Part shown: positions 1 through 64,000 of the stretch, piece by piece
Layout: each line of letters starts with the position of its first letter
How positions within the stretch are numbered: the first letter of the stretch is position 1
Assembly: GCA_050115495.1 (NCBI GenBank)
Contig: JASFQK010000008.1
Coordinates: 99,686 to 163,685, forward strand
Source: Phycisphaerae bacterium
GTDB taxonomy: Bacteria; Planctomycetota; Phycisphaerae; UBA1845; Fen-1342
Direction of reading: 5' to 3'
Length of the DNA: 64,000 nt
Position numbers and translations under genes: made by a program
The notes under the pieces: model-generated
The model's database searches: none
The model's input: only the letters and a program-made list of their open reading frames with translations
Told to the model about the DNA's origin: nothing

Positions 1-405
1 ACCCAGTGCGCGGATCGCTGCGTAGCGTAAGGCGACGCCGACGAGCATCAGCAGCCCGCCGGCGGCGGAGACGATGGCCGCGGCTGGCGACGCCGCGCAG
101 TTGCGGTGGAGCATCGCTGTCCAGAAGACGACAAGAATCCCGGCGCCGGTGGCGAGTGCCAGCCCATGAGCCTGTGTACCGGTCGCGTGCGCCTGCGCAG
201 GCCTCAGCTCCCCGCCGCACGGCGCGGCCGCGACGTCGACGAGGCACAACAGAGAGGCGAAGACCAGGAAGGCGATGAACGCAACATCGCCGGGAAGGCG
301 GGTTGGGCCGAGTTGAATCAACAGGGGGAGGAGCAGCAGGAACACGTGCGTGCTGAGGAATAGCAGCAACTTCGCGGCCGACCGTGGCGATGTAGAGCAG
401 CCCAC
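1..405 (-). CDS. Isoprenylcysteine carboxyl methyltransferase (ICMT)-family membrane protein, 3' end off window
   Basis: Manual minus-strand translation is hydrophobic (LLLFLSTHVFLLLLPLL...) and ends GGLLMLVGVALRYAAIRALG, the G..LR..AI..LG pattern of ICMT/PEMT-like proteins. The start (GTG 405) is uncertain. Not in the ORF track because no stop lies inside the window. Confidence 0.55.
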   Translation of the reverse strand, partial: MGCSTSPRSAAKLLLFLSTHVFLLLLPLLIQLGPTRLPGDVAFIAFLVFASLLCLVDVAAAPCGGELRPAQAHATGTQAHGLALATGAGILVVFWTAMLHRNCAASPAAAIVSAAGGLLMLVGVALRYAAIRALG

Positions 406-435
406 TTCGGCTCTCCGCAGATCGGCTTCACCCGG

Positions 436-1083
436 CTAGATCGATCCCGGCTCATGTGTCTGCTCGGGGTCTATCACCTCGGCGACGAGCCCGCGCAGGT
501 GCGCCTGCGACACGTGCAGGGCCTGAGCGATCGTGCCGATGACGGTTGATTCCCGCTCATGAATGGCGCCGTCCGCCGTAGCCACGGCCAGGGCGGCTCG
601 AATAACCAACTCCTTGCCCTGATCGTTCAGATGTGGTGCCAGCGACCGGAGCCAGGCGCCGAGGCCGTTGCCTTTCGCGCGTGCCTCGGCGATCGCCTCC
701 TCCAATTCGGCCTCGGCCAGTTCCTGCTGGAATACTTCCGCACAGACCCGCCGCATGGCCGCCAGTTCGATTCTCTCCACGTGGCCGTCGGCCACGGCGA
801 CGGCGGCCATGGCCTGCCGCACGGCCTGTCGAAACTGGTCCTCGAGCTGGGCCGCGTCCGCCTCCGGGTCGAATGACAGGACCTCGAGCTTGAACGACGT
901 TCGGCACCGCTGGCACTCGACATATTCAGACAGTTTGTCCAGGGGAATGAGCGGGATGAAGTACAGCGTGAAGAAGCGTCGCACGCGCTTGTGGGCGTAG
1001 GGTCGCCGGCAGCCGCACTCCGGGCAGTGAAACTCGCCGCGCCGCACCGTACCGGTAACGCCCCGTGTGCCGAAAATGATCAC
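436..1083 (-). CDS. Zinc-ribbon + TerB-like domain protein
   Basis: N-terminal IIFGTRG..CPECG..RRFFTLYFIPLIPL..VECQRC zinc ribbon, then TerB-like VAVADGHVERIE / VATADGAIHERE repeats. GTG start at 1083 follows a GGAGG RBS. Confidence 0.85.
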   Translation of the reverse strand: MIIFGTRGVTGTVRRGEFHCPECGCRRPYAHKRVRRFFTLYFIPLIPLDKLSEYVECQRCRTSFKLEVLSFDPEADAAQLEDQFRQAVRQAMAAVAVADGHVERIELAAMRRVCAEVFQQELAEAELEEAIAEARAKGNGLGAWLRSLAPHLNDQGKELVIRAALAVATADGAIHERESTVIGTIAQALHVSQAHLRGLVAEVIDPEQTHEPGSI

Positions 1084-1137
1084 AGTCGTTCCTCCCGGTG
1101 GGTCCCTGCTCGTCCCGTCAACCCGCACACCACGTCT

Positions 1138-1166
1138 ACGGTACGAACGCCATCCCAGGCAGTCAA
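1138..1166 (-). promoter_or_regulatory. Possible sigma70 promoter for the TerB-like gene
   Basis: Minus strand TTGACT-N17-TACCGT, about 55 nt upstream of the start. Confidence 0.35.
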
Positions 1167-1440
1167 GTATATTGGCGTGACGGCGCCCGGTTGCGCTCGG
1201 GCAGGAACGACGACATCAAGAGAAACTGGCAAATCCCTACGACGCCGCCCGGGGTCGGCTTCGGGGACGAGGCCGGACCGGGTGGCCTCGGCGTCGACCG
1301 CTAACCACTGGTTTGGTAACATCTTCGAGAGTGTGGCAGCGGGGCGGCGAACCTGTCCTGAGCGACCGGGCGGATCAACGATGTTGTTGGGCCGTGTTAT
1401 GACTGTAAGATCCGTGCGAGGCTCCCGGAGGTGCTGCATC

Positions 1441-2622
1441 ATGGCGCTCGTATTTCCGGCACTCGTGTTGTCGTGTCGGGCGCCCGGCGCGTCAGGACGC
1501 GGCGACGCTGGACCGCGTTCATCTTTCGACGGTGACTCCGCGGTGGTCCGGACCGAGAGGCTCTCCCCGGCGATCGACGCGATCGTCGCCGAGCAGGTCG
1601 AACCGGACGGCCCGGGTGTGGCGCTGCTGGTCGTTCACGCGGGGAAGATCCTGCACGCGCAGGGCTATGGCATGGCGGATGTGGAACATGGCATCCCGCT
1701 CACGCCCATTTCGATGATGCGCACCGCGTCGGTGTCCAAGCAGTTCACGGCCATGGCGGTCCTTCTTCTGGCAGAGGACGGGGCGATCAGGCTCGACGAT
1801 CCCGTCCGGCGGTTCTTCGATTCGCCGGTGTACGAGGGCATGACGGTACGTCACCTCTTGCAGCACACGTCCGGGCTCGCGGATTACTTCGACGTCTTCG
1901 AGAAGGACTGGGACCGCTCGAAGATCGTCACGAACGACGACCTGATCGAGTGGTACACGCGGACTGCGCCGAAACCCGCGTTTGCCTCCGGCGAACAGTG
2001 GCAGTACTCCGATGGCGGCTATTCGCTGCTGGCCTCGATCGTCGCCAAGGTGTCCGGCCGGAGCTTCCCGGCGTTCGTACGCGAACGCATTTTCGCTCCG
2101 CTGGGCATGAACCGCTCCCTGTTCTTCAACCTGGCCCAGCCGGAGCCGATGCAGAACCGGGCGTGGTGCTACGACAAGAGTGCAGATGGGCGGTTCGAGC
2201 GTGTCGATGGCAGTTACATGAACGGAGTTGTCGGTGAGGGCGGACTCTACACCACATTGCTGGACTACTACTTGTGGGATCAGGCCCTCTACGGCGAGCG
2301 GTTGTTGCCACACGAACGAATCGAAGAGGCTTACACGCCGGCTGTGCTGAATGACGGTACGCAGGCCATCGCCGACGACGCGATGTTCTGTAGTGATCCG
2401 GGCTACGGGTACGGCTGGATCACCGCGCAGCGCGGCGGCCGCCGCATCGTCTTCCATCCCGGCGATTGGTACGGAGCACGGGCCCTGACCATCCGGCACA
2501 TTGACGAGCGCTGCACGCTGGCCCTGCTCTCGAACAACGGGGAGATCTCGCTGGCCGACATCGCTCGGCGGGTCGACACGCTGGTTCGCGCCCACCTGGG
2601 ACTCGGCGACGCCGGCGAGTAG
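1441..2622 (+). CDS. Serine hydrolase (class C beta-lactamase/AmpC-like), probable lipoprotein
   Basis: SxxK (ASVSKQFT), LLQHTSGL, YSDGGY and HPG motifs; lipobox-like LVLSC. The start could be 1381. Confidence 0.9.
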   Translation: MALVFPALVLSCRAPGASGRGDAGPRSSFDGDSAVVRTERLSPAIDAIVAEQVEPDGPGVALLVVHAGKILHAQGYGMADVEHGIPLTPISMMRTASVSKQFTAMAVLLLAEDGAIRLDDPVRRFFDSPVYEGMTVRHLLQHTSGLADYFDVFEKDWDRSKIVTNDDLIEWYTRTAPKPAFASGEQWQYSDGGYSLLASIVAKVSGRSFPAFVRERIFAPLGMNRSLFFNLAQPEPMQNRAWCYDKSADGRFERVDGSYMNGVVGEGGLYTTLLDYYLWDQALYGERLLPHERIEEAYTPAVLNDGTQAIADDAMFCSDPGYGYGWITAQRGGRRIVFHPGDWYGARALTIRHIDERCTLALLSNNGEISLADIARRVDTLVRAHLGLGDAGE

Positions 2623-2968
2623 CGACGAGCAGGATTCTCAGCGGATTGCGGCGTTCGGCAGCGTCGGCCGTTGCGGTAGAAGGGCGACACGTCATATCGC
2701 GAATCCTTATCCGCCGCGCTCCTCCGCGCGATAATGTCGCGTGTCGGGGCCAGCGCCCGGCGGTTCTCTCTGGATAGCAGCTTCAATGCCCTTCAACGAG
2801 ACAACAGGGCGCCGGTGCTTCGTCGCCGTAACGAGGCATCACCACGCCGGACGTTATGAGTCCTGCCACACACGGTGCGCATTTTCTTTTTGACTTCGCG
2901 AAGCTCACGCCATAGCATCTGGCCTGCCTGGAATTCGTGACCCGGGCGTTTACCCATGAGAGGAGAGA

Positions 2969-3865
2969 GTGGTGTCTTATCTGTCGCGCGCGCTTGTCGC
3001 GCTCACTTTGCTTGCAGCCGTTACCTGTGCCAATGCCGACACGCTGAACGAGTGGAACCTCATCGTGCGTCACGATCTGGTCACCTCGTCCGAGGTCGAC
3101 GGCAGCGCCATGATTGGCGGCAATCTGAGCGGTACGTCGAATTACGCGATTCACGGCGTTACCGCCTTCAATGGCGACGGGCTGGTCGTCGGTGGCGACA
3201 TCACCGGCGGCACCGTGCAGGTCAATAATGGCGGCAACCTCCGCATCGGCGGGGCGGTGCAGTCCGGCGCCACCGTGCTGCTGAACGGCGGCGGTGCGCA
3301 GATCGACGACCTGACCACGCCGGCGATGATCAGCGCGGCGTTCGCCCACGTGGAGGCGATCAGCGCTGTGTTCGCGAGTCTGACCGCGAACGGCACGCTC
3401 GACGGTGCCGGCAACATGACCGCCACGCCGACGGTCATGGACGGCCAGAGCGTCGCCGTCTACAACCTGTCGAACGATGACTTCCAGAACCTCGGCCAGC
3501 TCAACCTCGTCATGGGCTCGGCGGACACGGTGATCATCAACGTGACGTCCAGCGGCGGCGTGGTCGACTTCCGCGCTCCGCCGAACATCATCGGCGGCTT
3601 CAACCAGAACAACTCGTCGCGGATTCTGTGGAATCTGCCCGATGCGACCAGCGTGTTGGTGAACAACTCGTTCAACGGCGCGTTGCTCGCCCCCTTCGCC
3701 GACCTGGATCTTCAGGGTGGCGGCATGAACGGCACGGTCGTGGTTGATTCGATCAGCCACATGAACGCCGAAGTGCGGCAGTTCACGTACACCGGCTACG
3801 TGCCCGAGCCGGCGTCGCTGGGGTTGCTGGGTGCGGGCGGCCTGCTGGTGCTGCGCCGCCGCTAG
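2969..3865 (+). CDS. Choice-of-anchor A family PEP-CTERM protein
   Basis: Signal peptide; Gly/Asn-rich beta domain (WNLIV..DL..SSEVDG, ILWNLPDAT, GALLAPFA); C-terminal VPEPASLGLLGAGGLLVLRRR. Confidence 0.85.
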   Translation: MVSYLSRALVALTLLAAVTCANADTLNEWNLIVRHDLVTSSEVDGSAMIGGNLSGTSNYAIHGVTAFNGDGLVVGGDITGGTVQVNNGGNLRIGGAVQSGATVLLNGGGAQIDDLTTPAMISAAFAHVEAISAVFASLTANGTLDGAGNMTATPTVMDGQSVAVYNLSNDDFQNLGQLNLVMGSADTVIINVTSSGGVVDFRAPPNIIGGFNQNNSSRILWNLPDATSVLVNNSFNGALLAPFADLDLQGGGMNGTVVVDSISHMNAEVRQFTYTGYVPEPASLGLLGAGGLLVLRRR

Positions 3866-3906
3866 GCCGGACGCACAGTCCGCTGCATCGGTCTGAGTAA
3901 CTCGAC

Positions 3907-3934
3907 GCGGAGGCGCCCTCCGGGGCGCCTCCGC
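3907..3934 (+). terminator. GC-rich stem-loop downstream of the PEP-CTERM gene
   Basis: Perfect 12-bp stem gcggaggcgccc-tccg-gggcgcctccgc; the U-tract is weak. Confidence 0.55.
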
Positions 3935-4087
3935 TGTCTCATTTGCTGCACGTGGGGGGAAGTCGAAATTACGTCGGATCAAACGCGTCGCTCGCTCGGC
4001 GGTGGTGTTGATCACGCCGCGTTGTGCCTTGTGGAGATGGAGGAACGGAGGTAAGAAGACAGACCGCGTCGGATATGGAGTGCGGCG

Positions 4088-4249
4088 TTGCTGCTGACGA
4101 TTACGACAACCCGGTCGCCGGCGACTGACCTGGGGTGGCTGCTGCACAAGCATCCGGCCAAGGTTCAGGCGTTTGGATTGCCGTTCGGGCAGGCGCACGT
4201 GTTCTATCCGGAGGCGACGGAGGAGCGGTGCACGGCGGCGCTGCTGCTC
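4088..4249 (+). pseudogene. hen1: N-terminal fragment of bacterial Hen1 (RNA 3'-terminal 2'-O-methyltransferase, Pnkp-associating domain)
   Basis: MLLTITTTRSPATDLGWLLHKHPAKVQAFGLPFGQAHVFYPEATEERCTAALLL matches the conserved Hen1 N-terminus. Similarity stops after about 54 aa, with no MTase domain and no pnkp. Confidence 0.85.
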
Positions 4250-4848
4250 TGCCGAGTGCGGGATTGCGACGACGAGCAAGCACCACGTTGGCTGTCGCGG
4301 ATAGTCGATCCGCGAGACGTAGTTCGGGTGCTGCTCGAGCGTGCCTCTCGTCTATGCCGCGGCTGCCACGTAGCGTTGCAGACCAACTTGTCCGAATCGT
4401 TGATCACACGCCCCCGACACCAGGATCGCGCCACGCTGCAAACGCCAGCCTGGCGGCCCGTTCCAGAAACAGGTGGATATGGCGTGGCTGCTGGCCTGCA
4501 ACGTAAGTGCTTATCTGGCAGTGCTATACAGGCGGCGCGCCGGCTTAAACAACAATGTAGCCGGACAAGGTTGCCAACGCTGCTGTGGCGACAGCCTGAC
4601 GTGGCCGTCGCACACTGGTAGACTATGGTGCAGCGGCGAAACGCCCAGCCTACTCGCGCGGGGAGCGGAGGTGCTGGCGATGGTCGCATCACCAAGGAAC
4701 AGGTGCGTGGCCCTCTGCGGGGGTAGAGCGCGCATACGTCCAGGGATGGCCGTTCACGCCGCCGTACGTCACGGACCATTGAATCGTGAGCGACAACTCG
4801 CTGACCGGGAAGCGAATGCGGGGACCTTCTATCTTCAGGAGTGAAACC

Positions 4849-7017
4849 ATGTATATTCCAACACGGTCTTCGACGGGCGGCCAGTGGCTCATTCTGGCGG
4901 TGGTGGTTTCAGGCTTCGTCGTTGTTGGCTGTTCACCTGTCAAAACAGACTCCGATACTGATGGGGATGGTGTTGGGGATATCATCGACGCGTGTCTAGA
5001 CACGCCGGGCTGCGCCGTGGTCGATGAAAACGGCTGCCCCATCGACAGCGACGGTGATGGAACGTATGACGGTTGCGGCGAGTTGCCCGGAACTACGATT
5101 CGAGTGGGGGATGATCCGCTGTTGGGTCTCGCTTACGGCGCCTTTCGTCAGCACGAACGTCCCGAGGGTCTCCAGCCGACGCTTGAGGAGATTCGAGAGG
5201 ACTTGGAGATTCTCAAAGCGATTCTGTCATCGCCGCCACGAATCCGAATCTACTCGGCCACCCGTGGGAGTGGGTTTGCCGCGACCGAAGCGGCGGGCCG
5301 TGGATTTCAGGTCACGCTCGGCGCGTGGATTGGCAAGGATGCGGAGGCCAATAGAGAGGAGATTAGGGCCCTGATCAACATAGCGAACAGCTATCCGCTC
5401 GCAGCTGCGATAGTGGGTAACGAGGCGATCTGGCGCAAGGACGTCTCGCCAGACGAATTGGCCGGCATGATTCTCCAGGTGAAGGAAGCTCTACCCGAAG
5501 GCGTGCTCGTGGGCACAGCTGAACTAAGTGAGACTTGGATGACAGAGGAGGCGAAGGTTGTTGCAGACGCGTCGGAAGTCCTGCTGGTTCACGTTCATCC
5601 GTACTGGGATAAGGAGTCGGTGGAGCAGGCAGCCGCGGCAGTGTTTGATCGCTATGACGACGTAGCCCAGGCGTACCCAAGCAAGGTCGTGATCATTGGC
5701 GAGACAGGATGGCCGAGCGCAGGCCAGATCGAGGGTAAAGCTGTTCCGTCTCCGGATTACCAAGAGGCCTTCATGGTCGATTTCGCGAAGAGGAACGCAG
5801 AGCGTCGCATCGCGACGTTCTTCTTCTCGGCCTTTGACGAGCCGTGGAAAGGGGCAGGGGAACGCCCGCCGGATGAGGCCATCGCCAGCGCAGGATACGG
5901 TGGGAATCCGATCGAAGGAGACACGGGAGCCCATTGGGGCGTGCTTCGCTGGAACCGGACAGTGAAGTCGAATCTCGCTGACCAGTTCGCCACCGTCCCG
6001 GAGCCGCCCTGCCACACGCGGGAGTTCGTTGTCTTCACGCAAGGGACCCTGTCGCCAGGACACGGTATGGGCGTTGATTCTTCCTCGGGGCGCGGCGACT
6101 GGGTCGTGACATCGGAATACCTGCGCCTTGACTATCCGGCGGGGCAGTGCTGGGGAAGCGTGTTTGTGACTGTGGGTGAACCAGCGGCGGAGGTCCCGCG
6201 GCCCGACTTCGAAGATCTGAGTGAATTCGGTTGGGTGGCCTTTGACGTGCGCGGCGAGATGGGCGGCGAGACCCTCGAGGTAGCGGTGAAGGACAACCAG
6301 GCCGCGGACGATGGGACGGAACCAAAGGTGCGCGTGGTCGGACTGGAGACCGCGTGGCGTTCTGTGGCGATTCCCCTGGACAACTTCGACGGGGTTGATC
6401 TCACACGCGTATGCGTTCCGGTATCGTTCAACCTCGTCGGGATGAATGCGCAAACCGTGTTCGTCCAAAACGTCCGGTACGTACCTGTGGAATGCCCAGT
6501 GACGTCCGAGCTTGCAGTAACTCGAGTTGCTCGACCTGCGACAGCAGAGGGAGATGTCTTCGTGGACGGCTGCATGGGAAGGTGGTACGCGATGGGTCTA
6601 GACACGTCCGAGGGAGTCCACGATTGGGCTGAGACGGTTAATGGGGCCCTATGCCTGTCGTACCCCGGGGGCCAGCGGTGGGGTGCGATGTCCATCGTCG
6701 TTCAGGAGCAGACCGTACAGCGGCCACGGCCACACTACCAGGACTTCTCGTCGTACGGGCGGCTGGTTTTCGAAGCCCGCGGAGATGTTGGCGGTGAGTC
6801 CTTTGAAGTAGGTGCAAAGGACCGGTACGCGCCCGACACGGGGCAAGAGACCAAGGTGACCGTTGGCCCGCTGACGTCAACGTGGGAGTACTTCTCCATT
6901 CCCATCGATGAGTTCGTGGGTACGGAGTTCGGCGAGCTATATGTGCCATTTGAGGCAGTGTTTGAGGGCAGCACTGGGAGAACAGTGTTTATCAGAAACA
7001 TCCGATACGGGCCGTAG
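4849..7017 (+). CDS. GH17-like beta-1,3-glucanase lipoprotein with thrombospondin-3-like Ca repeats and two carbohydrate-binding-like domains
   Basis: Lipobox VVVGC; DTDGDGVGD..DAC repeats; GH17 motifs IVGNEA, HPYW, IGETGWPS, AFDEPWK; duplicated C-terminal domain (YP.GQ.WG...D.S.(F/Y)..L.F..RG..GGE..EV..KD...D.G.E.K). AGGAG RBS. Confidence 0.85.
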   Translation: MYIPTRSSTGGQWLILAVVVSGFVVVGCSPVKTDSDTDGDGVGDIIDACLDTPGCAVVDENGCPIDSDGDGTYDGCGELPGTTIRVGDDPLLGLAYGAFRQHERPEGLQPTLEEIREDLEILKAILSSPPRIRIYSATRGSGFAATEAAGRGFQVTLGAWIGKDAEANREEIRALINIANSYPLAAAIVGNEAIWRKDVSPDELAGMILQVKEALPEGVLVGTAELSETWMTEEAKVVADASEVLLVHVHPYWDKESVEQAAAAVFDRYDDVAQAYPSKVVIIGETGWPSAGQIEGKAVPSPDYQEAFMVDFAKRNAERRIATFFFSAFDEPWKGAGERPPDEAIASAGYGGNPIEGDTGAHWGVLRWNRTVKSNLADQFATVPEPPCHTREFVVFTQGTLSPGHGMGVDSSSGRGDWVVTSEYLRLDYPAGQCWGSVFVTVGEPAAEVPRPDFEDLSEFGWVAFDVRGEMGGETLEVAVKDNQAADDGTEPKVRVVGLETAWRSVAIPLDNFDGVDLTRVCVPVSFNLVGMNAQTVFVQNVRYVPVECPVTSELAVTRVARPATAEGDVFVDGCMGRWYAMGLDTSEGVHDWAETVNGALCLSYPGGQRWGAMSIVVQEQTVQRPRPHYQDFSSYGRLVFEARGDVGGESFEVGAKDRYAPDTGQETKVTVGPLTSTWEYFSIPIDEFVGTEFGELYVPFEAVFEGSTGRTVFIRNIRYGP

Positions 7018-7081
7018 TTGCCGCTTTGAAAGCTCCACGTGGGCGCGATCAAGGCGGGCACGCTTAGTCAGCGCGATCGGG

Positions 7082-9028
7082 TTAGTCAGCACTTCGTGCT
7101 ACCCTGAAACCCACATTAACATGGCTGCTCGTCATTTCCTCGTCCCGTTCCGCCCTCCACGTGCAGAAACGAAGCTCATCACCCCAAGAACCGCCCATTC
7201 GGGGCTTTCTCGCACTCAAGCGACGGTCCTCGAGATCCCAGTCGTCCCAGTCACACCACTCTGCCACGTTGCCGCTGAGGTCGAAGAAGCCCAGAGGATT
7301 CGGGCAGAAACTTGCTACCGGGGCCGCGAACACGAAGCCGTCATCAGCGGCCATTGCGTCAACGATGTCCATCCGCTGTGCGAGGGATCGGTCCGGCAGG
7401 TTCGCAACCATCCCGGCCCAGTCTCGATCCGTTCGCCAGTTGGGTTCGTGCAGGTATTCGTAACGTCCCCACCAGAAGGAAGTCCGGGTATCAGCGAGAG
7501 CAGCGCACGTCCATTCGGCACGTGTCGGTATGCGATATCCGTCTGTCTTTCTACGTGGTGTAATCTGACTGCCTTCGATTTGGTAGTACGGTTCGAGCCC
7601 CTCGAGCGTGCTCAACCAGTTGCAGAAGTGAACGGCGTCCACCCAACTGACATGAACGACTGGCAACGCCGGAGTCGTGTAAGCAACGGGGCCGGGTAGG
7701 CCGGCATCTCTCCAGTTTGCGCCTTCAAGCTGGTTCCACTGGTAATTGAAGTCAAGGCCCCAGGACACTCCGTTTTGCTCAGCAGTCGTCCTGTATGCAG
7801 TTGCCTCGACGAATGCCTGGAATGCGGCAACGGTTACTTCTGTACTGCTGAGGTAATACTCTTCAAGCGGCCGCGTTGCTCCGGGGGTCTCGAGTTTTGC
7901 ATCGTCCAACCGGATAACTGTCAACCCTGCCGGATTGCGGTACCAGCCGAACGCAGGCGGCTTTCCGGTACCAACGCTTTGCATGTGGGAATCCCAGCCG
8001 AATCGCCAGAGCACCCAGTGCACGAGGGTGTCGAGACCGGCGGCGTGGCCAAGCGTAGCTTTCTGGATGGCGAGAAGTCGCTCCGCTATGTCAGAACGAG
8101 TTTTCTTGTCCATGAACCTGTCGGGTCCGGCAACCCCGAGGGCAGCGATCGCGCCATCACGAATCTGTGCCTCCGTCGATAGGGGGAGTTGCACGGTGGA
8201 ATCAGCCAATCTCAAGAGCGTCGGCAGGGTATGCTGGTTGACCCACATGGGGGCGGCCCCGAGGACCCACCATCGGAGCGAAGGATCCCCGTTGTGCGCA
8301 AAAGCCTGATCGAGGACTTCCTCAAGAGCGTCGTCTTCGCTGATCTGGAGGAGGCATATCGCGGCGTTTCCTCTCTGTGCGCAACTCAGTGAAGTGTTTG
8401 CCAGAACGCCCCGCAGCAGCTGGCGACTGGCCCGAGCAGGCAGTTGTCGTTGGTGTACGCTCAAGTACTCCTCGAGTTGCATCAGTGATGCTGCCCGGGT
8501 TACCTCTGCCGCGGCACGCCGCGAATCCTCGGCACGCCGTGCGGCCATGCCGGTCCAGAGGCCGTAGGCCAAGGTGCAAAGCAAGAGAAAACCGTTGATG
8601 GGTCTGCTCAGAACTATGATGACTGTGACCACACGTCCGTTGAGGTGCCGCAGGCTGACCAGCAACACGAGGATGGCAACGGAGAGACTGAACAGCCACA
8701 GAGGTATCATGCGCAATAGAGCGATTGCGCCGATCACAATCGTCACGTACGCGGCGAACCGTACGGGATCTCTCCACGGTGGCCACCAGAGGTGCCAGTA
8801 GCCCGCGTGAACGGGCGCGGCTGGCGTTGAGGAGATCGACTGTGGGGGCTGCGAAGCGTCCTGAGGCGGCGGTGTGCTGTTGGCATGAGGGGCAGTGCCT
8901 GGGGGGGGGGCAACGGAATCTGGTGGAACGCTTGCACCAGCAGACGTCGTGCTCGATGACTTAGTAGACGTGTGCGTCCCGTCGCCCCGTTCAGTCCTGC
9001 CGCGTTTCTTTCGGCCGGAAGTAGCCAT
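7082..9028 (-). CDS. Membrane-anchored FGE-sulfatase (SUMF1/EgtB/PvdO) domain protein
   Basis: Low-complexity N-terminus, TM segments, helical middle, then TEVT, PVVHVSWVDA..FCNWLS, YRIPTRAEW, NPLGFFDLSGNVAEWC, GGSW, GFRVAR. Confidence 0.9.
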   Translation of the reverse strand: MATSGRKKRGRTERGDGTHTSTKSSSTTSAGASVPPDSVAPPPGTAPHANSTPPPQDASQPPQSISSTPAAPVHAGYWHLWWPPWRDPVRFAAYVTIVIGAIALLRMIPLWLFSLSVAILVLLVSLRHLNGRVVTVIIVLSRPINGFLLLCTLAYGLWTGMAARRAEDSRRAAAEVTRAASLMQLEEYLSVHQRQLPARASRQLLRGVLANTSLSCAQRGNAAICLLQISEDDALEEVLDQAFAHNGDPSLRWWVLGAAPMWVNQHTLPTLLRLADSTVQLPLSTEAQIRDGAIAALGVAGPDRFMDKKTRSDIAERLLAIQKATLGHAAGLDTLVHWVLWRFGWDSHMQSVGTGKPPAFGWYRNPAGLTVIRLDDAKLETPGATRPLEEYYLSSTEVTVAAFQAFVEATAYRTTAEQNGVSWGLDFNYQWNQLEGANWRDAGLPGPVAYTTPALPVVHVSWVDAVHFCNWLSTLEGLEPYYQIEGSQITPRRKTDGYRIPTRAEWTCAALADTRTSFWWGRYEYLHEPNWRTDRDWAGMVANLPDRSLAQRMDIVDAMAADDGFVFAAPVASFCPNPLGFFDLSGNVAEWCDWDDWDLEDRRLSARKPRMGGSWGDELRFCTWRAERDEEMTSSHVNVGFRVARSAD

Positions 9029-9546
9029 GTCTCCGCATTCTCAGTTGGGCGGTTGACGGCTGGATGTGCCACACGCTCAGCCTATCGAGGGTGGCGCGGC
9101 CCTGCGGTGGCCAACCCGTGCGCCGGATGAGGTCCCTGAGGCGTGGTTTCCGACCGGCGCACAACGATTCCGCTACGATTGACTGTCTACCGGGAGTGTA
9201 ATCCGACAAGAGGTGAATGTCCACGGCGAGTGGTCGCCCGGAGAAAACAGCGCCAAGCCAGTGCAGGAGAGGCTTTCGTGCCCGGCGCCAGCTCATTGGA
9301 CAATGGCTTGTTGCGTTTCTTAAACGGACGAAATCCAGCAACGGCTGGCCGCCCAGCGGGTGTTGGCGTTTGTCACCTGGATGAAGCGCTGGGTGGACCC
9401 TGGCAGACAGGTGGCGTCGTTCCGGCCGGCAGCCGGAGTGATTCGCGTAGTTGGGCGTGGGGCGCAAGACGGGTTCGGGGGTGGTCGGTCCAGGCCGTGG
9501 GTAGAGATGATCCACTGAGCGCTTGAATCTCCGCCACGCCCCGGTG

Positions 9547-11496
9547 TCAGGTGCGGACCAGCACCGCCAATTCGTTCGATTCGAGGTCGACGTGAACAGC
9601 ACGGCGGAGGGGGTTCTGGCTCCAGGTCATCGTCGTTCCCGTGCCGTTGCGGGCGAGTGTGCTGAAGTCGACCTTCCACTGGCTTCCGTCCGGCGAGATG
9701 TCGGCGTCGACCTCGATCCAGCCGCTCCAACCGTGGTACGGGTGCGGGCGGGCCACGATGAGTATCTCGCTGTCGGCGTGGACACGCGAGCAGGCGAACA
9801 CGCCGCCACGTTCGAGCGAATGGCCGAAGCCCTGGCCGTTCTCGCTGATCTCGCGGAAGTAATATCGCCCGTAACGTAGCGGCAGGTGCGCCGCGCGACG
9901 GTCGGCCAGCGCCTTGAGCATCTTGAACATCCCCCCATCCGTCGGCCATGCTCCAGCGACGCCGGGGAACTTGCCCCACAGCGCCTCGCGGACGCACTCG
10001 AAGCTGTCCAGACGCGGCGACCCGTCGCCCCAATGCGTGCCGGCGAGGTTCTGCTCCGTGCCGTAGTACAGGCAGGGGATGCCGGGCAGCGTGTACAGCA
10101 ACGCGACGCAGAGACGCACCTCCGCATCGGGCGAGTACGGGTGCCGGATGCGCTGGTGGCGGTCGTGGTTGTCGGCGAATGTCACGAAGAACGACGACGC
10201 GTCGCCGTGCGAACAAATCAGCTCGTCCTGCTTCTTCCGGCGTTCGTCGAAGACGTCGCGCAGGCGACAGACGGGCGCGCGGTGTTCGAACGCCCCCGTG
10301 CAGACGTCGCGGATCGCGTCGGCGAGCGGAAAGTCGAGCGCCGCGTCAATGCCCAGACCGCCGGCGGCGTCGCCCGCGCCGGGCCCGTTCCGTCCGACGA
10401 AGTCCGCGATCGCCGTGTTGTTGTCGGCGACCTCGCCGAAGGTGAAGAAGTTCTGCTTGCCGATCGTGCGGCCGAACTCGGTCATGGCGTTGCCGAAACG
10501 CTGAATCTGCTTGGGGTGCACATACTTCACCGTGTCGATGCGGAAGCCGTCGAAGTCGTACCGGGCGACCAGGTACTGGTAGCAGCGCAGCAGGAGCGTC
10601 AACACCGGCGAGCGGCCGAAGCTTCGCAGCGGATCGTCGTCCCCGGCCTTGTACTCGACCACGAGCTGCCGCATGTCGCCGAAGTCGCCCGGCACGAACC
10701 CCAGCCAGGGGTACTTGGACAGGTCATCGCCGGTCTTGTCGCCCCGTCGGCGAAACAGCGTGGGGTCGCGCATTTCCGTCGGGTACGCCGCTTCGTCCGG
10801 TTGCGTGGCCTGCTGGGGCGAGAGTTTGTTTCGCCAGTCGCCACGGGCCCCACCGAGGCCTTCGGTCCAGAGGATATCCGGCAGACCGCCGCCGCCTTCT
10901 GATTGGTTCAGCAGATCCTGGTCCCGGAAGGTCGTGACCCACTCGCCGAACCGGTCATACCAGAACACGCGGCCGAGGTGGTTGAGGACGATGTCGAGGA
11001 TGACGTACATGTGCAGACTGTGCGCCTGCTTCACGAGATTGGTCAGTTCCATCTCGGCCGTTGCCTGTTCGCCGTTGGAAGCCCAGCGCTCATCGATCGC
11101 CAGCAGGTTCTGGGCGGCGTAGCCGTGGTAGGTCATCAGGTTGGACGCCGCCAAGTTCCGCACGAGTGGCGTAATCCAGATGGCATTGACGCCCAACTCC
11201 TTGAGGTAGCCGAGCTGTGCCTCGATGCCCTTCAGCGTGCCGCCCTGGCGCGACGCCCAGTGCATGTCCCAGCCGATGGGCGGGTTGCATTTCTCAGAGG
11301 CCGGTTGTGCCGCGGGGTTGTTGAAGCGGTCGACGAGCAGGAAGTACATGCACGTGTCACGCCAGTCTGCGGGCGAGGGAAACGGCCGCTCCAGGCCGGC
11401 CGCTTCGAGCTCCTTGTCCGTCATACGCGCCCGCTGGCGGGCATCGGCAATCACATCATCCACGCTTTGATCAAAGACAGACTGGGGCGCGGGCAT
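9547..11496 (-). CDS. GH13 alpha-amylase family glycosidase
   Basis: YFLLVDRF, GGTLKGI, YHGY, DIVLNH, DGFRIDTVKY, GEV, DNHD, GIPCLYYGTEQ; AGGAG RBS. Confidence 0.92.
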   Translation of the reverse strand: MPAPQSVFDQSVDDVIADARQRARMTDKELEAAGLERPFPSPADWRDTCMYFLLVDRFNNPAAQPASEKCNPPIGWDMHWASRQGGTLKGIEAQLGYLKELGVNAIWITPLVRNLAASNLMTYHGYAAQNLLAIDERWASNGEQATAEMELTNLVKQAHSLHMYVILDIVLNHLGRVFWYDRFGEWVTTFRDQDLLNQSEGGGGLPDILWTEGLGGARGDWRNKLSPQQATQPDEAAYPTEMRDPTLFRRRGDKTGDDLSKYPWLGFVPGDFGDMRQLVVEYKAGDDDPLRSFGRSPVLTLLLRCYQYLVARYDFDGFRIDTVKYVHPKQIQRFGNAMTEFGRTIGKQNFFTFGEVADNNTAIADFVGRNGPGAGDAAGGLGIDAALDFPLADAIRDVCTGAFEHRAPVCRLRDVFDERRKKQDELICSHGDASSFFVTFADNHDRHQRIRHPYSPDAEVRLCVALLYTLPGIPCLYYGTEQNLAGTHWGDGSPRLDSFECVREALWGKFPGVAGAWPTDGGMFKMLKALADRRAAHLPLRYGRYYFREISENGQGFGHSLERGGVFACSRVHADSEILIVARPHPYHGWSGWIEVDADISPDGSQWKVDFSTLARNGTGTTMTWSQNPLRRAVHVDLESNELAVLVRT

Positions 11497-11709
11497 GGTT
11501 TTCGCTCCTGAGAAGTGATGTATTGATGGGCTCCGAACGGTCACAATTGTAGCGAAGTGCCACCCATGTCTTCAACCGCCATCCAAACGGGCCATGCGAC
11601 AGTCGATGTTTACGGAGCGGTGGTCGCGTGTCCCCCGTGCATCCGTCATCTGCCCGTGCACGTATAATCGGAGTGTCCCTTCGATAGCTCTGGAGACAAG
11701 GAGGAAGTT

Positions 11710-12858
11710 ATGCGCTGGTTTCGCCAATCCTGCCCGCGGAACTCCTGGGTGGTTGCCGTCCTCGGCACGCTTCTGGTGGTCGAAGCCGCCCGCGGCCAGC
11801 ACGTCAGCGACTGGGATGCCATCTGGCGTCACCCGCTGCCCGAGAGCCGGGCGGTGAAGGTTACTACGGTGCCGGAATTGGGATCGGGCATAGAAAATCG
11901 CGAGTGGCAGATGATCGCCACGCGCTACCACGAGGTTCACTATCAGCCGACGACCAATCCCGACAAGGTGGCGGAGGTGTGTGCCCTGATCGACAACCTC
12001 TACGATTTCCTCGCCGGCCGCAGCCCCGCCAAGCCCGAGACGCCGATTCGCACGTTCATCATCCCGGACGAGTGGGCGAGTTCCCGCTGCTCCCGCGCGG
12101 CCAACGCGATGCGCACCGGCGATCAGGCCGACGTTCCGTTCATCCTGGCCAGCCTGTTGCACGAGGAAACGCATCTGTTCAACTTCGCGTTCCTGAAGGA
12201 CAAGCCGCAGGGCTGGTGGGCCGGCGAGTACTTCTGCCTCTACTTCCAGCAGCGGGCGCTGTGGCTTGCCCAGGGCAAGGACTTCCGGAAGGAGGCCCTC
12301 ACTCGCCTGCCGGACGGGCCGGGTTGCGGTCTGGCAGAGATCCAGGCCCGCGGCAAGCGGGCATTCGATGAAGCCGTCGCCGCCTTGTACTTCTTCGAGG
12401 AGCAGTTCGGTCGGGAGAAAATCGACGCTTTCCGCCGGGCGTGTCTGCGGGAGTCCCTCAAGACAGGCGGCGGCCCGCTACCGGACGCCGTGTTCGCGGA
12501 GGTCTTCGGCCACCCGGTCGCCCAGCTCGATGAGCGGTGGCGGGTGTTCTACGGTGGGGCGGACACCGCAACGCCGGCCGAACCCGAAGCATCTCGCGAT
12601 CCGCGGCTGAGCAAGCCGGTTTCCTACACCACGGACAAGGCGTCCGTGCAAAACGTTGTGCAGGAACTCGCCCGACAGGTGGGGCTGGGCTACGACTTCG
12701 GCACGTCCCGCCGGCAGACGGCGCCGTTGTGCACGCGCTGGCTGAAGAACCTGCGCATCGAGAACCAGCCGCTGCACGAAGCACTACACCAGATCCTCGA
12801 CCCGCTCGGACTCACCTATCGGCTGGACGGCGACGCGATCGTGCTGCGCAAGAAGTGA
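11710..12858 (+). CDS. Secreted protein with HExxH metallopeptidase-like region and C-terminal STN-like domain
   Basis: Signal peptide; LLHEETHLF...GEY; C-terminal ..L..PVS....SVQNVVQELARQVGL...NQPLHEALHQILDPLGLTYRLDGDAIVL; GGAGG RBS. Confidence 0.55.
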   Translation: MRWFRQSCPRNSWVVAVLGTLLVVEAARGQHVSDWDAIWRHPLPESRAVKVTTVPELGSGIENREWQMIATRYHEVHYQPTTNPDKVAEVCALIDNLYDFLAGRSPAKPETPIRTFIIPDEWASSRCSRAANAMRTGDQADVPFILASLLHEETHLFNFAFLKDKPQGWWAGEYFCLYFQQRALWLAQGKDFRKEALTRLPDGPGCGLAEIQARGKRAFDEAVAALYFFEEQFGREKIDAFRRACLRESLKTGGGPLPDAVFAEVFGHPVAQLDERWRVFYGGADTATPAEPEASRDPRLSKPVSYTTDKASVQNVVQELARQVGLGYDFGTSRRQTAPLCTRWLKNLRIENQPLHEALHQILDPLGLTYRLDGDAIVLRKK

Positions 12859-12992
12859 CGCCGACCAACGCCGGCACCGGCTGAAGTATACTGCTTGCGG
12901 GCGGGCCTCCGCAGGCTATCATCTCCGGCTGCCGTTCATGCACCGCGAGCGGCGCGGGCCGGACGTTCGATCGCCTGTTGAAGAGGGGCAGT

Positions 12993-14048
12993 ATGGCGCA
13001 CTCCGGGCGGGCCGATGGTGATGACATTCCGTCGCTGTTCGGGCGTGACATCCTGCGCCTGGGTCGCCGCCGGCGGGAGCAGTGCCTGCAAGAGGCGTGC
13101 GCGTACTGGCGCCGGGCGGGCTTTCCCTACCCACGGCTGACCCGTAGCGAGATCGAGCCGCACTTCCGGGCGCTGGCCGACACGCCGCTGTGCACGCTGC
13201 GCGACGGCGATACGCTCGGTCCGTCGACCGTGGGTCTGCGGCTGGCGAACTCGTACCACCCGCAGATGTGGCACGCCCGCAGTCACCGGCATCGGCGCAG
13301 CCCCTATACCTACTTCCACGAGGACGACCACCTCCGGGCCATGCTCGAGCGGGCCCCGCGCTTTTGGCCGAACGCCCGCTGCTGGTCCGCCCAGGCCGTC
13401 CGCAACCTCATCCGTGTCTACTCCGGCGGACGCGTCGCCAACTTCCGGCCGGTCGTCGCCCGGAACATCCTGGCCGCATACTCCGCCGACGGCGATACCG
13501 TCCTGGATTTCTCGGCCGGCTACGGCGGCCGGCTGCTGGCCTGTTGCACGCTCCGGCGGCACTGCGTAGCGATCGACCCGGCCAGGCGCCAGGTGTTCGG
13601 CCTGCGGGCGATGTGGCGGGACCTGCGAGCCCACTCGCCCGGGCAGGTGGAGATCGTCCAGGGCTGCGCGGAGGATGTCCTCACCGGCGTCGGCCGCGGT
13701 TCGGTCGATCTCGTGTTTTCCAGCCCGCCGTACTACAACCTCGAAATCTACTCCGACGAGGCCACGCAGAGCTCCAGCCGGTACCGCACGTATGACGAGT
13801 GGCGGGCGCGCTTCCTCGACGTCGTCGTTACACAGTCCCGCCGCGTTCTCCGCCGTGGAGGGTACTTCATCATCAACGTGTCCACGCGTGGGCGGCACGC
13901 TCTGGCCGACGACACGCTGGCGATCGCCTCGCGGCTGTTCCGGCACGAGGCGACGCTGCACATTGCCATGCCGTGTCGCCCGTTGCAGCGGTCGCAGAAC
14001 GGGGGTGCCTGCCGAGCCGAGCCGATCTATGTCTTCCGCAAGCGCTGA
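12993..14048 (+). CDS. Amino (m4C/m6A) DNA methyltransferase-like protein, phage-type
   Basis: SAM-binding VLDFSAGYGGRL, catalytic FSSPPYYNLEIY, upstream NFRPVVAR. Confidence 0.8.
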   Translation: MAHSGRADGDDIPSLFGRDILRLGRRRREQCLQEACAYWRRAGFPYPRLTRSEIEPHFRALADTPLCTLRDGDTLGPSTVGLRLANSYHPQMWHARSHRHRRSPYTYFHEDDHLRAMLERAPRFWPNARCWSAQAVRNLIRVYSGGRVANFRPVVARNILAAYSADGDTVLDFSAGYGGRLLACCTLRRHCVAIDPARRQVFGLRAMWRDLRAHSPGQVEIVQGCAEDVLTGVGRGSVDLVFSSPPYYNLEIYSDEATQSSSRYRTYDEWRARFLDVVVTQSRRVLRRGGYFIINVSTRGRHALADDTLAIASRLFRHEATLHIAMPCRPLQRSQNGGACRAEPIYVFRKR

Positions 14049-14055
14049 GTCGCCG

Positions 14056-14856
14056 TTGACCGTATCGCCCAGCCCGATCGAGGTGTACCGCGTGCATCGC
14101 CGGCGGGTGTACGTAAAGCGCGAGGACCTGTGCGCCGTGCCGCCGGCGCCGCCACTGGGGAAGCTGCGGGGGTTGGAAGTGCTTGTCCGCCGACTGGTGG
14201 CCGGCGGCGCGACATTAATCGGCTGCTGGGATACGCGTGTCTCGAAACTCGGTCACGGTCTGGCGGCGTTCGTCCGCCGGCTGCGCGGAGTCCGGGCCGT
14301 CGTGTGCTACCCGCACTTGCAGGGCGGCACCACACCCGAACCCGTTGTGCAGGCGGCGGCACTCGGTGCCGAGATCGTCCCTATGCGCGGCAATCACGTG
14401 TCCATCTGCTTCGCCCAGGCCCGGCAGATCGTCGAGGCGAAGGCGGGCGTGATGCTGCCGTTTGGCCTCGACTGCCCCGAGTCGGTGACGGCCATCGCCG
14501 CCGAAGCACGCCAGACGCCGCCAGAGATGCTCAGGAACGGCACGGTTGTGCTAAGCTGCGGCTCCGGCGTGACCTTGTCAGGCCTGCTCACCGGCTTCGA
14601 CCCTATGCCTCGGCGGATCGTCGGTGTCTCCGCCGGCCGGTCGGTGCGAAAGCTGGAGCAATGCGTGCGCAAGTACGTCGGCAGGATGCCGCGCCACGTG
14701 ACGCTCCTGTCGGCGACTATGCCGTATGACCACGTGTCGGCGCAGGCCTGCCCCTTCCCCGCGCACCCGAACTATGACCTGAAGGCCTGGGCCTATCTGG
14801 CGGACAACCTCGCGACACTGTCGTCGCCGGTGCTTTTCTGGAACATCGGCGCGTAG
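14056..14856 (+). CDS. PLP-dependent fold-type II enzyme (ACC deaminase/D-cysteine desulfhydrase-like, short form)
   Basis: VYVKREDL, PLP lysine in PLGKLRG, ALGAEIV, phosphate loop SCGSGVTLSG, YDLKAW, VLFWNIG. TTG start 7 nt after the MTase stop. Confidence 0.8.
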   Translation: MTVSPSPIEVYRVHRRRVYVKREDLCAVPPAPPLGKLRGLEVLVRRLVAGGATLIGCWDTRVSKLGHGLAAFVRRLRGVRAVVCYPHLQGGTTPEPVVQAAALGAEIVPMRGNHVSICFAQARQIVEAKAGVMLPFGLDCPESVTAIAAEARQTPPEMLRNGTVVLSCGSGVTLSGLLTGFDPMPRRIVGVSAGRSVRKLEQCVRKYVGRMPRHVTLLSATMPYDHVSAQACPFPAHPNYDLKAWAYLADNLATLSSPVLFWNIGA

Positions 14857-14867
14857 CGGCGGTCGGG

Positions 14868-15899
14868 TCAGGGGTAGGTCGTGTCATTGATTCTGGCTTG
14901 TTCTCGATTAACACGGGCGTCGGACACATCGCTGTACCGTTCGGGCACTTCCATGGCTTTCGCAAAGTACTCACTGGCCTCCTTCGACCTGCCCCACACG
15001 CGGTGCAGTCTGCCGAGTTCGTACAGGGCGAAGCCATAGCCCGGGCGCAGCGTGTCGACCACTTCCTGCAAGTGCTGCCGGGCCTGCTCGAAATGTCCAT
15101 CCACCGCGGTCGTTGGTTCTCCAGCATCCCGGGCCAGGACGCCCAGTCTTAGGTGCACTGAGCCGAGGTCGCACGTATTCGCCCAGTCGCCGGGCAGCAA
15201 CCGGTCGGCTCGCTGCAGCGCCTCGGCCGACAAGCGGAGGCGACGTTGTCTCTTGTCCAGTGGCGTGCGGGCGATGTAATCGGTGGAATACATGAAGGCC
15301 ATACCGAGGGCGTTTGCGCACGTGGCGGCCACGGAATTGCTGCCCCCGGGGGCGCGGCGAATCTCCCTGACGCAGCGACGGCACTGCCGGAAGTGCTCTC
15401 TGATATCTCTGACCAAGCCCGAACTGGGCGGCTGGCCCGGTTCGGGAAGCTGCTGCGGAGACGGAATCATCCACATGGCGTGTGTCTGTGCCAGGTAGGC
15501 GCGGGCGATGTCCCGCAACGAAGCGTCCGCGGCCGTCCGGATGACTTCCTCGAAGTAGCCCTGGGCCAGGACGAGGTACTTATGGCTGTAGCGGTGGTAG
15601 TTCGCCACGCCCAGGTTGAAGCGCGCCTTGAGCGTCACTTGCGGATCCGGGCACTCATGCAGGATTCGCGCGAAGTACGCGACGGCGTCAGCGGACCTGC
15701 CCGTCATGTCGAGGACGACGCCCTTGTACAGGACAGCGAGGCCGTAGTGCGGGTCCTGCCGTAGCGCCCGGTCGATGTACTGGGCTGCCCGTTCGGCGTC
15801 CTGGATGCGGCGCTCTCGCTGGTATTGCTCGATGGCCTCCAATCCCTCGGTCAGCGAGGTGAAGGCTGTGTAATTCATCGTTTCGAGCGACAGGGGCAT
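14868..15899 (-). CDS. Tetratricopeptide-repeat protein
   Basis: Repeated TPR signatures (ALRQDPHYGLAVLYKG, ARFNLGVANY, ALYELGRLH..A..YF.KA). Confidence 0.8.
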   Translation of the reverse strand: MPLSLETMNYTAFTSLTEGLEAIEQYQRERRIQDAERAAQYIDRALRQDPHYGLAVLYKGVVLDMTGRSADAVAYFARILHECPDPQVTLKARFNLGVANYHRYSHKYLVLAQGYFEEVIRTAADASLRDIARAYLAQTHAMWMIPSPQQLPEPGQPPSSGLVRDIREHFRQCRRCVREIRRAPGGSNSVAATCANALGMAFMYSTDYIARTPLDKRQRRLRLSAEALQRADRLLPGDWANTCDLGSVHLRLGVLARDAGEPTTAVDGHFEQARQHLQEVVDTLRPGYGFALYELGRLHRVWGRSKEASEYFAKAMEVPERYSDVSDARVNREQARINDTTYP

Positions 15900-15900
15900 A

Positions 15901-16908
15901 TCAACCGTCCTGGGCGAGTGTCTCATGTTGTCGGATGGAGGCCGCGGTCTTGAAGGCCAGCTCCGCGAGCAGATTGGGCAGGCCCTGCTCGGCGGTGGCG
16001 GAGTACCAGGCCGCGATAGGAGCCCGCCGGTCGGATAGGCGAACGGTCGCGCCGCCAGTCTTGTCGGCGCGGAACAGATCCACGTGCACGGTATATTGCG
16101 GGGGATCAAGCCAGCCGGTCAGGTGTCTGGCGAGGGACCACAGCAGACCGGCGTCGAGCTTGGCAGACATGCTCGGCAGCGGCAGCAAGGTCTCAAAACG
16201 CACGACGGCGGTGGGCGTGACCGTTCGCTTCAGGGCCTCGCCGATGCGCTGCTCGAGTGCCTGCTGCCGAGAGAGGGCACACTGCATGTGCTCGAGGAGA
16301 CTACGGAAGAACGCGGTTTCCTCCATCTTCCGCGGGGATGTGATCCGGACGCGGATCTCCCGCGGGCCCTCGTCCCGGGCGGACGAGTACCAGCGGATGA
16401 ACCGCGTCATCAGGATGCGCAGGACCACGACGAGCAGGACAAGCGCGAGCGGGAAAGCCCATGGCTCAACCGCCGACCACAACGAGGCGAACCAGCGGCC
16501 GTGATACCACGAGGCGTGCAGCAGCCGGAGTTCCTCTGCGGCGGTCTTACGGCTGGCTTCGTCGGGCGCGAGACGGACGGCGTCCTTGTAGTAATCGATG
16601 GCCTTGGCCGTCTCACCGATGCGTTCGGCGGCTCGGGCTGACAGCAGCAACGCCTCATACCGCGATTGTGGACTACCGTCCTTGTCGGCCGCGGCCTGTG
16701 TGGCAGCCGCCGGCGAGGGAGACGTCGCCGGTGCAGGTGACACGGTCGTCGAGCTTGCGCCCGTCGGTGCGGGGAGCGCAGCGGGGGACGCCGGTGTGGT
16801 CGTGGGCGCCGACATTGGCGGCTGCGACGCGCCGGTGACGGCACGTGCCGCCGGGCCGACACAAGATGCGGCAACCACCAGCAGACAGAGGCAGACCCGC
16901 GCTGTCAT
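15901..16908 (-). CDS. Membrane-anchored protein (signal peptide, P/A/T linker, TPR-like motif, TM helix); operon with the TPR gene
   Basis: N-terminal signal, PAST-rich linker, AIDYYKDAVRLAPD, hydrophobic helix; stop lies 1 nt from the next start. Confidence 0.65.
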   Translation of the reverse strand: MTARVCLCLLVVAASCVGPAARAVTGASQPPMSAPTTTPASPAALPAPTGASSTTVSPAPATSPSPAAATQAAADKDGSPQSRYEALLLSARAAERIGETAKAIDYYKDAVRLAPDEASRKTAAEELRLLHASWYHGRWFASLWSAVEPWAFPLALVLLVVVLRILMTRFIRWYSSARDEGPREIRVRITSPRKMEETAFFRSLLEHMQCALSRQQALEQRIGEALKRTVTPTAVVRFETLLPLPSMSAKLDAGLLWSLARHLTGWLDPPQYTVHVDLFRADKTGGATVRLSDRRAPIAAWYSATAEQGLPNLLAELAFKTAASIRQHETLAQDG

Positions 16909-16941
16909 GATAGGCGTATCCCTGTCGGCGAGGTCACTGGC

Positions 16942-17136
16942 TCAGGGCCCCACGACGTGGTAACCCTGTTCGTCGACCAACACCACGCGCACATTCGCTC
17001 CGACCAGTGACTCGCCCACATATCTTCGGGCCTCGTCGAGCGTATCGAAGCCGCGTTTCCGCTCGATCCAGGTCGCGGAGCGCTCATCGTAGACCTGGAC
17101 CTTGTAGTATGGATACGGCCTTCGCTTGCTCGACAT
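16942..17136 (-). CDS. Small hypothetical protein (64 aa)
   Basis: MSSKRRPYPYYKVQVYDERSATWIERKRGFDTLDEARRY..; coding-like codon usage, downstream of a strong promoter. Confidence 0.65.
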   Translation of the reverse strand: MSSKRRPYPYYKVQVYDERSATWIERKRGFDTLDEARRYVGESLVGANVRVVLVDEQGYHVVGP

Positions 17137-17289
17137 CTGGACTATCCCGGAGCGCGGCGGCGCATGCCCCAACCGCCGCACTCGAGTGCGGCTCACATGA
17201 TAGCCCGCCCCGCCCAGTTCGTCCTCGCCGTCTGTCCCGCGCCAGGCTGACCGCCCGCACGCGACACGCACTACCGCGCTATTTTCTAT

Positions 17290-17318
17290 ATACTAACATA
17301 TGCCGAACCAATTGTCAA
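17290..17318 (-). promoter_or_regulatory. Near-consensus sigma70 promoter
   Basis: Minus strand TTGACA-N17-TAGTAT with extended -10 TG, in an AT-rich patch. Confidence 0.75.
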
Positions 17319-17847
17319 GCCGGCTGTGCGGAATAGACGCCGGGAAGAACGCCACGCGGTCTCCGTCGAAGGTCGGACGACGACACGCCGGGTCGATGGA
17401 AAGCACAGCCTGGTGTGTGTACGAGCCCGGGGTCTACGGCGGCATCGTCTCAGCCGCATTCGCGCGGGGACGGCGGTCGAGTACCATTCCGTCGACCAGA
17501 AACTTCCGGGCGGCGCTCATCGGGTCGGCGGCGCGGCGAGCGGAAGACGGCCCTGGCGGTGATCACCGGCACGATGCGGCCCGGTGTGACACGTCGCCCT
17601 TGCACCTCGAACGGAACTCGACCCCGTCTCCATGCCCGGAGCGTCGGGGTCCAGCCTTGAAGTATCGATGACCGCGTGGAGATGAGCCGGCTCGTCGCGG
17701 TCCGTATGTCACTGGCACGTGCCAGAGCTGCCTGGCGCAAGGCGTCGCGCCAGCCTTGCGCAGGCAGAAGAGCGAGAGATGGAGCACGGGCGCGCAGACG
17801 CGACGCGCACCACCGCAATGCGCACGTCGCCGGAAGGAGAACCTGAG

Positions 17848-18585
17848 ATGCCACTCTTGAGTCGACTGGCGGCGGAGTGCGTGGGGACATTCTGGCTGGT
17901 GTTCGGCGGTTGTGGCAGTGCGGTCCTGGCGGCGAAGTTCCTGGCCACCGAGGGGACGACGCCGATCAACCTGGGGATCGGGCTGGTGGGCGTCGCGCTG
18001 GCCTTCGGTCTGACCGTGCTGACCATGGCCTTCGCTATCGGACACATCTCGGGTTGCCACCTGAATCCGGCGGTGTCGCTGGGGTTGCTGGTCGGCGGCC
18101 GCTTCTCCGCGAAGGACCTGCCGGGGTATGTCGTTGCGCAGGTGATCGGTGCGGCGGCCGCGGCCGGCGTGTTGTACGTGATCGCCTCGGGGCAGGGCGG
18201 CTTTGCCATCGATGCGAATGCGGCGGGGGCGTTCGCGACCAACGGCTACGCGGCACGTTCACCGGGCGGCTATTCGCTCGTCGCCTGCCTGATCGCCGAG
18301 TTCGTCCTGACCTTCTTCTTCCTGCTGATTATTCTTGGGGCGACGGACCCGCGGGCTCCGGCCGGCTTCGCCCCGATCGCCATCGGCCTGGGTCTGACGC
18401 TGATTCACCTGATCGGCATCCCGGTGACGAACGTGTCGGTGAACCCGGCGCGCAGCACGGGCCCGGCACTGGTCGTGGGCGCGGCGGCCCTCCAGCAACT
18501 CTGGCTCTTCTGGGCAGCCCCCCTCGCCGGCGCAGCGGTCGCGGGCGTTCTGTACCGCTGCCTGGCGCCGGTGAAGAAGGCGTAG
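17848..18585 (+). CDS. aqpZ: Aquaporin Z
   Basis: [48 protein letters not shown]. Confidence 0.97.
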
Positions 18586-18832
18586 ACGCAGAGGCGCCGC
18601 TCTGACACAGCCTTCGCCTCCTGATATTGTTGTATTGGCGGGTCCCGAACTGGCGCGCCTTCGGCGGTGTTCGGGAGGGGTGTCATTCCCGGCGACGTGT
18701 CTCGCCAGAATACGTTTTTTCGGACTTGCCAGCGGGCGATCGCAGAGCTACACTTCAGTCGCACACTGAGGGACCCGGGGCACGCGTGTTGAAGAACATG
18801 CCTTCGGCTCGCCTGAGCGTGAACGAGCGAGT

Positions 18833-21800
18833 GTGGTTTCCGCTTCGTTCTTGGGGAATGGGCGGATCCGACCGGTTGAGCAACGCGGTCGGTGCGGGTG
18901 CACCGCCGCAGTAGCAGTAATGGTGGGGCTCAGTATGGCCGGGCTGTGCCTGGCCTGCACGCTGCTGGCTATGCGGCTGGCGACGCCGGTGCCGGGGGAT
19001 CTGAACGACGATGGACAGATCACGGCGGCGGACATCGAAGCCTTTGTGTTGGCCGTTAACGATCCGGCCACCTGGTGCACCACGTACGAACGGGATTACG
19101 TGTATCTCCTGGAACTGGCAGACTTTGACGACGATGACGCCGTCACGATCGACGACATCCCCGGCTTCGCTCAGGTGCTCTTGCCGCACCTGTTCGGCGG
19201 TGGTGGCTTGGGGGCCGAGACGCTTGGGGCGGCAGTCAGCGAGACCGTCGACCTCGACATCGACTCGGACAATACGGATGGGACCAACCCGCGTGCGCCC
19301 ACTGCGTACGAGGACCTGATCGAAGACGACCCGTACGAGACGGGCAAGCAGATCGTGGTCGACACCGACCCGTCCAGCATCCCGCGGACGCCGGCGGTAC
19401 TGGAGTTGCACGCGACTGGCGTGGCGACCGTCCCAGACGTGAAGTTCCGCCTGATCTACCCTGCCAACGTCTCCGTGGCCATCGCCGCATGGCTCTATGA
19501 CAGCGAGGAGTCGGCAGATTCGGGCGCCGAGCAGAGCTATCCGTATTCGCATTGGATCCTGGGCGACATGAATGACGACGGGTCGGTGAACAACTTCGAC
19601 CTGAGCCCGTTCATCTTGGCCCTGACAGACCGGCCAGCTTACTATCAGGCGTTCCCCGGGCTGGACCCCGATCTGAACGGCGACATCAGCGGTGACTGGG
19701 TGTTGGCCAACTCTGACATCAGCCCGTTTGTCCAACTGCTGGAGGATCCGGTGATTATGCCCATCCCGGCCCGGCTGCTGGTTAGGGGTATGGACGTCAG
19801 CGCTGCCCAGGGCGAGACGCGCATCTTCGCCGAGGCAGACACGGATGCCGACGGCACGTACTCCGCTGCGGACGCCGACGCGGTCCGCGCCACCGTTTAC
19901 GATGATGACCAGGGAGTGCCCCCCGGCGAACTCGGTGCTGGGCGGCCTTGGGGTGCCACGCTACCGGTGGCCACCTTCTCGGCGGTCAATCTGCGTAGCG
20001 GGAACCTGCATACTGAGATCCCGATTGACGCCTGGCCAGGGTACGGGCCCGACGTGGATTTTCGCCTGTACCACTCGTCGGGAGCCGCCGGGGCCGAATG
20101 CCCCACCTCCACAGGGTTTACGCTTGGCTCCGGTTGGTCCATGAGCTACGGTGGGTGCCTGCGCTTCTACCCGAGCGAGGTTAGCCCCGAGCAGATCACC
20201 GTCATCGAGGACGACGGCAACACGACCACGTTCACCTGGAATTCGCAATCCTCTATCTGGGAGCCCCCGGCGGGTGTTCACGACACGCTCACCGTGGCGG
20301 AACAGAACATGATGGTGCCGGTGAAGGAGATCAGTGACGCCACGCCGCCGGCTCCGGCGTGGGTGCTGACGCGGAAGAACCAATGGCGGCGCATCTTCGA
20401 TGCACGCGGCTGGCTGCTGTATCACACGGACAGCAACCGCGAGCCCGACGACGACCAGCCGACCTATGGGGGCCTCGCCATTCGCGTCAATCGTTATCCC
20501 GACAACGATCCGAACTACGCCGGGATGATCAGCTACATTCGCGACATGACCGTGTGTCGCCGGCTCGATTTCCATTACGACGAGTACGGTCAGCTGGAGG
20601 TGATCACGGAAGAGGATGTCGTCAATCGGGAGTGGCATTTCTACTACGACGGGTACGGGCGGTTGACTACGGTCTCGCTGTGGGACAACCCCTATGCCGA
20701 TCCCGAATGCGACGACGGCACGTGCGAGATCGTCTGGGACGTCTATATCACGTACGATACCGACAGCCAGATCGCCACGATCTCCGACAAGCTGGATCAC
20801 GGGGCGGCCAACAACAACCCATACGAGTACGAATACGATGACCTGGGCCGCCTGAACGTGGTCACGTCCCCCGCGCTGGATCAGCAGGACCCCGCACCGG
20901 ACCCGAGCCCGCAGGTGCTGACGTACGACTACGCGCAGAGCCCCTTGCGTTTCGAAACCGCTTACGAGGACCGGCGCGGCAAGGAATGGACCTGCCTGTT
21001 TGAGATGTGGGGTGGTATCGCCAGTGTCGAAGATCCCGTGGGAAACACGTGGGAAATCGAGTACGACAGCGACCGGAACCCCGAGTATTTCACCGACGAG
21101 CGTGATAGCACCTGGACAGCCACATACGACGGTGTCGGCAACCTGCTTACGCTGACGGATCCGCTGGGGTACCGACGACAGTGGGAGTACGACATTTACA
21201 GCAACGTCACCACCATCACACCGCCGCTCAACAACACCGGCGGACTCGACACCTCGAAGACCGTTGAATTCGAGTACCTGGACTACTACGACGTTGGGAG
21301 CCAGTTGATCGCCGACTTCACCCACCTGACCAAGATCACCGAGCCAGACCCGGACGGCGATGGGCAGGTTGGGTATGGTCCCGCCGAGACGTTGCTCGCT
21401 TACCATCACGCCGACGTGGGGGCCAGCGGCACGGGCGAGCTGAAGCGCGTCACCGACGCCAACAGTGTTCAGAATCGGTTCACGTATCACTCGCACCACG
21501 GCACGCTGTACGACTGGACCGAAGGACCCGACAGCGCTGTGGACGAGGACTACTACCCGGTCTATACCCGCACAGAAACGGATAACGGGGGTCGAGTCGA
21601 GCACTCGACCCAGTGGAATTCCAGCGGCACAGCCGAGTACAACGCCAGTAACAACCCAACGACGGCACAGTGCACTGGACGGGAAGGCGAGCCTACGCTC
21701 TCAGCCCCGGATCCGGATCCGCCGGATGATTATGCGCCAGTCGAGGATTGCGCCTGGTACATCCTCATGTCTCGGTGTGGCGGTGAAGGGACCTGCCAGC

Positions 21801-23761
21801 AGGCCGAGTACGACAACATGGGCAACTTGCTGGAAGCGTCGGTGACGCTCGAGCCGACGTGGAAGGTGCTCTGTCCCTGGATCACGCCGCCTGGCGCAAT
21901 CCGCGAAACCTCCGAGCGCACCGTCGTGAACACGTACGATGCACTCTATCGGCTCCGCACGACGACGCGGACCACGCAGGAAATGACGGCGACGAGCAGT
22001 GACTACGATGACGATGAACGCGCCACCGTCACGCGTGACTTCGAGTTCGTCCCCGACGAAAACGGGAACCTCCGCTACGTGACGGACAGTGAAGACAGCA
22101 CGACCGAGTACGTCCACGACGACGCCAATCGCCTGACGCAGGTCATCGTCGATTCCACCACCGTCGTCACGTACAACTACGCCAACTGGGTTGCGTCCGA
22201 CTACATCGTCGCCACCTATGCCAACGGCACGAGCACGCAGTGGCTGTTCGACGCCGCAGGTCACATCGATCACATCACGCACCGCGAGGGAGCCAACACG
22301 CTGCTCGATCTGGATTACACGTGGACACCCGACGGCCTGGTCAGCTCCATCGTCGAGACCACCTCGACCAACACGACGACCGTGTCGTTCACGTACGACA
22401 AGCGCGGCCGGCTCCTCGGTGAAACGCGCGTCGTGGACGGCACGACCACCGTCTACGACCTGACGTACACCTACGACCAGCTCGGCAATCGGCTGACGAT
22501 GACCGACAACCTCGCCGATCCGGACATCGTCACCACGTACCACTACGACACCCAGTCGCCCGTTTGGCCTCCGGGCTACGAGCGGCAAGGGCAGACCCCC
22601 TTCTACGGCACGCTGAACAACCGCCTGATCTGGGCCCAGACCGTTCAGGGCGAAACCACGCTCGAGACGCGCTGGTATGTCTACAACGCCGGTGGGCACG
22701 TCAAGCGGATCGTCACGCACCACCCGGGCGATCCGGCGTACGGGATCGAGCATTTCCAGTACAATGGTGCCCAGCAGATGTGGCTGCACCGCACGTTCAC
22801 GTGCCAGGCGGACCAGGACCGCGAGCCGATCAACACGGTGGGCCTCACCGCCTGGGAGTTCCGCTACACCGCGGATCGGCGGCGGTACCTGGCGCGGGCC
22901 CGGGACGCGACGCTGCCGGCGGACCAGTACGATCCGTACCTCGAGCCGCTCGACGACGACCCGCAGGACCGGTTCGTGCGGTGGAGCGAGTACGTGGGTG
23001 ACCAGGTGCACGCGGACTTCGAGATGGACCTGAGCGGCCAGACCCCGGTAGCGGACGTGACGGCCCGCTACGTGCACGCCGGCGGGGCGGACGGGGCGCT
23101 GGTGGCCATGGACGGCGGCCCCGGCTACACGCTGAACGACCGCCGGTTCTTCCACCAGGACCTGCTCGGCACGGCGCGGCTGCTGACGGGTGCGAACGGG
23201 GCGGTGACGCAGTCGCTGGCGTTCAGCGCGTTCGGCGGTGTTGTTGGAACCGCTCCCGCGGGATCGCCGCGGTATGGGTACGCCGGGGCGTGGGGTTACC
23301 AGGACGACGGGCTGGGCACGCCGGGCTGGACTGGACCGGCGGCGCTGCACGTGGGGGCGCGGTACTACGACCCGGCGATCGGGCGGTTCCTGGGACGGGA
23401 TCCGATTGGGATCTTCGGAGGCATTGACGTCTACGCATTGGACGTCGCACCGACTGTGGGTGTTGATCCCAGTGGCCTCTTCACGTTCGGCGACATATTG
23501 TCCGCTGCGCGGACGGCGGTGACGGCGGCGGTGCGGGGCGCGCAAGCTGCAGCGCGTGCAGGTCGAGCTGTCATCCGCCAAGTGGGGCGAATGCGACCGA
23601 GATGGATGAAGAATGCCAAGGGCTTCGAGTCAGAAATCTCAAAGGACTTCCGAGTCGGATGGCATGGGTTCAAGAACAAAGCTGGCAAGCAGATGTGCCG
23701 ACCCCACTACCACCGACGACCTGGAATTGGGCATCACCGCCCATGGGATGGAGGATGGTAA
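18833..23761 (+). CDS. Rhs/YD-repeat polymorphic toxin (Rhs1) with two N-terminal dockerin-like domains and a His-rich C-terminal tip
   Basis: Signal-like N-terminus (start may be ATG 18920); GDLNDDGQITAADI and GDMNDDGSVNNFDL dockerin-like pairs; YD repeats; core HQDLLGT..GARYYDPAIGRFLGRDP; cleavage motif PTVGVDPSGL; 93-aa tip ending PHYHRRPGIGHHRPW. Confidence 0.92.
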   Translation: MVSASFLGNGRIRPVEQRGRCGCTAAVAVMVGLSMAGLCLACTLLAMRLATPVPGDLNDDGQITAADIEAFVLAVNDPATWCTTYERDYVYLLELADFDDDDAVTIDDIPGFAQVLLPHLFGGGGLGAETLGAAVSETVDLDIDSDNTDGTNPRAPTAYEDLIEDDPYETGKQIVVDTDPSSIPRTPAVLELHATGVATVPDVKFRLIYPANVSVAIAAWLYDSEESADSGAEQSYPYSHWILGDMNDDGSVNNFDLSPFILALTDRPAYYQAFPGLDPDLNGDISGDWVLANSDISPFVQLLEDPVIMPIPARLLVRGMDVSAAQGETRIFAEADTDADGTYSAADADAVRATVYDDDQGVPPGELGAGRPWGATLPVATFSAVNLRSGNLHTEIPIDAWPGYGPDVDFRLYHSSGAAGAECPTSTGFTLGSGWSMSYGGCLRFYPSEVSPEQITVIEDDGNTTTFTWNSQSSIWEPPAGVHDTLTVAEQNMMVPVKEISDATPPAPAWVLTRKNQWRRIFDARGWLLYHTDSNREPDDDQPTYGGLAIRVNRYPDNDPNYAGMISYIRDMTVCRRLDFHYDEYGQLEVITEEDVVNREWHFYYDGYGRLTTVSLWDNPYADPECDDGTCEIVWDVYITYDTDSQIATISDKLDHGAANNNPYEYEYDDLGRLNVVTSPALDQQDPAPDPSPQVLTYDYAQSPLRFETAYEDRRGKEWTCLFEMWGGIASVEDPVGNTWEIEYDSDRNPEYFTDERDSTWTATYDGVGNLLTLTDPLGYRRQWEYDIYSNVTTITPPLNNTGGLDTSKTVEFEYLDYYDVGSQLIADFTHLTKITEPDPDGDGQVGYGPAETLLAYHHADVGASGTGELKRVTDANSVQNRFTYHSHHGTLYDWTEGPDSAVDEDYYPVYTRTETDNGGRVEHSTQWNSSGTAEYNASNNPTTAQCTGREGEPTLSAPDPDPPDDYAPVEDCAWYILMSRCGGEGTCQQAEYDNMGNLLEASVTLEPTWKVLCPWITPPGAIRETSERTVVNTYDALYRLRTTTRTTQEMTATSSDYDDDERATVTRDFEFVPDENGNLRYVTDSEDSTTEYVHDDANRLTQVIVDSTTVVTYNYANWVASDYIVATYANGTSTQWLFDAAGHIDHITHREGANTLLDLDYTWTPDGLVSSIVETTSTNTTTVSFTYDKRGRLLGETRVVDGTTTVYDLTYTYDQLGNRLTMTDNLADPDIVTTYHYDTQSPVWPPGYERQGQTPFYGTLNNRLIWAQTVQGETTLETRWYVYNAGGHVKRIVTHHPGDPAYGIEHFQYNGAQQMWLHRTFTCQADQDREPINTVGLTAWEFRYTADRRRYLARARDATLPADQYDPYLEPLDDDPQDRFVRWSEYVGDQVHADFEMDLSGQTPVADVTARYVHAGGADGALVAMDGGPGYTLNDRRFFHQDLLGTARLLTGANGAVTQSLAFSAFGGVVGTAPAGSPRYGYAGAWGYQDDGLGTPGWTGPAALHVGARYYDPAIGRFLGRDPIGIFGGIDVYALDVAPTVGVDPSGLFTFGDILSAARTAVTAAVRGAQAAARAGRAVIRQVGRMRPRWMKNAKGFESEISKDFRVGWHGFKNKAGKQMCRPHYHRRPGIGHHRPWDGGW
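22886..23422 (+). repeat. Rhs core 3' segment, copy 1
   Basis: Near-identical and gap-free to 24166..24702 (offset 1280). Confidence 0.95.
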
Positions 23762-23764
23762 GAC

Positions 23765-24100
23765 ATGTATGGTCGGTGGCCCTTGCTTCTGCGTGAGCGG
23801 GCGTGTCCGGGCACACTTCAGTTCGCTGAGAATCGGACTGAGCTCCTCGTTCTTTTGGACGAGTTCAGCGATATCATTGAGGAATTCGAGGCGTGGGACG
23901 CTGACGGACGTCCCGTTGATCTCGGCACGTACGCAGCCGATTTCGCGGCCGGTCGAGAGGACAAGGGGGTGCTCGTACGCGAGCAGCCTGACAGGCATGG
24001 GGCATTGCGTGCCATTCGAGACTACCGTCCGGACGTACAAGGTGTTCCGGCGCCGTCAACCTCGATCGTCGATTGGGCCCGAATTGCGGGTGTCAAGTGA
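23765..24100 (+). CDS. Putative immunity protein for the Rhs1 tip
   Basis: 111-aa acidic soluble ORF starting 3 nt after the Rhs1 stop. Confidence 0.7.
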   Translation: MYGRWPLLLRERACPGTLQFAENRTELLVLLDEFSDIIEEFEAWDADGRPVDLGTYAADFAAGREDKGVLVREQPDRHGALRAIRDYRPDVQGVPAPSTSIVDWARIAGVK

Positions 24101-24150
24101 CGCTGCGTCGCTGCCCGGTGCGTGCGAGCAGTGAGATCCTGCGTGGGCCC

Positions 24151-25131
24151 GACGACCGTCAGCGATACCTGGCGCGGGCCCGGGACGCGACGCTGCCGGC
24201 AGACCAGTACGATCCGTACCTCGAGCCGCTCGACGACGACCCGCAGGACCGGTTCGTGCGGTGGAGCGAGTACGTGGGTGACCAGGTGCACGCGGACTTT
24301 GAGATGGACCTGAGCGGCCAGACGCCGGTAGTTGACGTGGCGGCCCGCTACGTGCACGCCGGCGGGGCGGATGGGGCGCTGGTGGCCATGGACGGCGGCC
24401 CCGGCTACACGCTGAACGACCGCCGGTTCTTCCACCAGGACCTGCTGGGCACGGCGCGGCTGCTGACGGGTGCGAACGGGGCGGTGACACAGTCGCTGGC
24501 ATTCAGCGCGTTCGGCGGCGTTGTTGGAACCGCTCCCGCAGGATCGCCGCGGTACGGGTACGCCGGGGCGTGGGGCTACCAGGACGATGCTCTCGGTACG
24601 CCGGGCTGGACCGGTCCGGCGGCGCTGCACGTCGGAGCCCGGTACTACGACCCGGCGCTCGGGCGGTTCCTGGGGCGGGATCCGATGGGAATCTTCGGTG
24701 GCGTGAACGCATACGGTTACGGCTTGGGCAACCCCGTGTCGATGATTGATCCGAGCGGGAGATTCACTCTCGGAGAGGTCGCAACAACGGTGGCGATCGG
24801 CGCCACGCTTGGTGGTCTCAGCAATGGTGTACAGTCTGGTTCGTGGAGCTGGAAGGACGCCGCCGTGGGCGCTGCAGGGGGCGCGGTTGGGATGGGCGTA
24901 GGTCTGATCAATCCAACCCTCGGAGGCGCCGCGGGCGGATTCACAGGCGGTCTGGTGAGTTGTGCGATAAACTGGGAGGCTCCGGGTTGGCGTCTGGTTG
25001 GTTCGACGCTTGCAGGTGCTTTGGTCGGCTACTTCTCCGGGTTCATGACGGAAGGGGGTATGAAGCTAGAGTCGTCGGTTGCTGGCTTCATCGGTGACGT
25101 TGCAGGCAACATCTGCACAAACTGGGAGTGA
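24151..25131 (+). pseudogene. Orphan Rhs tip cassette 1 (core fragment + Gly-rich hydrophobic tip)
   Basis: Duplicated Rhs1 core with no convincing start; NPVSMIDPSGR, then glycine-zipper-like GAAGGAVG/GGAAGGFTGG tip. Confidence 0.85.
24166..24702 (+). repeat. Rhs core 3' segment, copy 2
   Basis: Near-identical to 22886..23422; the differences seen are mostly synonymous. Confidence 0.95.
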
Positions 25132-25156
25132 CTGTTACCGCAATCGGACGAGGGCC

Positions 25157-25678
25157 ATGAACGACTTCATCGACGGCCTGCGTTGCTTCTTCCGTCAGCG
25201 CTCGCTTTGGGCACAGCCTCACATCAACGCCAACAGGTACTGGTTTGGGGCATGGTACTGGGACGCCGCGCGCGCCGCTTTGTGGTGCCTCTGCGTTAAC
25301 GTGGTGGTCTGGATTGCCATCGGGCAGACAGGCCCTGACGGTATCGTCCGGCATATCGCCCTGTTCTGTCTCATGGCTGCGGTAGGCACGTCCTTGGTTG
25401 TCCTGAAGCTTAAGCGGCGGTATTACGTGGCCGCGCCGCTCGTTGACCGTGAAGGGCGCCGGAGATGCGTCGCTCTTCCACTGCACACTTTTCTAACGGC
25501 AAGGGCATACACATTCGGCGCGACTCTGTGTGTCAGCGCGGGTGTTGCGTTGAGCGTGGTGATGCGCGATTGCCGACCGGCTGCGCTATGCGCGGTATTG
25601 TGCCTTTCGTACGCGATTGAGGGGATTCTGATGCGTGCCGGCGGCCGATGGCAACGAAAGCGTCTCCGACAGGGTTGA
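25157..25678 (+). CDS. Putative membrane immunity protein (about 4 TM)
   Basis: Directly follows orphan tip 1; four hydrophobic segments. Confidence 0.65.
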   Translation: MNDFIDGLRCFFRQRSLWAQPHINANRYWFGAWYWDAARAALWCLCVNVVVWIAIGQTGPDGIVRHIALFCLMAAVGTSLVVLKLKRRYYVAAPLVDREGRRRCVALPLHTFLTARAYTFGATLCVSAGVALSVVMRDCRPAALCAVLCLSYAIEGILMRAGGRWQRKRLRQG

Positions 25679-25871
25679 GCATGAGCCTCTGGCAATTCGT
25701 TCGCCCGCATCGCTTGGCCGCGGCCGTGCTCCATGCGGCGAAAGTTGGCGAGCGTGCGTGAGGTCTGCAGACGTGACTTCAGCGCCAGCCGCTGCTGCAG
25801 GCCGTTGCTCCGGCTCAGACAGGCAGCAGTCTGCGCGCGGTGGCCCCAGCGGGGTGGAAGGGAGGAGACAT

Positions 25872-26900
25872 ATGAAGCTGAACGCGTGGCGGATCATGGC
25901 GTTCGTGGCTGCGGTCACGGCTTGGGCCGGGGTTGCCGGGTTGGCGGAAGAGAAGCGTGATCATCAGCCGGCGGCAGCGCCGGGCCAGCCGCAACCTTGT
26001 GCCACACAGCCGGCGACGGCGCGAGACTTTACGCCACTGAGTTGGCGAACGGCGGGCGTGCCGGGACCGTGCGTGTCGGACCGCAGTACGTGTATCTGCG
26101 ACCAGATCACCTCGGGTGGCGTGGGCTGGTGCTCACGGCACGGACGCGGGTTCGCCTATGGCCACGTTCTCCGAACCTGGCCGCTGTTCCGCACGTTGCT
26201 CCCGACCGACGATGGATCGGGCAATGTGGAACAGACGCCGCACCCAGGATGCACCGCGCACGGCACTGGAGAGGACGAGGCCGGCGGCGATGAGCATGAG
26301 ACTCACTACTACGGAGCTGTGCTCCTCAGCCACGAGAGCCTGCTGCTCATGCTCAACGCAGTGCCCAGGGCCGGGGGGCCGAAAGGGAACCCCTACCGCG
26401 TCGAGGCCATTCCGGGGTACTGCCCGGAGACCGGGCAGTACCTCGTGATGGGTCGGTGGTATCGGTCGTGGATCGTCCCCGCCATGGAGGCCGGCCGCCT
26501 GTTGCCGGGCCTGAGGAAGAGCGCGACCGCCGGCCAGACAGGCGATGATGGTGCGCAAGTGCCTGTGGATGCCGCGGGTGAACGCCCCGCCGAAGGGGCA
26601 GCAACTGCTGATGCCGGCGATCCGGTGCCGGGCTGCGAGTTCTGCCGCCAGGCCTTCGCGGCCGGTGCGGTGTGGAGCGCGTCGGGCTTCCCGGTGCAGC
26701 CGTTCTGCGAAAAGTGCGGAGTCGGCGTGGTTGCCGGGAGAGTCTTCATCGGCCGGGAAGCGTACGAGCTGGCCCGCGCAGCCGACGGGGCGCTAGATCT
26801 GCATCGCCTGCACCGTTGCGAACGCTGCGGCATCGGCGTCCTGGCCGGCGGCCGATGTGACGTTTGCTCAGAGTGCAAGAAGTGCCACGCGGGGCAGTGA
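25872..26900 (+). CDS. Secreted Cys-rich hypothetical protein
   Basis: GGAGGAG RBS, signal peptide MKLNAWRIMAFVAAVTAWAG, multiple CxxC motifs (CEFC, CEKC, CERC, CDVCSECKKCH); the stop overlaps the Rhs2 start (GTGA). Confidence 0.7.
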   Translation: MKLNAWRIMAFVAAVTAWAGVAGLAEEKRDHQPAAAPGQPQPCATQPATARDFTPLSWRTAGVPGPCVSDRSTCICDQITSGGVGWCSRHGRGFAYGHVLRTWPLFRTLLPTDDGSGNVEQTPHPGCTAHGTGEDEAGGDEHETHYYGAVLLSHESLLLMLNAVPRAGGPKGNPYRVEAIPGYCPETGQYLVMGRWYRSWIVPAMEAGRLLPGLRKSATAGQTGDDGAQVPVDAAGERPAEGAATADAGDPVPGCEFCRQAFAAGAVWSASGFPVQPFCEKCGVGVVAGRVFIGREAYELARAADGALDLHRLHRCERCGIGVLAGGRCDVCSECKKCHAGQ

Positions 26901-29900
26901 AGCGATACGGACGAACCCGGGCAGCGTCTGTCGTTGTTAGCACGTTGTCTGGGATGCAACGTGCGTATGCTTCCGTGCTCGCGGCCGGGAGCACGCCGGT
27001 CAAGCGGAATATCCCCGCCCCCGGCTGGGGTGCGGGCATGTCCGTTTCGCCGTTCTCGGCCGTTAACCTCCGCAACGGCAACGTGTTAACGGCGATTCCC
27101 CTCGTGTCTTGGGATCCCGCGGGGCCGCCGGTCGGCTTCACGCTGTACCACAACAGCCTCGCCGCGCCGTACGACACGGACTCCGCCGCCTGGGGGTTCG
27201 ACCTGGGCGACGGCTGGAGCGTGAGCTACGGCGGCCACGTCGAGGGCAGCAATGGCGATACGTGCGTCACCGTGGTCCATGCAGATGGGCGGCGCGACGT
27301 GTACACGTGGGTGGACGGGGAATACGTACCGCCGGCGGGCGTGCATGATCTGCTCACCTGGGACGGCGGGGCGTCCGAGTGGACGCTCACCAGTCCGGAC
27401 CAGACGCAGGCGGTGTTCAACGACGATGGGTTCCTGGTTGAGGTTCTGGACAGTAGCGGGAACGCGTGTACGGTCGAACGTGACGGCGGCTACCTCACGT
27501 ACGTAAACAGCGCTGCACACGGCCTGTCGGGCGCAGGCGACAACCGCCTCGAGTTGAGATACTACGACAACCGCCTGTACCAGATCGAGGACCCCATCGA
27601 CCGCATCTGGGAGTTCGAGTACGACGGCTCGGGCCGGCTGTGGAAGATCCACTATCCATCCGACGGGTACGTTGCGGCGTCGTGCGTCGAGATTCTTTAC
27701 GAGGCGGGGGCGTCGAACCGCATCCAGCACATCCGTTCGCGGGAATACAGCGTCGCCGCGAGCCCGTCCCCCTACGCCTGGACGTGGAGCTACACGTACA
27801 CGGACGGCTGCCTCACGCTGGTTGAAGATCCCGACCACGACATCGGCGAGGTGGACCCCGTACGCTACGAGCAGGAGTTCGCCTACGAGGCCACGCCCGG
27901 CGGCGACGATCTGTGGGAGACGACGTACACCGATCGGCGAGGCTACGACTGGCTCGTGCGTTTCGACACGGCGGGCGACGCGGTGGAGTACGAGGACCCG
28001 CTGGAGAGCGTGACGGTTCTGGCCTACGACGCGGACCATAATATGGTCGAGTACACGGATCCGACGGACCCGGCCGACCCGCTATCGCATACCTGGAGAG
28101 CAACGTACGGCCCCGTGGGCAACGTCGAGACGGTCACCAGCCCGATCGCCGGGCAGACCTGGACGTACACCTGGGAGCAGCCGGAGCCGTCGACCCGGCC
28201 CAACCTGTACCGCCTCACGCAGGTCTCCGACCCGGTCAGCGGCTGGGTGAGCTACGAATACGCCTGCGACGACCCGGACGATCCGACGCTCGTAACGAGC
28301 GTGACCGAGATGGCCGACGGCCAGGGCAACCCGGCCGCGGTCACGACGATCCAGTACTACGGCAATGACCCTCAGGGCGACCCGTACCCGAACGCCGCGG
28401 GGCAGGTCGCCGTCGTGATCGACGCCAACGAGGTGCATCACGTCTTTGAGTACGATGACTACGGCTACGCGGCCGACTGGTCGGAGGGGCTGTTGGACGA
28501 TGCCCGGATCTGGCCTCCCGTGCTGATCAATCCCGCGTTCGTCTGCGGAGCGGGAAGCAACGCCACCGGCTGGCCGACCACACGCGTCGTTCTCGATAAC
28601 GGATGCGAAGGTAACGCCTTCCATGATGCAAACGGCTCACTTCGCGTGTGCTTATGGACGTGCCCGACGCGCTCTGGCGAGAACGAGATGTCACGCATTC
28701 TCGGCGTGCGACCGGGCGGTCAGCCATCCATGGATGTGCCCGTCAACTGCTCCATCGGCACCGCCGAGTATGATATAGTTGGGCGACTAGAGAATGTCGA
28801 TACCTCTTTCTGCGGGACTGGCGCTGGTTGTCTCCCGGAGCCTCACAGCATCGACCCAGCCTACGACGATCTTGGCCGACAGCTCAGCGTGGCGGTTAGC
28901 ACCTACCTGCCGGACGACAGTACTCTGGAGCGGGTATTCGAGGTCCTCGAGTACGATGCGGATGGCAACCCGCTGTCGGTAGAGGGCCCGGACGGACAGA
29001 CGATCGTGTACACGTTTGGTGTCCAGCCGGGATACGATGAACTGGGCCGGCCCAGCACGGTGACCCGCGGCGGGATGAGCGCCACGTACATCTACGACGA
29101 TGCCGGCCGCCTCGAGCGGATCGAGTACGGCAATGACACGAAGGTCGTCCGGCACTACGATGCGGCGGACCGGCTGGATTGGATCGAGCATCGCGACGAT
29201 CTGGACGCCGTGCTGCTGCGCGTCGATTACGTGTGGAACCTGGACAACACGCTGTACAGCCGAACGGAGACGGACAACGTCGCCAGCGAGACGGCGGTGG
29301 TGACGTTCACCTACGACAACCGCAAGCGGCTGATCGCCGAGGAGCGGGTGGTCAACAGCACGACCACCGTGTACGACCTGACTTACAGCTACGACCAGCT
29401 CGGCAACCGGCTGGAGAAGGTCGATTACGCGCCGGACCCCGACCAGCGGACGACCTACTTCTACGACAGCGATCCGGCGAACCGCGATCCGGCGTACCCG
29501 ACGAACAACAACCGGCTCCTCTGGTACGTCGAGGCAGAGGCTGACGGGTTGGGTGGCTGGACGACGCTGCGGACGGTGCAGTACACTTATTACGAGATGT
29601 CCGGTCACACCGCGAACATCACGGTGAAGGATGAAGGGAACGCCTATTACCGCAACCTGGCGCTGTACTACACGTCCGCGGGGCAGCTCTGGCGTGTGTT
29701 ATGGGACCAGTGGCAGATCGAAGACGACGAAGTCACGGGGTACCAGAAGCTGGCCGGACGGGAGTTCTACTACGACGGCCCGTCGCGGTATCTCATGCGT
29801 GAACTGGACGTCAGCGCGAACGATCCGAACAACTGGGCGCCGACCGGCGATTGGTTGTGGACGGATCAGACGGGTATGCTGCCGTGGGGTGACTTCACGA

Positions 29901-31099
29901 CGGACGGCAGCTACAACGTGGTGGAGTCCGAGCGCTATCTGCCGGGTGCTGGCGTTCACGCCCAGCAAACGCTCGACGGCGAGAACGACCCGATCCGCTA
30001 CCTGCATGGCGACCTGATCGACTCAACGGTGCTGACGACGGATGAGTCCGCCGACGCGGCGGGCTCGCTGGCGTACACGGCGTTCGGTGAGCCGGTGGGC
30101 AGCGCAGCAGCGTTGGGCACACGTTACCAATACGCTGGCGGTTACGGCTACGAATCGGGCCTGCTGGCGCTGCCGGGCGCCCCGGGCACGCAACCGATCA
30201 CACTCCTGCATGTCGGCTGGCGGTGGTACGACGCCGGAAGCGGGCGGTTCGTGATGCGAGACCCGATCGGCCTTCTCGGCGGTGCGAACGTGTACCTATA
30301 TGCTGACGCGGCGCCCACAGCCTCTATCGACCCCGATGGGCTAGAGTGGAAGAAGGTCTTCAGAAAGGGCAAGTGGGTATGGGTCTTCATGAAGAACGGG
30401 CGATTCGCCAAGCCGCCCCTCATCGGCAGGATTGCAAAAGGCGCCTTGAAGAGGTTTCCTGTATATTGGGGCGGGAAGCAGGGAGCCAAGGGCATATACT
30501 GGCTAATCGGTGAGCAATACCCTGGCGACCCAGAAGACATCCTTGCGGAGACGGCGTATTGGACGTGTGTGCTTGTAGTGCGCAAGGTCGATAACGTGAT
30601 CTCCAGCCCGGCGTGCAAGGGCTTGTTGAAGAAGATAGGCGACCGGTTGGGTCGTTTGGGCGGGCCGGCTCCCTGCAGGATAAGTTGCTTCGTGGAGGGT
30701 ACGGTTGTTCATACACCAGATGGACCCGTGCGGATAGAACAACTGGACGTGGGGTATTGCGTCCTGTCAGGAGCCGAGGGCGCGGCAGAGGAGACGGTGG
30801 AGGTGACGCACGCCCTCACCGGCAGCGCTCGGCGACTCATCAGAATTGACTTTGGCGATGACATCGTTACGTGTACGGCGGAGCACCCATTTCTTCTGGC
30901 GAGTGGCTCGTGGAAGCGCGCTTGCGAGCTGACGCAGGGTGATTCCCTGGCGACCGGTCTTGGCGTGCCGGTGAGCATTGAGCGGATCGAAGAGGTGCGG
31001 TTGGAGAGCGATGTTCGGGTCTTTAACCTCTCGGTGAGCGGAACTAGGACCTTTCAGGTCGGGAAGCACCGCGTAATCGTCCACAACAAGAGCATGTAG
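26897..31099 (+). CDS. Rhs/YD-repeat protein (Rhs2) with cationic tip and C-terminal HINT domain
   Basis: FSAVNLRNGNV N-terminal motif shared with Rhs1; YD repeats; YLHGDLIDST..GWRWYDAGSGRFVMRDP; PTASIDPDGL; HINT from CFVEGTVVHTPDG via TAEHPF and VFNLSV to VHN-KSM. Confidence 0.92.
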   Translation: MKRYGRTRAASVVVSTLSGMQRAYASVLAAGSTPVKRNIPAPGWGAGMSVSPFSAVNLRNGNVLTAIPLVSWDPAGPPVGFTLYHNSLAAPYDTDSAAWGFDLGDGWSVSYGGHVEGSNGDTCVTVVHADGRRDVYTWVDGEYVPPAGVHDLLTWDGGASEWTLTSPDQTQAVFNDDGFLVEVLDSSGNACTVERDGGYLTYVNSAAHGLSGAGDNRLELRYYDNRLYQIEDPIDRIWEFEYDGSGRLWKIHYPSDGYVAASCVEILYEAGASNRIQHIRSREYSVAASPSPYAWTWSYTYTDGCLTLVEDPDHDIGEVDPVRYEQEFAYEATPGGDDLWETTYTDRRGYDWLVRFDTAGDAVEYEDPLESVTVLAYDADHNMVEYTDPTDPADPLSHTWRATYGPVGNVETVTSPIAGQTWTYTWEQPEPSTRPNLYRLTQVSDPVSGWVSYEYACDDPDDPTLVTSVTEMADGQGNPAAVTTIQYYGNDPQGDPYPNAAGQVAVVIDANEVHHVFEYDDYGYAADWSEGLLDDARIWPPVLINPAFVCGAGSNATGWPTTRVVLDNGCEGNAFHDANGSLRVCLWTCPTRSGENEMSRILGVRPGGQPSMDVPVNCSIGTAEYDIVGRLENVDTSFCGTGAGCLPEPHSIDPAYDDLGRQLSVAVSTYLPDDSTLERVFEVLEYDADGNPLSVEGPDGQTIVYTFGVQPGYDELGRPSTVTRGGMSATYIYDDAGRLERIEYGNDTKVVRHYDAADRLDWIEHRDDLDAVLLRVDYVWNLDNTLYSRTETDNVASETAVVTFTYDNRKRLIAEERVVNSTTTVYDLTYSYDQLGNRLEKVDYAPDPDQRTTYFYDSDPANRDPAYPTNNNRLLWYVEAEADGLGGWTTLRTVQYTYYEMSGHTANITVKDEGNAYYRNLALYYTSAGQLWRVLWDQWQIEDDEVTGYQKLAGREFYYDGPSRYLMRELDVSANDPNNWAPTGDWLWTDQTGMLPWGDFTTDGSYNVVESERYLPGAGVHAQQTLDGENDPIRYLHGDLIDSTVLTTDESADAAGSLAYTAFGEPVGSAAALGTRYQYAGGYGYESGLLALPGAPGTQPITLLHVGWRWYDAGSGRFVMRDPIGLLGGANVYLYADAAPTASIDPDGLEWKKVFRKGKWVWVFMKNGRFAKPPLIGRIAKGALKRFPVYWGGKQGAKGIYWLIGEQYPGDPEDILAETAYWTCVLVVRKVDNVISSPACKGLLKKIGDRLGRLGGPAPCRISCFVEGTVVHTPDGPVRIEQLDVGYCVLSGAEGAAEETVEVTHALTGSARRLIRIDFGDDIVTCTAEHPFLLASGSWKRACELTQGDSLATGLGVPVSIERIEEVRLESDVRVFNLSVSGTRTFQVGKHRVIVHNKSM

Positions 31100-31163
31100 A
31101 GGTCATGGGCTTCATCTTCCAGCCAGGCCAGGAGCTGGGTGGAGAGCGCCGACAGGGTATGAC

Positions 31164-31532
31164 ATGAGCATGCGTTGCCCTATGTGTGGCTCGGACAAAG
31201 TGGGTAGGGCGTCCAAAGTGACTTACAGGGAGCGATTGCTGATGTTCCGGGCGGCACGCCGGTGCGAGCATTGTGGTTGCGTCTTTGAGCCGCCGACGAG
31301 GATCGTGCTTGTTCTGGGAGTCAGCATTGCGATTGCCCTGGCGGTGGTGCTGGCCGGCTACGAGGCCGTGCGCGATATAGTCGGCGGTTCGTTGACGCTC
31401 TCGACGCTGGTCGCCGTGGGCGCCGCAGGCGGCGGTGTAGCCTGGCTGGGTGCCGCAGGTCACTACTGGAGGAGGGGCAGGTCAACCCGTTCTCGGTCGC
31501 CTGAAGCGGGAGTGGACAACAAACGCGAATGA
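31164..31532 (+). CDS. Zinc-ribbon + 2-TM protein, putative immunity for Rhs2
   Basis: CPMCGS...CEHCG followed by two hydrophobic helices; directly downstream of Rhs2. Confidence 0.65.
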   Translation: MSMRCPMCGSDKVGRASKVTYRERLLMFRAARRCEHCGCVFEPPTRIVLVLGVSIAIALAVVLAGYEAVRDIVGGSLTLSTLVAVGAAGGGVAWLGAAGHYWRRGRSTRSRSPEAGVDNKRE

Positions 31533-31647
31533 AACGTCCTCCAAGCACGAGCAGCAAGCGTGCGCACACGACGTCGTGAAACAGGCGTGTGGCGTGTGTG
31601 CCTCGTGCGGAGCCGGCTTCTCGCGGGACCGACCCGGGAATTGGGTC

Positions 31648-32898
31648 AGCAAGATCGACTATGTCGCCGATCGCCGGACGTGCTACGTGTACGATACGAA
31701 CTGGAACGCGACCACGGAGACGTGGGACGCGGGCCTGTGCTTCACGCCGGCGGACCCGGAGTATGACACGCGGAACAACCGCCTGCTCGAATACCGCGAG
31801 TACCCCGGCGACGGGGAAGGCGGCTGGCTGGCGGCGGATCGATCGGTGCGGTACACGTACTACAAGATCGGCCACGTGTCGAACATCACGGTAAAGGACT
31901 ACGGCGAGGGCGCCGCATACGACTGGTACAATGACTTGGCGCTGTACTACACGTCGGACGGCAAACTCTGGCGGGTATTATGGGACCGCTGGAAGGTCGT
32001 GGACGAGTCCGTGACCAACTACGAGAAGCTGGCGGCTCGCGAGTTCTACTACGACGGCCCGTCGCGGTATCTCACCCGCGAGGTCGATCCGGACACGTGG
32101 GCGCCGGTCGCCGCCGGTCAGCTCTGGACGGATCAGACGGGATTGTTGCCGTGGGGTGACTTCACGACGGACGGCAGCTACAACGTGGTGGAATCTGAGC
32201 GGTATCTGGCGGGTGCTGGTGTCCATGCACAGCAGACACTCGGCGGGCTGGACCCGATCCGTTACCTGCACGGCGATCTGATCGACTCGACGATGCTGAC
32301 GACGGACGGAGACGGGACGTACGCGACTCGTCTGTCGTACACCGCGTTCGGCGAGCCGATCGGCGACCCGGCGGCACTGGGCACGCGGTACCAATACGCC
32401 GGCGGCTACGGCTACGAATCGGGTCTGTTGACGCTGCCCGGCGCCACCGGGACGAAGCCGATCACGCTCCAGCACGTCGGCTGGCGGTGGTATGATCCTG
32501 GCAGTGGCCGGTTCGTGCAGCGCGATCCCGCGGGAATCACCGCGGGGTTGAACGTCTACGCTTACTGCGGAAGCGATCCGGCAACGGGCGTGGATCCGCT
32601 GGGGTTGCACGACGGCGGGCCCTCACACTGGGGCCGGACGCCGGAAGGGGAGCTGGCCCCCCGTCCGTATTGGCCCAAGCCTCAACCGAGCCGCTTGACA
32701 CCGGAGAGGCCGATTTGGAGACCGGGGAATGCGCAATCGGTGCCGGAAGGCGAAGCTGAAGTCGCAGCCGTGAGCATGGCGGTGGGGGGGCTGAGTTGGT
32801 TGGGGGGACCAATCACCGGGGTGCCAACGTGCATCATCGTCGGAGTGTGGAACGTGGTGCACCATGCCCTGAATGTCCAGGGTGGCCTGTATGACTGA
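31648..32898 (+). pseudogene. Orphan Rhs tip cassette 2 (Rhs2-type core fragment + new tip)
   Basis: From KIDY.. onward it aligns with the Rhs2 C-terminal third (NNRLL, LALYYTS, WTDQTG..PWGDFTTDGSYNVVESERYL); PATGVDPLGL, then a Pro-rich and hydrophobic tip. No convincing start. Confidence 0.85.
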
Positions 32899-32925
32899 CG
32901 TGAGAGCCGCACGGGTGATTCGCGA

Positions 32926-33471
32926 TTGCGACAGGCCCGCGAGATCCGGAACAGGGTCTTCTTGTCCGTGGCCGGTCAAGAGGCCCCGGCTCTCGGTAGG
33001 AGGCTCATATCCCGAGCCGAGGTGTGGACTTTAGACTTGGGTAATCCTCTCTACGACCCACTCATTCTCATCGGCGTACACGGGAGCCAGCAGATTCCGG
33101 CTCCCGTGCGCCGTGAGCTGTGCGCCGTCAGACTTATCACGGCTGTTTTGTTGTTTGGTGCGATCTTCGGGTCGGTGGGCGCGTTCGTCGTCAGCAGACT
33201 CACCAGCGTCTGGGTTATCAGCCCGTGGATCGTCTGGCTGTGGATGATTGTATTCCCCGCTTGGCTGTTCACTGTCCCGCCTTTCGTCGCACGCAAGTTC
33301 GCGAAGCGTTTGCGTGAGGCGCGGTACCGCGTCTGCATGACGTGTGGCCACTGCTTGCTCGGGCTCCCACAGCAGCACGTGTGTCCGGAGCGCGGGAGCG
33401 CGTACGAATACGAACGGTTGACACACGACTGGAGGGCTTGGCTCAAGACAGTGAACCTCGATCAGGAATGA
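32926..33471 (+). CDS. 2-TM + C-terminal zinc-ribbon protein, putative immunity
   Basis: Follows orphan tip 2; TM pair, then CMTCGHCLLGL....CPERG. Start uncertain. Confidence 0.65.
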   Translation: MRQAREIRNRVFLSVAGQEAPALGRRLISRAEVWTLDLGNPLYDPLILIGVHGSQQIPAPVRRELCAVRLITAVLLFGAIFGSVGAFVVSRLTSVWVISPWIVWLWMIVFPAWLFTVPPFVARKFAKRLREARYRVCMTCGHCLLGLPQQHVCPERGSAYEYERLTHDWRAWLKTVNLDQE

Positions 33472-33490
33472 CGCGCCGTCTGGTGACCTA

Positions 33491-33566
33491 GAGGAATACT
33501 TCGACAACGGCTTGCATCGCTATCTGGCTCGCGACGTTGATCCGGACACGTGGGCGCCGGTCGCCA
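33491..33566 (+). repeat. Rhs core relic A
   Basis: Translates EEYFDNGLHRYLARDVDPDTWAPVA; 33539..33565 is identical over 27 bp to 32086..32112. Confidence 0.85.
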
Positions 33567-33628
33567 GCGTCCTGTATCCCCGCTTGGCGCCGATCGGGAA
33601 GGCGTAGGCAGGACGAATCGCGCCTCCG

Positions 33629-34114
33629 TCAGGCGGGATAGCCGCGCCGGCCGCGCCGGTGGGCGGTGGGTTCGTCCACGTGGTCGAGCCAGCCGCAGCG
33701 GACGTTCGTCCGCGTGTCGAACCGGCCGACGTACGGCTTGATGTCCAGCAGCGGCGTGCCGTCGAGGATGTCCACGTCCTCCAGGTGCAACGTGCAGCCT
33801 TCCCGGCGGACGAGGCGGACGACGCTCAGGCCGAGCGCGTTCGGCCGGCAGGGGGCCCGCGTCGCGAACACGCCGTGCGGGACGTCTTCGAGGAACGGCG
33901 TGACCGTCAGCCGGGCGGGGCCGACGCGGTCGAACCAGTAGATGAGCCAGATGTGCGAGAAGCCGTCGACGTCGGCGAGCCCCGCCTCGTACGCCGGCTC
34001 GATCTCGGCGGTGCCGGGGATCCCCGCCGCGAAGGTGGGTTGAATGGGCGTCCGTTCAGCGGCCGTGTGCGGCGTGTGGATGACGCCGATCGGTTGCAGG
34101 TTGATGTCACTCAT
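33629..34114 (-). CDS. tsaA: TrmO/TsaA (YaeB) family SAM-binding protein
   Basis: LQPIGVIHTP, GFSHIWLIYWF, GVFATRAPCRPNALGLS, DILDGTPLLDIKPY. Confidence 0.92.
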   Translation of the reverse strand: MSDINLQPIGVIHTPHTAAERTPIQPTFAAGIPGTAEIEPAYEAGLADVDGFSHIWLIYWFDRVGPARLTVTPFLEDVPHGVFATRAPCRPNALGLSVVRLVRREGCTLHLEDVDILDGTPLLDIKPYVGRFDTRTNVRCGWLDHVDEPTAHRRGRRGYPA

Positions 34115-34761
34115 GCGTTCGTTGCTCCGGCGGGCGCCTGTCGGTGCGCCTCCACCGTTACGTACAGCAGCCCGCCGCGGACGTCAAACCGCTCGAACGC
34201 GGACCGCCCGAGCAACGCCGCCACCTCGTCACGTGTGAACCCCGAGCGGAGGATGCCCTCGATCAGGGCCAGCAGCCGCGACCGCCGGACGACGCGCACG
34301 AGCGCTACGCCGCCAGGACGCAACACCCGGGCGCACTCGTCGAGCATCCGCACCGGATCGTCGACCATGTGCAGCGTGTCCTGGCTGAAGATGGCGTCGA
34401 ACGAGGCGTCGCCGAACGGCAGGGCCAGCGCGCTCGCCTCCTGAAACTGCACGCGGCTCTCCACCCCGCACTCGGCGGCCTTCCGGCGGGAGATGTCGAG
34501 CAGTGTCGGGCACAGATCGACGCCGACCAGTTCGGCGGCAGGCAGCCGATCCGCCAGTGCCAGCAGCGTATCGCCCGATCCGGAACCCACGTCCAGCACA
34601 CGGGTAGGCGCACAACCTGCGCGGTTCAGAAACTCGGCAAACTGCTCCCCCGCCCGCCGCGCCGCCGCCGCGTGCCGGCGGGCGTAGTCCGCGGACAACT
34701 CCGCGTCCTGGAAGATCCTGCCGAAACGCGTCTCGTTGATCGGCACACGTTGCACGGGCAT
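34111..34761 (-). CDS. Class I SAM-dependent methyltransferase
   Basis: VLDVGSGSG, VGVDL, LPFGDASFD, RVLRPGG; GGGAGG RBS; ATGA overlap with trmO. Confidence 0.9.
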   Translation of the reverse strand: MPVQRVPINETRFGRIFQDAELSADYARRHAAAARRAGEQFAEFLNRAGCAPTRVLDVGSGSGDTLLALADRLPAAELVGVDLCPTLLDISRRKAAECGVESRVQFQEASALALPFGDASFDAIFSQDTLHMVDDPVRMLDECARVLRPGGVALVRVVRRSRLLALIEGILRSGFTRDEVAALLGRSAFERFDVRGGLLYVTVEAHRQAPAGATNA

Positions 34762-34843
34762 CCTCCCCGCCGCATCAACTCGGACGCGCGGCGCGAGCGC
34801 AGAACCGCCGCCAGCGCACGATTCACACGCTCCAGCGCAGACT

Positions 34844-35911
34844 CTACGGCATTTCGCCCGTGAACGCTTGCTGCAACAGCGCGAAATCCGCCAGGTCCAC
34901 GTCGCCGTCGCCGGTGGTATCGGCACAGTCGCAGCCGGACGCCGGATCTTGCTCCGGACCGGCCAAACAGGCGGCCATCGCGGCGAAGTCGTCGATATCC
35001 ACGTCCGCGTCACCGTCGCAGTCGCCGGCCAGTTCATGCGGATACACGAAATGCGTGAACGGCACCGCCGGGAAGTCGGTCACCGCGTCGCGCGTGTGCT
35101 CGGTGAGGGCGATCTCCAGCCACGTCTCGTTGGGCAGCGTGCCGGCGACCTGGCTGAGCGTCAGCGTCAACCCGTTCGGCGAGACCGTGTACGTGAAGTA
35201 GTCGGTGTAGTAATCGGCGCTGTGCGTCGCTTCATCGGTGATCGTCACTGGTGGGCCGTCCACCACGGCGATCGGCCGGTGAAACGTGAAGCTGATGACC
35301 GCGTCCGTCCGGCTCGGCAGCACGCCGCGGTAGGGCGGGTCGGTCGCTTCGACCGTGGGCGTCGGTACGTTGAACACCAGCGAGAACGGCGGCGTGGCGT
35401 CATACAGCCCGAAGTCGTCCACCAGCCGGTACGTGATGTAGAACGGATAGTCCGGCGCCGGGCTGCCCGGCACGTACGCGCAGTACTTCATGTGCACGTG
35501 GTGCTCGGGCCAGTTGCTCAGGTTGTACTGCTGCCCAATCGCGTCGAGCCACGTGCCGTCGTTCATCTGCACCCGAAGATTGGGCGAAAGATCGAGGATC
35601 TCGAACCAGATCTGGTAGTCGACGTTGGGCTCGCCGACAAGCTGAATCTCCGGTGGAAAGCCGTACGCGGGGTCCGTCGTATCCGCGAAGCCCGGCTCGC
35701 CCACCGACCAGCGCTGATAGATGTTGCTCCACGCCAGCGGGTAGAAGCCCTCGATTGGGTCCCCGTGCCGATAGACACGCGACTTCTCAATCTGAAGCTG
35801 CCCATCCTGCTGATACAGGAAGAAGTGGTCCAGCGGGCATTCCGCCTGCGCCGGCGGCGACAGCCACAGCGCGACGGCCAACGCCACCACGCTCGTTACT
35901 CTCAAGATCAT
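34844..35911 (-). CDS. Secreted protein: CPLxH/HxHM domain + Ig-like domain + C-terminal dockerin-like domain
   Basis: Signal peptide ending AQA-ECPLDH; WPEHHVHM; Ig-like PTVEATDP..ISFTFHRPI; GDCDGDADVDIDDF..ADTTGDGDVDLADFALLQ. Confidence 0.75.
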   Translation of the reverse strand: MILRVTSVVALAVALWLSPPAQAECPLDHFFLYQQDGQLQIEKSRVYRHGDPIEGFYPLAWSNIYQRWSVGEPGFADTTDPAYGFPPEIQLVGEPNVDYQIWFEILDLSPNLRVQMNDGTWLDAIGQQYNLSNWPEHHVHMKYCAYVPGSPAPDYPFYITYRLVDDFGLYDATPPFSLVFNVPTPTVEATDPPYRGVLPSRTDAVISFTFHRPIAVVDGPPVTITDEATHSADYYTDYFTYTVSPNGLTLTLSQVAGTLPNETWLEIALTEHTRDAVTDFPAVPFTHFVYPHELAGDCDGDADVDIDDFAAMAACLAGPEQDPASGCDCADTTGDGDVDLADFALLQQAFTGEMP

Positions 35912-35950
35912 GTGTATGCTCCTCGCGCGCGAGCGCGTTGCGTGCTCAGG

Positions 35951-36775
35951 TTACGGGGTCGGCGGTAGCAGCTCCGGCGGCCAGCCGGGAGCGTGCTCCG
36001 GCCACCACATGTTCACCAGCGGGAAGTTCCACGTCTCCTGCCAGCGATGCGTCTTCGCGTGGCTGTCGATGAACAGGTAGTTCGACTTGCCCACGTGGCG
36101 GTCCCAGGCGACCGATTGCTTGGGGTCCTCCTGCGCTTCCCACAGGTCCGCGTGGAAGTGGTCCGCGTAATCGTACGAGTCGCCGGCGCGGATCTCCGCC
36201 AGGAAGATCACCGACGCCGGGTTCTGAATCTGGTTTATGCGCTCCAGCGCCAGGATGCTCTTCAGCGGCCCGACGCAGGCGTTCACCGCGTAGCTGGACC
36301 AGCGGTACTGCTGCCACTGATCGCGCGGCGGCGGATCGGACCAGTTCAGAAACGGCTTGGTCGTCTCGTCGTTTCGGCAACGCCCGATCAGCGGCTGCTG
36401 CGAGTACTCCTGGAGCACGTTCAACCAGTAGTATTTCTCCGGATGCTCGATGTCCGGCTCAGCCAGCGGGCACGAGGACGTCGGTACGTGCTCGCCGTTT
36501 TCGAGCGCATACGACAGCAGCGCAAATCCCATTTGCCGCATGTTGCTCAGGCAGACGGCCTGTTTGCCCTGCTGTCGGGCGTTGCCCAGGGCGGGCAACA
36601 GAATCGAGATCAGCAGGGCGATGATGGCCACGACGACCAGCAGCTCGACCAGCGTGAAACCGCGCCGGGCGGCGCGGGAGCCGGACTGGCTCCCGCACCG
36701 CACGGCCGTGACGGGCTTCTTTCTCCGCCGGGAGCGAATGTCGGCAGAGTTGCGTGACACCGTCAGATACCTCAT
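35951..36775 (-). CDS. Prepilin-type N-terminal methylation / H-X9-DG-type (DUF1559-like) protein
   Basis: RRGFTLVELLVVVAIIALLISILLPAL..AR....C.SN.RQ; C-terminal RHVGKSNYLFIDSH. Confidence 0.9.
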   Translation of the reverse strand: MRYLTVSRNSADIRSRRRKKPVTAVRCGSQSGSRAARRGFTLVELLVVVAIIALLISILLPALGNARQQGKQAVCLSNMRQMGFALLSYALENGEHVPTSSCPLAEPDIEHPEKYYWLNVLQEYSQQPLIGRCRNDETTKPFLNWSDPPPRDQWQQYRWSSYAVNACVGPLKSILALERINQIQNPASVIFLAEIRAGDSYDYADHFHADLWEAQEDPKQSVAWDRHVGKSNYLFIDSHAKTHRWQETWNFPLVNMWWPEHAPGWPPELLPPTP

Positions 36776-36796
36776 CTCAGAAGTCTGCGATACCGA

Positions 36797-37639
36797 TTAA
36801 CGTCGCCGCGAGCCCACGAGCAACCCCGCCACCAGCACGAGACCCAGCGTACCGGGCTCGGGGACGGCGAAGCGGAACGTGAACGGGTCGGACGCCGTGT
36901 ACATGCCGCCGTCATCGAACGCCGTCAGCGTCGCGGAGAACACGTCCTCCGGCTGCGGATTATCCAGCCAGAAGAAGAACCCCATGTGGGAGTGAATGCC
37001 CCACGCGCCGTTGTCGGCGTCCCACGCCTTCTCACCATAGTCGGCGAACATGTACGTGTCGCCGTCGGCCGCCAGCACCACCGTGTCGTCCGGCCGGATC
37101 ATCAGGAAGTCCGTCGGATCGGCCAGCGAGGTGCTTTCCCGGCGAAGGCCGATGTCCCAGGCGGGCTCGTTCGACTCGTCGCCGCCGGCGAGGTTCCACA
37201 CGCCCTGCGGACCGTTGGCGCTGTGCCAGCCGTCGAGATGCTGCATGCCGTTCGGATCGCCGTAGCCGTCGGGGCCGTACATGAAGCGGCAGACGTAGAG
37301 CGTCTTGTTCGGCTCGTCAGGCTTGGTGATGGGGTCGCCGCCGGCGTCAGTCTCCTGAACGAGGCGCAAGAACGGCGCCTCATCCGGATCGCCCCACTCG
37401 GGCCAGCCGGGCGTCGGGGCGACGGGGTGAATCGGTGGGATGGAGAAGAGCCAGAGTTGGTTGTTGTCGTCTGGGTCGGGGTCGGTCGCCAGATCCGGGT
37501 TGCCGGGCTCGCTCCAGTCGGGTCGCCACGTCGGGTTGATGCCGATGTGCGTATGGCCCAGGGGGCAATCGGCCGATGCCGGCATCGACAACATCAGAGC
37601 AGACAGAATCAATGCAGCAGAAACTGCCGTTGTTTTCAT
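36797..37639 (-). CDS. PEP-CTERM protein with CPLxH/HxHM motifs
   Basis: Signal peptide ending ASA-DCPLGHTH; WGIHSHMGF; VPEPGTLGLVLVAGLLVGSRRR; AAGGA RBS. Confidence 0.88.
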   Translation of the reverse strand: MKTTAVSAALILSALMLSMPASADCPLGHTHIGINPTWRPDWSEPGNPDLATDPDPDDNNQLWLFSIPPIHPVAPTPGWPEWGDPDEAPFLRLVQETDAGGDPITKPDEPNKTLYVCRFMYGPDGYGDPNGMQHLDGWHSANGPQGVWNLAGGDESNEPAWDIGLRRESTSLADPTDFLMIRPDDTVVLAADGDTYMFADYGEKAWDADNGAWGIHSHMGFFFWLDNPQPEDVFSATLTAFDDGGMYTASDPFTFRFAVPEPGTLGLVLVAGLLVGSRRR

Positions 37640-37776
37640 GATTTGTATCCTTCTGCAAGGCAATAAGTATACGGACACCGCTGCCGGCGCACGCCTCATG
37701 GCGCGCAGCGCAACAGTTGCGGTCCGCGTCATGCGTTGAAACTACAAGACCAGTTCGGTCGTGGATCGTGTTTGGA

Positions 37777-38145
37777 CTAGCACGCGGCGAGAAGCGGTGG
37801 GCCGCGCGGCAGGACCGGCGTGGGCCGGCTCGTACGCGGGCACTCGACAGATGGGATCGTGGAACCATGCAGGCACGGAGCAAACCCGACAACCGCGATC
37901 GTCGGTATCTCCGGCACGTACTTGGACGTGGTCAGGATCTGCTGGCAGAGGGAGCAGCTATCGGTGTGGTGGTGCGACCCGGCGTGGGCCAGGTGCAGGG
38001 CGTGCAGGGTGCCGGTCGCCGGCCCGAACAGCAGAACGGGGATCGCCAGCCGGAGGCCGAGACCGCCGGAGCGCACCGAAAGCCGCCGGGCCACGCCGCA
38101 GGAAGCGGCCGGCTGGACCTCGCGGGGGTCGGTGGTGTGACTCAC
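37777..38145 (-). CDS. DUF2946-like leader protein (His-rich, CxxC, C-terminal RGPP)
   Basis: Hydrophobic segment, LHALHLAHAGSHHHTDSCSLCQ, Pro-rich linker, PRGPP 5 residues before the stop. Confidence 0.75.
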   Translation of the reverse strand: MSHTTDPREVQPAASCGVARRLSVRSGGLGLRLAIPVLLFGPATGTLHALHLAHAGSHHHTDSCSLCQQILTTSKYVPEIPTIAVVGFAPCLHGSTIPSVECPRTSRPTPVLPRGPPLLAAC

Positions 38146-38195
38146 GGTGCTTCGCCCGCCGATACGACCAGAGGATTACCCAGTGTTACGCTAGC

Positions 38196-38223
38196 ATTTT
38201 AGCACACGTGCCGGCGAAAGCAA
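38196..38223 (-). promoter_or_regulatory. Probable sigma70 promoter of the leader operon
   Basis: Minus strand TTGCTT-N16-TAAAAT with extended -10 TG, about 50 nt upstream of the leader ORF. Confidence 0.5.
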
Positions 38224-38437
38224 GTTTTGGCTCACGTGGCGGGCTTCGCCGACGGGAGTACGGATGGCGACGCCGGCCGTCGCGTTCCGCCCGCGTCAGC
38301 GGTTTCGGCGAAGACTCCTGGTGGGCGAAAGGGGGGACGCGCCGTCGGCGCGCGGTATGATGTCCGTATCGTCCGGGCTCTGTACCGGACGAGCCCGCGC
38401 CGGCTGGCCAGCGCGGGGGCAGGTGGAGGGTCCCATC

Positions 38438-38929
38438 GTGTCGGGGACAGGTGAGAACCTTGCTGAGCTACCGGCGCTGGTTACGGTGAGCTGGCTCTGG
38501 CGGAAGCCGGCCAACTCGCGGCAGCGGCGCGAGATTGTTATCGACGCCCGCGCGTTCGCGGAACTGTCGCGTGGTACGTCGGTGGAACGCCGAGGCGTGA
38601 GCTTCGCGCAGTTCGTGCGCTCGCTGGAGGAGGACGCCGTGTTGGCTCGCGGGCGGGAGCGGCTGACGCGGATGCACTTCGTCAGCGCCGACTTCCGCGG
38701 TACGTTCGTGTTTCGCGTCGACGCGGGCGGGCAGGCGTGTCGTTGCGATGTGTGGCGCGAGCCGCGTGCACCGGCTTGGCGCAGAAACTCGCGCCACAGC
38801 TTCGATCAGGCGCGGATGCTCGCCGACTGGCGTGGCCTCCGGCGGCGCCGCCGACTGGCGGACCTGCACGCTGCGGCGGTGCTGCTGCGTTATCGGCTGT
38901 GCGGGTGGCATTCGCTTCGGCGGCCGTAA
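38438..38929 (+). CDS. Hypothetical protein
   Basis: GGAGG RBS + GTG; co-oriented 10 nt upstream of the AlkD-like gene. Confidence 0.55.
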   Translation: MSGTGENLAELPALVTVSWLWRKPANSRQRREIVIDARAFAELSRGTSVERRGVSFAQFVRSLEEDAVLARGRERLTRMHFVSADFRGTFVFRVDAGGQACRCDVWREPRAPAWRRNSRHSFDQARMLADWRGLRRRRRLADLHAAAVLLRYRLCGWHSLRRP

Positions 38930-38939
38930 GGAGCAACTC

Positions 38940-39662
38940 GTGACGCAACGTTCCGACTCCGCCGGCGATGCGTACGCCTGGGATTGCGCCGCGGACGCCG
39001 CCACCGTCGCCGCCGCCATCGCCCGCCGAATTGAGCACCAGCAGGACCGCTCCGGGCCGGTGGTGCACGCCCTGCGTCGCGGTTTCTCGAAGCAGCTCCG
39101 CGATCGCGACGCACGCGACGTGATCCGCATCGCCCTGACGGTCAACGAGCACGATGACCACACCTTCCGCTTCATGGCGGCGGCCCTGGTCTTCCATCAC
39201 CCGGGTGCTCTGGAGCGGCTGTCGCTGAGGACGATCAGGCAGCTTGGCCAGGGGATGGACGGCTGGGGCGACGTGGACGTGTTCGTCGGCTACATCGCCG
39301 GCCCTGCGTGGCGTCTCGGGCGGCTTCGCGACGCCGACATCGAACGCTGGACCCGATCGAAAGACCGCTGGTGGCGGCGGGCGGCTCTGGTGTCCACGGT
39401 GGCGTTGAACCGCAAGTCGATCGGCGGGACGGGCGACGTGCCGCGTACGCTCGCCGTCTGTCGCCGGCTGGCGGACGATGGCGACGACATGGTGATCAAG
39501 GCGCTCTCCTGGGCCCTGCGTGAGTTGATCCCGCACGACGCGGCGGCCGTCCGGCGGTTCCTCGCCCACCACGACGCCGTCCTGGCTCGCCGCGTGGTCC
39601 GCGAGGTGACGTGCAAACTGACGACGGGGCGGAAGACGCCTGTACGTGACGGGGGGCGCTGA
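38940..39662 (+). CDS. DNA alkylation repair protein (AlkD-like HEAT repeat)
   Basis: W.DVD, WTRSKDRWWRRAALV, DDMVIKALSWALREL, KLTTGRK; AAGGAG RBS. Confidence 0.88.
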   Translation: MTQRSDSAGDAYAWDCAADAATVAAAIARRIEHQQDRSGPVVHALRRGFSKQLRDRDARDVIRIALTVNEHDDHTFRFMAAALVFHHPGALERLSLRTIRQLGQGMDGWGDVDVFVGYIAGPAWRLGRLRDADIERWTRSKDRWWRRAALVSTVALNRKSIGGTGDVPRTLAVCRRLADDGDDMVIKALSWALRELIPHDAAAVRRFLAHHDAVLARRVVREVTCKLTTGRKTPVRDGGR

Positions 39663-39753
39663 CGGTATACTGCACAAGGAGGGTGGCGGCTGGACGCCGG
39701 GGTGCGGTGGGCAAGAACTGGGCAAGCGCGTGGTTGCGCACAGGTGTTGCGAA

Positions 39754-40149
39754 ATGGCGGGAATTGTGCGGAGTCTGTCGCCCACAGCGCGGGCCGTGTA
39801 CTGCTTCGCACTGCTCCTGCTCCTGCACGTCGGGCATATCACGCTCGTGGCGACGTTTGCTGAGCGGCAGAAGCTGACGCCGGAGACGGTCGTTCCGACG
39901 GCGATACTGACCAGCTTGCTGCTGGGTGCAGGCGTCTGGGGCCTGCTACGGCTGAGGCGGCGACGTGCGCTGCTGGCTATCGTGGTGGCGTCGTTCCTGC
40001 TGGTCGGTGTGATCGCGACGTTGCCCATACTGGCGGCCCTGTCGGGTGGGGGCCGGTGGATCGTCGTGATCGTGTTGGATGCGGTGTACGTGGTCTGGGC
40101 AGCCATCACGCTGATCACGCTCCTGTCGGTGCGTGAGGTGGCGACATGA
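39754..40149 (+). CDS. Small 4-TM membrane protein
   Basis: Four hydrophobic helices; ATGA overlap with the next gene. Confidence 0.65.
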   Translation: MAGIVRSLSPTARAVYCFALLLLLHVGHITLVATFAERQKLTPETVVPTAILTSLLLGAGVWGLLRLRRRRALLAIVVASFLLVGVIATLPILAALSGGGRWIVVIVLDAVYVVWAAITLITLLSVREVAT

Positions 40150-40859
40150 CGAGTTGGCATATCCGATCGGCAGGACTGGATCCCCGGCAAGTTCGCGAGG
40201 GTTTCATCGACGACTGCGGTCGCATGAGGCGAGATCGTGCGAGCAGGGTGCATGCGTTCGCGCGGATCGTGCTTCCCTTGGCGATTTGCTGTGCGATCGG
40301 AGTCGCGTTGCCGGAAGCACTGAACTTGCCGGCGTGGGGCTGCTGGATCGTCTGGGGCGGCTGCATCATGGTGGGCGGAGCACTCGGTGGTTTGTGGGCC
40401 GACCGATACCGGCGGCGCGTATTGCCGGCGACGTTGCAGCGAGAAGAGCGATGCACGCGCCTGGAGCACAGCGCGGGTTTGCCTGACCTGTGGGGAGTCG
40501 ACGACCCCCACGTGCGCAGGTCCATCCGGCGGGCGTGTCTGCTGAGGACATGTTCGATAGGGTACCTGGCCTTGTCGGCCGGGATTGCCGGCTCGGTCGC
40601 CCTGCTGGCGGCGCTTCTCGTGGACTTCCTCATGTGGCATGGCTGGCGCGAGTATCTCGCGTTCTTGGTTACCGTGGGCCCCGCCGTCGCGTTGTTGTCG
40701 ATCTGGCATGCGCGACGGGTCAGCAAGGTGTGCCCCGCCATCCTGGCAGTGATGGGGCGCTGTACGAACTGCGGCTACCAACTCGACCTCCAGATGAACG
40801 GGAGGTGTCCAGAATGTGGGCAGGAAAGGTGCCGAGCCGAGCATGAACATACGCCTTGA
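40146..40859 (+). CDS. Membrane protein with C-terminal zinc ribbon
   Basis: 4 TM + CTNCGYQLDLQMNGRCPECG. Confidence 0.75.
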   Translation: MTSWHIRSAGLDPRQVREGFIDDCGRMRRDRASRVHAFARIVLPLAICCAIGVALPEALNLPAWGCWIVWGGCIMVGGALGGLWADRYRRRVLPATLQREERCTRLEHSAGLPDLWGVDDPHVRRSIRRACLLRTCSIGYLALSAGIAGSVALLAALLVDFLMWHGWREYLAFLVTVGPAVALLSIWHARRVSKVCPAILAVMGRCTNCGYQLDLQMNGRCPECGQERCRAEHEHTP

Positions 40860-40936
40860 TCGGGAGCCGCGGCGGGTTCGAGCGCCAGTATGCATCGCAC
40901 AACGCCTTGCTGGTTTGTCTTCGTTAGACTGCCGGA

Positions 40937-41491
40937 GTGACCGTATGGGATGCTCTTCCGCGTAAGGTGAGTGGTGACGTGAGCGAGTGGACTCCTTCGA
41001 TATATCGGGTCTGGCGCGGTCTTCGGTGGGTCGGTGCCGTTGGGATGACGTTATCGGCCTACGTTCTGCTGTATAAGGCTGGTGTCCTCAGATTGCGGCT
41101 GTTCGCCGGAGTGGACGGCTTCGATCTTGCAGCCCCGGAGGCGTGGCTGGTTCTCGTGTATCTGTTCGGCGCCGGTCTGTTCCTCAATTGGGTTTCGTAC
41201 GGGTGGGTGCGCGTCAGCGACGATGGGATCACCTGCTACTATCCGGGGCGGTCCCGCACAATCCGCTGGTGCGATGTGAGGGCGCGGCGCGTGTATCCAC
41301 GAAACGGGGATCTTGTGCTTCGGTCCAGAGATGTGCGCATGCATCTGGATTGGTGGTTTCGCGGTTTGCCTTCGCTGAAGCGTGACGTGGAGGAGCGTCT
41401 TGCGGCAGCCCGCCCGGAGCTGATCGAACGCAGCACGAGGCGAAGAGCGTGGCACGCGCCATGGGGCGTGGACGAACCCAGGCTGGATTGA
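40937..41491 (+). CDS. 2-TM + bacterial PH-like domain protein
   Basis: TM pair, then VRVSDDGIT...RTIRWCDV. Confidence 0.7.
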   Translation: MTVWDALPRKVSGDVSEWTPSIYRVWRGLRWVGAVGMTLSAYVLLYKAGVLRLRLFAGVDGFDLAAPEAWLVLVYLFGAGLFLNWVSYGWVRVSDDGITCYYPGRSRTIRWCDVRARRVYPRNGDLVLRSRDVRMHLDWWFRGLPSLKRDVEERLAAARPELIERSTRRRAWHAPWGVDEPRLD

Positions 41492-41650
41492 AACGCCGAT
41501 CGGCGACCTCGGTGCCTTTCCGGCGTTCCCGACAGCCCGCAGGCCGACTTTCCTCTTTCGGCGGGCTTCAGTAGGATAATCTGTACCGTGCACGCCGGGT
41601 GGACAGGGAACCGGCGCGTCCGGCGAGGGTGGTCGTCAGAGGTGGGCCAC

Positions 41651-42208
41651 ATGCGCGAAGCAGATTGGATACGTCAGTACCAGGGGCTGATCGCCCTGTG
41701 CAGGTGTCACGTTGCGACGCTGGCGGGCCTCGCGCTTCTGTTCGTCAGCCCGCTCGTGCTCCTGGACGAGAGCATGGACCGCGATTTGCGGTATGTCGTG
41801 TGTGTGTACGGCTTGGCAATGGGCTGTGCGTTCATCGTCATGGAGATCATGGCGTGGGTGTACGCGGCGTCGGTAGGGCAGGCGCTTGCCCTGGGCGGTG
41901 GGCCGATCGGGCCGGTCGTGGGAGAGGCAAAAGTGAAGAAGGGCTATGAGAGGTTTGTCTGGTTCGCGTCGCACCGGTGGCTTTACACGTTGTGCATGAC
42001 GGCAGGTGGCGCCCTTGGGATCGTGGGTGTCGCGACGATGTACGCCCTGCGCAGCCTGGGTGTCGGTGTGACGGCATCCATAGCCGCAGCGCTGGCGGTG
42101 CTGTTCATCGCGCTGCTGTTCGTCCTGGTCGCGTGCCTGCAGCGCTGCGCGTCGGACATCGTGGAGCGGCTGGACGACCTGGCTGCTCGGTTGGAGCAGC
42201 AGCCGTAG
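41651..42208 (+). CDS. Small 4-TM membrane protein
   Basis: Hydrophobic helices; GAGGT RBS. Confidence 0.7.
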   Translation: MREADWIRQYQGLIALCRCHVATLAGLALLFVSPLVLLDESMDRDLRYVVCVYGLAMGCAFIVMEIMAWVYAASVGQALALGGGPIGPVVGEAKVKKGYERFVWFASHRWLYTLCMTAGGALGIVGVATMYALRSLGVGVTASIAAALAVLFIALLFVLVACLQRCASDIVERLDDLAARLEQQP

Positions 42209-42325
42209 CGCGGGTTACGCCCACGCTCAGTGGAGTATGCGACATGGTCAGCCGCTGCAATCTCGCACGTGAAGAACGGCAACCTCTGATCGCGCGCTGC
42301 GCGCCATGTGTTGAGGAGGATGCCA

Positions 42326-42667
42326 ATGCCGAGCTTCCTGGCTTGGTCGCTGGCTGTCGCGTTGTCGCTGATCTTCCTTGCGAGTGCCGTGACCAATCTG
42401 ATCGTCTTCTACCACATCCGTTTCCGGCGAGAGTACCATTCGTTTCTCGGCATCGTCGGCGGAATCGCCGGCATGCTCGCCATCCTCATTGTGCCGCTGC
42501 CCGGGGTACGCCCATATTGGTGTGTGCCGCTCTTCGCGGACATCGGCACCACGCCGCTTCTGATTGTGACGTTGATCTATTACATCTGTAGGGCGGTGGA
42601 ATCGCGGCGGGAGGAGCAGGGCCCCGAAAATCCCGAATCCGGCCCACACACCGGCGAATCCCCATGA
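42326..42667 (+). CDS. Small 3-TM membrane protein
   Basis: GAGGAGG RBS; hydrophobic helices. Confidence 0.7.
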   Translation: MPSFLAWSLAVALSLIFLASAVTNLIVFYHIRFRREYHSFLGIVGGIAGMLAILIVPLPGVRPYWCVPLFADIGTTPLLIVTLIYYICRAVESRREEQGPENPESGPHTGESP

Positions 42668-42784
42668 ATACCTGGACACGCGCGAATCGACGTTCGTCAG
42701 GCTGCGTGGGCAGTGATACAGTTGTGTATCGCCTCTGCATCGTTTCGGTGGCGTGCCTGAGAGGTTGGTTTCCACGGTGAGGCA

Positions 42785-43126
42785 ATGGAACGCTACGAGT
42801 TCAACCCCAAGAAGTGCTACATAACGAGTGCGTGGGTGGAGCGCGCCGTGGCCGAAAGCGCTGCGCAGGAAATCGCCGCGCTCGATGGGCTGATCCGCTT
42901 CGAAGAGCTGGACTCAGAGGACAAAATGGTCCGACGCAGATGGCTAGCGTGGTTGCCGTCGGGCGGATTGGGTGTGTGCCTCGGTTGGAACGAGGCCAGA
43001 AAGCAGTGGTTCGCCAGCGTCTGGGCCGATCCCCCCAACCCTGAGATGATCGCTGCGGCCGACGGACTAGCAGACCGTCTGGCGGCGGAGGGCAGCGAAC
43101 GGCTCAGAGGCCGGACACGAGAGTAA
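42785..43126 (+). CDS. Small soluble hypothetical protein
   Basis: 113-aa ORF with GAGG RBS, globular composition. Confidence 0.65.
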   Translation: MERYEFNPKKCYITSAWVERAVAESAAQEIAALDGLIRFEELDSEDKMVRRRWLAWLPSGGLGVCLGWNEARKQWFASVWADPPNPEMIAAADGLADRLAAEGSERLRGRTRE

Positions 43127-43226
43127 CGTGCCCCGGCCGCCCGCCGATTGACGCAGGCGGACTTCGCCAAGGGTACGAAGATGGTGTGTTACACCTTCGG
43201 CCCGCCACGTAGGAAGAGGTTGCGAG

Positions 43227-43589
43227 ATGAAGGGCGGTGATCGCAGAGTCCGCGTGCGTTGGTGGTTGCTCGCCGCTTACGTGCTCATTTGCTCCATGGG
43301 GGCGTCGTACTCCGCCGCGTACATGCTGGCGCTCCAGACCAAACGGCCGGTTCGGCTCTTGGGTACTTGCCTGTTCGTAGGACTGAGTGCCATCTGGCTG
43401 ACCATCGTGTTCACGGGGCCGTTAACGGAGGCGATTCGGGGCCGCTTGGAACGAAGGGGACCGGCGCGCAAGTCGAAGGCTCCGCAGTGCATTGCCTGGC
43501 TCGTGTGGATGCTCCTGCTAGCCTCCGGATTCGCCGTTATGTTCGGCGCGATATTCGCCGGCGCGAGCATGCAGTCGGCTGCTGGTTGA
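43227..43589 (+). CDS. Small 3-TM membrane protein
   Basis: GAGGT RBS; hydrophobic helices. Confidence 0.7.
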   Translation: MKGGDRRVRVRWWLLAAYVLICSMGASYSAAYMLALQTKRPVRLLGTCLFVGLSAIWLTIVFTGPLTEAIRGRLERRGPARKSKAPQCIAWLVWMLLLASGFAVMFGAIFAGASMQSAAG

Positions 43590-43759
43590 GTTCGCGGTAA
43601 TGAGGGTTGGACGGGTGGTCGGGAGTTTGAGGACACTTACGAATCGTCGCTCTGTGCGTGGCCGTGACGCCGGCAGGCTTGCGCGTGAGCGCGGCGTTCG
43701 GCGAGCGCACCGCGACGTGTCCCGGACTCGGCGCGCCGTCCATGGAACAGGAGTCCTGC

Positions 43760-44095
43760 ATGATTGGGAAGTTGAGTCCGCGAGATGAGGAGCTGCTCCG
43801 TCTGGCCAGGCGAGAGCGAGCACGGGGTGCCGGGCCGTCTCCGTGGATCGTCTTCGGCGCTGTGGTCGTTGCAGTAGGTCTGATGGCGTACGCGACGCCG
43901 TGGGACTGGTCGCAAGCAGAGACGCCACGCACCGTCGCTTTCCTGGTCATCGTGTGTACCGCCATCTGGCTTCAGGTCTCGTACGGGCGCCTCCGACACG
44001 ACGCCCTGTCGCTGATCCGGCGGCTCGCGGACGAGCGAGATGCTCGCGACCAGAAGGACGCTGGTCAGGCGGAACAGCCACGGACGACGGCCTAG
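43760..44095 (+). CDS. Small 2-TM membrane protein
   Basis: AGGAG RBS; two hydrophobic helices. Confidence 0.65.
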   Translation: MIGKLSPRDEELLRLARRERARGAGPSPWIVFGAVVVAVGLMAYATPWDWSQAETPRTVAFLVIVCTAIWLQVSYGRLRHDALSLIRRLADERDARDQKDAGQAEQPRTTA

Positions 44096-44146
44096 CCGCC
44101 AGGTTGAGGGCGGGCAAGCAGGGGTTGGTTCCAGGTGATCGCCGAT

Positions 44147-44197
44147 CAACTCTGGACCGATCAGACGGGGCTGTTGGCCTGCGGCGACTTCACGACG
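44147..44197 (+). repeat. Rhs core relic B
   Basis: Translates QLWTDQTGLLACGDFTT versus QLWTDQTGLLPWGDFTT at 32119..32169. Confidence 0.85.
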
Positions 44198-44430
44198 CAC
44201 GACAGCCGTGACGCTGTTGAATTCACGCACTTCCTGGCGGCTCTTGGCGTCCACGGGCGCCGAATGTAACATTGTGCGCGCGAGGTGGACCCGGGCGGGT
44301 GGCCGCGTCGCGCCGAACCGGTCGGCGTATCTTTGCCGAAGGATCGCACCATCGACCTTCGGCCGCCGACGGGAGCGGTGCCGGGTGGGTGGATCATGGA
44401 GTAAGTTCTGGCAGCGGGAGGGTTTGTGCG

Positions 44431-44886
44431 ATGTTGAGTCGCCGGAACGTGATCATCATCGGTATCGGTGTGGCGGTCGTGCTGGTGGTCGTGGTCGCCA
44501 CGATGTGGTGGGGCCACGCAACTGCGATGAAGCGTGAAGCCGTGGCCTTCGCCGAGGCGCATTTGGCCAGGATCAGCGAGACGTGGGAGGCCGATGACCT
44601 CTGGGCGGACACGACGACCGACTTCAAGTCGCGCCTCACGCAGGAGGGCCTTGAGCAAAGCGCGGCGGCCTGTCGGAAGGAACTGGGGCGGTTCGAGTCG
44701 CTCGAGGTCGTGGGGTGGCAGACGCAATCAATGGTGTCGACCGGGTCCGGCAGAGAAACGATCGTTGTGCTGAACGCGTACGGCAATTTCGAGAAGGCGT
44801 CCCGGCGGCAGATACAGTACCGGCTGGTCAAGCGCGGCGGTTCGTGGCTCATCGACAATCTCAGGATCCAGACCGAAGACGGTTAG
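44431..44886 (+). CDS. Membrane-anchored NTF2-like (DUF3887/DUF4019-like) protein
   Basis: N-terminal TM, then ..ELGRFES...YGNFEK...LVKRGGSWLID; GGGAGG RBS. Confidence 0.6.
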   Translation: MLSRRNVIIIGIGVAVVLVVVVATMWWGHATAMKREAVAFAEAHLARISETWEADDLWADTTTDFKSRLTQEGLEQSAAACRKELGRFESLEVVGWQTQSMVSTGSGRETIVVLNAYGNFEKASRRQIQYRLVKRGGSWLIDNLRIQTEDG

Positions 44887-45038
44887 GACACCGCCGCCTC
44901 GCCGACGAGCCAGCCGGCCGCGGTGCCCAGAGGCCAGAGCAGGCGGCGTCCGTCGCGTAGCCGGCCGCCGGCAACCTCGCGGGCACGACGCCGACTTGTC
45001 GCCACGATTAGGCTCACGCAGGAAGGGCAGGGCATCGC

Positions 45039-45878
45039 GTGACGCGAAAGGTTCAATACTGCGAGTTCCAACCCGTTCGCGGGGATGTGGACGTCACAAT
45101 CTTGGCGCGCATGCTGCCGCTCCAGTTGCTCGCGACGGCTATGTTGGTGTGCGTCCTGGGCGCCTTGCTACTCGATCACGCCGCGGGAATGTCGCTGATG
45201 CATCCCACGCTGCGTGTATTCCACTGGCTCTTTGGCCCGGTCTGCGCATACGTGCTGGTACGCCTGCTGTGGTTCTGGGCTGGACGCCCGAAGCGTGGCA
45301 TCGGCGGCGCACCGGCGGCATCCACCGAGAGTGGCGTCGTGTGCGTAGGCGCACCCAGGCAACTCGCGTTGTGCGAGCAGCTCGACGACTACCCCCGCGA
45401 GCCGCTCGTGTGCTGGGCAGGCCCCGTGCTCATCAGGCCGACGAAGTTCGCGCGGATGCTGATGGGCGTGATAGGCCTTGCCTGTCTCGCTGGCGGGGCC
45501 ATGGTCAACTACCTGCTCACCGGATCCGTGTTGGGTGGTTCGATCGCTGTTTTCTCGTTGGCGGGAATGCTCGTCGCTCCTCTCGCGGCTGCCTGCCTCT
45601 GCCCCACGTACGTGCGCGTGACACCCGGCAGCCTGGAGATCCTCCACTACAGCCCGCGCCCCGAGCGTCCATCTGCTCATTACCGCTACGACCTGACCAC
45701 GTGCGATGTGATTGTGAACCTGCGCGACTGGACCATACACGTGCGCAGCGGGCAGGACACGCTCGTCGTGCCGATCATGTTCGTACGCGGACGCGCACAG
45801 CTTGCGCAGCGCGTACTACTGGCTGCGGTCTCGACCTGGCGACCGCCTCCACTTCCCGACACCACGCTGCTGGGATGA
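45039..45878 (+). CDS. Membrane protein with C-terminal PH-like domain
   Basis: Four TM helices, then YVRVTPGSLEIL..RYDLTTCDVIV; architecture resembles 58876..59646. Confidence 0.6.
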   Translation: MTRKVQYCEFQPVRGDVDVTILARMLPLQLLATAMLVCVLGALLLDHAAGMSLMHPTLRVFHWLFGPVCAYVLVRLLWFWAGRPKRGIGGAPAASTESGVVCVGAPRQLALCEQLDDYPREPLVCWAGPVLIRPTKFARMLMGVIGLACLAGGAMVNYLLTGSVLGGSIAVFSLAGMLVAPLAAACLCPTYVRVTPGSLEILHYSPRPERPSAHYRYDLTTCDVIVNLRDWTIHVRSGQDTLVVPIMFVRGRAQLAQRVLLAAVSTWRPPPLPDTTLLG

Positions 45879-46158
45879 CGCGTGCTGCCCATCCCGGCGG
45901 CGTCGCACGACCACCGGATCAAGGCGCGGCAGTACGTGGCTTGTCGGCGGGTGCATCGTCAGGTTCGGAAACGGCCAGGGAACCACCCGCCTCGGGCCCG
46001 GGGGCCTGATTATCGGTCGAACTACGTTTTCCGATCGGCTCGTCCGCCGTGCCGGCGTGCACGCGTCGAAGGCACGCGCCGAGAACACCGATACAAGGAC
46101 GGCGGACTGTTTTCGTGTCGCCCCGTTCAAGCCCGGCAGCTATCAACAGGTGTCCACG

Positions 46159-47367
46159 ATGGCCAAATCCTTGTGCATCGCTCTGTACGACGAGACGCAG
46201 TCGACCGACACGCCTTTTCGCACGCCGTTCGAGCAGCTCCAGGGGCTCGAAATCGCCGGCGAGTGCGCGAACTGGCAGGAATTGCAGGTGCTGCTCAGCG
46301 TCACGCACGTGGACGCCGTCGTCGTCAACCTGGACCACGACGAGAACCGCGGCCAGGCGTACGTGCTCCGCCGGATCTCCGAGGTGGCTCCGCAGTGCGG
46401 GATTATCGGCGTCAGCCGCAGCGCGGACCCGGACGCGATCATCCAGGCCATGCGCGAAGGCTGCCAGCAGTTCGTCCGCTGGCCCGTCGAGCCGGAAGAC
46501 CTGCGCTCGGCCCTCGATCGCGTCGCCCGCGCTCGTATGCCGGTCGGCACGCGCTGCCGGACGATCGGCGTCGTCGGCGCCTCCGGCGGCTCCGGGGCGA
46601 CGACCGTCGCCTGCAACCTGGCGATCGAGCTCGCCCAACTGACGGATCTCGAGTGCGCCCTCGTCGACATGGACCTGCAATACGGCGACGTGGCCTGCGC
46701 CTTCGACATCAAGCAGCGCTACTCCGTGGCGGACGTCTGCGAGACGGGCATCGAGATCGACCGCTCCTCGCTGGAGAACGCGCTGACCAAGCTGCCCACC
46801 AATGTCTCCGTCCTGGGCCGCCCGGAGGACATGAGCCAGGCCGAGGGGGTCGATCCGGACGGCTTGGCGCAGATGTTCCGCCTGTTGCGGCAGATGTTCC
46901 CCTTCGCCGTCGTGGACATCCCCCGCTACTTCTCGCCGATCACCCACTGCGCCCTGGACAACGTGGACCGCGTGCTGATCGTGACGCAGCTCTCCGTGCC
47001 GCAGATCAACCACGCCACGCGCATCTACCAGTCCCTGCTCCGCTGGGGGGCGATGGAGGAGCAGATCGAGGTCGTGCTCAACCGCTGCAACGCCAACTTC
47101 GAGCGCATCCGGCCGGAGGAGGTCGAGGCACACTTCCGCCGACCGGTGTTCGCGGTGATCCCCAACGACTACAAGCGCATCGGCGCCTCGCGCGACCACG
47201 GCCATCCCCTGATGGCCGCCTCCGCCAACAGCCCCGCCCGCCTGGCCATTCAGGACCTGGCCCGGCGTCTGGCGGGCGAGCACCTGGGCGAAGAGCAGTT
47301 GCGCACCGACAAGGCCGGCCTGTTCAGCATCTTCCGCCGTCGGCGAGGCTCGGTTCCGACCACATAG
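46159..47367 (+). CDS. cpaE: CpaE/TadZ-like receiver domain + MinD/ParA-type ATPase
   Basis: Degenerate REC domain (IQAMREGCQQFV..P), GASGGSGATTVACNLA, LVDMDLQYGD, VVDIP, VLNR, IPNDY. Confidence 0.85.
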   Translation: MAKSLCIALYDETQSTDTPFRTPFEQLQGLEIAGECANWQELQVLLSVTHVDAVVVNLDHDENRGQAYVLRRISEVAPQCGIIGVSRSADPDAIIQAMREGCQQFVRWPVEPEDLRSALDRVARARMPVGTRCRTIGVVGASGGSGATTVACNLAIELAQLTDLECALVDMDLQYGDVACAFDIKQRYSVADVCETGIEIDRSSLENALTKLPTNVSVLGRPEDMSQAEGVDPDGLAQMFRLLRQMFPFAVVDIPRYFSPITHCALDNVDRVLIVTQLSVPQINHATRIYQSLLRWGAMEEQIEVVLNRCNANFERIRPEEVEAHFRRPVFAVIPNDYKRIGASRDHGHPLMAASANSPARLAIQDLARRLAGEHLGEEQLRTDKAGLFSIFRRRRGSVPTT

Positions 47368-47594
47368 GCCATCCGTTACGCCTGCCCCAGACGACCGTAG
47401 TGAGAGCCCGACGCGGCGCACACGAAGTGCGCGCCCGCCGAGTCTGGGCGCGTGCACAAGCTAACCCGAGCTGCGCCGGCGATGGAGTCTACTGGCGGCA
47501 GACGATACAATACGGTCACCAGCAATGGGGCTGTCGTGCAAGCGGCCGGCGCAGGATGGAGTATGGCCGCCGATTCCTGAGGGTTCGTGGGGCT

Positions 47595-47828
47595 ATGGAC
47601 ACGTTTCTCAGACACATCCATGCCGACCTCAGCCTTGAGGTCGTTCTGGTCATTGCGGTTGTCGCCGCGCTGGTGACCGCCGTCATGGCGTATCGCTCCC
47701 GGCGGGCGGCGCGTAGTGGGGCGGCACCATGGGGACGCCGGCGGGTGGCCATCGCCGGCTACTGGGCGGTGGCGTTTGTCGCGCTACTGACGTTGCGCGT
47801 GCTGAGTCACTCGATCGTGGCTGCGTGA
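47595..47828 (+). CDS. Small 2-TM membrane protein
   Basis: Tail of a track ORF: MDTFLRHIHADLSLEVVLVIAVVAALV...YWAVAFVALL. Confidence 0.55.
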   Translation: MDTFLRHIHADLSLEVVLVIAVVAALVTAVMAYRSRRAARSGAAPWGRRRVAIAGYWAVAFVALLTLRVLSHSIVAA

Positions 47829-47881
47829 TACCGTGAAGCGGAGGGCTTGCGGTGGGCGATGACCGGCCGGAACGGTTTTCC

Positions 47882-48301
47882 ATGAGCCTGGGGGCTCGGG
47901 TGGCGGGGATTCTGGGGGCCGCCACGAGCGCCGGCTGCGTGGTGGGAGTGGTCATCGCCGTCTTCGGGCACGGTTGGGCGGCACCGGGCGTGTGGGGCTG
48001 GTTGATTGCCGCGGTGACGTGCCTGCTCGGTCCGTACCTTCTGAGCATCTCGTTCGCGTATGTTGAGATCACGAACGAGGGTATCACCCGGCGTCATCGC
48101 CTGGGGCGATGCGAACTGCGCTGGTCGGACGTGACCGAGGTCCGCGATTGCCCCCGCAAGAAACACATGCTCATCTCCTCGCCCGACGACCACATCGAGA
48201 TCGACGAGCAATACGAGCACTGGGACCGGCTCAGAGAAGCTGTTCTCACGCGGTTCGGCACCGGCGCCGCCAGTGCGAGCGTCCTCGTGGAAGTGCCCTG
48301 A
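47882..48301 (+). CDS. 2-TM + bacterial PH-like domain protein
   Basis: TM pair, then VEITNEGITRR...ELRWSDVTEV. Confidence 0.7.
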   Translation: MSLGARVAGILGAATSAGCVVGVVIAVFGHGWAAPGVWGWLIAAVTCLLGPYLLSISFAYVEITNEGITRRHRLGRCELRWSDVTEVRDCPRKKHMLISSPDDHIEIDEQYEHWDRLREAVLTRFGTGAASASVLVEVP

Positions 48302-48353
48302 CCGCGCCGGTCGAGTACGGACACGCCGGGTGCCGTTCGGCGCCATCGCACGC

Positions 48354-51062
48354 CTACCCGCGCGTTTGGGGCGCAATAGCCAACAAACGCGCCAGCGAGC
48401 CCGACAACCTCTCCAGCGCTGCCGAATCGGGCAGCGTGACCGTTAGCTTCAGCCGGCCGTCCACGTCGCGTTCGAGGCACTCGTCGAGGCGTTGCCGGAC
48501 GGCGTCGGCGAACTGGGCTGACGCCTGTCCGTCGGCCCGCCGGCCCGGCAGCAGCTCGTCCACGAAGGTCAGGGCGGCCCCGAGCATCTCGCCGGCTGCC
48601 ACGGAGATCTTCTCCCGCCGGGCGAGCCGCTCGGCTTCGGCGGCCTGCCGGGCTTGCGCGCTCTCGTCGACCGAGGCCTCGGGTGTGGCGCCCAGTAGGA
48701 TCTCCAGCCGGCTCTTGAGCTCGCTAACGCCGCTGGCTAGGTCCAGCTTGTCGATGTCCGACTCGGCGTCGAGGGCGGCCAGGGCGAGTTCCTGCTTGGC
48801 CGACAGCGTGGCGAGCAGGTTTTCCTCGATCGTGCTCTCGGTGACGAGGATGTACACCTGTACCGGCCTCTTCTGGCCCATGCGATGGGCGCGGGAAATG
48901 CGCTGTTCGAGCACCGCCGGGTTCCACGGCAGGTCGACGTTGATGACGGTGTTCGCGGCCTGGAGGTTGAGACCGGTGGCGCCGGCGTTGGTCGTGATGA
49001 ACAGGCGGCAGCCACGGTCCCGCTGGAAACGCTGCACCAGGGCCCGCCGCCGCGCCTGCGGCACGGAGCCATCGAGGCGCACGTAGTCGACGGCGCGCCG
49101 GCGGAGCAGCGGCTCGATCAACCCCAGCATCGTCGTCCATTCGGAAAACAGGACGATCTTGCGGTCTTCCTCGGCGAGCAGCGACCCGAGCAGGTCGTCG
49201 AGCGCGGGGAGTTTCGTCGAGTATCCCGGCTCCTGCTTGTCGATGAGGTATGTGCTGTCCGCCGCCATGCGGCACATGAGCAGTGCCTTCCGCAGGCGGA
49301 GCAGGTCCATCTCGTTGATGTAGGGTTTGTTGACGATGGTGCTGACGACGCGCAGGTTCGCGCGGTGCAACTCCGCCTGCTCGCCCGTCGGGGCGATGCG
49401 GACGATCTCCGTCGAGCGTGGCGGCAGGTCGCGCATCACCGACGCCCGCGTCCGCCGCAGCAGAACCGGGGCGAGCCGCTCGCGCAGCTCGGCGAGGTTC
49501 TTGTAGCCCAGCACCTTACCCTTCTCGTCCACCATGCGGTGCCGGTTGAAGAAGCGGAAGGCCGGGCCCAGCCGCCGGTCGTCGATGAACTCGACGACGG
49601 AGAACAAGTCGTCGAGCCGGTTCTCCAGCGGCGTGCCGGACAGCACCAGGGCGAAGCGCGAGCGCAGCCCCTTGACGACGCGGCTGGTCTTCGCCTCCCA
49701 GTTCTTGATGCGCTGTCCTTCGTCGAGAATGGTGAGATCCCACGGGACCTGCTCGATCGCCATGATGTCGCGCAGGACCTGCTCGTAGTTGCAGATCGTG
49801 AAGAATCCGCCGTCGGCGTATTGCCGGGCGCGCTCGGCTGCGCTGCCCAGCACCAGCCGGCCGTCGTGTCTACAGAAACGTTGAATCTCGCTTTGCCACT
49901 GCGCCTTCAGCGAGGCGGGGCAGACGATCAGCACGCGGCGTACGTCGGCCTCGCGCCGCAACAGCTCGGCCACGCCGATACCCTGGATCGTCTTGCCCAG
50001 GCCCATGTCGTCGGCCAGGATGGCCCGGCCCGCGCCGGCGGCGAAGGCAATGCCGTCTAACTGGTACGGCAACAGCTCCACGTTCAACAGCTCTCGTCGC
50101 AGCGGATGATGCGCCGGATCCCGCCGGATCTCCGCCACCAGCGACTCGATGCGTTGCTGGAACAGCCGCTGCCCGATGTACTCCTCTGCGTCGGGGTAGA
50201 CAGTGACCTCGTGGCCGAGGGCTTGCAGCCGGGCGATGCGCCGCAGCAGGTCGCCCACGTCATTGATCGCCCCACGGCCGATGGGACGGACGATGGCGGC
50301 GGCCGCCTCGTCCAGCCGTACCGGCACCAGGAGGCGCAGCTCGATCTCCTTTCCGTAGTGCAGGTGTATGGCCAGTTCCTTCTGCCGGTACGGCCGCCGC
50401 TGGGCCGCTGGCGAGAACCGCCGTCGTGCCCGCCGCTGCACCGCCAGGATGTGTTTGCATACGCCCAGTGTGTTCTTGCGGAAGTCGGGGCACGCGCAAT
50501 ACGAGTCGCCTGGTTCCCAACCACGCAGGGCCACCCGGTACGTTCGGCCCGACACGGCGTTCGTCACCAGGTAATCCGTCCAGAGCACGTTGGGATCGGT
50601 CGGACGCACGGTCATCCGCTCGGTCCGCGAACGCTGCTCGCGCTCGGCGATGGCCCGGGCGATCAGTTCCCGCTCGCCAAGGCTTTCGATGGGCGTGCGC
50701 TCCACCGGCGGGGCGGCCAGTCTCAGGGCCACTTTCTCCTCGAGGATGAGCGACAGCGCCGCCCCGACATGCTCGCACGCACTCTCGCAGTGTGTGCAGT
50801 TCCAGTGCAGCCGCTGCGGGTCCGAGGCCATCAGCGTGATCGTCACCGCCGCCTCGTCGAGCCGCAGGCGGAACAGGTCGTCGCCGAGGTGCACGTGCTC
50901 GTCAATGTCGATGTCGAGCTTGCCGCCGGTGCGGATGAGCCGTTCGCCACCGGGCCCGAGCAGTCGGACGGCTTGCGTGAAGGTCAGGTGCGACAGCCGG
51001 TCCCGGAGCGTCAGTTCGCGTGGTCTACGTTTCTTCCCCGATGCAGGCCTTCCAGCTTTCAT
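48354..51062 (-). CDS. SWIM zinc finger + SNF2-family helicase
   Basis: CTHCESACEH and CACPDF...CKH SWIM motifs; LADDMGLGKT, ILDEGQRIKN, LSGTPLEN, GLNLQAA, WNPAVLEQRISRAHRMGQ. Confidence 0.93.
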   Translation of the reverse strand: MKAGRPASGKKRRPRELTLRDRLSHLTFTQAVRLLGPGGERLIRTGGKLDIDIDEHVHLGDDLFRLRLDEAAVTITLMASDPQRLHWNCTHCESACEHVGAALSLILEEKVALRLAAPPVERTPIESLGERELIARAIAEREQRSRTERMTVRPTDPNVLWTDYLVTNAVSGRTYRVALRGWEPGDSYCACPDFRKNTLGVCKHILAVQRRARRRFSPAAQRRPYRQKELAIHLHYGKEIELRLLVPVRLDEAAAAIVRPIGRGAINDVGDLLRRIARLQALGHEVTVYPDAEEYIGQRLFQQRIESLVAEIRRDPAHHPLRRELLNVELLPYQLDGIAFAAGAGRAILADDMGLGKTIQGIGVAELLRREADVRRVLIVCPASLKAQWQSEIQRFCRHDGRLVLGSAAERARQYADGGFFTICNYEQVLRDIMAIEQVPWDLTILDEGQRIKNWEAKTSRVVKGLRSRFALVLSGTPLENRLDDLFSVVEFIDDRRLGPAFRFFNRHRMVDEKGKVLGYKNLAELRERLAPVLLRRTRASVMRDLPPRSTEIVRIAPTGEQAELHRANLRVVSTIVNKPYINEMDLLRLRKALLMCRMAADSTYLIDKQEPGYSTKLPALDDLLGSLLAEEDRKIVLFSEWTTMLGLIEPLLRRRAVDYVRLDGSVPQARRRALVQRFQRDRGCRLFITTNAGATGLNLQAANTVINVDLPWNPAVLEQRISRAHRMGQKRPVQVYILVTESTIEENLLATLSAKQELALAALDAESDIDKLDLASGVSELKSRLEILLGATPEASVDESAQARQAAEAERLARREKISVAAGEMLGAALTFVDELLPGRRADGQASAQFADAVRQRLDECLERDVDGRLKLTVTLPDSAALERLSGSLARLLAIAPQTRG

Positions 51063-51112
51063 CGCGTTGTTTCCTCTGTCGAGCTTGAGTTGGCCGCAGG
51101 GGTTCTCGACGA

Positions 51113-52462
51113 TCACGGCTCCGGATCGCCCGCCGGCGCCGTCGCCGGAGCGCTCGTTGGCGCGCCGAGAAGCATGTCCCAGATGGACAGGTTGCTCCAC
51201 CCGCGCAGGCGCCGGCCGTTGAGGTAGATCGCCGGCATGGCGTGAATGCCCATCTTGCCCGCCAGGGCGATGTCGCCGGCGATGCGCTCGGCCACCGCCG
51301 GCGAGGCCATTGCCGTCTCGAACGCCGCCCGGTCCAGACCCAATTCGACCGCCCAGTCGGCCAGCAGCGCCCGCTGCTGAGCAGACTGCTCGGCGAACGG
51401 TACACCCGGCAACTCCGCCTGCCGCTGGTAGATCAGCTTGCGCATGGCCAGGTACGCCTCGGTCCCGCCGACCACGCGAGCGGCCTCCGTGGCTCGCGCC
51501 GCGGCACATGCCATCGAGTGCCCGCCGACCCGGTAGCGCGGACTGGCGTTGCACTCGGCGTCCTGCGGATAATGCCGGTACGCCACGCGCAGCCGCCCGG
51601 GGTAGCGCTCCAGCACCTGCGGGATGGTCTCCGCCGCCTGCCGGCACGCCGTGCACAGAAAATCGCTGAACACCACCACCGTGTCGGCCGCGTCCGCCGA
51701 ACCGGCCAGCGGCTCATCCTCCCGTATCGGCAGCTCGATCGGCGTTTGCCGCTCGAAGTCCCAGCGGATGTACGCCGGATCGTTCAGCACCGCCGCGTAT
51801 TCCGCCGCCCGGTGGTGGAAGATTGCCCCGGCGACCACGACGTACACGAGAGAAATGTGCGTGATGAACATGAGCACACCGGCGATCACCGTCGCCGCCG
51901 TCAGCCGCAGCGACGGGTGCGCCGGCTGAACCACCTTCGCCGGCCGCCACGGCCACGCCAGCACCGTCACCACGACGATCCCGCCATTCAGCACGTGCGC
52001 CGTCAGGCAAATGCCGCACCATTGATGCAGCACCGACCCCATGACATGGATGCAGTGCACCGAATACCCAGCACCGCCGGCGACCAGTATCGCTGGCAGC
52101 AGGTGCCAGAACCGCCCGGCGGGCGTCGGCGGTCCGACCAACAGAAACCACAGCCCCACCACGGCGAAGTAGCCCATGCCCAGCGTCGCCGACGGCATGC
52201 GCATGCTGCTCTGCTCGCGGCCCAGCGGGATGTACGCCTGTGGCGATTGCAGCACCGACGTGCAGGCGTTGCCGCCCTCACTCTCGTCGCCGCCGCAGAC
52301 CGCGTCCATCAGCGGATCGTGCACGACGTCGCCGGAGGAGACGCGGAACGAGTGCCACGACACGTACCAGCCGAGCGCGGCCAGCACGACGGCGATCCAG
52401 CGGACCCACGGCTTGGGCTGGACAAGGCGGGCCACGCGGGCTTCGGCGGGGGCGTCACTCAT
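51113..52462 (-). CDS. Vitamin K epoxide reductase + DsbA/thioredoxin fusion
   Basis: VKOR loop Cys pair (C...CTSVLQS) and CGIC; thioredoxin FSDFLCTAC, YRHYP, GIHAMPAIYLNG. Confidence 0.88.
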   Translation of the reverse strand: MSDAPAEARVARLVQPKPWVRWIAVVLAALGWYVSWHSFRVSSGDVVHDPLMDAVCGGDESEGGNACTSVLQSPQAYIPLGREQSSMRMPSATLGMGYFAVVGLWFLLVGPPTPAGRFWHLLPAILVAGGAGYSVHCIHVMGSVLHQWCGICLTAHVLNGGIVVVTVLAWPWRPAKVVQPAHPSLRLTAATVIAGVLMFITHISLVYVVVAGAIFHHRAAEYAAVLNDPAYIRWDFERQTPIELPIREDEPLAGSADAADTVVVFSDFLCTACRQAAETIPQVLERYPGRLRVAYRHYPQDAECNASPRYRVGGHSMACAAARATEAARVVGGTEAYLAMRKLIYQRQAELPGVPFAEQSAQQRALLADWAVELGLDRAAFETAMASPAVAERIAGDIALAGKMGIHAMPAIYLNGRRLRGWSNLSIWDMLLGAPTSAPATAPAGDPEP

Positions 52463-52472
52463 CAGGATGCTC

Positions 52473-54152
52473 TCATTCGGCGCCGACCGGTCGCGTCGCC
52501 GGCGGCGGGCGTTTCTCGAAGACGGCGCAGTATACGTCATCCAGCGGACCACCGCCGCTGTGCCACAGCTCGACGAAGTCCGGCCGGGCCCGCAGGTCGG
52601 CCAGGCTCAGCCCGTGCCGCGGCGAGGCGAACTCCCGCGAATCCCACAACAGAAGGTCCCCTGGCTGCATGTCTGCCACTTGGTTGCCCGCCAGCTGTCC
52701 CCGCGGCGGACGCGTCCGGCCGAGGAACTCGTCAAGCCACCACGAGGCGGCGACGATTGGCTGCTGCCGCAGATGTTGCGCGTCGAGCCAGGCGACCGCG
52801 GCTCGATACGTCCGCTGCCGCTCATCCAGCACCAGCGGCGCGCACAGCCGGAATGCCGGCGGTAACGTTGCACACACCGCCCATTGCCCGACGGTCAACA
52901 CGAGTGCCACCAGCGGCAGCGCTCCGCCTGCGACCGCTCGCCACCGGCCCGCCGGACACGCGGATAGCACCAACGCTCCCAGCGTGACCGACCCCAGCAG
53001 GCCGAGCAGCGCCCGCGTCGCCGGCAGGACCACCGTCAGATGGTGCTCAACCAGGACAGTGCGATGCAACGCCGCCTCCGCCTCGACGGCTCCCCACAAC
53101 GCGATGATGCCGCCCAGCGCCAGCCACAGCGGCTTTTGCGCTGTCGTCCCCTGACGCAACCCCGCCCAACTCTGCCCCAACGCCTCGGCGGCGGCGACTG
53201 CCACCACCGGCCCAATCGGCACCAGAAAGCGAAAATACCCGCCACTGGCAAACATGCCGAAGCAATAGATCACCGAGTGCGCGACGAAGTACGCCAGCCC
53301 GCCGCCGATCCACAGCAACGCCCCACGCCGCCGCAACACGTCTGGCAGCACGCTCACCGCCAGCAACAACTGCCCGAGGCCGGCGGCGACCGGCCAACGC
53401 GTCAGCATCGACAGCCACAACCCATGCCCGTACTCGTCGGACGGATGAGCGTCGAAGAGCATCAGCAGCGGAATCTCGCCGAAAGCGGCCCAGCTCACAG
53501 CGTTCTGCACCACCGGGGCCCAGCAGAGCCAGATCCACTCGCGCACGGGCCGGCGTTCGTACAGCATTGCTGCCAGCCACATCGCCAGCCATAGCACCGC
53601 TTCGTGCCGCGTGCAGGCGCACAGCGAGATCACCGCTGCGCTCAGACCCCGATTGCCGCGCAGATACAGCCAGCCGGCGAGTGTGAAGTACAGCGCCAGC
53701 GGCGTCTCGGTCAGCGTCGTGTAGCTCAGCGTGAACGGCAGTGGTTGCAGCCACAGCAGCAGCGGCACCAGCGGCGCCGCCCGCACACCGAGCCGGCCGG
53801 CGATGAGGTACGCCAGCCAGGCCGTGAGCGCCGTGAGCAGCCCGCTACACGCCCGCGCTCCGAGCCAGCCGGCCTGCGCGGGCAGGGCATACAGCACCGT
53901 GAAGCCAGGCCGCCCCCACGAATCCAGTAGATACGCCGGGTGAGCCAGCGACCAGCGGGCCATCTGGTAGTGCGTGAGGTCGTCGTCCTGATGTCCCCCG
54001 TCGCTGAGCGCGGCCATCACCAGCGAACACGCCAACCCGCCAACCGTGAACAGCAACGCCCACTTCCACCCCGCCGGCGCAACCCGCCGCGCGTCGCGGT
54101 TGGTCAAGGGCCCCGAATCTCCGCCAACAATATCCTTCCCGGTAAGCGCCAT
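52473..54152 (-). CDS. GT-C-type (ArnT/PMT-like) membrane glycosyltransferase
   Basis: First-loop acidic motif QDDDLTHY, WGRPGFT, LTETP, TRHEA; many TM helices. Confidence 0.7.
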   Translation of the reverse strand: MALTGKDIVGGDSGPLTNRDARRVAPAGWKWALLFTVGGLACSLVMAALSDGGHQDDDLTHYQMARWSLAHPAYLLDSWGRPGFTVLYALPAQAGWLGARACSGLLTALTAWLAYLIAGRLGVRAAPLVPLLLWLQPLPFTLSYTTLTETPLALYFTLAGWLYLRGNRGLSAAVISLCACTRHEAVLWLAMWLAAMLYERRPVREWIWLCWAPVVQNAVSWAAFGEIPLLMLFDAHPSDEYGHGLWLSMLTRWPVAAGLGQLLLAVSVLPDVLRRRGALLWIGGGLAYFVAHSVIYCFGMFASGGYFRFLVPIGPVVAVAAAEALGQSWAGLRQGTTAQKPLWLALGGIIALWGAVEAEAALHRTVLVEHHLTVVLPATRALLGLLGSVTLGALVLSACPAGRWRAVAGGALPLVALVLTVGQWAVCATLPPAFRLCAPLVLDERQRTYRAAVAWLDAQHLRQQPIVAASWWLDEFLGRTRPPRGQLAGNQVADMQPGDLLLWDSREFASPRHGLSLADLRARPDFVELWHSGGGPLDDVYCAVFEKRPPPATRPVGAE

Positions 54153-54381
54153 AGCCCGCCAGCAAAGCACAACCGCCGCCAAACAGCAACCCCCGAGTCG
54201 TCGACCCTTCGTAGCGTCGGCCCCCCGTGGCCGACGTCGAATACCGAACGACGCACACCGCGCTTTGATTATCGCAATACCCCTCCTCCGAACACCGCGC
54301 GCTGACCAACGCTCGCCGTTCCAGTACGATGTGGGCATCGCACGCGCCGTAGCGCGTGCCTCTCCACGGCGGGAAGGGACC

Positions 54382-55038
54382 ATGGCTCGGAAACACCGCT
54401 TCGCCCGCACCGTCCTCCTGTTCGCCGCGTACGCGGTGGCCGGTCTGCTGCTCGGCGTGGTGACGGAACGCATCAATCGTGGCGTGTGGCTGCTCACTTA
54501 TCGCCCACCGACTGACGCCGAAATCGCTGCCGATGTCGCCAAACACGGAATCGTGGAGGTCGAGATTGACTTCGGCCCATCGTGGAACACGTACCTGCAC
54601 TCGTCGCGGCACACACTCCCGGCCTTCATGCTGGCGTTGCCCGTGGCGGTGTTCCTGGCCTTCATCACGCCCACACGCCGCTGGGATGTCGCCGTGGCGG
54701 CCGGATTCGTCCTGACGGGAACCCAGGCCGCCGTGCACATCCTGCGACATGAACGTCTCATGCATTGGAGCGGACTGGATCGGTGGCTCATCATTCCGGC
54801 GGCCGTCACCTTGTCGCTCCTGGGGCCGCTGTGGGCGCTGGCCGCCCTCCCGGTGGGCGTCTGCCGCCAGCGCCGCCTCGAATCCCGCGACGGGCACCAC
54901 TGCGTCGTCTGCGGCTATGACCTGCACGGGAACGTGTCGGGCGGCTGCCCCGAATGCGGCCAACTGACGCAAACGCAGGACGGGTTCCGCCCACCACCGC
55001 CGTGCGCTCCGCGTGCAAAGCCGCCGAACGGGGCTTGA
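54382..55038 (+). CDS. Membrane protein with C-terminal zinc ribbon
   Basis: About 4 TM + CVVCGYDLHGNVSGGCPECG. Confidence 0.78.
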   Translation: MARKHRFARTVLLFAAYAVAGLLLGVVTERINRGVWLLTYRPPTDAEIAADVAKHGIVEVEIDFGPSWNTYLHSSRHTLPAFMLALPVAVFLAFITPTRRWDVAVAAGFVLTGTQAAVHILRHERLMHWSGLDRWLIIPAAVTLSLLGPLWALAALPVGVCRQRRLESRDGHHCVVCGYDLHGNVSGGCPECGQLTQTQDGFRPPPPCAPRAKPPNGA

Positions 55039-55081
55039 CTCCTGGGGGGAGACCGGCTAATTTGCAGTTGGACTGCAAATT
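55035..55081 (+). promoter_or_regulatory. Sigma70-like promoter overlapped by a palindromic operator
   Basis: TTGACT-N17-TAATTT; perfect inverted repeat AATTTGCAGT-tgg-ACTGCAAATT at 55059..55081. Confidence 0.7.
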
Positions 55082-55092
55082 GGACGGCATTC

Positions 55093-56316
55093 ATGTTCTA
55101 CCCCCGAGCCCTGAGCGCACGCTGCCTGGCCGCCGCAGACCAGTTCCCCGTGGTGCTGCTGACCGGACCGCGCCAGGTCGGCAAGACGACGCTTCTGCGG
55201 CGGCTGGCCGGCAAGGACCGCCGCTACGCCACACTCGACGACCCCGCGCTCCGCGAATTGGCCCGCAACGACCCGGCCCTGTTCCTCCAGCGCTTCGAGC
55301 CGCCCGTGCTGATCGACGAGATTCAGTACGCGCCGCAGCTCTTGCCGCTGATCAAGATGGCGGTCGACGGCCAGCGCAAGCGCGGGGTCTTCTGGCTGAC
55401 GGGCTCGCAGCAGTTTCACCTGATGAAGGGTGTCTCGGAGACGCTGGCCGGGCGCGTCGCCGTTCTGTCGCTCTCCGGCTTCTCCAGCCGCGAGCGGCGT
55501 AAGGGCGACCTCGCGTTGCCGCCGTTCCTGCCCACCGTTGAGGTTCTGCGGGCCCGCGAGGCGTCCGCCCCGCGTCTGACACTCAGACGGCTCTACGCCG
55601 ACATTTGGCTGGGGTCGTTTCCAGCCCTGGTGACCAAACAGGTGCGTGATCGCGACCTGTTCTACAGTTCCTATCTGCAGACGTATCTGCAACGCGACGT
55701 GAAGGATCTGACGCAGGTCGGCAACGAGGCTGCGTTCCTGCGCTTCCTGCGGGCCTGTGCTGCCCGCACGGCGCAGATGCTCAACATGGCCGACCTGGCC
55801 CGCGACGCGGACGTGGCCGTCAACACCGCCAAGAGCTGGCTGTCGATCCTGCAAACGAGCTGCCAAGTCTTCCTGCTGCCGCCCTATCACACGAACGTCA
55901 CGAAACGCCTGACGAAGACGCCGAAGCTGTATTTCCTCGATACCGGGCTGTGTGCCTATCTGACCGGCTGGTCGTCGGCGCAGACGCTCGAGGCGGGGGC
56001 GATGAACGGGGCACTGCTCGAGACGTTCGCCGTCGTCGAAGTGCTGCGGAGCTGGTGGAACGTGGGTTTGGAGCCGGCCGCCTACTACTACCGCGACAAA
56101 GATGGCCGCGAGATCGATCTACTGTTGCTCAAAGACCAGATGCTCTACCCAGTGGAGATCAAGAAGGCCGCCAGCCCACGGCCGGAATGGGCGCGGCAGT
56201 TCACGGCGTTGAAACGGTTCAAGTCGCCGTCGCCGGCAGGGGGCGTTCTTTGCCTGTGTCGCGAGCGGCTGCCGCTAGCGGAGGGGATCTCGGCAATCCC
56301 GGTGGGCCTGTTGTAG
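55093..56316 (+). CDS. AAA+ ATPase (AAA_14) with DUF4143 / PD-(D/E)XK-like C-terminus
   Basis: GPRQVGKTT, IDEIQY, LTGSQ, ETLAGR, KLYFLDTGL, YYRDKDGREIDL..PVEIK. Confidence 0.93.
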   Translation: MFYPRALSARCLAAADQFPVVLLTGPRQVGKTTLLRRLAGKDRRYATLDDPALRELARNDPALFLQRFEPPVLIDEIQYAPQLLPLIKMAVDGQRKRGVFWLTGSQQFHLMKGVSETLAGRVAVLSLSGFSSRERRKGDLALPPFLPTVEVLRAREASAPRLTLRRLYADIWLGSFPALVTKQVRDRDLFYSSYLQTYLQRDVKDLTQVGNEAAFLRFLRACAARTAQMLNMADLARDADVAVNTAKSWLSILQTSCQVFLLPPYHTNVTKRLTKTPKLYFLDTGLCAYLTGWSSAQTLEAGAMNGALLETFAVVEVLRSWWNVGLEPAAYYYRDKDGREIDLLLLKDQMLYPVEIKKAASPRPEWARQFTALKRFKSPSPAGGVLCLCRERLPLAEGISAIPVGLL

Positions 56317-56736
56317 TCCGGCCCTCGAGGACCGGGCCAGCGCGTCGAACGTCCCGTGGCGTCCGGGCTCCGTACGGGACGTCTTCTCCTTCTGCCTTGT
56401 TGCCCACTCTCGTCGGTTTCCCTGCTCCCTCGCACGTTCCTCCACCCACGCCGAGCGCAGGATGTCCGATATCTTCGCGGCCCGCATGTCCTGGCCCTGC
56501 TCGTATCGCGTGCACAAAGGGAACAATGTCCTGTATCTCTCGCGCGAGTCGGAGTGTAGGATTCTGTCGCATGCGCTGTTTGCGGCGAGAAGATGCGCGC
56601 CGCGGCGCCACATTACCTTGCCGCACGTGTGGGGGATCCGTACGATGACTCGGAGTAGTACGCTCGGCGGCACCGTCGAGTAGGCGCGGTCCGTGCAAGG
56701 CCCGTCTGTGGGCAGGCTTGTATGGAGCTGCTGAAA

Positions 56737-56772
56737 CAGCCGGAGCGCCTCAGCCGGAGCGCCTCAGCCGGA
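56737..56772. repeat. 14-bp tandem repeat (about 2.6 copies)
   Basis: cagccggagcgcct x2 + cagccgga. Confidence 0.8.
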
Positions 56773-56779
56773 ACGCGAA

Positions 56780-58084
56780 GTGAGCTGGGTGGAGCGTCTG
56801 ATACGACATGGCCGGCCGGGCGGTCGGGGGCGTGCGGGATTACAGCGCGCGCTCGTGATCGTTGGCTGTGGCCTGCTGCTGAGTCTCGGCGCGTGCCAGA
56901 AGGAGAGCGACCCGCCGGAGAAGGCGGCGGAGACCTCCGACGACGCCGTGTCGCAGGAGATCAACCGCCTGCGCTCGCTCGGCTACGCCAGCGGCAGCAG
57001 CGAACCGGCTCAGCCCGGCGAGATCGGCCTGACGCAACTCGACGAAGCACGCTGGTGCCCCGGCTACACGCTCTTCAACAGCCGCAACCACTGCCTCGCG
57101 GAGCTCGTCGATCTCGACGGCGAGGTTGCCCACGCTTGGCGGCAGACTGACGGACGCACGTGGGATGATTGCGAACTGCTGCCCAACGGCGATCTGCTGG
57201 TCGTCGGCTCGGATCGCGTCACCACCGCCGACGCACCAGTGCAGGATGCGGCCCGTTTCATTATGCGGCTGTCATGGGACAGCCAGGTCCTCTGGAAGCA
57301 GCTGATCTTCGCGCATCACGACGTGGAGGCTTGGCCGGACGGCCGCTGCTTGGTCGTGACGCACAAGTACCAGCGCCTGCCGGAGTACGAGGACGGCGGC
57401 GAGGCGGTCGTGGACTACCTGACGCTGCTGACGGCCGACGGCCGGATCGAGACCGAGCGGTCGCTGTATCAGGCCTTCAAGTCGAACCCCGGCGTGCAGA
57501 CCTTCCAGCCCGTCGGGGCGGTGGCGTCGGGGCCGCCCCGACGCTGGGACCCGCTGCACACCAACTCCGCGGAGCGCACGCCCTGGGAGAATCTGTGCGG
57601 GCGGAATCCGCTCTATGCGGCGAACCATGTGCTGGTGTGCGTACGCCATCAGGATACGGTGGCGATCATCGACTGGGATACCGGCAAGATGCTGTGGGCG
57701 TGGGGACCGGGCGAGGTCCAGGGCCCGCACGATGCGCATCTGCTGGAAAGCGGCAACATCCTGCTGTTCGATAACGGGCTGTGGCGCAAGTGGTCGCGCG
57801 TGATCGAGCTCGACCCGCGCACCCGCCAGATCGTCTGGGAATACCGGGCGGCCGACCCCAAGAGCTTCTACACGCACTCCGGCGGCGGTTGCCAGCGGCT
57901 GCCGAACGGCAACACGCTCATCACCCATTCGGACAACGGCTACGCCTTCGAGGTGACGCCCGCCGGCGACGTCGTTTGGGAGTACCACAATCCCCGCGTC
58001 ACCATGAAAGGCAAGCGGCTGAGTATCACGCGCATGCACCGCTACACCCCGGCCTACGTGACCACCATCCTCAACGCACACTAG
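56780..58084 (+). CDS. Arylsulfotransferase (ASST)-family lipoprotein
   Basis: Lipobox LGAC; AHHD, HTNS, GPHDA..L.SGNILLFDNG, SRVIE, QRLPNGNTLIT. Confidence 0.88.
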   Translation: MSWVERLIRHGRPGGRGRAGLQRALVIVGCGLLLSLGACQKESDPPEKAAETSDDAVSQEINRLRSLGYASGSSEPAQPGEIGLTQLDEARWCPGYTLFNSRNHCLAELVDLDGEVAHAWRQTDGRTWDDCELLPNGDLLVVGSDRVTTADAPVQDAARFIMRLSWDSQVLWKQLIFAHHDVEAWPDGRCLVVTHKYQRLPEYEDGGEAVVDYLTLLTADGRIETERSLYQAFKSNPGVQTFQPVGAVASGPPRRWDPLHTNSAERTPWENLCGRNPLYAANHVLVCVRHQDTVAIIDWDTGKMLWAWGPGEVQGPHDAHLLESGNILLFDNGLWRKWSRVIELDPRTRQIVWEYRAADPKSFYTHSGGGCQRLPNGNTLITHSDNGYAFEVTPAGDVVWEYHNPRVTMKGKRLSITRMHRYTPAYVTTILNAH

Positions 58085-58173
58085 ACCCGTTCGCCGCCTG
58101 ACGCCCCGGACAAACGCCGCCGGCGCAGGTACGATAGCGCAACGTCGCGTCAACAACCGCGGAGCGTCCCCAC

Positions 58174-58566
58174 ATGAACGATACCGAACGGGAAGTCACG
58201 ACCAGCGCGGTCCCCCTGGGATACGCCCCCATCGGGCACCTCCGCCGACCGAACGTGCTCCGTATCGTCGCTCTGGTGCTCTGCATCGTGAACGGCGTCT
58301 TCCTGCTGCTCACGGGCGGCATCCTGCTGGTGATGTGCTGCACGGGCCTCACGCCGTACGACCTCGAATACCCGAGATCGGAGGTGGCGAAGGCGCTCGG
58401 GCACCTCCAGTACAACCTGTGGTGGATGTTCTACGGGCCGCTTGTCGTTGTGCCCATGAGCCTGGTGCTGGTCCTGATCGCGCTGATCAAGAGTGACCTG
58501 GCGAGTTTCGCCTTGAGCATCGCCGCCGCCGTCGCCAGCGTAACGGCTGCATACTGGATCTTCTGA
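58174..58566 (+). CDS. Small 3-TM membrane protein
   Basis: Hydrophobic helices, PLGYAP N-terminal motif, GGAG RBS. Confidence 0.7.
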   Translation: MNDTEREVTTSAVPLGYAPIGHLRRPNVLRIVALVLCIVNGVFLLLTGGILLVMCCTGLTPYDLEYPRSEVAKALGHLQYNLWWMFYGPLVVVPMSLVLVLIALIKSDLASFALSIAAAVASVTAAYWIF

Positions 58567-58875
58567 CGGATGACGGCCCCTGACCCGCCGGCACCGGCCC
58601 ATTTGCAGCGGCACCGCAGATCGGCCAGCTCGCCCGTCCCGCCCCCGCCGCGGCCCCACCGCCCGTGCCCGGCTGGAGACGCCCCCGACCGGCGGTATAA
58701 TGGCTACAGACTCAAGAGGGAGAGGGCGGGTATCGAAGACGCAGGGCGTGCACGGCATGGCGCAGGGCGGGCAGCCGCCGTAGGCTCCTTCGGTGGGCAG
58801 AAGCCCTTGCGGTACACGCACGACGCATAGGGTCAATGATCCACGACTGGCGGCAGCCGTGGCGGGAGCGGACGA

Positions 58876-59646
58876 ATGCACCTACGCCTTGTTCGCCACT
58901 GGTGGCCAGTCAGCGATCCGCTCTACGTCTCGCCACGGTTGTGGCCGCCCGTGTACTTCGCGCTGTTAACGGTGCCGGTGTGCATCGCACTCGCGGATAT
59001 CGGCAACGCAGCGGCTATCGTCGTGACGCTCTTGCTTGGCGCGGGCCTGATCGTCTACTCGATACGGCTAACGCGCTGGCTCCGAGCCGCTTACGAGCCC
59101 CGGTTCTCAGATGAGGCGCCGGCCGAGGACGCCCGCGTCATATGCTGCGGGGAGGGTGTGCAGTTGGACGAGGTCCAGGCGGCGCCGCGCTCATCCGCAC
59201 CGCTACGGGCCTACGTCGTCCTGCGTTCCGGAATGGTTCTTGGAACATGCTTGCTGTACAGCCTGTCGACGCTTGTGGTTGGGACGTTCAGGCTGCTGAC
59301 GACGGGCGTGCCGGACTTCACGTTGCCGGCAGAATACGCAACGCTTTGCGTGTTAGCTTGGATCGCATGCTTCACTGCGCCTTTCTGGTGCAACCTCCTC
59401 TGGGGCACGATCGTCGAAGTCGCCGGCGGCGTGCTGACGCTGCGCCGCCGCTGGTGCCTGTGGTGGCCGGGGCGGGTGCTGAAACAGGTCGACCTGCGCG
59501 AGGCGAGCGTCGAGTGCCGCTTCGACGACATGAAGCTGCTCATCGGACCGACGGCCCAGGCCCCCGCTGGTTTGAAGATCGGCCTGTGGCGGTTCGTCCG
59601 CCCGCATCGCCTGGCCGCCGCCGTGCTCCGGGCGGCGGAGGGATAG
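58876..59646 (+). CDS. Membrane protein with C-terminal PH-like domain
   Basis: Four TM helices, then IVEVAGGVLTL..VDLREASVEC; GGGAG RBS. Confidence 0.65.
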   Translation: MHLRLVRHWWPVSDPLYVSPRLWPPVYFALLTVPVCIALADIGNAAAIVVTLLLGAGLIVYSIRLTRWLRAAYEPRFSDEAPAEDARVICCGEGVQLDEVQAAPRSSAPLRAYVVLRSGMVLGTCLLYSLSTLVVGTFRLLTTGVPDFTLPAEYATLCVLAWIACFTAPFWCNLLWGTIVEVAGGVLTLRRRWCLWWPGRVLKQVDLREASVECRFDDMKLLIGPTAQAPAGLKIGLWRFVRPHRLAAAVLRAAEG

Positions 59647-59651
59647 CCATC

Positions 59652-60281
59652 ATGCCGAACGTCTACTCGCTTCGCGGTCTGCTGGACGCCGAGAACCGGA
59701 TGATCCGGCATTGGGCCCGGGCCGCGCTCGCCTGGACGCAGTCGAAGCGCCTGGCCCTGCTCACGACGGCGTCCTTCGCCGCCACGTTCGCCTCGCACGA
59801 CCCCTGGGTGGCACGCCTCCCGGACGTGTCGGACGACCTCCGCCGCAAGGGACGACACGGCTGGTACATGCGCTACCAGCAGGACCTGTCCGAGGTGGCG
59901 GAGCAGACGCTGCGTCGCCGGCTCGTGCGGGAAGTCCCGCCGGACGAGGACATCTCGGTTATGGAGCCTGCGCTCAAGCGGGCCTGGGCGCTGCACTGCG
60001 CGCGATACCGCGAGCCCGACCTCGTCGACTACCCGGTCGAGGCGTTCAACTTCCACCTCACGCTCGTCCGCGACGTTCACGGCGAGTTCACGCAGATTCT
60101 GACCGACGCCATTCCCGGCATCGACGTGGAGTTGCGGCAAGCGGCCGCCATGAAATGGGCCACCCCCGACCTCATCATCGAGCTCGCTCGATCTGCATCG
60201 CCCGACGAACTGGTCTGGTGGCGAAGACCGGCCAACGCGAACACAACCCTCGCCGACGAGGGCGAGCCGCCGCTACCGTAA
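59652..60281 (+). CDS. Hypothetical soluble protein
   Basis: ATG 5 nt after the previous stop; coding-like codon usage (MPNVYSLRGLLDAENR...). Confidence 0.65.
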   Translation: MPNVYSLRGLLDAENRMIRHWARAALAWTQSKRLALLTTASFAATFASHDPWVARLPDVSDDLRRKGRHGWYMRYQQDLSEVAEQTLRRRLVREVPPDEDISVMEPALKRAWALHCARYREPDLVDYPVEAFNFHLTLVRDVHGEFTQILTDAIPGIDVELRQAAAMKWATPDLIIELARSASPDELVWWRRPANANTTLADEGEPPLP

Positions 60282-60361
60282 TCGCCCGCCGGCCGCAGAT
60301 TGGCGAAGATTCGCACGCGCGTGTCGCATAGACGCGGTCCTCTGGCGGAGATTGACAAGCC

Positions 60362-60832
60362 ATGTTCGACGAACCGACCGTCCTGATCCGCGGTACCGTC
60401 GCCGGTTTGCGGTGGCTGCATGACACGCTGTCGACGCTGGCACACTCCGCGCCGGCGTCGGCGGAGCTGACCGGTCTCCCGCCGGGGACGGCCATGCTGG
60501 TCATCCGGGCGGCGTCGCTGTCCGAGCGGCCGCCGGACGAGCGGCCTTTGTTGGTGCGGGCGGCGTCGCGAATCGCCGTGGACGGCCCGCCGCTGGGCCA
60601 GCGTTTTCAGCCCGACGCCGACGGCCGCCGTCTGGCGACGTGGACCCTGGAGGCGGACCACTGGGCGATGTTCGCCGACCAGGTCGCCGCGGTGCTCGCC
60701 TCAGCGCGAGAGCACGACCATTGATACCTGGACGCGATCGACGCGGACGATGCGAGCGTCATGGTCGACGTTCACCACGCCCTCGCCGACACCGGCCACG
60801 CCCTCACGATCGAACTCGCGAACGCGCCGTAA
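60362..60832 (+). pseudogene. Hypothetical protein with an internal TGA (60722..60724)
   Basis: The frame continues after TGA as YLDAIDADDASVMVDV.. for 35 GC3-rich codons to TAA at 60832. Confidence 0.55.
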
Positions 60833-60843
60833 CCCCACTGGGT

Positions 60844-60924
60844 GCCACTGGTGGCTCGTCCACCAGTACGTTGTGTCGTTGAGCGAGTGAGCGCCGCGGG
60901 CCACTGGTGGCTTGCCCACCAGTG
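60844..60924. repeat. Two REP-like palindromes
   Basis: gccACTGGTGGctcgtCCACCAGT (60844..60867) and gcCACTGGTGGcttgcCCACCAGTG (60900..60924), each followed downstream by gagtgagcgc. Confidence 0.8.
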
Positions 60925-60987
60925 CGGGTATCGATGCGTGAGTGAGCGCGTACCGACGCACCGGATGCAATCCGGTGCCACAATCTG

Positions 60988-61057
60988 GCTGACGGCTGAC
61001 GGCTGACGCCTGATGGCTCAAGGCTAGAAGCTCAAAGCTCAAGACTCAAGGCTCGCA
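60988..61057. repeat. Degenerate 7-bp tandem repeat
   Basis: gctgacg x3, cctgatg, then gctcaag-type units. Confidence 0.8.
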
Positions 61058-61225
61058 ACTGGCCCACTAAGTACGAGTTACGGGCCTTCTTCCGGCCCAG
61101 CACCCCGGATCACACGTGTCGATCTTGCATGCGGGTGCTGCAAATGGGTACGATGGCATGGAGGGCGCTCGGCCGCGTGGCCAGGCGACGTTCATTCGGG
61201 GCATGTCTGGTGGAGGGACCTGGTC

Positions 61226-63817
61226 ATGGAGAGGTCGGAAGTGATCGGTAACATCATTCGCGTCTCGATCGTCGCGGCGGCACTGATCACCGGCTGCGGA
61301 GCCGCCGCGCTCGACGCACGTGCAGCCGTCATCGGCACGGCGCTCGAAGTAGGCCCGGACGCCCGTGGACCGTCCGAGGCAATCGACGCCTCCGGACAGC
61401 TCGGGCGCCGGGGCTTGGGCGACAGATCCCAGATCATCTACGTGGACGATGACAACACGTCCGGGCCGTGGGACGGGAGCATTGAGCATCCGTACCAGTA
61501 CATCCAGGACGGCATCAACCACGCCGCGGCCGGAGATACCGTTTTCGTCCTGGCCGGAGAGTACCTCGAAAATCTCATCGTTGATCGTTCGGTGATCCTG
61601 ACCGGGGAGGACCGCGACACGACGGTGATCGACGCCCGCGGCCTCGCGGCGGCTGTCTACATCAGCGCGGCGAACGTCACACTCTCCGGCTTCACCATCA
61701 CCGACGGCGCGGGTTCGGCCGCTGTGGTGCTGGTTTCCGACGGCAACACCGTCAGCAACAATCACATCACGAACAGCCCGGCGCCGCGTTGGGCCGCTGT
61801 GCTCCTATCGTACTCGTGGAACAACGAGATTTGCGGCAACCATATTACGTACACAGATCGGCAAGCGGCCATTTGGCTGAATGGCGCATGCGGAAACACG
61901 ATTTCGGGCAACACGTGCAGCGATAACGGCTTCACCGGCGTAACACTGTGGCTCGGCAGCGACAACAACACGATCAGCAACAACACATTCATGAACAGCC
62001 GGAATGGCGTCTCGTTCTCGGAGTCATCGCACAATACGCTTACCGGCAATGTCTTCGGTAACAATACATTCGATGGCGTACACGCGTCCGAATGCTCGGA
62101 CCTTGTGATCACGGACAATGTGTTCACCGCTGGCGGTGGCATTGAATTCGATGTGTACGATGACCCCGAGTTTTGGACGACGCACACAATTCAGGGCAAC
62201 ACGATTGACGGGCGCCCCATCTACTACTTCCATGGCGAGACGGGCGTCGTCGTGCCGGCGGATGCAGCGCAGGCCATCCTCGCCGACTGTCAGGATTGCT
62301 CAGTCTCCGGGCTCGTATGCCATGATTCCATCGTTCCCATTCAATTGGGGTTCTGCACGTCGTGTGCCGTGATGAACAACACCGTGACAGTCGAGTGGTA
62401 CAGCGACGGGATCGGGCTGGGCAGTTGCGACGGTATCACCGTCGTGGGCAATGACATCCGATCAACGTATGATCAGTATGAGGAGGATCCCGCTGTAAAC
62501 ATCGCCGCTGTGAAAGTCCTAGACGGTGGCCAGAACACGTACGGGTCCAATGTCATACGTGGGTTCAACCAGGGCATTCTCATACGTCGCTGGAACGATT
62601 CATATGGCAACGTCATTGCCGGCAACGACATCGCCAGCAAGCTGATCGGGATCTGGCTCATCGAGCACGGGGGAGATGGCACGGGGGTGCTCGTGTCAGG
62701 GAACACGTTCACCGACTGCCCTTTGGGCGCACTGAGCATTGGCCGTTGGCGGGGTGTCACGGCGGTGGAAAACGTGATGAATGGATGCAGCCTGGTCATC
62801 AGTGGCGAGGCGCTGGAGCACTGGAACACGCATACCATCGAGGGCAACACCGTCAACGGAGAGGAACTCGTCTACCGGGCCAATGAGGATGACTTTGCGA
62901 TCACGGGGGATGCCGGACAGGTGGTGCTGGCGAACTGCTATAACTTCGGAGTCGCTGGACTCGAGCTCGACTCCGTCTCGAGCGGAGTTGTTGGCGGATT
63001 CTGCTCGCACGGCCGCGTGGCGGACTCCACGTTTGTGAACTGCGGCGATTCTGCGATCTACTTCCAGATGAGCGACTACATCGAAGTCGCGCAGAACCAG
63101 ATCTCGGGCGGCGGACAGGGTATCACGTTCCGCGGCGGTGAGGGCAACAGGATCAACGAGAATCGCGTGATGAACGCAGGGAAGAACGGGATGTGGATCT
63201 TCGACTGCCAGGGGGCATCCGTGACTGGAAACGTCATTACCGAGACGCAGGCAACAGGCATTCGATGCTCCGGAGTCGGCGAAAGCGAGATCAACAGAAA
63301 CGCTGTTCGGTGCGGCGATTCGGTCGGCATTTTGCTTGGATCGGAGTCGGATGGCAACGAGGTTGCCGGCAACGCGATCGCACGTTGCGACACATACGGG
63401 ATTGTGCTGTCATATGACAGCACGGACAACCTCCTTCATGGAAACCAGTCGGTGGAGAACGGGACCAACGCGTTCGAGGTCGATGGGACGGCCGGTAACC
63501 TGTGGTACGGCCCGGAGGGTGGCAACTACTGGTCGGACTTCGAGCAGAATCCCGGCTACCCCGATTACTACGAGATCGCCGGCGACGGCACGGGCGTGGA
63601 TTGGTACCCGCTGGAAAGCGTCTTCACCTGCCCCTTCACGCCGGGCGATATCAACGGATCTTGCGGACCGGTCGACTTCGATGACTTCAGCACATTCGCC
63701 GCGTGCTGGGACGTCTGGCCCGACGACTGTGGTACCTACGGCTGCGCCGACGTGGACGGCGACGGCGAAATGGACCTACGGGACTTCGCTGCGTTCTCGC
63801 TCTTGTTCGGCGACTAA
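61226..63817 (+). CDS. Secreted right-handed beta-helix (NosD/CASH-like) protein with C-terminal dockerin-like domain
   Basis: Signal peptide; YVDDDN..GPWDGS.EHPYQYIQDGI; many N.I.GN.I repeats; GGNYWSD; GDING..VDFDDF..ADVDGDGEMDLRDFAAF. Confidence 0.85.
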   Translation: MERSEVIGNIIRVSIVAAALITGCGAAALDARAAVIGTALEVGPDARGPSEAIDASGQLGRRGLGDRSQIIYVDDDNTSGPWDGSIEHPYQYIQDGINHAAAGDTVFVLAGEYLENLIVDRSVILTGEDRDTTVIDARGLAAAVYISAANVTLSGFTITDGAGSAAVVLVSDGNTVSNNHITNSPAPRWAAVLLSYSWNNEICGNHITYTDRQAAIWLNGACGNTISGNTCSDNGFTGVTLWLGSDNNTISNNTFMNSRNGVSFSESSHNTLTGNVFGNNTFDGVHASECSDLVITDNVFTAGGGIEFDVYDDPEFWTTHTIQGNTIDGRPIYYFHGETGVVVPADAAQAILADCQDCSVSGLVCHDSIVPIQLGFCTSCAVMNNTVTVEWYSDGIGLGSCDGITVVGNDIRSTYDQYEEDPAVNIAAVKVLDGGQNTYGSNVIRGFNQGILIRRWNDSYGNVIAGNDIASKLIGIWLIEHGGDGTGVLVSGNTFTDCPLGALSIGRWRGVTAVENVMNGCSLVISGEALEHWNTHTIEGNTVNGEELVYRANEDDFAITGDAGQVVLANCYNFGVAGLELDSVSSGVVGGFCSHGRVADSTFVNCGDSAIYFQMSDYIEVAQNQISGGGQGITFRGGEGNRINENRVMNAGKNGMWIFDCQGASVTGNVITETQATGIRCSGVGESEINRNAVRCGDSVGILLGSESDGNEVAGNAIARCDTYGIVLSYDSTDNLLHGNQSVENGTNAFEVDGTAGNLWYGPEGGNYWSDFEQNPGYPDYYEIAGDGTGVDWYPLESVFTCPFTPGDINGSCGPVDFDDFSTFAACWDVWPDDCGTYGCADVDGDGEMDLRDFAAFSLLFGD

Positions 63818-64000
63818 GCCGGGTCCATGTCCTAGACTGTGTCTGACGGATCGAGCAAGTGTAGGGCGAGTTCCACCCAATGGTACTAACCTTGGTCTTG
63901 ACAGAATAGAGTCCTCGCTGATCTAAGTTGGTTATTGAGCAAGACTTAGTCAGGAGGACTCGCCGATGTTCACGGATGAACACAGACGTATCGTATGGGA

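Follow-up and report, generated by a model that had tools for sequence, protein, structure and literature searches.

The cluster analyzed here is headed by a 122-residue leader ORF that is likely, though far from certain, to be a ribosome-arrest sensor, keeping three genes for His-motif surface proteins active under scarcity of a metal, probably zinc. The sequence, hereafter the window, is a stretch of 64,000 nt from Phycisphaerae bacterium GCA_050115495.1 (contig JASFQK010000008.1, positions 99,686–163,685, forward strand; GTDB lineage Bacteria; Planctomycetota; Phycisphaerae; UBA1845; Fen-1342). As originally predicted, it holds six co-oriented, closely spaced genes (33629–38145, all on the minus strand; Table 1), encoding in order the leader, a PEP-CTERM protein, a prepilin-like protein, a dockerin-tailed protein, a class I methyltransferase (MTase), and TrmO, with gaps of 137, 21, 39, 82, and −4 nt. 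The GC content of the three surface genes is 0.65–0.66, versus 0.70 for MTase and 0.71 for TrmO. In RNA run X1, the library of which may contain DNA, exact pieces cover the leader (37755–38124) and read-length pieces lie inside the PEP-CTERM and dockerin-tailed genes.

Table 1. Features of the leader-headed cluster (coordinates of the window).
Feature	Position	Strand	Basis
Promoter-like site (putative function)	38196..38223	-	Read by eye
Operator-like 7-3-7 site, GTAACAC-TGG-GTAATCC	38173..38189	-	Motif score; 6 nt downstream of the -10 box
Leader ORF, 122 aa, DUF2946/CruR-like	37777..38145	-	Sequence features and 19-leader alignment
Intergenic region, 137 nt, leader to PEP-CTERM gene	37640..37776	-	Two predicted hairpins
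PEP-CTERM surface protein, 280 aa, His-motif beta-sandwich	36797..37639	-	TIGR02595, 18.9 bits (cut-off 16); model pLDDT 85
Prepilin-type (DUF1559/H-X9-DG-like) protein, 274 aa	35951..36775	-	N_methyl (PF07963), 31.8 bits; model pLDDT 93
Secreted protein, 355 aa, dockerin-like C-terminal tail	34844..35911	-	Dockerin_1, 29.4 bits
Class I SAM methyltransferase, accessory tail	34111..34761	-	Profile match; GC 0.70
TrmO/TsaA N-terminal-domain protein, 161 aa, accessory tail	33629..34114	-	TrmO_N, 131 bits; GC 0.71

The leader starts with GTG behind a weak Shine-Dalgarno (SD) site and contains a hydrophobic stretch (approximately residues 27–47), a His cluster (His48, 51, 54, 58, 59, and 60), a CxxC motif (C64SLC67; 37945–37956), and an RGPP motif (R114GPP117; 37795–37806). 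This anatomy agrees with the original prediction except that PRGPP is near-terminal, with five more residues behind it, rather than terminal. Among 19 aligned leaders, which share a basic and then hydrophobic N-terminal stretch, His51, Cys64, Arg114, Pro116, and Pro117 are invariant; the window leader stays below 150 aa. Its CxxC and RGPP are separated by 46 residues, compared with 45 in CruR, whose first-Cys-to-Arg distance of 49 is conserved within 1–2 residues and required for regulation (PMC9426467). This distance is 48–52 (44–48 intervening residues) in 57 of 58 leaders and exactly 50 in 40. The arrest motif is RAPP in 38 leaders, RGPP in 14, RPPP in 5, and RSPP in 1, and RxPP lies 1–8 residues from the stop in 57 of the 58. 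The expected profile match to DUF2946 (Pfam PF11162, membership cut-off >23.7 bits) did not materialize for the window copy, which gave none; nine of 19 relatives' leaders match weakly (best E 0.003), and 11 of 18 sampled leader-family proteins match, one passing the cut-off (24.0 bits). The same model hit three unrelated weak places in the organism's own genome, none at the leader. Comparison of the sequences supports the view that the leader carries DUF2946/CruR features and spacing, though beyond the reach of the Pfam model.

A CxxC with an R[AG]PP tail also arises by chance in this GC-rich genome (10 of 56015 six-frame ORFs). The window leader is not a chance ORF, however, because its position, spacing, and frame are conserved across genomes. 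Codon position 2 is the least changed relative to all six close relatives, and position 3 the most changed in five of them. In a synteny survey of the kind first proposed, 18 of 19 loci chosen by the PEP-CTERM gene alone had a like leader upstream of it. So did 10 of another 11 loci, ones that the leader profile had missed, both exceptions being broken or truncated copies. The leader always comes first or has a Fur gene immediately before it. Of the 59 loci surveyed, 40 were chosen because the leader was present. All are from related genomes, which makes the counts and permutation tests look more independent than they are. The conserved core is the leader with the PEP-CTERM, prepilin, and dockerin-tailed genes. 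MTase and TrmO, which were correctly called as genes, had also been taken as parts of the module, yet they form only an occasional tail. Within the 59 loci, MTase has no full-length close homologue (a short N-terminal remnant occurs in L001, and L012 and L087 have unrelated class I MTases behind the module), and TrmO homologues lie downstream of the leader in three (L001, L058, and L085). TrmO (TIGR00104, 116.9 bits against a cut-off of 93.25; activity predicted) comprises the N-terminal domain only and, at 161 aa, is presumably too short for the C-terminal domain of E. coli TrmO. Both would be passengers or loosely tied accessories.

The three surface proteins each carry conserved His motifs. 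The PEP-CTERM assignment proved correct with TIGR02595, and the Pfam score is just under threshold (PF07589, 19.1 versus 20.7 bits); the protein has the features of an exosortase substrate (signal peptide, VPEP, membrane segment, and basic tail), and an exosortase gene is present on contig C7. His29, His31, His134, His216, and His218 are invariant, within the conserved sets H29/H31, H134/H139, and H216/H218. A fold search with its model gave no match at E 0.001, the best (Z 6.0) being generic beta-sandwiches. The dockerin-tailed protein, likewise correctly identified, begins with a His-motif domain (D28-H29, H138-x-H140), which is a homologue of the PEP family domain (hhalign probability 98%). 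In the prepilin-like protein, the cleavage/methylation motif (PF07963 over its cut-off; TIGR02532, 30.4 bits) and the DHFH at residues 205–208 (D205-H206-x-H208, with further histidines H227 and H239) were as predicted. The proposed H-X9-DG reads H-X9-DS, and scores are under the cut-offs for DUF1559 (PF07596, 15.3 versus 23.3 bits) and TIGR04294 (16.0 versus 19 bits). DHxH occurs in 50 of 54 leader-linked prepilins versus 1 of 36 prepilin-type ORFs of this genome. Only the N-terminal pilin helix of the model matches PDB pilins, weakly (E 0.57 or worse), and the fold search gave nothing at E 0.001. Rho, exosortase, prepilin peptidase, and secretins are encoded in the genome, with the pilus/secretion machinery away from the locus.

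Arrest at RAPP/RGPP is refractory to EF-P, and CruR stalls in vitro (PMC12992588). By analogy, the ribosome would stall at RGPP by default. When this motif occupies the peptidyl-transferase centre, the His/CxxC patch, 46 residues earlier in the chain, would lie just outside the exit tunnel, where metal binding may fold it and release the stall, as proposed for CruR. The stall would maintain expression of the genes downstream, in roughly half of the loci by making the next gene's ribosome-binding site accessible. A ribosome footprint at the arrest motif is predicted to cut the cost of opening the next SD by at least 1.5 kcal/mol in 26 of 54 loci, versus 7 and 6 with shifted footprints, and own-pair duplexes beat GC-binned permutations (0/5000, the loci being from related genomes). 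The window (rank 44 of 58), L001, and L002 do not pass the SD-opening test. SD unmasking is not supported at the window locus, where the stall would more likely work through a block of Rho-dependent termination; the C-over-G bias close to the leader end is mild there (C39/G27). The intergenic region is predicted to form a long GC hairpin (37669–37724) and a small one (37649–37660) covering the SD site of the PEP-CTERM gene, both also predicted in two relatives with some compensatory changes among these only three sequences. The overall fold is not unusual (z −1.3). An Rfam scan of 30000–42000 gave three matches, all far under gathering scores, and no riboswitch.

Upstream of the leader, the promoter described originally is visible by eye as TTGCTT (-35, 38218–38223), a 16-nt spacer, and an extended -10 TGnTAAAAT (38196–38204), but a consensus scanner reported no promoter in 32500–39500, and TTGCTT fits the -35 consensus at 3/6 positions. 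The operator-like site matches GTAWTAC-N3-GTAWTAC, a consensus derived from these same loci, at 12/14 positions. Eleven loci, the window among them, attain this level (null mean 0.13, max 1); for the window's site alone, 0.002 of shuffles do so. A genome scan with the motif gave 89 matches above 11 bits, with mostly intragenic positions and no metal regulon among the top 20; the window's own site scores 10.8 bits, just below this threshold. A NikR reading of the GTAACAC half-site was rejected by eye, as the spacing is unlike the N13/14 consensus. The window locus lacks a Desulfovibrio-type Zur box, its operator-like site being of a different motif, and likewise an adjacent Fur gene.

The precedents named originally regulate copper-related genes, but the gene context here points to zinc. 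A Fur-family gene is present in 22 of 59 loci. Exact TGCAAC-N3-GTTGCA, which fits the predicted Desulfovibrio Zur box (PMC545781), occurs in eight loci, and matches of at least 11/12 occur in 11 (null max 1); three more loci of one genus have a Zur-type box. In L004 and L005, both close relatives, the neighbouring Fur genes cluster (97/99) with the znuABC-linked Fur of this genome (43–46% identity), but the second Fur gene of the genome falls in the same clade; NCBIfam models gave no Zur call for the Fur genes. Near L002 are ZepA/all3515 (260.9 bits, 4 kb upstream of the leader end) and ZigA (615 bits). AztB/C-like ABC genes occur in three loci, and choice-of-anchor-M-cluster proteins in five (one scanned, 56.7 bits). 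Fourteen leader matches come from outside the class; three of them are followed by ZnuA and one by an ArsP-type gene. The absence of a transporter claimed originally thus holds at the window locus but not for the leader family, which heads ZnuA/AztBC ABC operons, with a ZIP gene following the module in L058. The window's own targets may likewise have a metal role. Counting against the zinc reading, SodA follows L092. A ZepA profile search of the organism's own genome gave no match, and the control was likewise silent.

It is possible, though unlikely, that the same arrest mechanism serves either copper or a further soft metal, such as Ni, Co, Mn, or Fe, with Zur control, where present, being separate and the module gathering or buffering that metal. 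Indeed, CxxC and its spacing equal those of CruR, and all tested DUF2946 leaders sense copper. FeoB or MntR is found near some loci (L001, L010, and L124), and the PEP domain has its best Atlas feature match in a 'metallo-mystery four-Cys' cluster, which at 0.86 stays under the bar of 0.9 and serves as no more than a lead. However, no copper oxidase, chaperone, CopC, or P-type ATPase was found among 85 flanking proteins (E 1e-8), nor any copper family among 25 cluster representatives, whereas zinc markers recur; copper was therefore dropped as the default reading. The opposite direction of control, in which metal binding induces the stall and the module is made under metal excess to bind the surplus at the surface, appears quite improbable. 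CutF provides a precedent with SD unmasking, a step predicted for roughly half of the present loci, and Zur can activate a DUF2946-headed efflux operon in Caulobacter (PMC4176598). Yet the leader family heads the high-affinity uptake genes ZnuA and AztBC, and the Zur-type boxes in relatives lie, by eye, on or just past the -10 region, a repressor position.

An equally doubtful alternative is a SecM-type monitor of export or disulfide formation, in which Sec pulling or CxxC oxidation would release the stall and output would follow envelope capacity without metal sensing. All core products are predicted to be exported, and RAPP/RGPP arrest peptides head sec and DsbA/thioredoxin genes; the conserved His cluster beside CxxC, the fixed CruR-like spacing, and the recurrent link to metal uptake genes and Fur-family regulators argue against it. 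That the leader is a non-regulatory small membrane metal-binding protein or a decayed relic, as its missing Pfam match and weak SD at GTG might suggest, is very hard to reconcile with its constant place and with an RxPP kept near the stop, though such motifs are avoided in proteomes.

Under the preferred reading of a scarcity sensor, the products would be an exosortase-anchored PEP-CTERM protein, a dockerin-tailed paralogue of it that is secreted, and a pilin-like protein, and each would bring a His site of its own. They may gather metal on the cell surface in a ZepA-like manner and hand it over to uptake systems whose genes lie elsewhere (here zur-znuABC on contig C44). Zur-type repression would put transcriptional control on top in many of the relatives. 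A more elaborate version, which we regard as rather unlikely, is that a zinc-sensing arrest leader layered under Zur controls a Planctomycetota zinc relay in which the DHxH pilin-like protein, processed and built into a pilus or pseudopilus, takes up zinc from the anchored and secreted His-motif proteins outside the cell and draws it inward. TonB receptors are almost absent from this genome, with one found; such cells would be a setting for pilus-coupled metal uptake.

The leader resembles CruR (DUF2946) of Bordetella pertussis (PMC9426467) in being first in the operon, with a putative N-terminal export segment, a long intergenic region, Rho present, and CxxC 45–46 residues before RAPP/RGPP. 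CruR, however, heads a TonB-dependent copper transporter and senses copper, whereas the targets here are PEP-CTERM, prepilin, and dockerin-tailed proteins in a zinc-type context; unlike in CruR, a His cluster precedes CxxC, and the window leader is below Pfam detection. CutF of Rhodobacter capsulatus (PMC9973294; 10.1101/2025.02.05.636593) is an exported leader, as the window's is predicted to be, and likewise has a Cys motif and a proline-rich end, but its motif is CxxxC, copper induces its stall and turns on a detoxifying oxidase, and CutF-style unmasking is not predicted for the window's own SD. ZepA/All3515 (NF040463), in the passages searched (PMC10957091), shares a signal peptide, His motifs, PEP-CTERM, Fur/Zur and COG0523 neighbours, and occurrence in PVC bacteria; these passages mention no arrest leader or prepilin. 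The window PEP protein scores 11 bits against NF040463 (cut-off 75), four of 38 relatives match weakly, and homology is weak (hhalign 62–79% against one sequence); its pattern is HxH...H...HxH, compared with H-X2-9-H-F/Y-H in those ZepA passages. In five loci, Choice-of-anchor M/TIGR03769 domains (NF038134) replace the His-motif domains behind leader and prepilin; they share H-x-D and H-x-H motifs with the window's domains, but hhalign gives only 5–37%.

One part of the architecture, of which no description was known originally, has a published counterpart: RAPP uORFs before 'DUF1559 domain-containing protein' (112 RAPP versus 68 AAPP, 6.5-fold; PMC12992588, Fig. 4B source data) are among the top 30 classes. 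This statistical class shows the same gene pairing, and one listed example has CxxC. It is nevertheless absent from the paper's text and carries no link to zinc, DHxH, or PEP-CTERM/dockerin partners, and here, unlike there, the PEP gene often stands between leader and prepilin. A literature search found no arrest leader for zinc, and no link of prepilin-type/DUF1559 proteins with zinc or with PEP-CTERM and zinc in Planctomycetes.

Metal-sensing arrest leaders have so far been shown for copper only, and no zinc riboswitch is known (PMC9426467). If correct, the scarcity-sensor reading would extend such control to zinc, and a zinc-responsive leader beneath Zur would give zinc control a second layer, a post-transcriptional one. 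Both surface domains are without close solved structures. Planctomycetes carry dozens of prepilin-like DUF1559-type genes of obscure role, and the tie of the DHxH subgroup to the leader and zinc genes would open one subgroup's function to direct testing. The leader may also serve as a marker, the genes behind it being candidate zinc-uptake genes across the phylum.

The original prediction described six co-oriented ORFs, and the ORF check bears this out, with all six on the minus strand. Pfam and NCBIfam confirm PEP-CTERM, prepilin N-methyl, dockerin, class I methyltransferase, and TrmO_N assignments among the window proteins, and the closest named relatives are from assemblies of Phycisphaerae and other Planctomycetota. 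Some finer details hold only in part: the promoter can be made out by eye, whereas a promoter scanner reports none there; RGPP is present in the leader but is followed by five residues, hence it is not terminal; and the prepilin carries H-X9-DS, scoring under the cut-off, rather than H-X9-DG. An RNA-family scan found no RNA family at the locus. Elsewhere in the window, a large RHS/YD-type repeat ORF presumably ends in a Hint-like auto-cleavage domain, and the layout of the RHS region is polymorphic-toxin-like.

Locations of features in the window, in the source genome (G000), and in loci from related genomes (L numbers)
Feature	Location	Strand	Remark
Large RHS/YD-type repeat ORF	window 26864-31099	+	
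Small membrane ORF, then orphan RHS segment	window 31450-32898	+	
Small membrane-protein ORFs, run	window 32926-33471 and 39646-44095	+	some end in CxxC...CPECG-like ribbons
Leader ORF, 122 aa	window 37777-38145	-	C64SLC67, R114GPP117
7-3-7 operator-like site	window 38173-38189		just after -10 box
DNA alkylation repair (AlkD-like) gene	window 38940-39662	+	Pfam 93.8 bits; divergent from leader
fur-family gene heading znuABC	G000:C44:1650-4960	-	
Module in zinc-starvation-type island	L002:166-4205 and 8808-11013		with ZepA, ZigA, second prepilin
Frameshifted prepilin (decayed)	L007:6875-7672		
Broken duplicate PEP gene (decayed)	L017:5125-5800		without leader
Truncated module (decayed)	L121		

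The leader was found in 58 of the 59 loci studied, 19 of which were selected by the PEP-CTERM (PEP) protein and 40 by the leader profile. Its predicted conservation ahead of homologous clusters is confirmed by the loci found by PEP protein search alone: 18 of these 19 have an upstream ORF with a hydrophobic segment, a His cluster, CxxC, and RAPP, RGPP, or RPPP. The L012 leader has CxxF in place of CxxC, and L017, the one locus lacking the ORF, carries a broken duplicate of the PEP gene at the leader's place. A class-wide PEP search gave matches in 27 of 401 genomes and 11 places without a leader-profile match, 10 of which nevertheless have a like leader, the remaining one being a truncated copy. 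The leader profile itself matched 54 of the 401 genomes of the class; a phylum sample gave 16 of 401, and 443 representative proteins matched as well.

The genes behind the leader also recur. A prepilin gene follows in all 17 PEP-selected loci having DNA downstream, and a dockerin-tailed gene in all 14 with enough of it; the prepilin cluster is present in 52 of the 59 loci, the PEP/dockerin-tailed cluster in 45 of them. Two layouts recur, namely that of the window (leader, PEP, prepilin, dockerin-tailed) and one in which the leader is followed by a prepilin and two surface proteins. Homology (hhalign 98-99.7%) links the families of the PEP protein and the dockerin-tailed protein with the main alternative surface family, and all three share an N-terminal His and, later in the sequence, a strand with H-x-H; in five loci, choice-of-anchor M cluster proteins replace these His-motif proteins. 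The structure model of the PEP protein is a beta-sandwich with no close relative among solved structures. DHxH occurs in 50 of 54 leader-linked prepilins (two of the others are truncated and two lack it), and in the source genome in one of 36 prepilin-type ORFs, the window's own. In L065 and L074, the leader precedes prepilins of a different sub-type without DHxH. The leader and the module as a conserved unit are well supported. The methyltransferase and TrmO, originally counted as members, are accessory genes: three of the 59 loci have TrmO behind the module, and the window methyltransferase has no full-length close homologue in the 59 loci, with a remnant in L001. Other class I methyltransferases stand behind the module in L012 and L087, and the GC content of both tail genes exceeds that of the three surface genes.

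In an HMM check, the window leader matched neither DUF2946 nor any other family. Relatives' leaders match the DUF2946 model weakly, with one exceeding the cut-off. The distance from the first Cys to the Arg is 48-52 residues in 57 of 58 rows (window included; L057, whose downstream start was not found, left out) and exactly 50 in 40. In CruR, the copper-responsive leader of Bordetella, this distance is 49 and is kept within 1-2 residues in >2000 proteins, and five added residues impair regulation (PMC9426467). Because of this CruR-like spacing and the relatives' weak matches, the leader is probably, judging by sequence, a divergent branch of DUF2946 leaders and DUF2946-like in working, although the window copy fails the formal family test.

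The genomic context favours zinc over copper, as zinc markers recur and no copper family appeared among the 85 flanking proteins or 25 cluster representatives scanned. A Fur-family gene is present in 22 of 59 loci, upstream of the leader in 21 of these. The upstream regions of 8 loci contain an exact TGCAAC-N3-GTTGCA, and those of 11 match at least 11 of 12 positions (maximum 1 in 30 shuffles; L010 and L053 are near-identical); three further loci of one genus carry a box of this type, which is the one predicted for Zur in the znuABC-zur operons of Desulfovibrio (PMC545781). Five loci have a 16-bp palindrome of TGATAA type (null maximum 2). The Desulfovibrio-type box is absent at the window locus, which shares its 7-3-7 operator-like site with 10 other loci; the best 30 scan matches include no such site at the source genome's fur-znuABC. 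In L004 and L005, with PEP proteins that share 67-68% identity with that of the window, Fur genes diverge from the leader, and their products group with the znuABC-linked Fur of the source genome, whose second Fur falls in the same clade.

True ZepA and ZigA genes adjoin L002; ZepA is a Zur-repressed PEP-CTERM exoprotein mediating zinc uptake (PMC10957091). Two more surface proteins, which carry a GPMxH motif, are encoded in the L002 island. In L058, a ZIP transporter gene stands behind the module, and in L060 the Desulfovibrio-type box precedes fur, leader, a porin-like gene, and AztC/B-like ABC genes. Outside the class, the gene after the leader encodes ZnuA in 3 of 14 cases, DUF58-like proteins in 3, an ArsP-type permease in one, and otherwise unnamed proteins of ~450 aa or longer. 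Proteins of this size directly follow the leader in L059, L060, L067, L100-L102, L105-L107, and L113, with no informative family match in the six scanned, and are candidate outer-membrane zinc pores; AztC/B-like ABC genes come after them in L059, L060, and L067. DUF58-like genes are headed by leader-like ORFs in L108, L111, and L112 of other Planctomycetota. An unannotated membrane protein of ~250 aa lies upstream of fur-leader in L055, L059, L062, L063, L067, L068, L084, and L088; genes recurring downstream are ManA (10 loci) and an amidase (5 loci). Counting against zinc, FeoB/MntR lie near three of the loci, SodA occurs in one, and no Fur-family gene has a certain Zur assignment. On this genomic context, the leader module is probably zinc-related.

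CruR and CutF (Rhodobacter) define this kind of leader (PMC9426467; PMC9973294); their papers list copper, nickel/cobalt, and efflux genes as neighbors, and a few CruR homologues in Planctomycetes are mentioned (PMC9426467). In Caulobacter, a DUF2946 gene heads an efflux operon activated by Zur (PMC4176598). The original prediction named no earlier description of the architecture, and the literature accessible to our search describes neither the module nor an arrest leader that senses zinc, although the supplements of PMC12992588 and the CutF paper may list more. The pairing of RAPP leader and DUF1559 is, however, already in source data: 'DUF1559 domain-containing protein' ranks in the top 30 of the protein classes that RAPP uORFs precede (PMC12992588, Fig. 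4B), and zinc-regulated TonB-dependent receptors are among the listed rows. The accessible text of PMC12992588 mentions neither DUF1559, zinc, pilin, nor PEP-CTERM.

The arrest that RAPP and RGPP cause is refractory to EF-P, and when CruR stalls, its two prolines occupy the P and A sites (PMC12992588). For the present leader, we infer stalling and every later step. Genes for exosortase, prepilin peptidase, and secretins lie in other parts of the source genome, where the search also gave one TonB-dependent receptor. In 26 of 54 loci, a modelled ribosome footprint makes the next Shine-Dalgarno (SD) site easier to open, versus 7 and 6 with shifted footprints as controls; four rows whose gaps exceed 260 nt were left out. 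The stretch under the footprint also pairs with its own SD more strongly than in GC-binned permutations. Kinship inflates both tests. The window, L001, and L002 do not show this easing; they share a long hairpin between leader and PEP gene and a local hairpin at the SD. Since Rho is encoded in the source genome and the leader-PEP gap is 137 nt, attenuation by Rho would be the more plausible control of output at the window locus. As to direction, the leader would stall when metal is scarce and be released by metal binding, as in CruR, which is the likelier arrangement because leaders of this family also stand before uptake systems.
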